From positions 19,096,001 to 19,160,000 of the forward strand of contig CM097884.1 in the NCBI GenBank assembly GCA_044892505.1: 64,000 bases of DNA. The letters run 5' to 3'. Positions 1-64,000 of this stretch are shown here, piece after piece. The stretch comes from Schmidtea nova (Eukaryota). Numbering within the stretch: the first letter of the stretch is position 1; each line of letters starts with the position of its first letter. The notes under the pieces are model-generated. The model did no database searches, was not told the origin of the DNA, and saw only the letters and a list, made by a program, of their open reading frames with translations. The translations under genes and the position numbers were made by a program.

Positions 1-3000
1 GATCCCCAATCGAGAACTCACGGTTTATTCTTGTCGAGTTGTTATATATCAATTTGTCTTCATTTAAGCGTAATTTTGAATCTATAATCTCTCTTCTTTC
101 GTTTTGTTCTTTCATATAATCACTCATTTCCATTTCGCCAAAAACTGTCGAAGGCCATTCTCTGTAAATTTTCTTGCCATAAACTACTTCTGCTGGACTG
201 AATCCAATTGTGCTTTGAATTGTTGAATTTAACATGAACTCTACTTCTGGTAATATATCGGCCCAATTACTGTTATGCATTTTATCTTTTATTGATATTT
301 GAATAGCATCTCTAATAGTTCTAAATTGTCTTTCAATCACGCCGTTTGCCGAATGATGATATGGGCTACTATATGTTATCTCCATTTTATGTGTTCCTGT
401 AAGTTTTTTTATTACGTTAGATTCAAACGCTTTTCCTTTATCAAAATATATCAATTTCGGTGCTCCAAATCTTAAAATCCAATTATCTTTAATTACCTTT
501 GCATTGGTATTTTCATCTTGTCTTGCTATAGCATTCAAAGAAATATATCGACTAAATTGATCAATTATTGCAAGAATGTATTTCTTTCCATTAACTGTCG
601 TTTTGAATGGCCCACAAATGTCTACAAATACAACTTCAAATAATTCTGGTATTCTATGTTTCATTATCGTTTCTTTCGTGCGTGTGGTAACAGATTTTCG
701 TTTTTGACATTGTTCACAACTTTGAACAACATTTTTAATATTTTCCATTTTGTTTTCCATATCAAATTTCTGTGATATATAGTCATTTACTTTCCTTACT
801 CCAGCATGACAAAGTGTACGATGCGTATATTCTATAAAATTTTTTACGTTGTCATTTGGTATCCATATTTTGTCTTTCATTGTTTTTATAACCTCATCTT
901 CAACTTTTAAGCCTAACTTTTCTTCGTCATTAATCTGTTTCTTTATAATTAATATATCTTTTGAATCCTTTTGCCATGTTGAACCATTGTCTCCTAGCAT
1001 GAGAGCTAATATTCTTGTCTTTAATCTCCCTTTCTTTGGTTCTTCGTGAATGGTCTGACATTGTACGCAAGTCACGCAGTCTTTCCTTGACAATGCATCA
1101 GCATTACTATGTAGGTCACCCTTTCTGTATTCCAATTTCATATCTAAACTACTTAAATGATTTATCCATGTTTGGAATTGTGGTGTTATTGGTTTTTTAG
1201 TTTTTATCATAAAAGTTATCGCTTTGTGGTCTGTTCTAATCCGAAATCGTTTACCATATAAATAGTGCTTAAAATGCAATGTAAAATAGTAAATTGCAAG
1301 AAGTTCTTTTCTAGTAATACAGTAACCTAATTCGTGGGTGTTCATCGCATGAGAGCCATAAGCTATCACTCTTTCATTTCCACTAGCATCTAACTGTGAT
1401 AATACCGCTCCTATTCTATCAAAACTGGCATCGGTATCTAAAATGAATTCTTTCGAAAAATCAGGAAATGCCAAAATCGGGGATAACATTAATTTTTCTT
1501 TAAGGTTTTGAAAAGCTATTTCACATTCATCTGTCCAAATCAATTTCGTTTGGTTGCTTCCGCAAAGTTTTTCTAGGTCTTTTGAATATTTCGAATAATT
1601 TTCTATGAATTGTCTATAATAATTAGTTAAACCAAGGAAGCTCCTTAACTTCTTCAAACATTTTGGTCTCTCGTATTGTTTAATTGCCTCCAATTTGCTA
1701 TCATCTGTTCTTATACCATTTTTGTTAATAATGTGTCCTAAAAATTTGATTTCTTCTTTCATGAAGTTGCACTTATTCATACTCAATTTTAATCCAGCTT
1801 CTTTTATTCGATTTAGAACATTTCTAACTCTCCTAATGTGCTCTTCTTTTGTAGGAGAAAAAATTAATATATCATCTAGATATACAACAGCTTCTTTCCA
1901 GTTTAAAGGTCCTAGTACCCTGTTCATTAATTTCTGAAATGTTGCAGGTGCTGCTGCGATTCCAAAGGGCATACGATTAAAGCAATATTGTTCGTTCTTT
2001 GTTGAGAATGCGGTTTTTATCTTTGAAAGTTCATCTAATTCTACTTGGTAAAAAGCATTACCTAAATCTAAAGTAGTAAAATAAATTGATCCATTTAATA
2101 TATCCATCATTTCTTCGGAGCTTGGTATTGGAAAAATCGGTCTTTCGGTTACTAAATTTAATGCCCGAAAATCTAAACAGATGCGGATATCATCTTTACC
2201 TTTCTTTTTTACACATACAAGAGGAGAGTTCCATGCAGATTCACATTTCTCGATAATTCCATACTTTTCCATCTCTTTTATATTTTGATCTATTTGCTCT
2301 ATCAAATGTATTGGTTGGCGACGTGGATTTATTACCACCGGTGGTCCTTCAGTATTAATGTTATGTTTAATTAACGTTGTTAAACCAATATCCCATTTAT
2401 GTTTCATAAATATTGGATCGAATTCTTTCAAAATATTTTGAATTTCATGATCTAACGTTAGAACATTATTTTGATTAGTATTTTCCTCAATGTAAGCAAT
2501 CTCATCTTTATTTTTATTTTTCCGTAAAAATATCTCGAATTTATTTAAAAAGTTGATTCCTCCAATCATTTTTGGTATTACTCCATTTGTTACGTAAAAA
2601 CTATTATTTTAGAAGAATTCCCTAGATTTACTTTTATCATTGCTTTTCCAATAACCTTAATCGGGCTCCCATTTGCACATTTCACTTCTATATCACTTTT
2701 GTCTATTTTAATTTCTCTAATGTTTTTTATTATTTCATATTCAATCACACTTATCTTTGCACCAGTATCTAACATACACCTGATTATATTATTATTAATT
2801 TCTACTTCCACACTGGGCCTACCACCCATATAATTATACGTTATACTTGACCTATTGAAGTCTTTAATAACACAAATTTCAGTACCTATTCTATTAGTTT
2901 GATTATTGTCCTTTAGACGTGATACTTTATTTATATTGTTATAAAAATTATTATTATTATTCAAATTATCTACAATTACATTACATTCATTAAAATCAAT

Positions 3001-3107
3001 ATCATTCACACAATCACAATCATTAAATTCCATACATACATTGCTCAAAATATTACTTACATTTAATTTATTGCTCCAACCACTTCTCCTTGTGATGGAG
3101 CATATCC
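1..3107 (-). CDS. pol: pol polyprotein (PR-RT-RH-IN), entered by -1 frameshift; one 1-nt frameshift at about 2597; partial at window edge
   Basis: The -1 frame is open from the slippery site through the protease ORF 2590..3048. After a 1-nt shift in a T5 run (IIVF|YVTNGVIPKMIGG) the frame is open with no stop to position 1 (FNRMPFGIAAAPATFQ, VVYLDDILIF, FILDTDASF, HRTLCHAG, SPYHHSANGVIER). The ORF track omits it, presumably because it lacks a stop in the window. Confidence 0.9.
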
Positions 3108-4118
3108 GTTTGGGTCATCCTCTTTTATTGATCGTTCGTAGTCCTCTCCGATTATCGCAACGTGTCGATTTTTCTGGAATCGGTTCTCTGTCGACACATC
3201 ATAGCATTGGTACTTGAAATGGCCTCTCTTGTGGCAATGACTGCATTGTACATTTGGACATTCAGATCGTATGTGTCCTTCTTCTCTACATGCCCAACAC
3301 TTCCTGTGTCTTGCATCTGTTCTTGAATTTCTGTAGTTATCTCTATTTTGGTTATAATAATTGTTGTCGCTTCTTTGTTGTCGGTTATTGAATGTTCTAT
3401 CATTGTTGAATAGGGGTTTATATTCTTGTTTTCTAAATTTATCTTGATCTGGCTGATGCCACCTTTGTTGAAATTCGGATTCTTGCCTTGTACCGTCTCT
3501 GTATTTCATTTTTGAATCGAAACGATTCCCATTATTTCGTTGCCATGATTGACCAGATCTTATATTGGCTACATTTGCATATGTGTTCTTCTTTTGTATT
3601 ACGGCTACACTTTCTGCTTCGATTTCTTTCTTGACCTCATCGTTTCTCGTTATTCTTACTTTGATTTCTTCGAATGTAGACAAACCTTGCATCTTTAAAT
3701 CTTTCTTTAATTCTTGATCGTCTAATGCATTTTGAATCAGGAAAATTTTCAAATCTTCTTCTTGAAGTTTGTGACGTAATATATTCTTTGCTAATCTTTC
3801 AACTTTTCTAAAGAATTCGGCTGTTGTATCTTCTCCTCGGCGATAAGATAACGCCTTATTTAAGTCGTTTCCTAAATTACTCGGACTTGTAAACGCTGAT
3901 TGCATTCTCGTTTTATAATTTTCTTCGTGTTCTGTTTCCTCATATTTTCTTGTTGCTTCTATTGATAAAAAAGCTTTGACAAAAATACCTCTGTGTTCTT
4001 CGGCCGTCTGAGTCAATTCAAAAAATCTTTCTGTTTCTTCAATAAATTTGTCGATATCATTTCCTATCTCAAATATTTCTGGAGGTCTGATAAATTGTAA
4101 CATTGGCGTGGTCGCCAT
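3063..4118 (-). CDS. gag: gag with two CCHC zinc knuckles
   Basis: ORF 3063..4148 contains CWACREEGHIRSEC and CSHCHKRGHFKYQC. The first ATG at or after the LTR end is at 4118 (MATTPMLQF) and overlaps the PBS; the alternative start is 4103. Confidence 0.9.
   Translation of the reverse strand: MATTPMLQFIRPPEIFEIGNDIDKFIEETERFFELTQTAEEHRGIFVKAFLSIEATRKYEETEHEENYKTRMQSAFTSPSNLGNDLNKALSYRRGEDTTAEFFRKVERLAKNILRHKLQEEDLKIFLIQNALDDQELKKDLKMQGLSTFEEIKVRITRNDEVKKEIEAESVAVIQKKNTYANVANIRSGQSWQRNNGNRFDSKMKYRDGTRQESEFQQRWHQPDQDKFRKQEYKPLFNNDRTFNNRQQRSDNNYYNQNRDNYRNSRTDARHRKCWACREEGHIRSECPNVQCSHCHKRGHFKYQCYDVSTENRFQKNRHVAIIGEDYERSIKEDDPNGYAPSQGEVVGAIN
3072..3114 (-). promoter_or_regulatory. -1 ribosomal frameshift signal of Gypsy element 1
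   Basis: Slippery heptamer C CCA AAC (3114-3108) in the gag frame, 5-nt spacer, then hairpin TGCTCCA...TGGAGCA (3102-3072). The -1 frame is open from there into the protease. Confidence 0.8.
4105..4117 (-). promoter_or_regulatory. primer binding site TGGCGACCACGCC (probably tRNA-Arg)
   Basis: TGG-starting 13-mer directly after the LTR, identical to the 13-mer after the 5' LTR of element 2 (38603-38615). From memory, the first 11 nt complement the 3' end of a metazoan tRNA-Arg(UCG); not verified. Confidence 0.7.
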
Positions 4119-4349
4119 ATTAGGTTGATTATTAATTTTCTTATACATAAATTGAAAACACGCTTTCGTTCAAAAATATATATTATTAAAACAAATATTT
4201 TTCTTTTTTTTAATTATCTTGGAGAATATATATATTAATATAAATAATACTTTGAGCAATTTCAACATTCATACACAACATATACATACTGTTACACTCA
4301 TACTGATTTTTATAATATATAATTAATTTATCAATTTCATCTCACAACT
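4118..4349 (-). repeat. 5' LTR of Gypsy element 1 (about 230 bp)
   Basis: Begins AGTT at 4349, exactly where hAT transposase sequence resumes, and ends at the PBS. The partner LTR is outside the window, so the 3' boundary is inferred. Confidence 0.7.
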
Positions 4350-5688
4350 ATCATTTTTGAGATTTGTTCAAGGAGAAATGATTGTGAGTGATTATTTCTT
4401 TTGTCAAAAATTGAAACAAACAACAACTGGCGAGAACATTTTTGAAATAGTCGATGCAAATGTAAGGAAAAAACATTTGAAATGGGAAAATTGTGTTATT
4501 GTATGAGCAGATGGAGCTCCTGCCATGCAAGGCAGCAAAAAAGGATTCGTTTCTCACGTTGTCAAGAAAAATAAAAACGTCAAAATTGTTCATTGCATGA
4601 TCCACAGAGAAGTTCTGGTTTTAAAAACTCTTCCTTCAATTCTCAAAGATACTTTTTATGAAGTCGTCAGCGTGGTTAATTATATAAAAGCGAATACTCT
4701 TCGATCAAGAATCTTTGCAGCTTTATGCGAAGCAATGGATTCGGATTACAAAACTTTGCTTTATCACACCGAAGTTCGATGGCTGTCAAAAAAAAGTTTT
4801 GAATCGATTTCTGTTTATGAAAGTTAAAATTGTTTAATTCATCGATGCCGAAGAAGTTGATTTTTCATTCCTGAAAGAAGATATTTGGTGGTTACGAGTT
4901 TCTTTTTTGAGTGATATTTTCGACAAACTTAATGATTTAAATTTGAAATTGCAAGGAGCTCAAGAAAAATTTATCACTATCTTCGGCAAGTTGAAAGGAT
5001 TTGAGGAAAAACTGAAATTGTGGAGTCTAAAAGTTGGCAAATCAATCTTTTGATCCTTTCTGACTGTTGACTCGGTTCCTTCAAAGATTCAGATCAAACA
5101 AGAAATCGGATATACTTTGAAATCTTTGTCACAATCATTTCTTAAGTACATTCCCAATCTCAACGGCCTGAAATGGAATGGGTTGTCAACCCATTTGCGA
5201 AGTGTGAAGCCATCAATCTTGAAGAGGGGCTTGAGGAAAATCTGATTGATTTGAGAAATGATTTGGTTTTCAAAAGAATCTTTGCAGAAAAAGAGCTGTC
5301 TGAGTTCTGGATATCTTTAAACAACACATTTCCACGATTGAGCAGCAAAGCAATATAATTATTGTTGCCATTTGGAAGCTCTTATCTTTGCGATCAGGGC
5401 TTTTCCATACTCACAGAAATGAAGTCAAAAAAGCGTGAGAGACTACAAATGATCGATAAAGAAATGCGTGTTTGTCTTTCGAAAATTGAGCCTCGCATCA
5501 ACCATATCTGCGTGAAAAAGCAATCTCAAATTTCACATTGAACAAAAATAAAATTTAATTGTATTTGATTCATTGCTTGTAAATAAAAATTTATTCTAAG
5601 ATTTTCAACTGTTGATCTTTTATATAGGGTTGCCTCGAAAAAAAAATTGGCTTAGGGTGTCGCTATGCGAAAAGGTTGCCCGATACTG
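4350..5688 (+). pseudogene. hAT (Buster/Charlie/SPIN-like) transposon, 3' half, interrupted by Gypsy element 1
   Basis: DGAPAMQG...HCMIHRE...LLYHTEVRWLS...LLPFGSSYLCDQGFS motifs with several stops and frameshifts; ends HICVKKQSQISH* at 5541. Terminal ...GATACTG at 5688 is followed by TTTTAAAC, which fits the nnnTAnnn Buster target site. Confidence 0.85.
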
Positions 5689-5947
5689 TTTTAAACTGCA
5701 GAAAAACTTAGAAAGTTTGGTCAAATTAATTTACAAAACTAAAAAATTAAACTTGAGTTAATATAAATATTTTTCTTTCTCAATAAACTTAAAAAATTTA
5801 GTCAATTTAGCTATTTTAAATTAAATAAAAAATTTTCTTAAACAATTTATTAAAAGCTAAATTATAATTTCCATGTGCTTTTTTTATGAAATAAATGGTG
5901 AAAAATATAAATCAAGATATAAAATAAAAAACCAAAATAAAAATACC

Positions 5948-6467
5948 CAGCGCCGTGCTGTAACTTTTGGGGGCCCTGTGCAGAAACTAAAGAAAAATTT
6001 TTTTTAATTTTTTATTGATTTTATTTAAAAAAATAATACAAAGCAATTATAAAGTAATTTTTCTAGCTTTTTTGCTGGCAAATTCATTAATTATATCATT
6101 GTAATCAATTGCTCTGGCTGTTGCATTTCCAATCGGCAGTATTGCCAATCCAGGAAGTCTTTCCTGTGACATTGTAGACCGTAGATAATTTTCAATTAAT
6201 TTTAGTTTTGAAAACGATCGTTCACAATGAGCAAAGGTAAAATGGGTACTGTTAAAATTATTCGATATATGATACATACATTTGGATCTAATTCTTCCAA
6301 ACTTCTTTCTAAAATGTATTCCAAATTCTCCATAATAGTATAATTATCTTCTTAAATATATTTTTGCTAATGAAGAAGTTTTTCCAATGTATTTAATATT
6401 TGGGAGCCCCTCAAAAATAGGGGCCCAGTGCCATTGCACTTGTTGCACTTGCGATAGTACGGCGCTG
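5948..6467 (-). mobile_element. non-autonomous hAT deletion derivative (520 bp)
   Basis: TIRs CAGCGCCGTGCT / CAGCGCCGTACT (reverse complement); perfect 8-bp TSD AAAATACC (5940-5947, 6468-6475). Carries a hAT C-terminal dimerisation remnant, ERSFSKLKLIENYLRSTM (6047..6277). Confidence 0.92.
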
Positions 6468-7135
6468 AAAATACCCATTCGAAATTGTTTGAAAAAATGA
6501 TGAATTTTGATGAACAAGGCATTATGGTCAATAATATTCACTCCATCATTTTGAATATTCTTAACATTATTTGTAAACCAATTTTCTATGAACTTATAAT
6601 TAAATCACAGTTATGTCCGCGTCATGTTGAGAGGTATTTATTATTTTATTTTCATTTCACTACCTTTGTCAAATGATTTTGAACACTCAAGAAAGCATTA
6701 CCAAGAATTTGTGATAAATATTAAATAATGGTCTCTAGTCGAAAAAGAAATTAAGATGTTATTAATGTTCATACTTGATATTTGTCTTATACCGTTAATA
6801 ATGACATGGTGAATAAAGAATTTAAATGTAGCTGGTAATTTAATATTTTAACTTGATATCCTATTTGATTCGTACCCTATTCAAATAAAATCATAGTACT
6901 CTAATGATAATTACCATAAGGAATTATATTGAGGCATCGACGATAAAAGGTAGGATTTTATGTTGATTGTATAATGAACTTTTGCAATAATTTTTAATAT
7001 TCCTATAATTTAAATGCAAAATTTATTATAGTATGTAAAATTTATTTATAAAATTTGATTGCTTTTTATTAATTTTTTTGTTTTTATTATGTTTTATTTA
7101 TTTAAAACTTTAATATATAATTATTCTTCTAACTG

Positions 7136-7262
7136 TCATAATTATCTTTTTGTTTCACCTTTGATCTTTTTTTATATTAATATCAATAATTCCCATAATG
7201 GTAAGACTATAGATCAAAATTTCTTTAAACAAGTACACAATATTTCGGCACAGCATTATCAA
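7136..7262 (-). mobile_element. Penelope pseudo-LTR/terminal fragment next to a gap
   Basis: Reverse complement matches 44852-44975 (ttgataa..gctgtgccgaaatattgtgt...gataattatga). Confidence 0.8.
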
Positions 7263-8165
7263 NNNNNNNNNNNNNNNNNNNNNNNNNNNNNNNNNNNNNN
7301 NNNNNNNNNNNNNNNNNNNNNNNNNNNNNNNNNNNNNNNNNNNNNNNNNNNNNNNNNNNNNNNNNNNNNNNNNNNNNNNNNNNNNNNNNNNNNNNNNNNN
7401 NNNNNNNNNNNNNNNNNNNNNNNNNNNNNNNNNNNNNNNNNNNNNNNNNNNNNNNNNNNNNNNNNNNNNNNNNNNNNNNNNNNNNNNNNNNNNNNNNNNN
7501 NNNNNNNNNNNNNNNNNNNNNNNNNNNAAAACATTTTTAATTCCTATAAAAATGAGTTGTAAATTTATGCACATTAATTTACATTATTATTTAATGAATT
7601 TTGAAAGGCAAAGCTATTGATTTATTGCAATTAATTTCTTTCAAAATTTGTTTAATCACGTGGTCATACACGAAATTATTTTTATTTTTGTAAGTTAGAT
7701 TTCTACATAACATATATTTGTTTTTGTAATTATTTTAAATTAAAATGAATTATTTATATTTCAAAATTGATGAAATTTTCATATTTTCAAACAATTCAAA
7801 TGAAATTGAAATTAGCACAACATAATCTGAAAGAAATATTTGTACCATTTCATGTTTCCGTACTTGACCATGAACATTATTAGACAGCACAGAAAGCCAT
7901 CATTAATCTTTATTTCTCTGTTACCTTTATTTGACCAAAACGTTTATCTTCAAAAATGAGTTTCTTTGGCTTAGATTCTTTATTTTCTTATTTATAAAAA
8001 TAATTTTATTTCCAATATTTAAATGATATTGTTGCTCGATGAATTTTTTGCTAAATCGATAAATATCTATAATTTAGGGCATTGCTCTATAAATATTTAT
8101 AAGGGCCCCGTCCCCCTTCAAGTTAGTCTTAAAATCTTTGGCACCTTCTATGAGAGTTCCCGATA

Positions 8166-10047
8166 ATGAAGAGTCGGGGGGCAAAAAACTCGTCCACCTA
8201 CGGCGGACATTCAGGAGGTAAACTTACAAGCAACTGAAAGGAAAGAATTATTCGGTTTTGAGAAAAACCCCAGATATCGTAACATCAATAAAATTAACAC
8301 TAATCAACCAAATACTCCTTCAATACCAACATCAACATCAAATTCCCAATCATCTTCATTTGTCACATCTACTCCCATTGTCCCATCAAAATCAACTATC
8401 CTGTCAACTTCAACTGTCCCATTAACATCAACTATCCCATCAACATCAACTGTACCATCAACATCAACTATCCCATCAACATCAATTATCCCATCAACAT
8501 CAATTGTCCCGACATCCTCAAAAGTCCTATCAACTTCAAATGTCCCATCAACTTCAATTGCCCCATCAACTTCAATTGCCCCATCAACTTCAATTGATCC
8601 ATTAACATCAATTGTCCCATCAACATCAACATCAACTGACCCTTCAACATCTACTACTCCTACAACTTCTACTGCTCCTTCAACCTTAACTACTCCTTAT
8701 TATCTTCTCTTTCAACACTTATCTTCTTTATCTGCTCTCTCAACACCAACTGCACCTTCAACATCAAATACTCCCACAACGTCGAATACTCCTTCAACAT
8801 CTACTGTGCCTTCAACATCTACTGCTCCCTCAACCTCTACTGCTCCTTCAACATCAAGCGCTTCTTCAACATCAAATGCCCCTACATCCTCAGAAGATAC
8901 CTCAACACCAAAAAACACCTCAACACCAAATGCCCCTTCAACATCAAAAGCTCCTTCAACATCAAATACTTCTCCTACATCTAATGCTTCTCCTACATCT
9001 TATGCTTCTCCTACATCAAATGCTTCCTCAACATCAAATGCTTCTTCAACACCAAAGGCTCATCCAACTTCAATCACTCCTTCAACATCTACTGTGCCTA
9101 CAATATCTACTGCTCCCTCAACCTCTACTGCTCCCCCAACATCCACTAATCCTGCAACATCTACTAATCGCTCAACATATAAACAACCAAAAAATATCTT
9201 CATCTTCGGTTCTACACCCTCAAATCCTACAAATCTTTCATGTAACACTAATACCCACAAATACAACACCAGATTGAATACTAAAATTATCACTCTCCCA
9301 GATGAAGAACAGACCGCTTCCTATTACAGAACTTATAATCCAACACCCTCCGAAAAAAGAAAGCCATTAGAAATATTTAAAATCATCCATAAAACTCTAA
9401 TTTTCTGGGATATCTTTAACAAAAATAAAAAACTCACCACTAAGGATATTTACTTGATGAATGAACCAACAATTGAAGACCTGATAAATCACTATATCAT
9501 TTTTTTCTCTTCCCCTCCATTTCACCTAGATAAATCAAAAACATTCCAAGTTATTCATAATGATATATACAACTGGCTCCCTGCCCTAGAAAAATGTGGA
9601 ATCACAGACTACCTTATGCTTTGCAACTTATCAACAAACGACATGAATAAACTTAATTTTGAATACGACAATGAAAGTACCCAATCACAAAAAGACCTCA
9701 GTGAATTTGCAGAAAAATCCATGTTCAAAACTACCCAAAAACCTAAAGAGAAAATTTATGCATCAGTTAGCATTATAGACCTTATGTATGACATCTCCAA
9801 ATTGAAAAATATAATGATTGATAATGAAGAAGAAAGACTTTCAATATCATACTGCAAACCTTCCACTTGGTTCCCTCTCTTATGCATCTACGGTGACGAC
9901 TACCAAGAGCTCCTGGAAATATCAAATTCTGAACTCATTAAAATGCTGATTAAAGCCCAAACCTTTCATAGAGAAAGTCATTTTGTATCAATAGACCCTA
10001 CAGAAGATGACCTAGATAAAATTATGAGTGCATACTCCCTGCTCTAA
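8166..10047 (+). CDS. orphan intronless ORF: Pro/Ser/Thr 6-aa (18-nt) repeats plus about 270-aa unknown C-terminal domain
   Basis: Frame 1 is open from 8170 to TAA at 10045-10047 (about 625 codons; the ORF track starts only at GTG 8806). The nearest ATG (8166) needs a 1-nt deletion in the G6/A6 run to join the frame (MKSRGQKTRPP...). Strong A/C strand bias. Confidence 0.6.
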
Positions 10048-10385
10048 GATTCACACCTGCTCAATATTCTCAATCTCCCAATCAATACTCTCCTCCTGAA
10101 TCCAATCTCCTACTCTAAGATTCACACCTGCTCGATTCTCTCAATCTCCCAATCAATAGTCGATCCTACTCACACCAATCCACAACATGTATACCGAAAC
10201 AAACTACAACCTCCTGCTCTAAGATTCACACCTGCTCAATATTCTCAATCTCTCAATCAATAATCGATCCTACTCACACCAATCCACTACATGTATACCG
10301 AAACAAACTATAACCTCCTGCTCTAAGATTCACACCTGTTCAATATCCTCAATCTTCCAATCAAACACTCTCCTCCTGATCCAAC
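10040..10385 (+). repeat. 3'-UTR tandem repeat, four units (spacing 71, 104, 104 bp)
   Basis: CTCTAAGATTCACACCTG recurs at about 10042, 10113, 10217 and 10321; the first copy contains the ORF stop codon. Confidence 0.9.
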
Positions 10386-10522
10386 AATCCAGTGTCCCTA
10401 AACCAGACATTGGCCAGAAGTTAAAGTAAAAGCTAAAATAAGCTGGATTTAAAGTCTCTGCCCTCAGGGGTGGGACTCGTTCGCCTGTCTCCTCGGAGCA
10501 GAAGTTTTTTTTTAAATAAAAT

Positions 10523-10580
10523 TTGTAGGCCCACTTATCAGGGTGGGTCGCCTTATAAAAAAAAAAAAAAAAAAAAAAAA
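10523..10580 (+). other. 3' stem-loop followed by a 24-nt poly(A) tail
   Basis: AGGCCCAC-ttatcagg-GTGGGT-cGCCT can fold back; A-run at 10557-10580. Confidence 0.65.
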
Positions 10581-37390: not shown

Positions 37391-38656
37391 GTTTTTTCCG
37401 TCTTCTCTCAATGTAGTATATTTTTCAGGAACATTGTATCTATCTGCCATATCGCTGTGAGCCATTCTGAAATCATGGCTGTTTTCGGTGTAATCTCTTC
37501 TTTCAGATTTGGAATCTTCTTCTTCTATGCAGGCTATTCTTTGATATCGACGGGGCACCTCTTTCCGTAACGAAAAACAATCTCGGAATCCGTGTCCCTC
37601 TTTACCACATATCAGGCATTTATTTCCCAGTGGGCACTCATATCTTTTGTGTCCCCTTTCGCCACAGCAAAAACAATCACCTACTGTTAATTTTGGAGCC
37701 GGTGCTTGTGGTAGTCCTCTACTTTCGTTATAAATCTTTCTTGCTATATTCTTCATGGAAATTGTTGGTAGTTTCCTTTCTGAGCAATCTTGGATTCTAA
37801 CATTTCTCAAAAATTGTTCTTTTGGGAATTGTTCTCGTCGACCGCGGTTATTTTCTTCGAATTGTATCGGATGTTCATCTCTTCTTGGTCTGTGATGACT
37901 AAATGGGTCTTCTGATTGTCTTCTTTGTGATGGTGTAGGTCTGGTATCTTGAGTATTCTGTTGAATTCTCATTTGCCCTCCATCAATCACGCTGGCATAT
38001 GTTCTTTTACCAATTGATTTAATAAATTCAGTTTTATTGCTTCCCTTTTGGTTACTCTCAAAAATCTTCGCCATTGATCTCGTTTCTTCAATTTTTGTTT
38101 CTGGTTTTGTCAATAATATCTCCTTCAATCTCGCATCGCGTGCTTTATTTGCGATGAGATCTTGAACAATATCTTCTTCTGATCATCCTGAATTTATGAC
38201 TTCAGCTAAAGCTTTCCTTAATCGAATCTCGAAAGCTGCAAAACGTTCATCATCTTCCTGTTCCAGAACTGCCAATTCTCTGATTTTGTCAGTTATTGAC
38301 TTCGTAATTGTGAAAGTATTTAGGAACCAAGTTTTGGCTTTCACGTCTGTTGTTTCTGTTTCTCTGACGTTTCCCCACAATGTCTTAGCTTCTGCCACTA
38401 ATAACACATCGAAGGTGCTTGTCAATCGCTGTCCATTTGTCAACAGCCATTCTTCTATGTCTCTGATCCATTCTTCTGCTTCTTTCGATCCTCGTCCATC
38501 ATATCGTCTGATATTCAGCGTGAGCATATCTTGGCATGATTTTGGTAGGCATTCCATTAACGTCTTTGTTGATTTCGAAACTGCATTGACATTCTGATTT
38601 TCGGCGTGGTCGCCAGTTAAATCAAACTCGGTTTTAAAAGACTGAACTTCCTTCAT
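37343..38656 (-). pseudogene. gag: gag of element 2, one in-frame TGA at 38183-38185
   Basis: ORFs 38183..38656 and 37343..38128 are in the same frame; knuckles CFCCGERGHKRYEC and CLICGKEGHGFRDC. Confidence 0.9.
37353..37397 (-). promoter_or_regulatory. -1 ribosomal frameshift signal of element 2
   Basis: A AAA AAC (37397-37391) in the gag frame, 6-nt spacer, hairpin GACTCCA...TGGAGTC. The -1 frame reads without a stop into ATG 37295 of pol. Confidence 0.85.
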
Positions 38657-38736
38657 AGATTTATTTCAATTAAAATTTTATAAAAAGTGCCAAAATACTC
38701 AATTATTAAAACACCAGTTAATTTAAATATCCAACT
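38615..38736 (-). repeat. 5' LTR of element 2 (122 bp, AGTT...AACT)
   Basis: Direct repeat of 34104-34224; its last T overlaps the PBS TGGCGACCACGCC. Confidence 0.92.
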
Positions 38737-39089
38737 TATATAATATCTTTAAAAACTTTTTTATGTTTTTATAATACTAACGGATATAATCAAAAAGTAA
38801 GTGTCCTACTATCTAAATAGTAAGTGGAAAAATATTTTAAAATACACCTATTTGATATCAACCTCCTATATGATTTTATTAGTTATTATTATTTTAAATT
38901 TATTTTAAATAATTAAATAATAAAATATATGGCGAATTGTTTATTCATATCAGTTTATTTCAAAAGCAAATTGTGAAATTTAAAATCATTGATAATTATT
39001 TTAAGTATTTGTTTTTTTATTTTTAAATCTGTAACAACATATAATAATTCTTTATAATTGACACAAATTGTAAGAATTCAATATTAAAA

Positions 39090-42000
39090 ATGAATCATTC
39101 AATGCATATCATGAAAGATGCTATGAAGAATCAGTCGGTTCATAAATGCAATCATTCAATGCATCAGTCAATGAAACACGGAGCTGCTGGATCTAATCAC
39201 AGCGGAATGACAGTACTTTTATTAATTTCTTGTAATTATTTTCCAGTAAATCTAGATGTATTTCAATATGGCCAATCCATTTTATCTATTTCTTAAAGAA
39301 TTATTTATTACATCTAATGGAGGTTTGTTAATGAATTCTTCTTATTTTAATTTTATTGTTATTTATTATTGTTTTATTATTGATAAATTCATATAACATT
39401 TAGCTATTTGCGGCGGCGCGATCGTTCTGTTTGTTTTAACAATCTTTTATGAAGGACTGAAAGTAAATTTTTAAATAATTAATAAATGATAACTAAATGC
39501 AAATTTTGATCACTTATTATTGTGTGTTTTCCACGTTTGAACTCAAATAAAATCATAGTGCATAATTGGTCTATTTAAGTTATTAAGCAAATCCTTCGAG
39601 TGAATAATTCAATTGTAGTTATGAAACAAAAATTATATTTGTAAACGAAAGACAATCAAGAAAATATTTTGAATAGCATTGAAATCATTTGTTGACAATT
39701 AGAAAGAATTACTTCACTGTATGAGAAAAAGGGACAATAAAATTTAAATTGATTAAAAATGTTGGTAAAATGCAATTTGTTGTAAATAGACTGCGTGTGC
39801 GAAGTACCGAAACTACTAACATTTTAATCTCGACCGGAATACCCATTTCTTTCCTAGCAATGCCACTCAACACAGCTGGAAAAACTAATTCAAAGATGTA
39901 TGGAAATGGTTCTATTATTCTAACCACATTCTCCACTTGTACGACTTTGATCCTTATTATTTATTTTATCTTTATGAAATTCCATTTCAGAAGGGAATTC
40001 ATTAAAACAGTAATTTATTATATTGTCTCATACCACTTGTCGTAGGAATTTTTGGTATTTCCGGCGCTCGTTCGACCATCACGTCAGTACAGAAGAAATG
40101 TTGCACCGGTCCCTGACACACTTAAAAATGACATGGATGAATGATTTAAATTTCATTTTATGTTATTCTTGAAATTACACAACAAAAATTATATATATTA
40201 CTCATATTACGAACAATATCCTTAGAACGAAAACTAAAGGACATAATATTACGTAACGGAACCTACTCCAAACGTTGCCAGGAGCTACAACAATTAGACG
40301 AACAGTGACACTGAACATTTGAAAACATTCAAACTTGGAAAACTAATTACATTTAAAAATAATAATAAATTCTCAATTTACATTTATTGTTACTTGATTG
40401 TCATTAATTAGACATATCGGGAAGTTCTGCTATATCAGAAAATCAGAAAGAATCGTAAATATTTAATAAATGAAAGCATTACGCCGTCGACATTGTTGAA
40501 TGAAAACCATCACGATATTACACCAGCGGGGGATGCTGAGATAATTACACCTAATAATTCATCAGGCACTTTCAGATTGTAAGGATATTTCATTTTCAAT
40601 AAATGTTTAATATATTATCGGTAGTTATATTACATTTTATTTTTATTTTGTTTTTTTCTTAATTTAATTTTTCTTTTATTATTTTCTTCTTATAATATTT
40701 TTTGTTAATTTTATTTTTAAAAATATTTTTCTAATTATTAAAAAATTTTTAATATTAATTTTTTTCTTATTTTTGTTTATTATTATTAAATTATTATTAA
40801 TAATTATTATTGTTAATTTTATTTTTTCTTATTTTTATAATTATAAATTTTCTTATTATAAATTTTTTTATTAAATTAATTTTTATTATAAATTATATTC
40901 GTATATTTATTGTTAATAATTTTTTATTATACATTTTTTACTAATTATTATTAATTTTATTCTTATTTTTATTTATTTCTTGTTATTCTTATTTTTTCTT
41001 TGTTTCTTATTATTAAATTTTTTTAATATTATTATATAACATAATAGCTTCAATTATTAAATATTAAATAATTATGTCAATTGTTATTAATTTTATTTGT
41101 ATTTTTTATATAATTATTATTTTTAATATTATAATTAATTATAATTAACATTCTTCTATTTTTAACATGTTCTATTTTCTTTTTCTGAAATTTTCATTTT
41201 CTCTCTTGATAATGTGCTGAAAATTTTGATTGTAATTATATTTGATTTTAATAAAATCAGTGATTTATTCTCATTAATGTTTTGCATTACTAGTAAATTA
41301 ATTATTATTCTNNNNNNNNNNNNNNNNNNNNNNNNNNNNNNNNNNNNNNNNNNNNNNNNNNNNNNNNNNNNNNNNNNNNNNNNNNNNNNNNNNNNNNNNN
41401 NNNNNNNNNNNNNNNNNNNNNNNNNNNNNNNNNNNNNNNNNNNNNNNNNNNNNNNNNNNNNNNNNNNNNNNNNNNNNNNNNNNNNNNNNNNNNNNNNNNN
41501 NNNNNNNNNNNNNNNNNNNNNNNNNNNNNNNNNNNNNNNNNNNNNNNNNNNNNNNNNNNNNNNNNNNNNNNNNNNNNNNNNNNNNNNNNNNNNNNNNNNN
41601 NNNNNNNNNNNNNNNNNNNNNNNNNNNNNNNNNNNNNNNNNNNNNNNNNNNNNNNNNNNNNNNNNNNNNNNNNNNNNNNNNNNNNNNNNNNNNNNNNNNN
41701 NNNNNNNNNNNNNNNNNNNNNNNNNNNNNNNNNNNNNNNNNNNNNNNNNNNNNNNNNNNNNNNNNNNNNNNNNNNNNNNNNNNNNNNNNNNNNNNNNNNN
41801 NNNNNNNNNNNNNNNNNNNNCTATTTCTGAAATTTTCATTTTCTCTCTTGATAATGTGCTGAAAATTCTGATTGTAGAATTTGGATCAATTCATTTGTTT
41901 TCATATTTAATTGAATTTGAGGATCTGGAACTCCATATTTTTTTATATCAAAATGTTTTTTATCCTTAGGATGCTAAGAAATTTCAATGAAATTGTCTGT

Positions 42001-42124
42001 TGTTAAATCTCCCTTATGAATTATTTCCACTTGTACGCTTTCGGGAGTGATTATTTCTTTACTGACTTAGTTACAGTAGGAACTATATTATTGCTCTTTA
42101 TTCTATCTGCCGATTCTAATTTAG

Positions 42125-42190
<66 letters not shown>

Positions 42191-45100
42191 CAATAATTCT
42201 CATAATGACTATAGATCAAAATTTTTTTTATAAACAATAACACAATATTTCGGCACAGCCTTTATCAAGTGTGTATTTCTATCGTTATATTTACTTAATC
42301 CTAAATAGTAGCCTTAATTATTTTTTTAATATTTTATAATGATTTTATTGGATGAAAAAATTTATTTTATTTTAATTTTTTTGTGCGAATTGAATGTTGA
42401 TGGACGGTTTGTATTTTTTTATGAAAAAAGTCTCGGAAGCTAATCTTTGTAATGAATTTTTGAATCCCTCTTGTAGGATCTGGCATTTTGTTTCTTCTAT
42501 AGATGGAGTTGTTTTATGTACTTTTTCCCAGTGTTCGTAATAATTACTGGTTTTGATTTTAGTATGTTCATTAAGTCGGGTGCGAAAAGTTCTATGTGTT
42601 TCTCCTATGTAAGTAGCGTCACATTTTTGACAAGAAAGTTTATATACTATATTTTTGGAAAAGCAAAAGCATCGGGTTGTGGAACGACAAAGACATTTAT
42701 GTTTGGAGATGTTGGAAATTGGTGGCTTTCGGAGTTGTGATTTTAACGGTGCGGAGGTTATGAACGTTGGACGGATGTGGATAGGCAAATCTGTTTGATT
42801 AAAAATGTTGGTGATTTTGTTGGCTGTAGTGTCATTTAGGAAAGGTAATCTTAGATATGTTGTGTGTTTGTTATTGTTATTGTGTTTCTGGCGTTTTCTA
42901 TTGTTGCGTTTATTGTGGTATGGTTCGTTAAGGAAGTGTTTCTTTACAAAGTCTTCAGGGTATCCATTTTGGAGGAATCGTATTTTGAAGTTTTCTAGTG
43001 TTTCTTGTATTTTGTTTGCGTCTGAACAGTTTCTTATGGCTCTTTTTCTTTCTCCTATTAGTAATGCGATTTTGCGTTGAAGTGGAACGTGGCTTTTCCA
43101 TGGGAGGATATGACCGCTATGTAAACCTTTAGAATATAGCTCGGTGTTTGCATTTAGTGTATCTTGGCCTTTTGTAAAACTTACCATGGTATCTAAAAAC
43201 GGTATTTTACCTTCTGTGTTCGGTGTTTCAAAAGTAAATTGTATGTTGGTGTTAGTAGAATTTGCGTGTGATAGGATTTGATTGAGAGGGATTGTGGAGA
43301 CTATGAAGATGTCGTCGATGTATCGTTTCCAGAAAAGTATTTTGTCCCCAAAAAAAGATATGATCTTAGATTCTATAAAGTTCATGTAGAAGATGGCTAA
43401 GATGGGAGAAAGGTTATTACCCATGGCTAATCCATGAATTTGTTTGAATGGTTTTTCTTTAATTATGACAGTATCTGAATTTATTGCTAATTTTAGAAGT
43501 TCTATAAAGTCTTGTTTAGTTAAGTCTGCGAGGTCAGTGTTGGCTTTATGAGTTTCAAAGAAAGAAGCTGCGATATCGAAAATGTTATTCTCTCCGTGAA
43601 GAGGAATAGATCCGTAAAGATTGGAAACGTCAAGCGATCCCCAGAAGTACTGTTGTCCTGAGTTTAACGGAAGAGACGTATTTGTAATTTCGGAGACGAA
43701 TTCAGTTGTGTTTTTAAGATGAGAAGGAACCAAAGGCAAAAATGTTTTTAGAATTTCTGAAAGAACTTTAGAAAGTGTTGTGGAAGGAGTGTCAACTGCG
43801 GATACAAGAGGTCTACCTTTTAAAGGACTTTTGTGATCTTTAGGTAACATAGTCATATTACTAGGTAAAGGCTCACTGCAGTTGCATTTTAAAAGTAAAT
43901 CTTTGATTTGAAGGTTAATTTGTTTATTTGCAAGTGTTGAAAGTTTCTTATTGTATAAAATCTGAGTCGATGCAGGTAAGATTATTTTGTTTATCGGTTC
44001 ATAGTTCGAGAGATGTTCTTCAAATAGAGTATTGTATTGTTCTGTGTCAAGAGCAATTAGTCGATTTGTTTTATCTGATGGAAGAATTGTGAAGTCTTTG
44101 GAATTCTTAATTTTCTTTATGTTTGAAGTGAAGGAATTTTGTGTTGAGCAATGTTTTTCAAGAAAGATAATTTGTTCTCTGACTAAAGTTTTGACTTTAG
44201 TTTCTAAACAGCTGAGTTTTTCTTCAAGTTCAGTCGAAAAGACATGCATATTTGGATATGTTCTACGATTTGGATCCAGAAGATGATTGTGCTTTTCAGC
44301 TAAACTTGAAGATTTGGTGGATGAAATTGGTTTTAGATGGTATCCTATTTGTCTTCTTAGGCTTATAAGAGAGGCGTTAGTGATGATTTCGGCTTTTTCT
44401 AAATCTTTCTGGTTAGGTGGAGGAACAAAAGATGGTCCTAGAGCGAGGATGTTTTCTTGTGTTTTTGAAAAAATGTGATTAGATTTGTTTGTAAATGGAA
44501 GAATTGAATTTGAGTGTGAGTTAGTGTCTTTACTAAAATCTTTACTAAAAATCTTTACTAAAATCAAAACCAGTAATTATTACGAACACTGGGAAAAAGT
44601 ACATAAAACAACTCCATCTATAGAAGAAACAAAATGCCAGATCCTACAAGAGGGATTCAAAAATTCATTACAAAGATTAGCTTCCGAGACTTTTTTCATA
44701 AAAAAATACAAACCGTCCATCAACATTCAATTCGCACAAAAAAATTAAAATAAAATAAATTTTTTCATCCAATAAAATCATTATAAAATATTAAAAAAAT
44801 AATTAAGGCTACTATTTAGGATTAAGTAAATATAACGATAGAAATACACACTTGATAAAGGCTGTGCCGAAATATTGTGTTATTGTTTATAAAAAAAATT
44901 TTGATCTATAGTCATTATGAGAATTATTGATAATAATAATAAAAAAAGATCAAAGGTGAAAAAAGATAATTATGATAGTATATTGGCGGACGCCCATCAC
45001 CGAGTAGATCTATCGTTATTTTATAGTCTCAAAATCATCAAAATCAAATCACACTTACATTTTTTAAAAGAATGCAAAAGAAGAAACATCATTCCCGTGG

Positions 45101-48100
45101 GCCTGACTGTTACCAACAAACTGGAATCAACCTATCCATCTTTACAAGCATTGAAGCTTAAAGAAAAACAGGAAAAAGAATGGCTTAAGCTTAGCATTTC
45201 AGCTTGTTACAAAAAGCTAAACGAATTTACTAGTTTTCCTTGTGCTCCTCTTACTTGTGAAGATAATACTTGTTGCCAGAATTTCTCCAAAAATCTCGAC
45301 ATTCGCAAGCATAAAAAATTAGAAAAGCTACTTTCAACAAATTCAAACAACACTAAAGACACTAACTCACACTCAAATTCAATTCTTCCATTTACAAACA
45401 AATCTAATCACATTTTTTCAAAAACACAAGAAAATATCCTCGCTCTAGGACCATCTTTTGTTCCTCCATCTAACCAGAAAGATTTAGAAAAAGCCGAAAT
45501 CATCACTAACGCCTCTCTTATAAGCCTAAGAAGACAAATAGGATACCATCTAAAACCAATTTCATCCACCAAATCTTCAAGTTTAGCTGAAAAGCACAAT
45601 CATCTTCTGGATCCAAATCGTAGAACATATCCAAATATGCCTGTCTTTTCGACTGAACTTGAAGAAAAACTCAGCTGTTTAGAAACTAAAGTCAAAACTT
45701 TAGTCAGAGAACAAATTATCTTTCTTGAAAAACATTGCTCAACACAAAATTCCTTCACTTCAAACATAAAGAAAATTAAGAATTCCAAAGACTTCACAAT
45801 TCTTCCATCAGATAAAACAAATCGACTAATTTCTCTTGACACAGAACAATACAATACTCTATTTGAAGAACATCTCTCGAACTATGAACCGATAAACAAA
45901 ATAATCTTACCTGCATCGACTCAGATTTTATACAATAAGAAACTTTCAACACTTGCAAATAAACAAATTAACCTTCAAATCAAAGATTTACTTTTAAAAT
46001 GCAACTGCAGTGAGCCTTTACCTAGTAATATGACTATGTTACCTAAAGATCACAAAAGTCCTTTAAAAGGTAGACCTCTTGTATCTGCAGTTGACACTCC
46101 TTCCACAACACTTTCTAAAGTTCTTTCAGAAATTCTAAAAACACTTTTACCTTTGGTTCCTTCTCATCTTAAAAACACAACTGAATTCGTCTCCGAAATT
46201 ACAAATACGTCTCTTCCGTTAAACTCAGGACAACAGTACTTCTGGGGATCTCTTGACGTTTCCAATCTTTACGGATCTATTCCTCTTCACGGAGAGAATA
46301 ACATTTTCGATATCGCAGCTTCTTTCTTTGAAACTCATAAAGCCAATACTGACCTCGCAGACTTAACTAAACAAGACTTTATAGAACTTCTAAAATTAGC
46401 AATAAATTCAGATACTGTCATAATTAAAGAAAAACCATTCAAACAAATTCATGGATTAGCCATGGGTAATAACCTTTCTCCCATCTTAGCCATCTTCTAC
46501 ATGAACTTTATAGAATCTAAGATCATATCTTTTTTTGGGGACAAAATACTTTTCTGGAAACGATACATCGATGACATCTTCATAGTCTCCACAATCCCTC
46601 TCAATCAAATCCTATCACACGCAAATTCTACTAACACCAACATACAATTTACTTTTGAAACACCGAACACAGAAGGTAAAATACCGTTTTTAGATACCAT
46701 GGTAAGTTTTACAAAAGGCCAAGATACACTAAATGCAAACACCGAGCTATATTCTAAAGGTTTACATAGCGGTCATATCCTCCCATGGAAAAGCCACGTT
46801 CCACTTCAACGCAAAATCGCATTACTAATAGGAGAAAGAAAAAGAGCCATAAGAAACTGTTCAGACGCAAACAAAATACAAGAAACATTAGAAAACTTCA
46901 AAATACGATTCCTCCAAAATGGATACCCTGAAGACTTTGTAAAGAAACACTTCCTTAACGAACCATACCACAATAAACGCAACAATAGAAAACGCCAGAA
47001 ACACAATAACAATAACAAACACACAACATATCTAAGATTACCTTTCCTAAATGACACTACAGCCAACAAAATCACCAACATTTTTAATCAAACAGATTTG
47101 CCTATCCACATCCGTCCAACGTTCATAACCTCCGCACCGTTAAAATCACAACTCCGAAAGCCACCAATTTCCAACATCTCCAAACATAAATGTCTTTGTC
47201 GTTCCACAACCCGATGCTTTTGCTTTTCCAAAAATATAGTATATAAACTTTCTTGTCAAAAATGTGACGCTACTTACATAGGAGAAACACATAGAACTTT
47301 TCGCACCCGACTTAATGAACATACTAAAATCAAAACCAGTAATTATTACGAACACTGGGAAAAAGTACATAAAACAACTCCATCTATAGAAGAAACAAAA
47401 TGCCAGATCCTACAAGAGGGATTCAAAAATTCATTACAAAGATTAGCTTCCGAGACTTTTTTCATAAAAAAATACAAACCGTCCATCAACATTCAATTCG
47501 CACAAAAAAATTAAAATAAAATAAATTTTTTCATCCAATAAAATCATTATAAAATATTAAAAAAATAATTAAGGCTACTATTTAGGATTAAGTAAATATA
47601 ACGATAGAAATACACACTTGATAAAGGCTGTGCCGAAATATTGTGTTATTGTTTATAAAAAAAATTTTGATCTATAGTCATTATGAGAATTATTGATAAT
47701 AATAATAAAAAAAGATCAAAGGTNNNNNNNNNNNNNNNNNNNNNNNNNNNNNNNNNNNNNNNNNNNNNNNNNNNNNNNNNNNNNNNNNNNNNNNNNNNNN
47801 NNNNNNNNNNNNNNNNNNNNNNNNNNNNNNNNNNNNNNNNNNNNNNNNNNNNNNNNNNNNNNNNNNNNNNNNNNNNNTTTCATTAATTTTTTGCATTGCT
47901 AGTAAATTAATTATTATTTTATTNNNNNNNNNNNNNNNNNNNNNNNNNNNNNNNNNNNNNNNNNNNNNNNNNNNNNNNNNNNNNNNNNNNNNNNNNNNNN
48001 NNNNNNNNNNNNNNNNNNNNNNNNNNNNNNNNNNNNNNNNNNNNNNNNNNNNNNNNNNNNNNNNNNNNNNNNNNNNNNNNNNNNNNNNNNNNNNNNNNNN

Positions 48101-51100
48101 NNNNNNNNNNNNNNNNNNNNNNNNNNNNNNNNNNNNNNNNNNNNNNNNNNNNNNNNNNNNNNNNNNNNNNNNNNNNNNNNNNNNNNNNNNNNNNNNNNNN
48201 NNNNNNNNNNNNNNNNNNNNNNNNNNNNNNNNNNNNNNNNNNNNNNNNNNNNNNNNNNNNNNNNNNNNNNNNNNNNNNNNNNNNNNNNNNNNNNNNNNNN
48301 NNNNNNNNNNNNNNNNNNNNNNNNNNNNNNNNNNNNNNNNNNNNNNNNNNNNNNNNNTTTCATTAATTTTTTGCATTGCTAGTAAATTAATTATTATTTT
48401 ATTNNNNNNNNNNNNNNNNNNNNNNNNNNNNNNNNNNNNNNNNNNNNNNNNNNNNNNNNNNNNNNNNNNNNNNNNNNNNNNNNNNNNNNNNNNNNNNNNN
48501 NNNNNNNNNNNNNNNNNNNNNNNNNNNNNNNNNNNNNNNNNNNNNNNNNNNNNNNNNNNNNNNNNNNNNNNNNNNNNNNNNNNNNNNNNNNNNNNNNNNN
48601 NNNNNNNNNNNNNNNNNNNNNNNNNNNNNNNNNNNNNNNNNNNNNNNNNNNNNNNNNNNNNNNNNNNNNNNNNNNNNNNNNNNNNNNNNNNNNNNNNNNN
48701 NNNNNNNNNNNNNNNNNNNNNNNNNNNNNNNNNNNNNNNNNNNNNNNNNNNNNNNNNNNNNNNNNNNNNNNNNNNNNNNNNNNNNNNNNNNNNNNNNNNN
48801 NNNNNNGGATGACTTATTTGTTTTTAACAAGTAAAGCTTGTGATGCTTTGTGATACCCAGTGCAAATCCCCAATAGCAGACTAGTTTCGAGCATTTTGCT
48901 CTCATCAGTGCTATGCAGGAGACGCGAAAATTTCTCTCCGCGCCAGGCAAGTATAAAACAAAGTCGAAAGATTTTTGTTTTATACTATACCTGGTACACT
49001 GGATAAAACATCACTTGAATATGCAAGGTCCTACAGATAATCTGTAACTTGCAAACATGGCGTATGAATTTCATTTTCACCTCTGCGCACTAAAAGTGTT
49101 CAACAGAAACTTTTTGCAAGCGCACCCGACTGCCTTAGCTTCATTATTTCAATTTTCGCGTCTCCTGCATAGCACTGATGAGAGCAAAAAGCTCGAAACT
49201 AGTCTGCTATTGGGGATTTGCGCTGGGTATCACAAAAAATCACAAGCTTTCCTTATTAAAAACAAATAAGTCATCCGACAAATGTTTTTTTCAAAAGATA
49301 TTTCAAGTAATTTGCCTATCCACATCCGTTCAACGTTCATAACCTCCGCAGCGTTAAAATCACAACTCCGAAAGCCACCAATATCAAACATCTCCAAACA
49401 TAAATATCTTTGCCGTTCCACAACCCGATGCTTTTGCTTTTCAAAAAAATATAGTTTATAAACTTTCTTGTCAAAAATGTGATGCTACTTACATAGGAGA
49501 AACACAGAAATTTTCGCATCCGATTTAATGAGCACACTAAAAACAAAACCAGCAATTATAACGAACACTGGAAGAAAGTACATAAAATAACTCTATCTAT
49601 AGATTAACAAAATGACAGATTCTACAAAGAGGGATTCAAAAATTCATTACAAAGATTAGCTTCCGAGACATTTTACATTAAAAAAATACAAACCACTCAT
49701 CAACATTCAATTCGCACAAAAATATCATGTTTAAAAAGAAAATTAAAATAAATTTATTTTCATCCAATAAAATCATTATAAAATATTAAAAAAATAATTA
49801 AGGCTACTATTTAGGATTATGTTAATATAACGATTGTATTACACATTTGATAAAGGCTGTGCCGAAATATTGTGTTCTTATTTAAAGAAATTTTGATCCA
49901 TAGTCTTACCATTATGGAAATTATTGATATTAATATTATTAATATTTTTATTATTATTATTAATTAATATTGTTAATATNNNNNNNNNNNNNNNNNNNNN
50001 NNNNNNNNNNNNNNNNNNNNNNNNNNNNNNNNNNNNNNNNNNNNNNNNNNNNNNNNNNNNNNNNNNNNNNNNNNNNNNNNNNNNNNNNNNNNNNNNNNNN
50101 NNNNNNNNNNNNNNNNNNNNNNNNNNNNNNNNNNNNNNNNNNNNNNNNNNNNNNNNNNNNNNNNNNNNNNNNNNNNNNNNNNNNNNNNNNNNNNNNNNNN
50201 NNNNNNNNNNNNNNNNNNNNNNNNNNNNNNNNNNNNNNNNNNNNNNNNNNNNNNNNNNNNNNNNNNNNNNNNNNNNNNNNNNNNNNNNNNNNNNNNNNNN
50301 NNNNNNNNNNNNNNNNNNNNNNNNNNNNNNNNNNNNNNNNNNNNNNNNNNNNNNNNNNNNNNNNNNNNNNNNNNNNNNNNNNNNNNNNNNNNNNNNNNNN
50401 NNNNNNNNNNNNNNNNNNNNNNNNNNNNNNNNNNNNNNNNGTTGATTAATTAAAATTTGTAATTTCTTTAAATTATTTATATTAAATTTTTCTTAAATAA
50501 TAATTATTGGAAATCATTTTATTGGGACCTAACCAATCAACAATTTGTGCCTGACTTATAGATCAATGATAAAGTGAGGAGTGCAGAATGTGTCAACAAT
50601 TGTTGCGAATGTATTACGCTGTGTTATTTAATCAGGTAGAGTCATGATTATCGCGTTAATATCGTGATCAGTCGATCTCAAATATGCTCAAATATTTGTT
50701 TAATCAACCGGGAAATTTCTGCCAATAAAAATTTTTTTGTTTGTAAATCGTGACAATTCCATTTCATAGTTATATAATTGCTAGTTCAAGGAAATTTATA
50801 TATTTATCGATCTTTCTCTGTTCTTTTATGCTATAAAATGCCGTTTATACTATTAATTTACATGATTATTCTTCATTATTAGTTCTTTAGTCTATCATTA
50901 ATTCTAGGTCCATTTGAAATATATCTTTGGAAATGAGTTGAAATGAAATATTTTTTTAATCTTGATTATACAGCATATATTTCTCGATTACCAATTCTTT
51001 AGAAAATTTATTCTTTTTTGTATTTTTCTTCAAGTCGCAATATTACAATTTATTTCTGTAACATGCGCTTTATTAGTGTTTGTTTTATTTTATTTTCTCC

Positions 51101-51226
51101 TTCCCACTGACTGTACAACAAATATGTATAAAAGAGTTTATCATAAAAAATATTAATTTACTATAGTTACTGATAAATTACAGAAAATGATAATAAATAT
51201 CATTTTATGAAATCGAAATGGCAAAA

Positions 51227-51262
<36 letters not shown>

Positions 51263-54200
51263 TAATACCTTGCTTTGCGACAATAACTGCTTTCCATAAA
51301 AATCGCAATTCGAAATAAACTTATGGAATTGTACTAAAATACGAAAGAATCCTGAATTTAAAAATCTGTTTACCCAAAAACAAGGTAATTACAAGTTATT
51401 AATACAAGTTTATTTATTAATATATAGCAAAATAAAACGTAACAATTCTTTAAAATACAAAATTCAATTTGTTTATCAATAATATTCTAGGAACTATACA
51501 TAAACATTAATTATCAAGAATCAGAATCTAACACTTGTGGCTGCAAATATCTTTCTAGCGTTTGCTGGATTGTTATTTTTTTTTCGTTCTACACAACTGA
51601 TAAAGGCTGTGCCGATATATTGTGTATTTATTTAAAGAAATTTTGATCTATAGTCATCCATTATGGGAATTAGTGATATTATTATTATTAATATTATACA
51701 AAAAAAAGCTTGTGATTTTTTTTGTGATACCCAGTGCAAATCCCCAATAGCAGACTAGTTTCGAGCTTTTGGCTCTCATCAGTGCTATGCAGGAGACGCG
51801 AAAATTTCTCTCCGCGCCAGGCAAGTATAAAACAAAGTCGAAAGATTTGTGTTATATACTATACCTGGTACACTGGATAAAACATCACTTGAATATGCAA
51901 GGTCCTACAGATAATCTGTAACTTGCAAACATGGCGTATGAATTTCATTTTCACCTCTGCGCACTAAAAGTGTTCAACAGAAACTGTTTGCAAGCGCACC
52001 CGACTGCCTTAGCTTCATTATTTCAATTTCTTGAAATATCTTTTGAAAAAAACACATTTGTCGGATGACTTATTTGTTTTTAACAAGTAAAGCTTGTGAT
52101 GCTTTGTGATACCCAGTGCAAATCCCCAATAGCAGACTAGTTTCGAGCTTTTGGCTCTCATCAGTGCTATCTGTATTATCTGTAGTATTATCTGTAGGAC
52201 CTTGCATATTCAAGTGATGTTTTATCCAGTGTACCAGGTATAGTATATAACAAAAATCTTTCGACTTTGTTTTAGACTTACCTGGTGCGGAGATAAATTT
52301 TCGCGTCTCCTGCATAGCACTGATGAGAGCCAAAAGGTCGAAACTAGTCTGCTATTGGGGATTTGCACTGGGTATCACAAAAATAATCACAAGCTTTTTT
52401 TTGTTTAAAACAAATAAGTCATCCGACAAATGTTTTTTTCAATTATTAATATTGTTTTTATTATCTTTGTAGCAACTTATATCATCAATATATATTGAAC
52501 AACTTTTGTACTTCTTTTTTTCGTCAAGGTCATTTTGTCCAAAAATCGAAGTGACTTCATTAATAACAGCCATAGCTTTACTAATTTGTTTTAGAGGTTA
52601 ATATTTTTGGCTCAGGAGTTTTTTTGGATTTTCCACTAAGTTGTCTTTGTATTACAGTTCAAGATCTAGTTCCATCAAATCGTCATGTCATCATTTTGTG
52701 TTAAAATAAACTTGTTAACATCGACTTCATTCATTCCTTCAAATTCATTTGCTTCTGTACAGGTATCATCAATATAACCGATTTCATTTGAGTTAGTTTT
52801 TTTCGAACACACTCAGGCCAGATCTTCCTCCAAACACGATTCATGCAGGATGTTTATACGTCTTTCCATGATTCTGCAATATTATTCACTACATACATTA
52901 CATTATATTTTTTTACCAAAAACTGGAATTTCACTTTTTGCTAACAAAATATTATACAAAATTAATATTAACACTGTAACTGATATTTTCTTTAAAGAAA
53001 ATTTTTCTTTCAATTTTTTGCGTCGGAATATGAAAAGACGCAAATTGAAACGTCGCAAATATCTCTCTCTCTCATGCAAAGTTAATTATAAATAAATAAT
53101 ATAATTATAGAAGTGCATTGTAAAAATTAAAGATATTGGTTTGAAATTATATTAAAGTGCAGTTTTTTATAAAATTAAACTAAATTTTGTGTTAATTATT
53201 TCTATTGTCAAAAGATTTTAAGTTTACTGACAAAAACTAAATTATACTGACCAAATATCTAAAATGTAAGTTATGACTGACCCTTAATTGTTATTACTGA
53301 TCAAAATATTACTCTGTACTGGTAAAATATTTAATAAAATACTGACCGTTTATTATAAAAATTACTGACCAAATAAAAAGAAATGATTATAAAATAAATC
53401 TTTAAAAAATATTATTAATACGATATTTGAGAGAGATGCCTTTAACATATTTCAACAATATCTCGTCTAATGATTGATATACCGGCGCTCCTTTATCCTT
53501 CTAAATTTGTAAGCCTTTCTAGTTAATGTTGAGAAGCCTAGGTCACATAAATATTATGTCAAAAATGGTAATAAAACTTTGAGTACTCTTGTGAATAGAG
53601 TGAATTTTCGACTTGGATAGAAATCCAAAATTCCTCAAGAGTTTTTTCTGAAAATTTTATTTTTATAGTACGATCCGTTGACAAGGAATTTAAATCTTGT
53701 TCTTCCTGTAACAAAAATCCTCAACTCGATATATCAGTTATTATGCTAAATGGATTTCGCATCTAATCATAATTATTTATCTTCAATAAAAGTATCTAGC
53801 AATTTTTTCCAAAATTAATAAATGCTTTAGATTGGTAAATATACTGATAATAATTCCCTTAATATCTTTATAATTAAGCGAAGGTTTGGTTATTAGTGAA
53901 TTTGCTGGTAAATAACAATGATCTAGCTCTAGAGTTTCCATTTCCCGTTCGTTTCTGTAACCATTCAATCCCGGGAGTTGTTTATAATAATTGTTTTTAT
54001 AATAAATAAACAAAAATAAAATTGTATTTTTATCACATGAATTCGTCAAAACTTAAAATATCATTTAATAATGTCGAAAAGTTTAATAATTAATCGTTTT
54101 TTTCCATATTTAATAAAATATGTTTTTACGAAATATGAAAAATTTAGTGAATAATCTTAATGCGTGGTCTTCTTTTCGTAGGAAATGATCCCACAATTGA

Positions 54201-57200
54201 TAACACTTTTTATGCGTCCTTCGACGTTAGCTTTACAGCTTTTAAGGCATCCAGTATAATTTTCAAGCTGGGTGTCTATTCTACTGTTACATTAAATATT
54301 TACAATTTTTTAGTGAAATTGTTAATATTGGTCGTTATTTGCATCAGAGACTTTGTCGAATCACTTATTGGGAGTGTCAAAATTACTCGATCTTTCTTTT
54401 TCAGGAACGTCAAAATCTAATTGATCCATACTTGCTTTCATAAATTGATTCGAAAAATATTTTGACATTAGTTCTTAAACTAGTTTGCTAATTGCTGCTT
54501 TACACGATTTTTCAAAAACTGGATAATTGGATCTAAAAGACTCTAAATCTTGTAAACACTGCATTAAAGACACAAGTGTTGAATATCTTATTTCAAATAT
54601 TCGTTTTTTAAGCTGTGCAAGAAGGATTTTGGATAAGGTAGTATAAAAGTCTTTGAGTGATTTAATGATAAAAATTATAATTTCCTCACTTGTTAAACGA
54701 ATAGCATCACGCATAGGTAATGTTTCTAAAGCTATTTTCATTGGTTTTGTTGGATTATTTGTGAATTTCTCGGTAGATAACATTGACTTCTTGTGCTTTT
54801 CTTTATCGAATAAAAGAAAACCGAACACAATAAAATTTATTTACAAATAATATTCTTTGATACACAACATCTGCAATTTTTGATATATTTTTAATGGTAG
54901 GTAACCTTTATGGGTCACCGAATTGTTGAAAAGCTTAGTATGCTCAAAAAAAAATTATTTACTTTAACGTTTCTAACTTATTTAATATCAATTGTTATGA
55001 AATCTTTACTCAAAAGACTGGCAGATTTTCTAACCACTTGGCCGTTTGTAAAAAATGTTTTGTTCCTCTCGCATCAATCATCCTAGTGAATTGAATTATT
55101 AGGCCTCAATCTATCTCTCTTCAATATAAAAACTCTAAAATATTTGATTATTTTGATTTAAGTTTGACCGGTTGACACCTCACCTGTCAATCTTGTGATT
55201 TTTGTTGATTAATTAAATCGTTTAGTTTATATCTATTAATTAATTAGTCAGTTTGTATTTTCTAAAACAACTTTGTCTAGAAATATCCGTCGATTTGAAA
55301 TTATATTCGTACACATCTCTTAATTTGCCACCCGTTCATATATATTTCCTCTGAAAATTATTATTTTTTCAATTTTTAAAATAATCTTTTTTTCATTAGT
55401 TTAATTTATGCCTTTTTTCAATTTTTGCTTCAATTTATGAAACCCAAAACTACTGTATTAATTAGACTAAACAATTTAATATGTTTAATGTTTAACTGAT
55501 TATGAAATTAGAAGTATTGTATTTTATTTCTTAATATTTAATAAAATTTTTGGGTCAAACTAAGTTATTTTTATTACTATTTTAAATTCTATTTTTCTAA
55601 ATTCATTACATACGCTAACGACAAACAATAACTCTAACTGACCCAATACAACTTTTCGGACAATTTCCTAAAATATCCACTAACATAATTACACGTCTCC
55701 AAAAAAGAAAACAACAGATTAGCATAGAATAAAATTATTGAATAAAATGTAGAACATAATTTTTGAATATTTTAAAAAATATTTCCAATAATAACTTAGC
55801 AAAAAATAATAATCCCGATTAATTTATTTAAATGTGGGCACTTGATTGAAACTAAAATCTGAAGAGGGCAAAAATAATGAAATATAAAATAATCTAGTGT
55901 TTTGTAATTTCTACGGTTTTATTTTATATTTTTACTCCGACAAAATTAATAGAAATTTTATATAAAATGAATTCTGGTTATGGATCGATTTAATTTTGAC
56001 ATATTTAATTTTCGATTACTTTAAAACTCTGTCAGAACATATTGATTTAGTTTGAAATTTTCGTGGTGCGTTAAAAAAATACTCGACGAAACTGGAAAAA
56101 AACAATATTTAATAATCCAATTTTTTGTACATTTCTTTAATATATGTAGGTTTTAATTTTTTGTTTTTTGTTTATATTTTTGGTTAGTTACAATTTTTAC
56201 GTGTCTTTTTGAAATTTCGCCATAATCATGATTTCTGAACTGTAATTTGACAACGTAATCAAGTTCTTCGTTTCGCAGAAGAAAATGTATAGTAAAATCC
56301 TTGACCTATCAAAAGATTGCCCTATCGATGACTCCTGTTAAATGTTGAATGAGAGAATTCAAATAAGGGAGCATCTCAGTTTATGATGAAAAAAGATAAG
56401 AACAGCTAGCAGAAATTTGCCATCTGTAAATGAAAAATTACAGAAATAATTCTAAAAATAGCGTCGAATTACCATGGGAATGCTGTTAACGCATCTGAAT
56501 ATCAGTGTTAGCACTCCTAATGCAGGATTGAAGTATTTTGGTCTCAGAAAACTCTGTACCTCATTCTCGCCTTGCTTATTGACTTACAAAATGACGGAGA
56601 GACGATTGGAGGGCTGCAAAAACAATCTGTGCCCGTGGAAACAAATTTAATAACCGAAGATAAAAGCTCAATCAGCTTGTATTTGTCTGAAATCAAACGC
56701 GGTTCATCAGAGTAAAAATTCCCTGGTGGAATCTTTCCTTGAAGATGAGAATAGAATCAAACTATGGACAGGTGCTGATGCTTTCCATTTTTCGGATCAA
56801 TAAGCATAATTCTCAATGATTTCGCGTACAAAACTGTCAAAATCAATTCAGACCATATTAGTCAGTTTATGCAAACTTCCAAGCACAAAAAGAAAAAGGC
56901 AACAATCACACCACTTTGGTTCTTGTAAGACAATGTCCCGGTGCGCACATGTGGTGTTTCTCGAACCGCAACTAAAGTTGTCGGTCTGATGCATGTGGAT
57001 CACCCTGCATAGAGCCCTGATTGGCACGAGTAACAACGTCTGCATCAAAGGATAATTTGAAGGCTGCTGTGTAGAATTTCTATGCCTAGTACTCTTCTTA
57101 TTATTTCATATTGGCAGAAATGTGTGAAGCGAAATGGTAGATATGTTGAAGATAATACCTATGTATGTTGATGTTCTTTTAATAAAAAATTTATGTTAAT

Positions 57201-57460
57201 AGAATATTGTTTTACACCTCAGTTCGAGTACTTATTGAACTCACCATGTAAATGTATTTTATAGATTTCCTTTATGTTAAAATTGCAACAGTTGATTTTT
57301 ATCGTTTTTTCGACTTTTGGTGAATATTTTTTTAAATTTAACCAAAATCGACAGTCGCAATAAATAAATTGAAAAGAAATTGAAAAAAGATCAATGGTGA
57401 TTGAACTAGAACATTTTACTTAAACACTTAATTAGCTTACTTTATGGTTCTATATAAAAG

Positions 57461-57520
<60 letters not shown>

Positions 57521-60500
57521 TCATAATTATCTTTTATCACCTTTGATCTTTTTTTATTATTATTATCAATAATTCTCATAATGCTGACTATAGATCAAAA
57601 ATTTTTTTATAAACAATAACACAATATTTCGGCACAGCCTTTATCAAGCCGCCCCGGACATCTAAAATTAGCAATAAATTCAGATACTGTCATAATTAAA
57701 GAAAAACCATTCAAACAAATTCATGGATTAGCCATGGGTAATAACCTTTCTCCCATCTTAGCCATCTTCTACATGAACTTTATAGAATCTAAGATCCTAT
57801 CTTTTTTTGGGGACAAAATACTTTTCTGGAAACGATACATCGACGACATCTTCATAGTCTCCACAATCCCTCTCAATCAAATCTTATCACACGCAAATTC
57901 TACTAACACTAGCATACAATTTACTTTTGAAACATCGAACACAGAAAGTAAAATACCGTTTTTAGATACCATGGTAAGTTTCACAAAAGGCCAAGATACA
58001 CTAAATGCAAACACCGAGCTATATTCTAAAAGTTTACATAGTGGTCATATCCTCCCATGGAAAAGCCACGTTCCACTTCAACGCAAAATCGCATTACTAA
58101 TAGGAGAAAGAAAAAGAGCCATAAGAAACTGTTCAGGCGCAAACAAAATACAAGAAACATTAGAAAACTTCAAAATACGATTCCTCCAAAATGGACACCC
58201 TGAAGAATTTGTAAAGAAATACTTCCTTAACGAACCATACCACAATAAACGCAACAATATGAAACGCCAGAAACACAATAACAATACAAAAACACAACAT
58301 ATCTAAGATTACCTTTCCTAAATAACACTACAGCCAACAAAATCACCAACATTTTTAATCAAACAGATTTGCCTATCCACATCCGTCCAACGTTCATAAC
58401 CTCCGCACCGTTAAAATCACAACTCCGAAAGCCACCAATTTCCAACATCTCCAAACATAAATGTCTTTGCCGTTCCACAACCCGATGCTTTTGCTTTTCC
58501 AAAAATATAGTATATCAACTTTCTTGTCAAAAATGTGACGCTACTTACATAGGAGAAACACAGAACTTTTCGCACCCGACTTAATGAACACACTAAAAAC
58601 AAAACCAGTAATTATTATGAACACTGGAAGAAAGTACATAAAACAACTCCATCTATAGAAGAAACAAAATGCCAGATTCTACCAGAGGGATTCAAAAATT
58701 CATTACAAAGATTAGCTTCCGAGACTTTTTACATAAAAAAATACAAACCATCCATCAACATTCAATTCGTACAAAAAAATTAAAATAAATTTTTTCATCC
58801 AATAAAATCTTTATAAAATATAAAAAAATAATTAAGGTTACTATTTAGGATTAAGTTAATATAACGATAGAAATACACACTTGATAAAGGCTGTGCCTAA
58901 ATATTGTGGTATTGTTTAAAAAAAATTTTGATCTATAGTCATCATTATGAGAATTATTGATAATAATAATAAAAAAAGATCAAAGGTGAAAAAAGATAAT
59001 TATGATTATATATATATATATATATTGGAGAAAGAATGAGTCTTTAGTGTCTGACTCAAAAGAATAATTTCTTTCATTTTCCTAATCACGCACGCAAGCT
59101 TTAAATTTCATGTTATTATAGCCTTTCTGCTCTTCTTTTCTTATTAAAAAAAAATTACGTAAATTATTTTCACCATTACCGCATATTAAAAATTTATCTC
59201 TTAGTAAGAATTCTTATCATTGATAACCAAATTATCCTCAAGAAAATCATTGACCTGATTTATTCGCTATTTCTTGGTTCTTCTCTGAATATTATATTCA
59301 ATTGCGTGATTAATCTCAAATTCATCTGTCAAATGAATTATCTTGTAAAAGTTCTCTTCTATAATTGACATAGCATCCTAATTGATTGGCATTAGCTCCA
59401 TTTGTGTCTCTTTAAAATGTTTCTAGATTACTCATTGTGGCTTCTATATAACTGCTTTTCTTTATTACAATAATTTCTTCAGTTTTTTCTTAGGATTTCG
59501 CATTTTCGTAAATTTTGGCAAAGTTATTACGCTTTTATGGTGCCATTATTGTTTTTGTTGTTATTGCGTCTTTTAATCTTTTCTCTTTGACTCGTCCGAT
59601 TATAATTTCTCATATAATCTCAGATGGTTATAATCTCATACAACTTCATCCACTAGTTTTATTTTCATTTTGTCTGATTGTAGTAAGTCCTTTAATCTTT
59701 ACCAACATGGTTAACTTTATAGTAAATGTTTCGGTAAACCATTTTTTTATCAGTTGTTTTCACACTTTTAAAAATTTTCTGTGACTGTTTCATCGCGAGG
59801 TTAAAATCGAATGCTTCTGTTCATTTTTCGTCATTCTAGAAATCTAATCATCGATAGCTTGTATCCATTTTTCAGCTTCTTTGGATTATCTGCCGTTATA
59901 TCTCCTTATTCCTATATATAAGAGTTCCTGAGCTCTTTTTGGTTGAGTGTCTCTTGCTGATCTTTTTCCATCTCGTCAAGTCGTCATTGTGTGTAAATTT
60001 ACGGCGTGGTTGCAAGTTAAGACACTTGAATTCATCTGTAAAATTGATTAAATATTGAAATCTGAAACCAATTAAATTGCATCCAAACACTTTGTTTGGA
60101 TTATCTATTAAAAATAAAATAGATAGTTCTCTAGATGAAACATCATAACTTATAATAATAAGATACGTGATGCGTTTACAAAGTTCCTGGTCCCAAGTAT
60201 AGAATTAAAAAATAAATACTTAGTCATTTATAATTTTAAAGTTGTCATATAAGTATAAGTGAAGAAAATTAAATTTGTTTTACTCGGTCATTGTTCTTTA
60301 TCATAATAACGCTAGAGTTTTGAAAAATTGATAAAGTCATGATTTCACCAATCAAATATTGAAGTGTGATTTAATAATTTATCAATTGTGAAAAATTGGG
60401 TAAATGCATTCGAATGTAGTCGCATATTAGTCTTTGATAACTACAGAGAAAGTGGGTCACATGAAATTTGTGACAATATATGCGAAAAGTTGCTAAAAAA

Positions 60501-62756
60501 TGGGGCAAAGAATCATTATTTGCGCACTATCCACAGCTTTTAATATCAGTGTGGGAAGTGTGTATGCACATCTGCAGGATATAGATGTCCGAAAATTGTG
60601 TTCACGATTCGTACCTCATTGAAATCGGAAATCGTTGCGTTGCCTGTGAAAACAATATCGACATCTAAATGCAGCATGTTGGCAAGTTCTTAAAAAAGAT
60701 GAAACCCAACTTAGGACATATATTTATGAGTCCAAAGGGAACTGTGCTAGGTGAAAATTACCTAGTGGAAGCCTTCAATCAAAATAAGATCATTGGATGA
60801 TCATGCTTTACTGGGACAGCAAAGACATTGTGTACATGGAATTTTCTGACAAATTAGTGAAGATTAATACAAAATACTGAAATATCCAAATGAAAACATC
60901 CAAAAAAGAAAAGACAGTCAGGGACGCAGTTGGGATTTTTGCATGATAATGCGCCTGTTCACATATTTTTCAGGCTGGCTTGACACTTCTTGTATCTTGC
61001 TTATGGTTTCGATCTCATGCCCAGCGACCACAACCTCTTTTGACATTTAAAGAAGCATCTGAGAGAAAAATTATTTACATTCGCAGAGGACTTACAGCGT
61101 GCGGTTGAGGAGTTCTTTGAGTAATGTGTCTAGTATTCCTTAAAAAAATTCTATTGATTTTATTTTCATCTTGTACCAAGACTTATCGAATCTATTTGTG
61201 TATGTATTCAAATTAAACTTTTATAAATTAAAAATAAAACTATTTTAAAACTGAAGAGCAATATTTCATAGGTTATCTTTTTTCAATTTAAACTAACTTT
61301 AATGCTCTTCAAATGACGATCGCATTTATTTGAAATTATATAAAATCAGATACGATATAAATAATTATTAATAATAATATAGCAGAATATATATTACAGA
61401 AAACTGAAATATATTGTTTAATTCAGTAGATCAACATGATTGAGGAGAGCAGAATACCATGAAAAATGAGCCAATAAAATGATTTTCAAATAATTAAAAT
61501 ATAAATTCAATAAATCTTCAACACTTCTCAAATCAAAATCAAAGACTTAGTTTAACACAAATCATTTTCACTTTAGTGAAAATAATTTTATTTTATTGAT
61601 CACTAATTAAAAATTTATTTTTTAAATAAATTACAATCTATTTCTTTCTTTTCTAATGTTTTGATTTTTGCTTTAGTCAATGATTAATATAATAAGTGGG
61701 AAAATAACAAAAAAGTCACGTTTCATTTGTTAGAAATTAAAAAAATAATTTTATATTTTGAAATTTTATACAAAAGAGGACAAATTGATTGAGATTTTAA
61801 CAATTTTTGCAAAAAAAGTCAGTTTAAATTCACAGTCAGTTATTTCAACTTAAGTTTTTTTCAATTTCTACTTGGTTTATACTTTTTAAGTTTAGAAAAT
61901 ATGATCGCAAATAATGTATCACAATCAGAATTTTCGCCATGGGACCTTTTATAGACAATATTTTATATTATAAGACAAGTTTATAGTAGAAGGAAAATAT
62001 ATTTTAATTTAGCTTCATTAAGCAAGCACTGCTGTATTGTTAAAATATTACAGTGGTGTTTCAGACTGAACGCGGCCAAACCACCTGTCAAATTATTACA
62101 TAAATCCTTTTTTTTCATCCTTAAATTGTTTAACTTTACTTTCAAAGTTTAGATGAGATTAAGTATCACTTTTATAAATCTATTTTTGTTTTTCATTTAT
62201 TCAATTCCAGCGCATTATTGAATACAGCATATGTGAAGATTGTTGATTGCTAAAGACAATAAATAGATTTTTATTCAGGCATAAGAAATACGGTTACCCG
62301 GTTTATTTGGAACGACCATTTTCGCGAAACAGGTATTTACAAACTAGGTTTGGAGTGCACTTAATTATAATAAAAAATCTTTTTTTTTCCTTACATTTGA
62401 TATTTTATTTATGATTTTGTTTATTTTCATTTATTCAAAATCATAAACGAAGTTGTAATAAAAATGTCAAATTATATATATATATTGGTGACTGTTTACT
62501 TGTTGACGTTTAAAACGAGAAAAGTTTCAATAATTGAAATCATTTCAGATTCGCCTTGCGGCGATTCAATAATGATCATATCCTTCAATCAATCTTGCAT
62601 TTATTACAAACTTTCATTAGCTATCTGCTGATGTTGGCGTTTATGACATTCAATGTTTGGATATGTCTGGCTATTTTACTTGGGTCGATGGTTGGGTATT
62701 TCATTTTTGGATGGAGAAAATCGTTGATTTTGGAAAATTTGGATCACTGTCATTAA
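39090..62756 (+). CDS. SLC31A1: high-affinity copper transporter CTR1 (SLC31A family); exons 39090-39212, 39256-39322, 39404-39462, 40412-40578, 62279-62332, 62549-62756 (225 aa)
   Basis: His/Met-rich N-terminus, MYFN, TM1 ending LYEGLK|TYREVLL, TM2 MLAFM (MxxxM), TM3 GSMVG (GxxxG), C-terminal HCH. All six exons have GT-AG boundaries and consistent phases (678 nt). Exon 5 is the least certain, and extra exons in the large intron cannot be excluded. Confidence 0.9.
42127..42190. repeat. (TTA)n microsatellite at the left terminus of the Penelope complex
   Basis: About 21 TTA units continuous with the GAT AAT AAT AAT motif of the element end. Confidence 0.9.
42191..44531 (-). mobile_element. 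inverted, 5'-truncated Penelope-like element copy (ORF 42372..44567)
   Basis: Near-identical to the + copy (4 aa differences seen: P/S, H/P, A/S, F/L); includes the 3' UTR and pLTR. Confidence 0.95.
42237..42276 (-). ncRNA. non-canonical hammerhead-like motif, inverted pLTR copy
   Basis: Exact reverse complement of 44844-44883. Confidence 0.6.
44844..44883 (+). ncRNA. non-canonical minimal type I hammerhead-like motif in the Penelope pLTR (copy upstream of the ORF)
   Basis: ACAC-TTGATAA-A-GGC TGT GCC-GAAA-TAT-T-GTGT: stem I ACAC/GTGT, core U3..A8, stem II GGC/GCC, ATAT palindrome in place of helix III. Activity not shown. Confidence 0.6.
44917..47514 (+). CDS. Penelope-like RT + GIY-YIG endonuclease, intact 865 aa
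   Basis: N-terminal HLHFLKECKRRNIIPVGL; RT motifs LPKDHK..GRPLVS, SLDVSNLYGSIP, GLAMGNNLSPILA, WKRYIDDIF, IPFLD; endonuclease NIVYKLSC..C.ATYIGET.RTFRTRLNEH. Confidence 0.97.
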   Translation: MRIIDNNNKKRSKVKKDNYDSILADAHHRVDLSLFYSLKIIKIKSHLHFLKECKRRNIIPVGLTVTNKLESTYPSLQALKLKEKQEKEWLKLSISACYKKLNEFTSFPCAPLTCEDNTCCQNFSKNLDIRKHKKLEKLLSTNSNNTKDTNSHSNSILPFTNKSNHIFSKTQENILALGPSFVPPSNQKDLEKAEIITNASLISLRRQIGYHLKPISSTKSSSLAEKHNHLLDPNRRTYPNMPVFSTELEEKLSCLETKVKTLVREQIIFLEKHCSTQNSFTSNIKKIKNSKDFTILPSDKTNRLISLDTEQYNTLFEEHLSNYEPINKIILPASTQILYNKKLSTLANKQINLQIKDLLLKCNCSEPLPSNMTMLPKDHKSPLKGRPLVSAVDTPSTTLSKVLSEILKTLLPLVPSHLKNTTEFVSEITNTSLPLNSGQQYFWGSLDVSNLYGSIPLHGENNIFDIAASFFETHKANTDLADLTKQDFIELLKLAINSDTVIIKEKPFKQIHGLAMGNNLSPILAIFYMNFIESKIISFFGDKILFWKRYIDDIFIVSTIPLNQILSHANSTNTNIQFTFETPNTEGKIPFLDTMVSFTKGQDTLNANTELYSKGLHSGHILPWKSHVPLQRKIALLIGERKRAIRNCSDANKIQETLENFKIRFLQNGYPEDFVKKHFLNEPYHNKRNNRKRQKHNNNNKHTTYLRLPFLNDTTANKITNIFNQTDLPIHIRPTFITSAPLKSQLRKPPISNISKHKCLCRSTTRCFCFSKNIVYKLSCQKCDATYIGETHRTFRTRLNEHTKIKTSNYYEHWEKVHKTTPSIEETKCQILQEGFKNSLQRLASETFFIKKYKPSINIQFAQKN
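47610..47649 (+). ncRNA. non-canonical hammerhead-like motif, downstream pLTR copy
   Basis: Identical to 44844-44883, 2766 bp downstream. Confidence 0.6.
48873..48914 (-). ncRNA. minimal type I hammerhead ribozyme
   Basis: ATAGCA-CTGATGA-GAGC AAAAT GCTC-GAAA-CTAGT-C-TGCTAT: complete core, GUC cleavage triplet, palindromic ACTAGT helix III. Confidence 0.92.
49169..49210 (+). ncRNA. minimal type I hammerhead ribozyme
   Basis: ATAGCA-CTGATGA-GAGC AAAAA GCTC-GAAA-CTAGTC-TGCTAT. Confidence 0.92.
49309..49935 (+). mobile_element. diverged 5'-truncated Penelope fragment (endonuclease region, 3' UTR, pLTR)
   Basis: Matches 47096-47690 with many substitutions; pLTR motif at 49840-49876. Confidence 0.9.
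51591..51700 (+). mobile_element. degenerate Penelope pLTR fragment abutting the retrozyme cluster
   Basis: ctgataaaggctgtgccgatatattgtg...gatctatagtcatccattatggg. Confidence 0.75.
51747..51788 (-). ncRNA. minimal type I hammerhead ribozyme
   Basis: ATAGCA-CTGATGA-GAGC CAAAA GCTC-GAAA-CTAGTC-TGCTAT. Confidence 0.92.
52129..52170 (-). ncRNA. minimal type I hammerhead ribozyme
   Basis: Identical to 51747-51788, 382 bp away in the same orientation. Confidence 0.92.
52314..52355 (+). ncRNA. minimal type I hammerhead ribozyme with a stem II mismatch
   Basis: Core intact; stem II is GAGC/GGTC (one G-G mismatch). Confidence 0.8.
53270..54900 (-). pseudogene. degenerate hAT-like transposase remnant with TACTGACC subterminal repeats
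   Basis: ORF 54475..54828 (RDAIRLTSEEIII..LKKRIFEIR..LVSLMQCL) resembles hAT mid-regions from memory; LCDLGFSTL near 53545; short repeats at 53225-53390. Confidence 0.45.
56400..57250 (+). pseudogene. highly degraded mariner remnant
   Basis: Traces of VPH.L, ITEDK (ITGDE-like) and G.YVE; mariner-like end ACTTATTGAACTCACC at 57229-57244. Confidence 0.5.
57520..59006 (+). mobile_element. 5'-truncated Penelope copy with an inverted pLTR at its left end, embedded in (TA)n
   Basis: Inverted pLTR 57520-57648, 12-nt foreign linker CCGCCCCGGACA, RT/EN fragment from 57661 (ORF 57734..58306, frameshifted), 3' UTR and pLTR to 59006; (TA)n at 57464-57518 and 59007-59025. Confidence 0.93.
59030..59930 (-). 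pseudogene. degraded gag remnant related to Gypsy element 2
   Basis: YNGR*SKEAEKWIQAID resembles YDGRGSKEAEEWIRDIE; a VRD..MKEIIL-like segment resembles ARDARLKEILL. Confidence 0.55.
60166..61200 (+). pseudogene. degraded mariner transposon
   Basis: TA followed by a CGTGATGCGTTTACAAAGT mariner-like TIR; HDNAPVH and P.DH.LF..LKKHL....F...EDLQRAVEEFF remnants. Confidence 0.75.
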
Positions 62757-63479
62757 ATGGAATATATTATGTAACACTACTAGTGAATCCATTTCATTAT
62801 TGTTATCAATAGTAATTCGGTATTATATATACTTGTTAATGTTGTTATCAAGTCTAAATTATTTTCACGTAAAATTTTGAAAAATGTTTTCTGTCAATTA
62901 TATATTGGATATTTTTGTCGATCTTATCGTAAATATCAATTTATTGGTTGTGTGAGAATCAGATCAAAGTTTTTTTCAAATTCAAAGTTCACGTAAGTAC
63001 ATTGTGCGAACTCTAAAACAACATGTTATTTCCTTTTGATTATATAAGATTTGGTGAGTTTCTATTTATAATTAATTATACATCACAATAACACTATTGA
63101 ATTCATTTCACTCGATTTGTTTGTGTTCACTTGATGGCAAATATAATATTTTTATTATAATTTTGGTGAAATTTCTCTAAGTTGAATCATTATTGTAAAT
63201 AATAATTTTGGTAAATATATCCATTTATTTGAAAAGATAGCAGTTAAAATTAATATTTTTTGCAAAAATCTATAATTATTTCCAAATAAAAAATTGTAGA
63301 GCTTAACTAAAAATATTTATTGGGTTTGCTAGACTTTCGGTAGGAATTGAATTTTAATTTGACTACAAGTGTTTTTATATCAGAACAAATTAAGACTTAT
63401 TTTCATTCTAACAACCTTTCACCAATTCAAAGTTTTGGATCTTCAACGATCCTTAAAATGAACTTAACATATTTATATA

Positions 63480-63560
63480 AATCATCAAACAACAAATCAG
63501 ATGAGTATGGTGGATGAGGAACAGTTTTTAAATTTATGTCTACAGACTTCACTTGAGTAA
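63480..63560 (-). pseudogene. small mariner fragment
   Basis: VPHPPYSSDL (HPPYSPDL motif). Confidence 0.55.
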
Positions 63561-64000
63561 GAGCAACTTTAAATAGGTACATGTTTTCCTGTATAAAAAT
63601 ATAAAATAATGAGTTAATTAAAGAAGAATAGCAACATTCGAGATTCGTTGTTTGATTTTTAGGTAATCTATCAATAAATATAAATCGGTCTTTGTAATCC
63701 CACAATTTTAGAAAGGTTTTTCTTAATAGTTATTGAAATATATATTTACGTCACTTTCATCTTTCTAACTTTATGCTGAAAACCAAAAATAGAAATATAT
63801 AATTAAAAAAATTATATTGGCAAACGTCAACTACTTTAGCTCAGTGTTCTCACTTCTCCTTACTAAGGTCAATCCGGCGAGAAGACAAAAACGCTCTTCA
63901 AACTGTATTTATTTTGTACAGTGGAACCTTCATACAATCACACTCTAGGGACCTACTTAAAAGTGTGACTAGAGTTTATCCAAAAATTTCCTATATGATC

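Follow-up and report, generated by a model that had tools for sequence, protein, structure and literature searches.

By its sequence, the motif repeated through the 64,000-nucleotide stretch of Schmidtea nova DNA analysed here (the window) belongs to an already described class, the minimal hammerhead ribozymes (min-HHRs), and its host is a young, very abundant Penelope-like retrotransposon (PLE). Our main reading, to which we give a probability of about 0.6, is that in living cells a minority of the element's transcripts are cut by this hammerhead, which is carried in the pseudo-LTRs, and that the cutting probably makes a unit-length circle from which the long copies are made. The motif itself is ordinary, and what the copies add is a probable record of cutting in their insertion ends.

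The element contains an intact single ORF (44917..47514, plus strand) of 865 aa with a reverse transcriptase (RT), a Cys linker and a C-terminal endonuclease of the GIY-YIG type. The protein matched RVT_1 with an E value of 1.3e-07, and all of the 144 scored genomic matches to a 267-aa part of it were 100% identical. The Pfam scan of the protein gave no GIY-YIG match at E<=0.01; its IVY..CxxC..YIG motif aligned with relatives, and PF01541 was found in 2 of the 26 relatives. RT and GIY-YIG endonuclease within one ORF, pseudo-LTRs in partial tandem, an inverted 5′-truncated arm and a one-sided tail are the features of an EN+ PLE. The 5′ pseudo-LTR (44556..44876, plus) is the upstream unit, itself 5′-truncated, and positions 44556-44957 were 100% identical to 47322-47723. 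The 3′ pseudo-LTR (47322..47723, plus) carries the second hammerhead (47610-47649), and its end runs into N. Three AATAAA hexamers just 3′ of the stop codon (47515..47542, plus), about 100 nt 5′ of the 3′ hammerhead cut, are possible polyadenylation signals, and TATTTAG (44813..44819, plus), 27 nt 5′ of the inferred start and present also in the subfamily copy at 49310-49938, is a candidate TATA-like element. The inverted arm of the same insertion (42175..44532, minus) is 5′-truncated, tail-less and 99.5% identical to 45354-47711, and has a hammerhead at 42237-42276. The two arms meet at 44528..44566, where a 12-bp unit is reiterated about three times. The window also holds a short head-to-head stub pair (19418..19580), whose minus arm begins at element position 44843, and a minus stub (start 44851) joined to a plus arm (start 46386) at 57513..59013, both of which seem to reach the tail. 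Three further copies are an older 5′-truncated one of a related subfamily (49310..49938, plus, 88%), an old degenerate stub from the base of helix I (51590..51687, plus, 81%) and a degenerate stub beside an N stretch (7132..7262, minus, 85%).

A preliminary description of this DNA had placed the same motif at 44844 and 47610, 2766 bp apart, and had counted nine copies in the window. The 40-mer at 44844-44883 is indeed identical at 47610-47649 (offset +2766) and at 42237-42276 on the minus strand. Eight of the nine copies were recovered with <=8 mismatches, 0-3 nt from where they had been placed, and the ninth (7240, minus) is degenerate, adjoins an N stretch and has an altered helix II start. 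The motif is intact in only four of the nine (19478 and 42237, minus; 44844 and 47610, plus): copy 49839 has U at 2.1, copy 51589 has C3/A8 plus GAUA, copy 58873 has G12U, and copy 57616 (minus) is without the 5′ strand of helix I.

The 5′ copy (44844..44883, plus) was parsed as a minimal type I hammerhead, and folds of 40 and 51 nt both gave helices I and II, with a helix II pair probability of 0.97-0.98 in the 40-mer. Helix I pairs ACAC (44848-51) with GTGT (44877-80), U3 to A9 occupy 44852-58, an extra A follows at 44859, and a 3-bp helix II, GGC/GCC, spans 44860-68. GAA lies at 44869-71, ATAT at 44872-75 replaces helix III, and U17 is 44876. The core UUGAUAA...GAAA-UA-U-U (44852-44876), with its U3-A8, follows the min-HHR pattern (C3-G8 or U3-A8) UGAN.A, GAAA, UH. 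Also shared with min-HHRs are the unpaired A44859 between 9 and 10.1, the G10.1-C11.1 pair (G44860-C44868), one sense-strand hammerhead per pseudo-LTR and, with helix III missing, a palindrome at 15.1-16.1 / 15.2-16.2 (AUAU here, ACGU and AUAU in relatives). The predicted scissile bond is U17|G1.1 (44876..44877, plus), and a minor pile-up of insertion 5′ ends lies at 44877-44878. The distance of 40 nt to the ATG (44917) given earlier is right when counted from this predicted cut, not from the start of the motif. The exact 24-mer core occurs 43,020 times in the 1.25 Gb genome and its reversed-pattern control 0 times, so the motif is not a chance occurrence. Folding energy did not set it apart from shuffles (z −0.7 to −1.0), and the Rfam search at the hammerhead positions gave no match at E<=10. 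The best fold of a 111-nt context was a different hairpin, and in ViennaRNA the double-hammerhead dimer was not favoured (−5.4 vs −18.9 kcal/mol for another fold).

The combination of features had been suggested to be unusual, which is not borne out: each of its parts (U3-A8, an additional base, absence of helix III, AUU, a 3-bp helix II) appears in the portions of Cervera & de la Pena (2014, PMC4209133) considered here. A dedicated descriptor for U3-A8 gave about 1,300 matches in S. mansoni, the base between 9 and 10.1 is a conserved min-HHR feature, and 15.2-16.2 is palindromic (PMC4209133). The rows of its Fig. S3 include the core UUGAUAAA as S. mansoni 3, the GGC/GCC 3-bp helix II (C. briggsae), 3-nt loops, and U-A with U17 (Latimeria 1, C. 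remanei). The cleavage of min-HHRs measured in PMC4209133 was low. Among related elements, 4 of 14 metagenome loci carried a sense-strand hammerhead located 3′ to the ORF match, where shuffling gave an expectation of 0.13. Compensatory changes were seen at 3-8, 10.2-11.2, 15.2-16.2 and in helix I. The covariation called for by the preliminary description was found in four relatives, in a small set of five members collected by a descriptor that demands pairing; MAFFT misaligned the relatives' hammerheads, and the pairs were taken from the descriptor output. The match to published min-HHRs, the covarying stems and the piling up of copies at the predicted cut support the hammerhead reading itself.

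Insertion ends were numbered with +1 at 44877, the first base after the predicted cut. The main 5′-end pile-up lies at 44839..44846 (plus; −37..−30), with 41 of the 106 sampled ends, and only 3 ends fell at −60..−38. Exact genome counts were 47,092 for +23..+37, 43,020 for the core, 10,102 for −69..−52, 9,904 for −204..−185 and 1,041 for +110..+128. The majority of copies are stubs of 90-140 nt, paired head to head with a tail on only one of the two arms, and end at 44839-44846. An inverted junction near 44842 was also seen in contigs from three of four sequencing runs of one study; the adapter ends in three of the four we take to be Nextera-type. The pile-up is likely to mark the RNA start, near A44840, with the ribozyme uncut in the templates, and, as far as these ends report RNA ends, most insertions are copied from uncut RNA. 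We considered whether splicing or trans-splicing, with its acceptor at the AG that precedes 44842, could cause this wall, and rejected the idea: many ends retain the A or G of the AG, junctions have no common leader, and the AG is absent in other subfamilies. A single master short element was ruled out too, junctions and flanks differing among copies.

The 3′-end histogram gave an inner end at 44931..44943 (plus; about +55 to +67, GATAATAATAATA) and an outer end, the tail, at 44976..44984 (plus; about +100 to +108), the inferred priming sites 1 and 2. Exactly one arm was tailed in 46 of 48 short pairs (none in 2, both in 0), and the two arms of short pairs agreed in subfamily. In 53 pairs the tail arm was longer than its partner in 26, shorter in 17 and equal in 8; on these lengths, simple snap-back of the tail arm seems a less likely origin. 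It is quite likely that RNA starts at 44839-44846, that a single RNA serves both strands of the cut target, which prime within the start of the ORF, and that the enzyme runs off the uncut 5′ end.

The second pile-up was compared under the same partner and mismatch rule for each position: 223 rows of inverted pairs start at +1, compared with 50 for −2 and 37 for +3, the excess being gauged by these two control positions and one list read by eye. That list was an unselected junction list, used with a tighter pattern in place of a first one dominated by one satellite (C1:3.07-3.15 Mb). Its first 62 events had 38 at +1/+2. By longest-arm start, they divided into 17 at +1, 18 at +2, 3 at 0-or-+1, 3 at 0, 2 at −1, 2 at −2, 1 at −3, 2 at −4/−5, 3 at +3 and 11 at the +4 floor. 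Helix-I microhomology failed to explain 27 of the 30 +1 loci inspected, and some of them repeat the GTGTT start. In a second family the same, weak test placed 3 of 10 events at +1/+2. The +1 class is probably 2-4% of insertions, and about two hundred short copies starting at the predicted cut likely record cutting in living cells; there is a good chance that the ribozyme had cut the templates behind the 44877-44878 pile-up. The ends in this pile-up are divided over +1 and +2, and a G at +1 that follows a T would fit a minor transcription start too. Our literature search, which covered few subscription papers, found no report of insertion ends recording hammerhead cuts in this way.

Long copies behaved differently. 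Only 2 of 48 stopped at the upstream main wall, compared with 41 of the 63 in the anchor sample, and 0 of 51 stopped at the cut (0..+2). That they pass the upstream hammerhead speaks against the enzyme being blocked there and in favour of a template without an end, which may be the 2766-nt unit in circular form. A 2766-nt unit RNA, as the preliminary description had proposed, is plausible; among the copies, only the long ones point to an endless template of unit length. In tandem arrays, units differed by a mean of 1.6 within a locus vs 10.7 between loci. Where array-wide private substitutions overlapped an inverted arm (9 loci), 16 of 16 were present in the arm, and terminal and inner segments had private variants in common at most loci. 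Two of the 15 arrays misfit pure rolling-circle copying. The array at C1:100.71 Mb resembles unequal crossing-over, and in that at C1:76.9 Mb the tail arm is without an insertion common to its three inner units. The homogeneity of arrays was not by itself taken to prove rolling-circle copying. The rare stops at the upstream hammerhead and the mutations shared by array units and inverted arms are the grounds for the circle step, which we rate at a little under even odds: read-through RNAs with two hammerheads would be cut as a dimer or with the element's protein, ligation would close the cut unit into a circle of 2766 nt, and from this rolling reverse transcription would give promoter-bearing partial tandems. 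More tentatively, the copies may be a fossil record of three RNA templates, uncut from 44840 (about three quarters), cut from 44877 (2-4%) and, for the long copies (about a fifth), a circle of 2766 nt closed by ligation, with the hammerhead as a replication switch. Only read-through RNAs with two hammerheads would then be cut and circularised, and rolling reverse transcription would restore the promoter that a linear template always loses.

Occasional ribozyme cutting without a circle would account for the same seamless multimers and missing wall if a terminally redundant linear RNA (−36..+101 at both ends) let the enzyme move from its 5′ end onto the 3′ repeat, in the manner of retroviral strand transfer. 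The template ends reiterated at junctions mean that the enzyme or the repair step does re-anneal, and the array at C1:76.9 Mb, with a terminal tail unlike its inner units, could arise in this way. Transfer would have to be missed on about 65% of first passes yet on only 4% of later ones, which requires two RNA populations, and the private variants common to terminal and inner segments also speak against it; we consider it unlikely. Less likely again is a conserved, nearly silent structure, in which case a minor transcription start or a pausing exonuclease would make the +1/+2 ends, and tandems would result from events at the DNA level (unequal crossing-over, DNA circles, long array read-through). 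Transcription generally starts at a pyrimidine-purine step, and T|G at the cut matches this rule, but ends at two steps that suit it just as well, T|G at +3 and T|A at −2, are about 6-7 times less frequent, and the peak falls on the bond predicted from structure. One array has a crossing-over pattern, whereas late DNA expansion would not produce the 16 of 16 private substitutions shared with inverted arms. In the portions of PMC11167929 considered here, the ribozyme of the Penelope element studied there is dispensable for in vitro insertion and no RNA reads lie at its cut; against silence, the catalytic core covaries across families. That the hammerhead fold or local sequence blocks reverse transcriptase or directs cDNA trimming, making both pile-ups at the motif edges, is very improbable and largely refuted, even with 3 of 30 +1 loci joined via helix-I microhomology: 46 of 48 long cDNAs cross the main wall and none of 51 stops at the cut, a block would halt the enzyme 3′ of the helix and not once the helix is read, and the cDNA folds only weakly (−2.6 kcal/mol, z about −0.5 to −0.8).

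When a family is young and numbers tens of thousands of copies, insertion ends can be read as RNA ends at single-base resolution, and such counting is repeatable in any genome containing a young family. From the roughly 200 independent insertions that begin at the predicted bond, and from the absence of stops in long copies, the circle hypothesis gains specific tests with known coordinates. If the cut-site copies record real cutting, they would support the idea that PLEs are copied from RNA circles.

The following comparisons draw on portions of the cited sources. With EN+ PLEs that have a Cys linker (Neptune, Nematis and Hydra clades; Craig et al., 2021, PMC8557442; Arkhipova, 2013, PMC3846280) the element shares RT and C-terminal endonuclease in one ORF, partial tandems, the inverted 5′-truncated arm, the one-sided tail and microsatellite targets. 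It resembles the Hydra clade in DKT (PSDKT here) and the CxCX5C linker (CLCRSTTRC here). The Hydra clade endonuclease is without the CCHH motif, whereas here CQKC lies between IVY and YIG, with histidines downstream. By motif comparison alone, the linker is CxC-x5-CxC here and CxxCxxC in many aligned relatives, the Neptune/Nematis motif being CX2-5CxxC.

The Poseidon element PAc of Anolis carolinensis (Frangieh et al., 2024, PMC11167929) has protein-assisted cleavage and, as here, initiation at two adjacent internal priming sites that defines the tail, AT-rich targets, extension of the two strands, and templates that are predominantly uncut RNA. In contrast to PAc, whose C3-G8 core overlaps the start codon, the cut here lies before the ATG, each arm of a pair uses one site, and a minor class starts at the cut. 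Metazoan non-LTR retrozymes (PMC7229834; bioRxiv 10.64898/2026.07.22.740005) likewise have type I hammerheads in tandem units, and circles and RtcB ligation have been demonstrated for them; their units are non-coding, of 170-400 nt with canonical hammerheads, whereas the 2766-nt unit here is autonomous, with its 865-aa ORF. With the min-HHRs of metazoan PLEs, in the form of the S. mansoni U3-A8 families (PMC4209133), the motif has in common the core UUGAUAAA, the base between 9 and 10.1, G10.1-C11.1, the 15.2-16.2 palindrome, the absence of helix III, a copy in each pseudo-LTR and many solo and opposite-strand copies. Its exact combination of features is absent among the Fig. S3 rows examined, and the present family is very homogeneous and has far more copies (43,020 exact) than the families described there. 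Cutting and circles were proposed in PMC4209133 without in vivo evidence, and here the insertion ends bear on both.

The hammerhead-like motif at 44844, a minimal type I form in the pseudo-LTRs of a Penelope-like retrotransposon, was confirmed to recur 2766 bp downstream (47610) as an identical copy. The two copies lie on either side of an intact ORF of 865 aa (44917-47514) with reverse transcriptase and a GIY-YIG-type endonuclease. The locus is a Penelope insertion of typical architecture, in which an inverted truncated arm (42175-44532) and a truncated upstream unit (from 44556) are followed by the full unit and the 3′ pseudo-LTR. All nine motif copies counted in the window by the preliminary description were recovered, only four of them intact. 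The 24-nt motif core had 43,020 exact matches in the 1.25-Gb genome (control, 0). A 267-aa segment of the element protein was 100% identical to all 144 of its scored genomic matches, which indicates that the family is very young.

Positions were numbered from the predicted cut, with +1 at 44877, the first base after it, and 0 at U17 (44876). Exact genome counts along the element, which are influenced by subfamily variants, were 47,092 at +23..+37 and, besides the core, 10,102 at -69..-52, 9,904 at -204..-185 and 1,041 at +110..+128. We mapped 117 exact downstream anchors, the majority lying within the first 3 Mb of a single contig. They came from 99 of 100 listed matches, 12 unlisted neighbours in examined loci and 6 from 200 kb chosen blind; 106 were left once duplicates were removed. 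Their 5′ ends formed a main wall at 44839-44846 (41 at -37..-30), with 14 at -29..-20, 29 between -19 and +23, 3 at -60..-38 and 19 farther upstream. The copies are head-to-head pairs, usually inserted in (AAT)n or (AT)n, whose 3′ ends fall in either of two ranges, approximately +55..+67 and +100..+108. Among 48 short pairs, a set still containing duplicates, the tail to +100..+108 was present on exactly one arm in 46, on neither in 2 and on both in 0, and the two arms were of the same subfamily. Taken together with the two internal start sites given for its Penelope element in the available text of PMC11167929, this pattern would most simply mean that one RNA is primed by both target strands, with synthesis then running off the 5′ end of that RNA near 44840. 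An RNA start near 44840, downstream of a TATA-like box, is likely. At arm junctions (sampled loci L031, L053 and L083, and window 44528-44566), the template end is often reiterated in short copies, e.g. an 11-nt unit twice, which would come from repeated re-annealing by reverse transcriptase or polymerase-theta-type repair. The pair at 57513-59013 apparently carries the tail on both arms, with a G+C-rich 9-nt insert at the joint, and is an exception to the one-tail rule, perhaps arising from two events.

A second 5′ edge was observed at the predicted cut. Copies beginning after two mismatching bases numbered 249 at +1 versus 87 at -2, counts obtained under differing mismatch rules; with a partner arm required and an equal rule, there were 223 rows at +1, 50 at -2 and 37 at +3. 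Counted by eye as events, the controls at -2 and +3 gave about 30 and 31, and +1 gave 95 from the first 100 of its 223 rows. Three of 30 inspected +1 loci were joined via helix-I microhomology; in the remaining 27 the partner arm, where visible, likewise ended no more than a few bases from the cut, and some repeated the GTGTT start. The first 100 of the 1,060 rows in a junction list compiled without selection represented 62 events scored by eye, whose longest arms started at +4 (the floor) in 11, +3 in 3, +2 in 18, +1 in 17, 0 or +1 in 3, 0 in 3, -1 in 2, -2 in 2, -3 in 1 and -4/-5 in 2, the gap limit depleting classes past about -3. In the anchor sample, +2 was found in 4/106 and +1 in 0/106. 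By scaling, cut-edge events were estimated at roughly 400-650, or 2-4% of short insertions; raw counts are raised by stub-bearing tandem or segmental repeats with dozens of identical junctions. Penelope stubs, i.e. short paired copies, were seen inside such larger repeats at C1:3.07-3.15 Mb, C1:9.06-9.08 Mb and C3:20.05-20.09 Mb (contigs of the 1.25-Gb genome). Cut RNA would account for an edge on the predicted bond, and we give a probability of about 0.7 to cleavage in vivo of a minority of element RNAs. The main rival is a minor transcription start site behind the +1/+2 edge. A second hammerhead family, canonical and with U at +1, offers a weak comparison (3 of 10 events at +1/+2). Counting against the cleavage mechanism, the best predicted fold of the motif in its 111-nt context was a different hairpin; the low in vitro activity published for minimal hammerheads (PMC4209133) also weighs against it.

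The main wall was missing from long copies. The long-copy set (60 regions from the first 100 listed +110..+128 places, mostly the 5′-most unit per array) contained 63 copies of the ORF start, with 5′ ends 3′ of +2 in 12, at 0..+2 in 0, at -13/-19 in 2, at -31/-32 in 2, at the region edge in 1 and past -38 in 46. The wall halted 2/48 long copies versus 41/63 first-pass cDNAs, which argues against a block from sequence or fold, and also against linear RNA starting at 44840 as the usual full-copy template. In 15 multi-unit loci, selected for being arrays, the mean number of differences was 1.6 between units of the same locus and 10.7 between units of different loci; each locus had 1-9 private variants present in every unit. 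Where array-wide private substitutions overlapped the inverted arm, 16/16 were found in it (9 loci); over all 21 loci, sharing was 52/65. Single-unit loci shared partially, the expected outcome of ageing, and the window's arms differ by about 11 substitutions. Terminal segments of arrays mostly carried the inner variants, with two arrays deviating. The private variants shared across arrays, inverted arms and most terminal segments make it likely that most arrays arose through a monomer-to-multimer step at insertion.

A ribozyme-made circle, proposed in the available text of PMC4209133 and shown for retrozymes in that of PMC7229834, is the most economical candidate for array formation. As the template for long copies, a circle is a tentative suggestion, at slightly under even odds. 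The AATAAA cluster at 47515-47542 lies ahead of the second hammerhead and would be where most mRNAs end; two motif copies, and hence cutting as a dimer, would then be confined to read-through RNAs; the double hammerhead was not favoured in ViennaRNA folding, which counts against dimer cutting. Strand transfer across the terminal repeat may instead have yielded long copies or arrays, and DNA events may have yielded arrays. The array at C1:100.71 Mb had a nested variant pattern typical of unequal crossing-over, and that at C1:76.9 Mb an insertion in three inner units, absent from the tail arm. What makes this element interesting is its population-level footprint at the cut, together with the wall missing from long copies; our literature search found no report of insertion-end footprints at a hammerhead cut or of such a missing wall.

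Other elements were also found in the window. The second hammerhead family (48807-49312 and 51685-52445; C3-G8, 4-bp helix II, ACUAGU palindrome, type I) has hammerheads at 48908 (-), 49175 (+), 51782 (-), about 52140 (-) and 52320 (+) in inverted-arm insertions, with Rfam matches scoring under the gathering threshold. It appears to consist of a short non-coding unit, circularly permuted and retrozyme-like, and one copy sits within the run of Penelope fragments. A third family (6-bp helix II, AUAUAU palindrome) occurs at 29379-29450 (-), at about 20274-20504 and at C1:208942, with U3 and G8 in the window copy and C3-G8 in the C1 copy. Gypsy-type LTR retrotransposon ORFs (34234-38665, -) encode protease, RT, RNase H and integrase in several frames; a pogo/Tc5-type DDE transposase ORF (13310-14485, -) and a fragmented hAT transposase (23667-26198, -) are also present. 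The near-perfect 130-bp palindrome at 15098-15227, which matches Rfam MIR8742 under its gathering score, is probably a MITE. Open frames of 625 codons (8170-10047, +; long Ser/Thr/Pro-rich repeat, 0 matches in a Pfam search) and 368 codons (3063-4169, -; zinc knuckle) were also noted.

The novelty claimed for the motif in the preliminary description did not hold, as U3-A8, the extra base and the missing helix III all appear in the available text of PMC4209133. There the minimal hammerhead is defined as lacking helix III and having a base inserted between positions 9 and 10.1, G10.1-C11.1 and a palindromic 15.2-16.2; a U3-A8 variant has about 1,300 matches in S. mansoni, and in vitro cleavage of minimal hammerheads is low. 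Separate rows of its Fig. S3, in PDF text with some columns missing, give UUGAUAAA, a GGC/GCC helix II, 3-nt loops and U-A with U17. The accessible part of PMC3088659 states that U3-A8 covariation occurs naturally and cites in vitro activity. Stem covariation in related families, proposed earlier as a check, was found: a sense-strand hammerhead lay 3′ of the ORF match in 4 of 14 metagenome loci encoding relatives (0.13 expected by shuffles), helix I differing in sequence per group with pairing kept; among the remaining ten, several do not include the ORF's 3′ end. Two of the four have a C3-G8 hammerhead with a GCC/GGC helix and an ACGU palindrome, and two a U3-A8 hammerhead with a GGCC/GGCC helix and an AUAU palindrome. 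The ribozyme is a further member of this known class.

What the first reader, a model, noticed from the sequence alone, without database searches (positions are those of the whole stretch)
48807..49935. Retrozyme-Penelope chimera points to the mobilising partner
Seen: the + strand retrozyme piece (49155-49307, with an intact hammerhead) runs directly into a 5'-truncated Penelope 3' end (49309-49935). An inverted retrozyme piece lies to its left, the same inverted-5'-end geometry as the pure Penelope insertions here. The second cluster also abuts a pLTR fragment (51591-51700). Inference: the Penelope RT switched template between its own RNA and the retrozyme RNA, which would be direct genomic evidence that this PLE family mobilises the retrozyme in trans.
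Basis: partly seen in the sequence, partly recalled or inferred. Interest (0 to 1): 0.78.

Follow-up and report, generated by a model that had tools for sequence, protein, structure and literature searches.

The report
Retrozyme joined to Penelope fragment
A small ribozyme-carrying repeat (a retrozyme) lies directly against a truncated Penelope retrotransposon; the junction is in the sequence as described, but it could be a copy-choice hybrid or simply one element inserted into the other, so it hints at who mobilises the repeat without proving it.

Summary
A 382-nt non-coding hammerhead repeat occurs twice in the window, each time as a head-to-head inverted pair. In cluster 1 the + arm (49151-49307) runs, after two extra bases, into a 5'-truncated Penelope 3' end (49310-49946).

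Three things are new. (1) The 3' end of the + arm and the 5' end of the inverted arm are exactly adjacent positions of the repeat. That is the twin-priming signature: two primers on one multimeric retrozyme RNA, the right-hand primer being a Penelope DNA end. (2) Cluster 2 has its own 12-nt target-site duplication inside the AT-rich tail of an older Penelope fragment, so it is a nested insertion and not a chimera. (3) Retrozyme insertions share Penelope's architecture and, in cluster 2, its AT-rich target.

Decay counts favour nesting; target composition and orientation favour the switch. The deciding left flank lies under an N run. That Penelope-like elements mobilise animal retrozymes was already proposed in 2020 and 2026. 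Moderate interest.

The parts
48807..49155 (-). Cluster 1, inverted retrozyme arm (c1L). Its sense 5' end is at 49155; its 3' end is hidden under the N run 48404-48806. Hammerhead at 48857-48926.
   Evidence: 97% identical to 51705-52029; alignment A2; hammerhead core.
49151..49155 (.). 5-nt microhomology (AATTT) shared by both arms at the inversion junction.
   Evidence: Overlap of the two BLAST matches; sequence; A2.
49151..49307 (+). Cluster 1, + retrozyme arm (c1R) with hammerhead 49156-49227 and cleavage site 49204/49205. Its 3' end (49307) is the unit position immediately before the 5' end of c1L.
49308..49309 (+). Two junction bases (TA) templated by neither partner; alternatively one mismatch followed by a 4-nt microhomology.
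   Evidence: Alignments A1 and A2.
49310..49746 (+). Remnant of the Penelope ORF 3' part (linker plus GIY-YIG endonuclease region), 5'-truncated. Broken gene: 5 frameshifting indels and no premature stop in the projected frame; 92% identical to the intact ORF.
49747..49946 (+). Non-coding 3' end (terminal repeat region) of the same Penelope piece. It belongs to the older subfamily shared with 7132-7262 and 51590-51695.
49947..49979 (.). 100% AT flank after the Penelope 3' end, then the N run.
51590..51695 (+). 106-nt 3'-terminal Penelope fragment of the older subfamily. Its AT-rich tail is the target of retrozyme cluster 2.
51684..51695 (.). Left copy of the 12-nt target-site duplication ATTATTAATATT of cluster 2.
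51698..52170 (-). Cluster 2, inverted retrozyme arm (c2L): 1.23 units with two hammerheads (51731-51800 and 52128-52170).
52171..52186 (.). 16-nt filler at the inversion junction; it repeats the adjacent 11 nt.
52187..52442 (+). Cluster 2, + retrozyme arm (c2R); hammerhead 52314-52355 with a mismatch in helix II.
52442..52453 (.). Right copy of the 12-nt target-site duplication of cluster 2.
42175..44532 (-). Inverted 5'-truncated Penelope arm (731-aa ORF), 99.5% identical to 45354-47711; its outer end lies in a (TAA)n tract.
44556..47723 (+). Penelope copy with terminal repeat (44556-44957 equals 47322-47723) and the intact 865-aa ORF 44917-47514 (RT plus C-terminal GIY-YIG). It runs into an N run.
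57513..59013 (.). Second Penelope head-to-head pair: 57513-57648 (-), 9-nt filler, 57658-59013 (+). It sits in a (TA)n microsatellite.
19418..19580 (.). Third Penelope head-to-head pair of short terminal pieces: 19418-19518 (-) and 19519-19580 (+).
7132..7262 (-). Terminal Penelope piece of the older subfamily, 93% identical to the piece in the chimera; its inner end is under an N run.

Best explanation
Both retrozyme clusters are insertions made by a Penelope-type, two-primer reverse transcription. The two DNA ends of one cut target each primed cDNA synthesis on retrozyme RNA, and the two cDNAs were joined head to head. In cluster 1 both primers used one multimeric retrozyme RNA. The arm primed from the left stopped exactly where the arm primed from the right had started, which is twin-priming geometry. 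The right-hand primer was the 3' end of Penelope DNA. By a small margin, I think that DNA was most likely an older, already resident, 5'-truncated or split Penelope copy. On that reading the 'chimera' is a nested insertion, as cluster 2 demonstrably is. Shown: the coordinates, the exact contiguity, the microhomologies, the target-site duplication of cluster 2, and the shared architecture. Inferred: that the template was RNA, that a Penelope-like enzyme did the work, and that the Penelope piece was resident.
For: Contiguity: the 3' end of c1R and the 5' end of c1L are adjacent unit positions; chance is 0.003 for exact adjacency and 0.013 within 2 nt. There is a 5-nt microhomology at the inversion junction. 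Cluster 2 proves that this retrozyme inserted into pre-existing older-subfamily Penelope DNA with its own 12-nt duplication (p about 1e-4 at random positions, about 0.02 among AT-rich flanks). Decay: the older-subfamily Penelope fragments carry more private substitutions than the retrozyme copies (9/208 against 2/398, p = 0.0016). The ORF remnant next to c1R has 5 frameshifting indels, 4 of them private, against none in about 510 nt of c1L plus c1R (p = 0.04). This reading needs no step beyond those that made cluster 2. The junction is not at a ribozyme-made RNA end.
Against: The flank that would be the target is 55% AT, whereas all nine other visible outer flanks of Penelope arms and of cluster 2 are at least 85% AT. 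The retrozyme arm and the Penelope piece share an orientation, which a nested insertion gives only half the time. The upstream half of the Penelope copy that this model requires is not visible; it would have to lie in the 403-nt N run. One of the five frameshifts is shared with another copy, so dead Penelope RNAs were probably copied too, which weakens the age argument.
Confidence: 0.38

Rival explanations
1. One integration event used two templates. The right-hand target end primed on Penelope RNA at its normal 3' end in an AT-rich tract and copied 637 nt. The nascent cDNA end then annealed inside the retrozyme RNA that the left-hand primer was already copying, and continued on it.
For: The order and orientation are those of a template-switch chimera. 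The composite's right flank is 100% AT, like every other Penelope target here, while the retrozyme/Penelope junction itself is 55% AT. The junction has two extra bases, or a 4-nt microhomology. The exact contiguity of the two retrozyme arms shows the right-hand primer used the same RNA as the left arm. Penelope insertions here regularly have two arms that both start at the element's 3' end, which suggests two templates per event.
Against: It needs one more step than a nested insertion. The Penelope piece is more decayed than the retrozyme arms, unless a dead transcript served as template. The acceptor site is internal, 103 nt past the hammerhead cleavage site, not an RNA 3' end as in end-to-end template jumps. 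The retrozyme and the Penelope terminal repeat show no similarity. This is one case only, and cluster 2 is nested, not chimeric. The piece belongs to an older subfamily than the 865-aa ORF copy.
Confidence: 0.32
2. The composite was formed elsewhere and arrived here as a unit. Either a nested locus was transcribed through and copied via the Penelope 3' end, or the segment was duplicated at the DNA level.
For: Penelope terminal repeats are reported to suffice in cis for mobilising unrelated sequence lying upstream of them (PMC3846280). The piece keeps a complete Penelope 3' end in an AT-rich flank.
Against: There is no second copy of the junction in the window, and no relatives were found in public collections. 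The inverted arm with exact contiguity would have to be carried along or made anew.
Confidence: 0.08
3. Misassembly. The 1173-nt island between N runs joins reads from separate retrozyme and Penelope copies.
For: The contig is short, flanked by gaps, and lies in a region with duplicated 46-nt islands. Penelope tandem/inverted structures are known to confound short-read assemblies (PMC8557442).
Against: The two repeats share at most 4-5 nt at either junction, so there is no shared k-mer on which a graph assembler could cross over. The inverted arms differ at 5% of positions, unlike a fold-back artefact. The same inverted-pair architecture occurs in cluster 2 within 13.5 kb of gap-free sequence.
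Confidence: 0.07
4. The order was the reverse. The retrozyme pair was there first, and a 5'-truncated Penelope later inserted into the AT-rich flank on its right, with its 5' junction landing on the retrozyme boundary.
For: The Penelope 3' end is in a typical AT-rich target. Cluster 2 shows that retrozyme pairs are flanked by such tracts. Penelope 5' junctions without target duplication are reported (PMC3846280).
Against: It needs the 5' junction within 2 nt of the retrozyme end with no target sequence left between. There is no duplication of the flank. The Penelope piece looks older, not younger, than the retrozyme arms.
Confidence: 0.05

Closest known systems
Animal non-LTR retrozymes (Cervera and de la Pena 2020, PMC7229834; Li et al. 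2026 preprint, 10.64898/2026.07.22.740005)
   Same: A non-coding unit of a few hundred nt with one type I hammerhead (6-bp helix I, 4-bp helix II, short palindromic helix III). The monomer is strongly self-paired. It has target-site duplications longer than 4 bp and co-exists with Penelope-like elements, which both papers propose as the mobilising partner.
   Different: Here there are at most 1.23 tandem units, always as head-to-head inverted pairs rather than long arrays. There is no detectable similarity to the local Penelope terminal repeat, unlike the Xenopus families of the preprint. Units within one arm are not identical, which argues against rolling-circle copying of a monomeric circle. 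Expression and circularity are unknown.
L1 twin priming (5' inversion of LINE-1 insertions; reviewed in PMC2912911 and PMC4476161)
   Same: The inverted 5' segment and the direct 3' segment are contiguous in the template, with a few nt of microhomology at the inversion junction.
   Different: The enzyme is presumably a GIY-YIG Penelope-like element, not an L1. In Penelope's own pairs and in cluster 2, both arms start in the element's 3' region instead of one starting internally.
U6/L1 and other LINE chimeric retrocopies (PMC4476161, PMC2104539, PMC6789731)
   Same: A small non-coding RNA copy is fused in the same orientation to a variably 5'-truncated autonomous element that keeps its own 3' end.
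   Different: In U6/L1 the junction is at the 3' end of U6, and RtcB ligation of a 2',3'-cyclic phosphate end is a demonstrated route. Here the junction is 103 nt past the hammerhead cleavage site, so neither an end-to-end jump nor ligation at the ribozyme-made end fits. A single target duplication around the whole cannot be checked.
Penelope trans-mobilisation of unrelated sequence next to terminal repeats in Adineta vaga (PMC3846280)
   Same: Foreign sequence lies directly upstream of a Penelope 3' terminal repeat. The paper also reports inverted arms, AT-rich targets, microhomology junctions and nested Penelope-in-Penelope insertions.
   Different: There the cargo lies between two direct terminal repeats inside one duplication. 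Here only the 3' part is present, the cargo is itself a mobile hammerhead repeat, and cluster 2 moved without any terminal repeat inside its duplication.

Membership tests
Animal non-LTR retrozyme | Type I hammerhead with conserved core, about 6-bp helix I, 4-bp helix II and short palindromic helix III | tested here: met
   All five copies keep both core strands. Helices are seen in the cmscan alignments and folds. One copy (52314-52355) has a helix II mismatch. The architecture matches that described in PMC4209133.
Animal non-LTR retrozyme | Reaches the curated Rfam score of a hammerhead family | tested here: not met
   There are no hits at gathering score. The best are 31.9 bits against 34 for Hammerhead_1 and 24.1 against 52 for HH9.
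Animal non-LTR retrozyme | Unit of 170-400 nt in head-to-tail tandem copies | tested here: inconclusive
   The 382-nt period is seen once (51721/52103). The longest arm is 1.23 units, and there is no array in the window.
Animal non-LTR retrozyme | Non-coding and highly self-paired monomer | tested here: met
   The longest ORF is 87 aa and crosses the inversion junction. The monomer cut at the cleavage site folds at -122.8 kcal/mol, z = -5.65.
Animal non-LTR retrozyme | Expressed as self-cleaved linear and circular RNA | not testable with these tools
   No transcript data for this genome were available.
Endonuclease-bearing Penelope-like element | Single ORF with RT and C-terminal GIY-YIG endonuclease | tested here: met
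   RVT_1 scores 32 bits against a 29.6 cut-off. The C-terminal 215 aa align (E = 6e-22) with the end of P0011, which carries PF01541, including both GIY-YIG motifs. Pfam itself gave no GIY-YIG hit on this ORF.
Endonuclease-bearing Penelope-like element | Pseudo-LTR from partial tandem, adjacent inverted 5'-truncated copy, optional 30-40 nt tail | tested here: met
   44556-44957 is identical to 47322-47723. The inverted arm 42175-44532 is 99.5% identical. Several arms run about 40 nt past the point where others end. These are the features listed in PMC8557442.
Endonuclease-bearing Penelope-like element | Insertion into AT-rich simple sequence | tested here: met
   Flanks are (TAA)n, (TA)n and other tracts of at least 85% AT.
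Endonuclease-bearing Penelope-like element | Canonical or minimal hammerhead in the pseudo-LTR | tested here: not met
   There is no hammerhead hit at E up to 10 in 44400-47723. Only a hammerhead-like motif with a departing first core strand is present, and its fold is not better than shuffles.
Template-switch chimeric retrocopy | Partner RNA copy 5' of a 5'-truncated autonomous element, same orientation, element's own 3' end kept | tested here: met
Template-switch chimeric retrocopy | Junction at the 3' end of the partner RNA | tested here: not met
   The junction (49307) is 103 nt downstream of the hammerhead cleavage site (49204/49205). Cluster 2 reads through the same unit position without a break.
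Template-switch chimeric retrocopy | One target-site duplication around the whole composite | not testable with these tools
   The left flank is under the N run 48404-48806.
Template-switch chimeric retrocopy | Both parts of equal age | tested here: inconclusive
   Private indels are 4 against 0 (p = 0.04). Private substitutions are 2/68 against 2/259 (p = 0.19). A dead template would mimic greater age.
Twin-priming type inversion | Inverted and direct segments contiguous in the template; microhomology at the inversion junction | tested here: met
   Cluster 1 shows adjacent unit positions and a 5-nt overlap. Cluster 2 does not: its arms overlap by more than 100 unit positions and have a 16-nt filler.

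The most novel reading that the evidence does not exclude
Cluster 1 is the footprint of a single hybrid integration in which a Penelope-like enzyme complex held a Penelope RNA on one target end and a retrozyme RNA on the other. The Penelope cDNA then jumped onto the retrozyme RNA. That would be the first direct genomic trace of a Penelope-like reverse transcriptase copying an animal retrozyme, and evidence that Penelope integration normally handles two templates at once.
Probability: 0.32. Interest if true: 0.65.

Novelty: new member of a known kind. Interest (0 to 1): 0.42.

Why it matters
Which enzyme mobilises animal retrozymes is an open question. Penelope-like elements have been the favoured candidate since 2020, on co-occurrence and, in frogs, on sequence kinship. 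In the papers I could search I found no junction-level analysis of retrozyme insertions. This window adds anatomical evidence: retrozyme insertions here have Penelope's unusual head-to-head two-arm architecture with junction fillers or microhomology, and in cluster 2 also its AT-rich target and a target duplication. One junction may record the enzyme moving between the two RNAs. If a genome-wide census confirmed co-oriented junctions, the partner question would be answered from sequence alone. If not, this locus remains an ordinary nested insertion in a transposon-rich region.

Tried and rejected
1. Looking for more of this genome or for relatives of the retrozyme found nothing. The exact 865-aa product is not on record and its best protein relative is 45% identical. 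Pattern scans of viral contigs and of metagenome contigs gave no match. So enrichment against chance could only be judged inside the window.
2. Kinship of the retrozyme with the Penelope terminal repeat: local alignment scores were no better than shuffles on either strand. In that script the monomer was extended in memory by its own first 120 nt to mimic the natural tandem; nothing was saved.
3. A hammerhead in the Penelope copy or in its nearest relative's contig L001: none found.
4. PDB sequence search with the ORF: no hit.
5. RNA ligation of a ribozyme-cleaved retrozyme end to Penelope RNA (the RtcB route known for U6/L1, PMC6789731): rejected, because the junction is not at the cleavage site.
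6. Fold-back assembly artefact: rejected, because the arms differ by 5%.
7. Rolling-circle copying of a monomeric circle: unlikely, because the overlapping parts of one arm and of paired arms are not identical.
8. A linear monomer RNA with fixed ends at the junction position: rejected, because cluster 2 reads through that position.
9. Organism identification was not pursued. C-terminal-endonuclease Penelope-like elements point to an animal (PMC8557442); GC content is 29.8%.
I list no positions of breaks.
11. Slip: while reasoning I recalled generic hammerhead core strings from memory. Every pattern sent to a tool was copied from letters shown.
Full report
THE WINDOW. The window is AT-rich (29.8% GC) and has nine N runs. 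It is crowded with mobile elements: a Ty3/gypsy-like pol, a pogo/Tc5 transposase, a hAT transposase and several copies of one Penelope-like element. The best Penelope copy (44556-47723) has an intact 865-aa ORF. That ORF has a reverse-transcriptase domain (RVT_1, 32 bits). Its C-terminus aligns with the GIY-YIG end of a relative that carries PF01541 (E = 6e-22). It has a pseudo-LTR (44556-44957 is identical to 47322-47723) and, immediately upstream, an inverted 5'-truncated arm (42175-44532) that is 99.5% identical. Two more loci show the same head-to-head arrangement: 57513-57648/57658-59013 and 19418-19518/19519-19580. This is the published architecture of these elements (PMC8557442, PMC3846280).

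THE RETROZYME. A 382-nt unit (period 51721/52103) carries one type I hammerhead. All five hammerhead cores in the window lie in this repeat: five matches against 0.00 expected. They have a 6-bp helix I, a 4-bp helix II and a short palindromic helix III. That is the canonical animal type I design as described in PMC4209133. None reaches an Rfam gathering score (best 31.9 against 34 bits). The unit is non-coding. Cut at the cleavage site, it folds far better than shuffles (-122.8 kcal/mol, z = -5.65). It fits the animal non-LTR retrozymes of PMC7229834, except that there is no long array here.

- Cluster 1 consists of an inverted arm c1L (48807-49155), a + arm c1R (49151-49307), two extra bases, and a 5'-truncated Penelope 3' end (49310-49946).
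- The Penelope piece starts in the linker before the endonuclease domain.
- Its ORF remnant (49310-49746) is 92% identical to the intact ORF and is broken by five frameshifting indels, with no premature stop in the projected frame.
- Its non-coding end groups it with two other fragments (7132-7262 and 51590-51695) in an older subfamily, distinct from the 865-aa copy.

FIRST NEW POINT: CONTIGUITY. In unit coordinates, c1R ends at the position immediately before the one where c1L begins. The two arms overlap by 5 nt (AATTT) at the inversion junction. Chance gives 0.003 for exact adjacency and 0.013 within 2 nt. Unrolled, the two arms are one continuous stretch of at least 508 nt of a multimeric retrozyme whose 5' part has been flipped. 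This is the signature of twin priming in LINE-1 insertions. One primer copies the RNA from its 3' region. A second DNA end anneals further upstream on the same RNA. The first cDNA stops where the second began. The second primer here was the 3' end of the Penelope minus strand at 49310. So the question narrows to whether that Penelope DNA was resident chromosome or nascent cDNA.

SECOND NEW POINT: CLUSTER 2 IS NESTED. Its pair (c2L 51698-52170, a 16-nt filler, c2R 52187-52442) is bracketed by an exact 12-nt duplication, ATTATTAATATT (51684-51695 and 52442-52453). Such a match occurs at about 1e-4 of random positions and at about 2% of equally AT-rich ones. The Penelope fragment 51590-51695 lies outside that duplication, and its 3' end faces the retrozyme's 3' end. 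It therefore cannot be an arm of the same event. The retrozyme inserted into the AT-rich tail of a pre-existing fragment.

THIRD NEW POINT: SHARED HABITS. Retrozyme and Penelope insertions resemble each other in several ways.
- Both form head-to-head arms with their 3' ends outward.
- Both have short fillers or microhomology at the inner junction: 23, 9 and 0 nt for Penelope; 16 nt and a 5-nt overlap for the retrozyme.
- All nine visible outer flanks of the Penelope arms and of retrozyme cluster 2 are at least 85% AT, against a window mean of 70%.
- The three visible retrozyme 3' ends fall 55, 92 and 103 nt after the cleavage site, a 49-nt span of the 382-nt unit (p about 0.05). This hints at a preferred priming region, as Penelope arms have.
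- No LINE-type RT ORF of 100 aa or more was seen in the window.
This is independent, if circumstantial, support for Penelope-type mobilisation. That idea was already proposed in PMC7229834 and in the 2026 preprint 10.64898/2026.07.22.740005.

NESTED INSERTION OR TEMPLATE SWITCH?
For nesting:
- Cluster 2 shows that it happens here.
- It needs no step beyond those of cluster 2.
- The older Penelope fragments carry more private substitutions than the retrozyme copies (9/208 against 2/398, p = 0.0016).
- The ORF remnant has four private frameshifts, against none in c1L plus c1R (p = 0.04).
For the switch:
- The orientation is the required one, which is a 1-in-2 chance under nesting.
- The flank that would be the target is only 55% AT, an outlier among the flanks, while the composite's outer flank is 100% AT.
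- The junction has two untemplated bases, or a 4-nt microhomology.
Weakening the age argument: one of the five frameshifts is shared with another copy, so defective Penelope RNAs were probably copied too.
Weakening the switch: the acceptor site is internal to the retrozyme RNA. It is not the ribozyme-made end that an end-to-end jump or an RtcB ligation (PMC6789731) would use. The retrozyme also shows no similarity to the Penelope terminal repeat.
I rate nesting 0.38, the switch 0.32, a composite imported from elsewhere 0.08, misassembly 0.07 and reverse-order insertion 0.05.

MISASSEMBLY. The finding lies on a 1173-nt island between N runs, near duplicated 46-nt islands. However, neither junction shares more than 5 nt between the joined repeats. 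The arms differ at 5% of positions. The same architecture appears in gap-free sequence in cluster 2. I therefore think the junction is real.

WHAT COULD NOT BE DONE. The left flank of c1L, which would settle the matter, is under the N run 48404-48806. No further sequence of this genome or of related retrozymes could be found, so genome-wide enrichment is untested. Inside the window Penelope-derived DNA is 13% of the bases. Two random insertions would both touch it with probability of about 0.02, but a shared preference for AT-rich tails explains at least cluster 2.

VERDICT. The locus is a new example of known kinds of element and event, with one reading that would be a first. The descriptive substitutes are the hidden flank, a junction census and presence/absence alleles.

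Noticed in passing
window 47611-47650, and the same place in every Penelope terminal-repeat copy (e.g. 49851-49890, 51596-51635): A conserved hammerhead-like motif: short helix I, 3-bp helix II, a GAAA strand and a palindromic helix III stub. Its first core strand departs from the canonical one. There is no Rfam hit and the fold is not better than shuffles. It could be a variant or a relic of the pseudo-LTR hammerhead reported for other Penelope-like elements.
   Followed up: partly
window 47878-47923, 48358-48403 and 41271-41309: Two identical 46-nt islands stand between N runs, and a 95% similar copy lies left of the Penelope pair. There is also a repeated stretch at 41165-41230 and 41821-41875. 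Together they suggest a host tandem repeat of roughly 480-650 nt that the Penelope pair and cluster 1 interrupt, and they show how fragmented the assembly is here.
   Followed up: partly
window 15098-15227: A near-palindromic stretch matches the MIR8742 model on both strands at 66-67 bits, well below the gathering score of 130. It is probably a hairpin-forming repeat or a miniature transposon rather than that microRNA.
   Followed up: no
window 49310-49746 and 57658-59013: One frameshifting indel of the Penelope ORF remnant in the chimera is shared with a separate, younger-looking copy. This suggests that defective Penelope transcripts were propagated in trans.
   Followed up: partly
window 42121-42198 and 57460-57512 / 59014-59026: Penelope pairs sit in (TAA)n and (TA)n microsatellites. 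In the second pair (TA)n flanks both sides, consistent with the reported microsatellite bias of these elements.
   Followed up: yes
window 2590-4148, 13310-14449, 23667-25719, 34234-38656: Other mobile elements: a gag/protease-like ORF pair, a pogo/Tc5-type DDE transposase, a hAT transposase in two ORFs, and a Ty3/gypsy-like protease-RT-RNase H and integrase in separate ORFs. The 413-aa ORF at 8806-10047 has no Pfam match.
   Followed up: partly
window 52320-52344: The hammerhead of arm c2R has a mismatch in helix II and folds no better than shuffles, yet it is the copy that scores highest in Rfam (31.9 bits).
   Followed up: partly

What the first reader, a model, noticed from the sequence alone, without database searches (positions are those of the whole stretch)
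51706..52440. 382-nt retrozyme-like unit bounded by tandem hammerheads, a predicted circular RNA
Seen: two identical type I hammerheads 382 bp apart on the - strand (cleavage between 52135/52134 and 51753/51752). The non-coding unit between them has many fold-back pairings (CTTGCAAAC/GTTTGCAAG, AACAG-TTT-CTGTT, TACAGAT/ATCTGTA, CCAGG..AGTATA/TATACT..CCTGG). The genomic copy is about 1.2 units long with an 83-bp terminal redundancy and starts exactly at stem I of a ribozyme. Established: metazoan retrozymes are 170-400-nt tandem type I hammerhead repeats that give circular RNAs, and minimal hammerheads with palindromic helix III (here ACTAGT) are proposed to work as dimers. Inference: this is a species-specific retrozyme family whose more-than-unit-length copy came from reverse transcription around a circle. 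I cannot tell whether it has been described.
Basis: partly seen in the sequence, partly recalled or inferred. Interest (0 to 1): 0.85.

Follow-up and report, generated by a model that had tools for sequence, protein, structure and literature searches.

The report
Hammerhead retrozyme repeat, Penelope-style insertion
This is one copy of an abundant, non-coding 382-base repeat that carries a textbook animal hammerhead ribozyme and is inserted the way Penelope-like retrotransposons insert, so it is a new member of the published "retrozyme" class, not a new kind of element.

Summary
A third, slightly damaged hammerhead lies on the plus strand, in a 256-bp inverted arm. The whole 747-bp composite (51696-52442) sits in (AAT)n-like DNA between candidate 11-bp target duplications.

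Across the genome the exact 30-nt ribozyme occurs 3,899 times (0 for the control), as dispersed 1.1-2.3-unit copies and as arrays of at least 17-24 near-identical units.

The copies show the published Penelope-like-element (PLE) marks:
- variable 5' truncation;
- partial tandems;
- head-to-head inverted arms;
- a roughly 37-nt "tail" on one end only;
- strong microsatellite targeting.

A very active RT plus GIY-YIG PLE in the same window has the same targets and the same two alternative 3' ends, but no sequence similarity to the unit.

Best reading: a non-autonomous, PLE-mobilised animal retrozyme, a new member of a known kind. Self-cleavage, circular RNA and copying "around a circle" remain untested, because no RNA runs were available.

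An earlier follow-up in this scan (s1-381105, same genome, other locus) reached a matching reading for a related repeat.

The parts
51696..52442 (-). Whole composite insertion: inverted arm, filler, then a direct arm of 1.2 units.
51753..52134 (-). One full 382-nt unit between the two cleavage sites. It is non-coding (longest ATG ORF 47 aa) and 38.5% GC.
   Evidence: the RNA folds at -122.8 kcal/mol, z = -5.65
52129..52170 (-). Upstream type I hammerhead, with cleavage between 52135 and 52134.
51747..51788 (-). Downstream type I hammerhead, identical to the upstream one, with cleavage between 51753 and 51752.
51696..51752 (-). 3'-terminal partial unit (unit positions 1 to about 57), the 'short' class of 3' end. 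Its last 25 or so nt are the T-rich subfamily variant, unlike the internal junction.
52187..52442 (+). Inverted arm: unit positions 220-382 then 1-92. Its outer end is a 'long' (tailed) 3' terminus.
52314..52355 (+). Third hammerhead, inside the inverted arm, with a G.G mismatch in helix II. It gives the best Rfam score: Hammerhead_1, 31.9 bits, E = 1.2e-5 in a 1.4-kb search.
52171..52186 (-). Filler at the junction of the two arms. It is a stuttered copy of the neighbouring ACAGATAAT.
52443..52453 (-). Candidate target-site duplication AATATTAATAA, upstream copy.
   Evidence: read. The context is AT-rich, so chance is not excluded.
51685..51695 (-). Candidate target-site duplication AATATTAATAA, downstream copy. 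It is part of an (ATT)n tract.
   Evidence: read
51590..51684 (+). Old 3'-end fragment of a PLE (81-90% identical to the resident PLE's 3' end). Its flanking microsatellite received the retrozyme tail to tail.
   Evidence: The same arrangement is seen in locus L018.
48807..49312 (.). Second copy of the family, also head to head: minus arm 48807-49155, plus arm 49151-49312. A masked N stretch cuts it on the left, and it abuts a 5'-truncated PLE 3' piece at 49310-49938.
44556..47723 (+). Resident autonomous PLE and candidate mobiliser. [quoted passage not shown] An inverted twin lies at 42175-44532.

Best explanation
The finding is one insertion of an abundant non-autonomous retroelement of the animal "non-LTR retrozyme" type.

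The unit is a 382-nt non-coding RNA gene bounded by canonical animal type I hammerheads. Helix III is too short to form within one molecule (one A-U pair, loop CUAG), so cleavage should need two ribozymes paired through the palindrome ACUAGU.

Proposed cycle, all steps inferred:
1. Multimeric transcripts self-cleave to 382-nt monomers.
2. A host ligase may circularise the monomers.
3. Unit-containing RNA is reverse-transcribed by a Penelope-like element's RT/GIY-YIG enzyme at breaks in (AAT)n or (TA)n microsatellites.
4. Synthesis starts at internal A/T-rich sites of the unit (about position 55, or about position 92) and runs for more than one unit.
5. In many events both DNA ends prime. This gives two arms head to head with both 3' ends facing outward, one arm with the roughly 37-nt tail and one without.

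What is shown here: the sequence anatomy, the copy number, the insertion-site and end rules, and the parallel with the resident PLE.
For: Ribozyme:
- All core nucleotides and the three helices are present. The motif gives 4 hits in the window against 0 in 300 simulated windows.
- Rfam hammerhead models match just below threshold.
- A 2-nt loop for helix III is sterically impossible, and the palindrome duplex is worth -6.2 kcal/mol. This matches the published description of canonical animal type I hammerheads that act as dimers (PMC4209133).

Family:
- There are 3,899 exact 30-mers against 0 for the control.
- Arrays have a 380-382 nt period.
- Dispersed copies are 95-97% alike.
- There is no ORF and GC is 38%.
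- The monomer fold has z = -5.65.

PLE-type integration:
- 5' ends are variable.
- 14 of 35 distinct loci have inverted arms.
- In 10 of 11 classifiable twin insertions, one outer end is short (about 53-61) and the other long (about 87-102). The expected share is 0.39, P = 5e-4.
- A microsatellite abuts 16 of 29 loci, against 8 of 232 control windows.
- Within arrays, both arms carry identical units.

Partner:
- The resident PLE has at least 52 intact, identical ORFs.
- It forms tandems of 2,767 bp and head-to-head pairs.
- It ends at two alternative sites about 45 nt apart, flush with (AAT)n, (ATT)n or (TA)n.

These hallmarks are the published PLE signature (PMC8557442).
Against: - There is no RNA evidence. 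The four runs that hold the sequence look like DNA, since the unique flank is covered at about 13x, and they are kept only as contigs.
- No Rfam gathering score is reached.
- The hammerhead is only slightly less variable than the rest of the unit (2.0% against 3.2%). Variants are singletons with no compensatory pairs, so there is no evolutionary proof of ribozyme function.
- The unit has no detectable similarity to the resident PLE (local score 24 against a shuffle mean of 23.4). Xenopus retrozymes, by contrast, resemble PLE pLTRs (bioRxiv 10.64898/2026.07.22.740005). The partner is therefore inferred from integration style only.
- The end statistics rest on 35 loci, partly read by eye.
Confidence: 0.78

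Rival explanations
1. One reading: copies longer than one unit arise because the reverse transcriptase runs round a 382-nt circular RNA (rolling-circle reverse transcription).
For: - 3' ends lie inside the unit, 55-92 nt past the cleavage site. The template must therefore continue across the ribozyme site, as a circle or a multimer would.
- Arrays hold units that are identical or differ by 1-2 nt, and both arms are identical.
- Circles of this size are published for animal retrozymes (PMC7229834).
Against: - The coding PLE shows the same partial tandems, twin arms and two 3' ends without any known circle.
- The window copy mixes two subfamily variants: the internal junction is the GC/AC type, while the terminal and inverted parts are the T-rich type. 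A single circle would not give that mixture.
- One long array shows a 4-unit higher-order period, typical of later duplication.
- No RNA data were available.
Confidence: 0.3
2. The unit is really the pseudo-LTR or UTR of a coding PLE family that I did not see, and the short copies are solo or internally deleted remnants.
For: - Published PLEs carry hammerheads in their pLTRs (PMC4209133).
- This genome gives 49,308 first-look PLE candidates, of which only one family was scored.
- One pair of same-strand ribozymes lies 4.4 kb apart on C1. I could not inspect it.
Against: - Of the 30 best PLE loci, two hold the unit, in each case as a separate neighbouring insertion (L031 is the window's own second copy); none has it as part of the PLE.
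- There is no similarity between the unit and this PLE.
- Apart from the single 4.4-kb pair named above, same-strand neighbours within a cluster in the first 100 listed sites are about 363-383 nt apart or a multiple of about 380.
- The only unit-PLE junction in the window is unique in the genome.
Confidence: 0.1
3. It is a plain satellite DNA that spreads by unequal crossing-over and segmental duplication. The hammerhead is an inherited passenger, and there is no retrotransposition.
For: Long homogeneous arrays exist, and one has a 4-unit higher-order structure.
Against: - At least 40 separate chromosomal places were scored, out of 1,338 first-look candidates, on all three large chromosomes.
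- Copies of 1.1-2.3 units end at fixed unit positions and lie flush in microsatellites.
- The short-plus-long end rule holds in twin insertions.
Confidence: 0.05
4. It is a foldback or MITE-type DNA transposon whose terminal inverted repeats happen to contain the motif.
For: The window copy has 231-nt inverted arms that are 95% complementary.
Against: - About 60% of loci have no inverted arm.
- Arm lengths and junction points differ at every locus.
- The outer ends are unit-internal 3' termini of two different lengths, not fixed inverted repeats.
Confidence: 0.03

Closest known systems
Animal non-LTR retrozymes (Cervera & de la Pena 2020, PMC7229834)
   Same: - Canonical type I hammerhead in every unit of a 150-450-bp tandem repeat.
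- Low GC and no ORF, LTR, PBS or PPT.
- Copies range from dimers to large multimers.
- The RNA is strongly self-paired.
- Target duplications are longer than 4 bp.
- The paper says such repeats exist in platyhelminths.
   Different: - Expression, self-cleavage and circularity are not shown here.
- The head-to-head arms, the one-sided tail and the microsatellite targeting documented here were not found by a term search of that paper: 'inverted' and 'microsatellite' occur 0 times.
Penelope-like elements and their non-autonomous derivatives (Craig et al. 2021, PMC8557442; Li, Clavereau & Pollet 2026, bioRxiv 10.64898/2026.07.22.740005)
   Same: - 5' truncation and partial tandems.
- An inverted 5'-truncated copy next to the element.
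- A 30-40-bp tail at one end.
- A bias for microsatellite targets.
- Co-occurrence with an active RT/GIY-YIG PLE.
   Different: - There is no ORF.
- There is no sequence similarity to the co-resident PLE, whereas Xenopus retrozymes resemble PLE pLTRs.
- The hammerhead is canonical. The resident PLE's 3' UTR holds only a minimal hammerhead-like motif with U3-A8.
Schistosoma Sm-alpha / Sj-alpha hammerhead repeats (cited in PMC2770079)
   Same: High-copy, short, non-coding hammerhead-bearing repeats.
   Different: There is no sequence relationship that I could test. Those repeats were described as SINE-like, and here the insertion marks are PLE-like. That my genome is a flatworm rests only on other notes of this scan.
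Newt and axolotl satellite hammerheads (PMC7229834; Forster et al. 1988, as cited in PMC4209133)
   Same: Helix III is too short for a single motif, so efficient cleavage needs two ribozymes paired as a dimer. The tandem units are about 330-350 nt.
   Different: The host is different, the sequence is unrelated, and activity was not measured here.
Plant LTR retrozymes (Cervera et al. 2016, PMC4918200)
   Same: A non-autonomous retroelement bounded by two hammerheads, proposed to cycle through circular RNA.
   Different: Plant elements have type III ribozymes inside true LTRs, with PBS/PPT and 4-bp target duplications (PMC7229834; PMC4918200). GC is above 55%. None of these features is present here.

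Membership tests
Animal non-LTR retrozyme | Canonical type I hammerhead: full core, 6-bp helix I, 4-bp helix II, short palindromic helix III. | tested here: met
   definition from PMC4209133
Animal non-LTR retrozyme | The ribozyme recurs in head-to-tail repeats of 150-450 bp, from dimers to large multimers. | tested here: met
   The period is 380-382 nt. Copies range from 1.1 units to arrays of at least 17-24 units.
Animal non-LTR retrozyme | Non-coding, low GC (below 45-50%), and no LTR, PBS or PPT. | tested here: met
   The longest ORF is 47-61 aa and GC is 38%. PBS and PPT were not searched for specifically.
Animal non-LTR retrozyme | The monomer RNA is highly self-paired. | tested here: met
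   -122.8 kcal/mol, z = -5.65, and 0 of 100 shuffles fold as well.
Animal non-LTR retrozyme | Expressed as linear and circular RNA of unit length. | not testable with these tools
   No RNA run holds it. The four holders look like DNA contigs.
Animal non-LTR retrozyme | Self-cleavage at the predicted site. | not testable with these tools
   This needs a bench assay. The only hint is that 5 of 34 copy 5' ends fall within 13 nt after the cleavage site (P = 0.006).
PLE-type integration (non-autonomous PLE) | Variable 5' truncation with partial tandems. | tested here: met
PLE-type integration (non-autonomous PLE) | An inverted 5'-truncated copy adjacent at the 5' side. | tested here: met
   Seen in 14 of 35 distinct loci, including both copies in the window.
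PLE-type integration (non-autonomous PLE) | A 30-40-bp tail at one end only. | tested here: met
   3' ends fall at about 55 or about 92. Ten of 11 twin insertions have one of each.
PLE-type integration (non-autonomous PLE) | Microsatellite insertion bias. | tested here: met
   16 of 29 loci against 8 of 232 control windows. The resident PLE shows the same bias.
PLE-type integration (non-autonomous PLE) | Sequence similarity to an autonomous PLE's terminus or pLTR. | tested here: not met
   There is none with the one PLE family examined. Other PLE families were not examined.
Rfam Hammerhead_1 (RF00163) / HH9 (RF02275) | Score at or above the curated gathering threshold. | tested here: not met
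   31.9 against 34, and 24.1 and 22.1 against 52. The loss comes mostly from the missing helix III positions.
Foldback / MITE DNA transposon | Constant terminal inverted repeats that define both ends. | tested here: not met
   The arms are absent in most copies and differ at every locus.

The most novel reading that the evidence does not exclude
The genomic copies may preserve footprints of the retrozyme life cycle that have not been described.

1. Insertions could be primed from both ends of a microsatellite break. The two outward-facing 3' ends always differ by the roughly 37-nt "tail", which would explain the unexplained inverted and tailed structures of Penelope-like elements in general.
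2. Copy 5' ends pile up at the ribozyme: 9 of 34 lie inside it and 5 of 34 lie just after the cleavage site. This would be indirect evidence of in vivo self-cleavage or of template jumping at cleaved ends.
3. The mobilising PLE may act in trans on an RNA with which it shares no sequence.
Probability: 0.3. Interest if true: 0.6.

Novelty: new member of a known kind. Interest (0 to 1): 0.4.

Why it matters
Retrozymes and Penelope-like elements are both poorly understood. How PLEs create their tandem, inverted and tailed insertions is described as "still undefined" (PMC8557442). The link between animal retrozymes and PLEs rests mostly on co-occurrence and on pLTR similarity in vertebrates.

This genome offers a clean natural system for both questions. 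It holds thousands of young copies of a small ribozyme repeat next to a PLE with dozens of identical intact copies. Both use the same microsatellite targets and follow the same end rules. That makes the mechanism testable by a full census of ends and by bench assays.

The single locus in the window is in itself ordinary.

Tried and rejected
- **Rfam at gathering thresholds.** Nothing was found in the window. A whole-genome search with RF00163 was uninformative, and its controls were also silent.
- **RNA evidence.** The only four runs are contigs and look like DNA, so strand, ends and circles could not be read.
- **Selective constraint on the ribozyme.** It is weak (2.0% against 3.2%) and there are no compensatory changes. 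This is what neutral decay of dead copies would give.
- **"Retrozyme-Penelope chimera" at 49310 as proof of the partner.** The junction is unique in the genome. It falls at a normal retrozyme 3' terminus (about position 110), so a separate insertion beside an older truncated PLE explains it at least as well as template switching.
- **A terminal-specific sequence lineage, which would argue against circles.** This is rejected, because in young arrays the terminal partial unit is identical to the internal units up to the junction.
- **A rule tying short or long termini to the strand of the microsatellite.** No such rule is evident (read).
- **Exact-string searches.** The ribozyme was not found in papers, metagenome contigs or viral contigs.
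- **Looking up the PLE protein's contig.** It is not on record.
- **Counting central-unit copies by DNA search.** This returned nothing, not even the query itself, because common words are skipped.
- **Rfam MIR2630 hit (54.6 against 144 bits).** It is an artefact of the long inverted repeat.

Full report
**Observation**

On the minus strand the window holds two identical 42-nt hammerheads, at 52170-52129 and 51788-51747.
- Helix I is open, which makes this type I. It has 6 bp (AUAGCA/UGCUAU) and can extend by CUCC/GGGG across a small internal loop.
- Helix II is GAGC/GCUC with loop CAAAA.
- The core CUGAUGA...GAAA and the GUC triplet are intact.
- Helix III is one A-U pair around CUAG. A 2-bp stem with a 2-nt loop is sterically impossible. 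The palindrome ACUAGU can pair between two copies (-6.2 kcal/mol).

This is word for word the "canonical" animal type I hammerhead that is thought to act as a dimer (PMC4209133). A descriptor I wrote finds four complete motifs in the window and none in 300 simulated windows. Rfam models match but stay under their gathering scores. Hammerhead_1 gives 31.9 against 34, and HH9 gives 24.1 and 22.1 against 52. The loss comes mainly from the missing helix III positions.

The insertion does not start at stem I. Upstream on the minus strand there is a 16-nt stuttered filler, followed by an inverted arm at 52187-52442. That arm covers unit positions 220-382 plus 1-92, on the plus strand. It holds a third hammerhead at 52314-52355 with a G.G mismatch in helix II.

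The composite spans 51696-52442. It lies between two copies of AATATTAATAA (52453-52443 and 51695-51685), inside (ATT)n-like DNA that follows an old PLE 3' fragment at 51590-51684. Both outer ends of the composite are 3' ends of the unit. One ends at about position 55, the other at about position 92.

A second copy of the family at 48807-49312 is also head to head.

**The family**

The genome is 1.25 Gb with three large chromosomes. Other notes of this scan take it for a flatworm, which I did not test.
- It holds 3,899 exact copies of the 30-nt ribozyme, against 0 for the reversed control.
- Copies are either dispersed, at 1.1-2.3 units and 95-97% identity, or form arrays.
- One array has 17 direct units joined head to head to 4 inverted units. 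All are within 0-2 nt of one another, and both arms are identical.
- Another array has at least 24 units.
- The first array shows a 4-unit higher-order period, so arrays also grow by duplication.
- The unit is non-coding, 38% GC in a 30% GC window, and its RNA is strongly structured (z = -5.65).

**Integration marks**

I examined 35 distinct loci.
- 5' starts vary.
- 14 loci have an inverted arm.
- 3' ends fall into a short class (about 53-61), a long class (about 87-102), and rarely about 110.
- In 10 of 11 classifiable twin insertions, one end is short and the other long. The expected share is 0.39, P = 5e-4.
- Microsatellites of (AAT)n, (ATT)n or (TA)n abut 16 of 29 loci, against 8 of 232 control windows.

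These are the published PLE hallmarks: 5' truncation, partial tandems, an adjacent inverted 5'-truncated copy, a 30-40-bp tail at one end, and a microsatellite bias (PMC8557442).

Because the outer ends of both arms are genuine 3' termini, I read the inversions as priming from both ends of the target break. That is analogous to the twin priming proposed for L1, and it is my inference. I found no paper applying the idea to PLEs.

**The likely mobiliser**

The window holds a head-to-head pair of a compact PLE, at 42175-44532 and 44556-47723.
- Atlas neighbours have the usual PLE architecture.
- The genome holds at least 52 intact, identical ORF copies.
- It forms tandems with a 2,767-bp period.
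- Its copies end at two alternative sites about 45 nt apart, flush with the same microsatellites.

The unit shares no sequence with this PLE. The partnership therefore rests on integration style and co-residence only. The PLE's own 3' UTR has only a minimal hammerhead-like motif with U3-A8, as another first-stage note says.

The retrozyme/PLE junction at 49310 is unique in the genome and falls at a normal retrozyme terminus. It is not good evidence of co-templating.

**Function and mechanism**

I commit to the following reading. Multimeric transcripts are cut by paired hammerheads into 382-nt monomers, which a host ligase may circularise, as published for other animals (PMC7229834). Unit RNA is then copied into microsatellite breaks by a PLE enzyme.

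None of the RNA steps could be tested. The four public runs that hold the sequence are contigs and look like DNA.

Constraint on the ribozyme is weak and there are no compensatory changes, as expected for dead copies.

Two modest hints come from copy 5' ends. Nine of 34 lie inside the ribozyme (344-370, P = 5e-4) and 5 of 34 lie within 13 nt after the cleavage site (P = 0.006). The sample was chosen by BLAST score and was partly read by eye.

The coding PLE makes the same structures, and the window copy mixes two subfamily variants.

**Comparison and novelty**

Every sequence-level feature of animal non-LTR retrozymes is met. Expression and cleavage are untested, so I file it as a new member of that known kind.

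The concept that animal retrozymes are non-autonomous PLE derivatives is already published (PMC7229834; bioRxiv 10.64898/2026.07.22.740005). An earlier follow-up in this scan (s1-381105) read a related repeat in the same genome the same way.

What may be new is the regularity of the ends, short plus long in twin insertions. It deserves a genome-wide census.

**Limits**

- A majority-rule profile of the non-coding unit was used inside scripts only for coordinate mapping and per-site variation. No PLE consensus was made, and no copy was singled out.
- Masked N stretches were left untouched.

Noticed in passing
window 42175-47723: A head-to-head pair of a compact Penelope-like element (2,767-bp unit, 865-aa RT plus GIY-YIG ORF). 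The genome holds at least 52 intact ORF copies at about 100% identity, so the family looks currently active.
   Followed up: partly
window about 47610-47650 (+), repeated about 49840-49880 and about 51590-51630: The PLE 3' UTR holds a minimal hammerhead-like motif (UUGAUAA...GAAA, with a U3-A8 type core and no helix III), unlike the canonical ribozyme of the retrozyme. I read it by eye only.
   Followed up: no
window 49151-49938: A retrozyme arm ends at unit position about 110, directly against a 5'-truncated PLE 3' piece (88% identical to the active PLE). The junction is unique in the genome. It is either a template switch or, more simply, an insertion beside an older fragment.
   Followed up: partly
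L061 (G000:C1:1153500-1163499): A palindromic array of 4 inverted plus 17 direct units, all within 0-2 nt of each other. Variants recur every 4 units in the distal half, which is a higher-order repeat.
   Followed up: partly
window 52113-52370 (-): Rfam MIR2630 matches at 54.6 bits (gathering 144) only because the twin arms form a long hairpin. If transcribed, the 231-nt inverted arms would give double-stranded RNA, a possible small-RNA source.
   Followed up: no
loci L032-L060: The PLE has two alternative 3' termini about 45 nt apart, both flush with (AAT)n, (ATT)n or (TA)n. Several microsatellites hold more than one PLE or retrozyme insertion, so they act as insertion hot spots.
   Followed up: partly
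window 34234-37295, 24253-25719, 13310-14449: Other mobile-element ORFs are present: Ty3/gypsy-type protease-RT-RNase H-integrase, a DUF4371 (hAT-like) ORF, and a Tc5/pogo DDE_1 transposase. The window is almost entirely transposon-derived and is 30% GC.
   Followed up: no
unit positions 33-34 and 47-48 across loci: Two recurring subfamily variants of the region after the ribozyme (GC...AC against AA...TT) are mixed within single insertions, as in the window copy and L014. This suggests frequent recombination or template switching between unit variants.
   Followed up: partly
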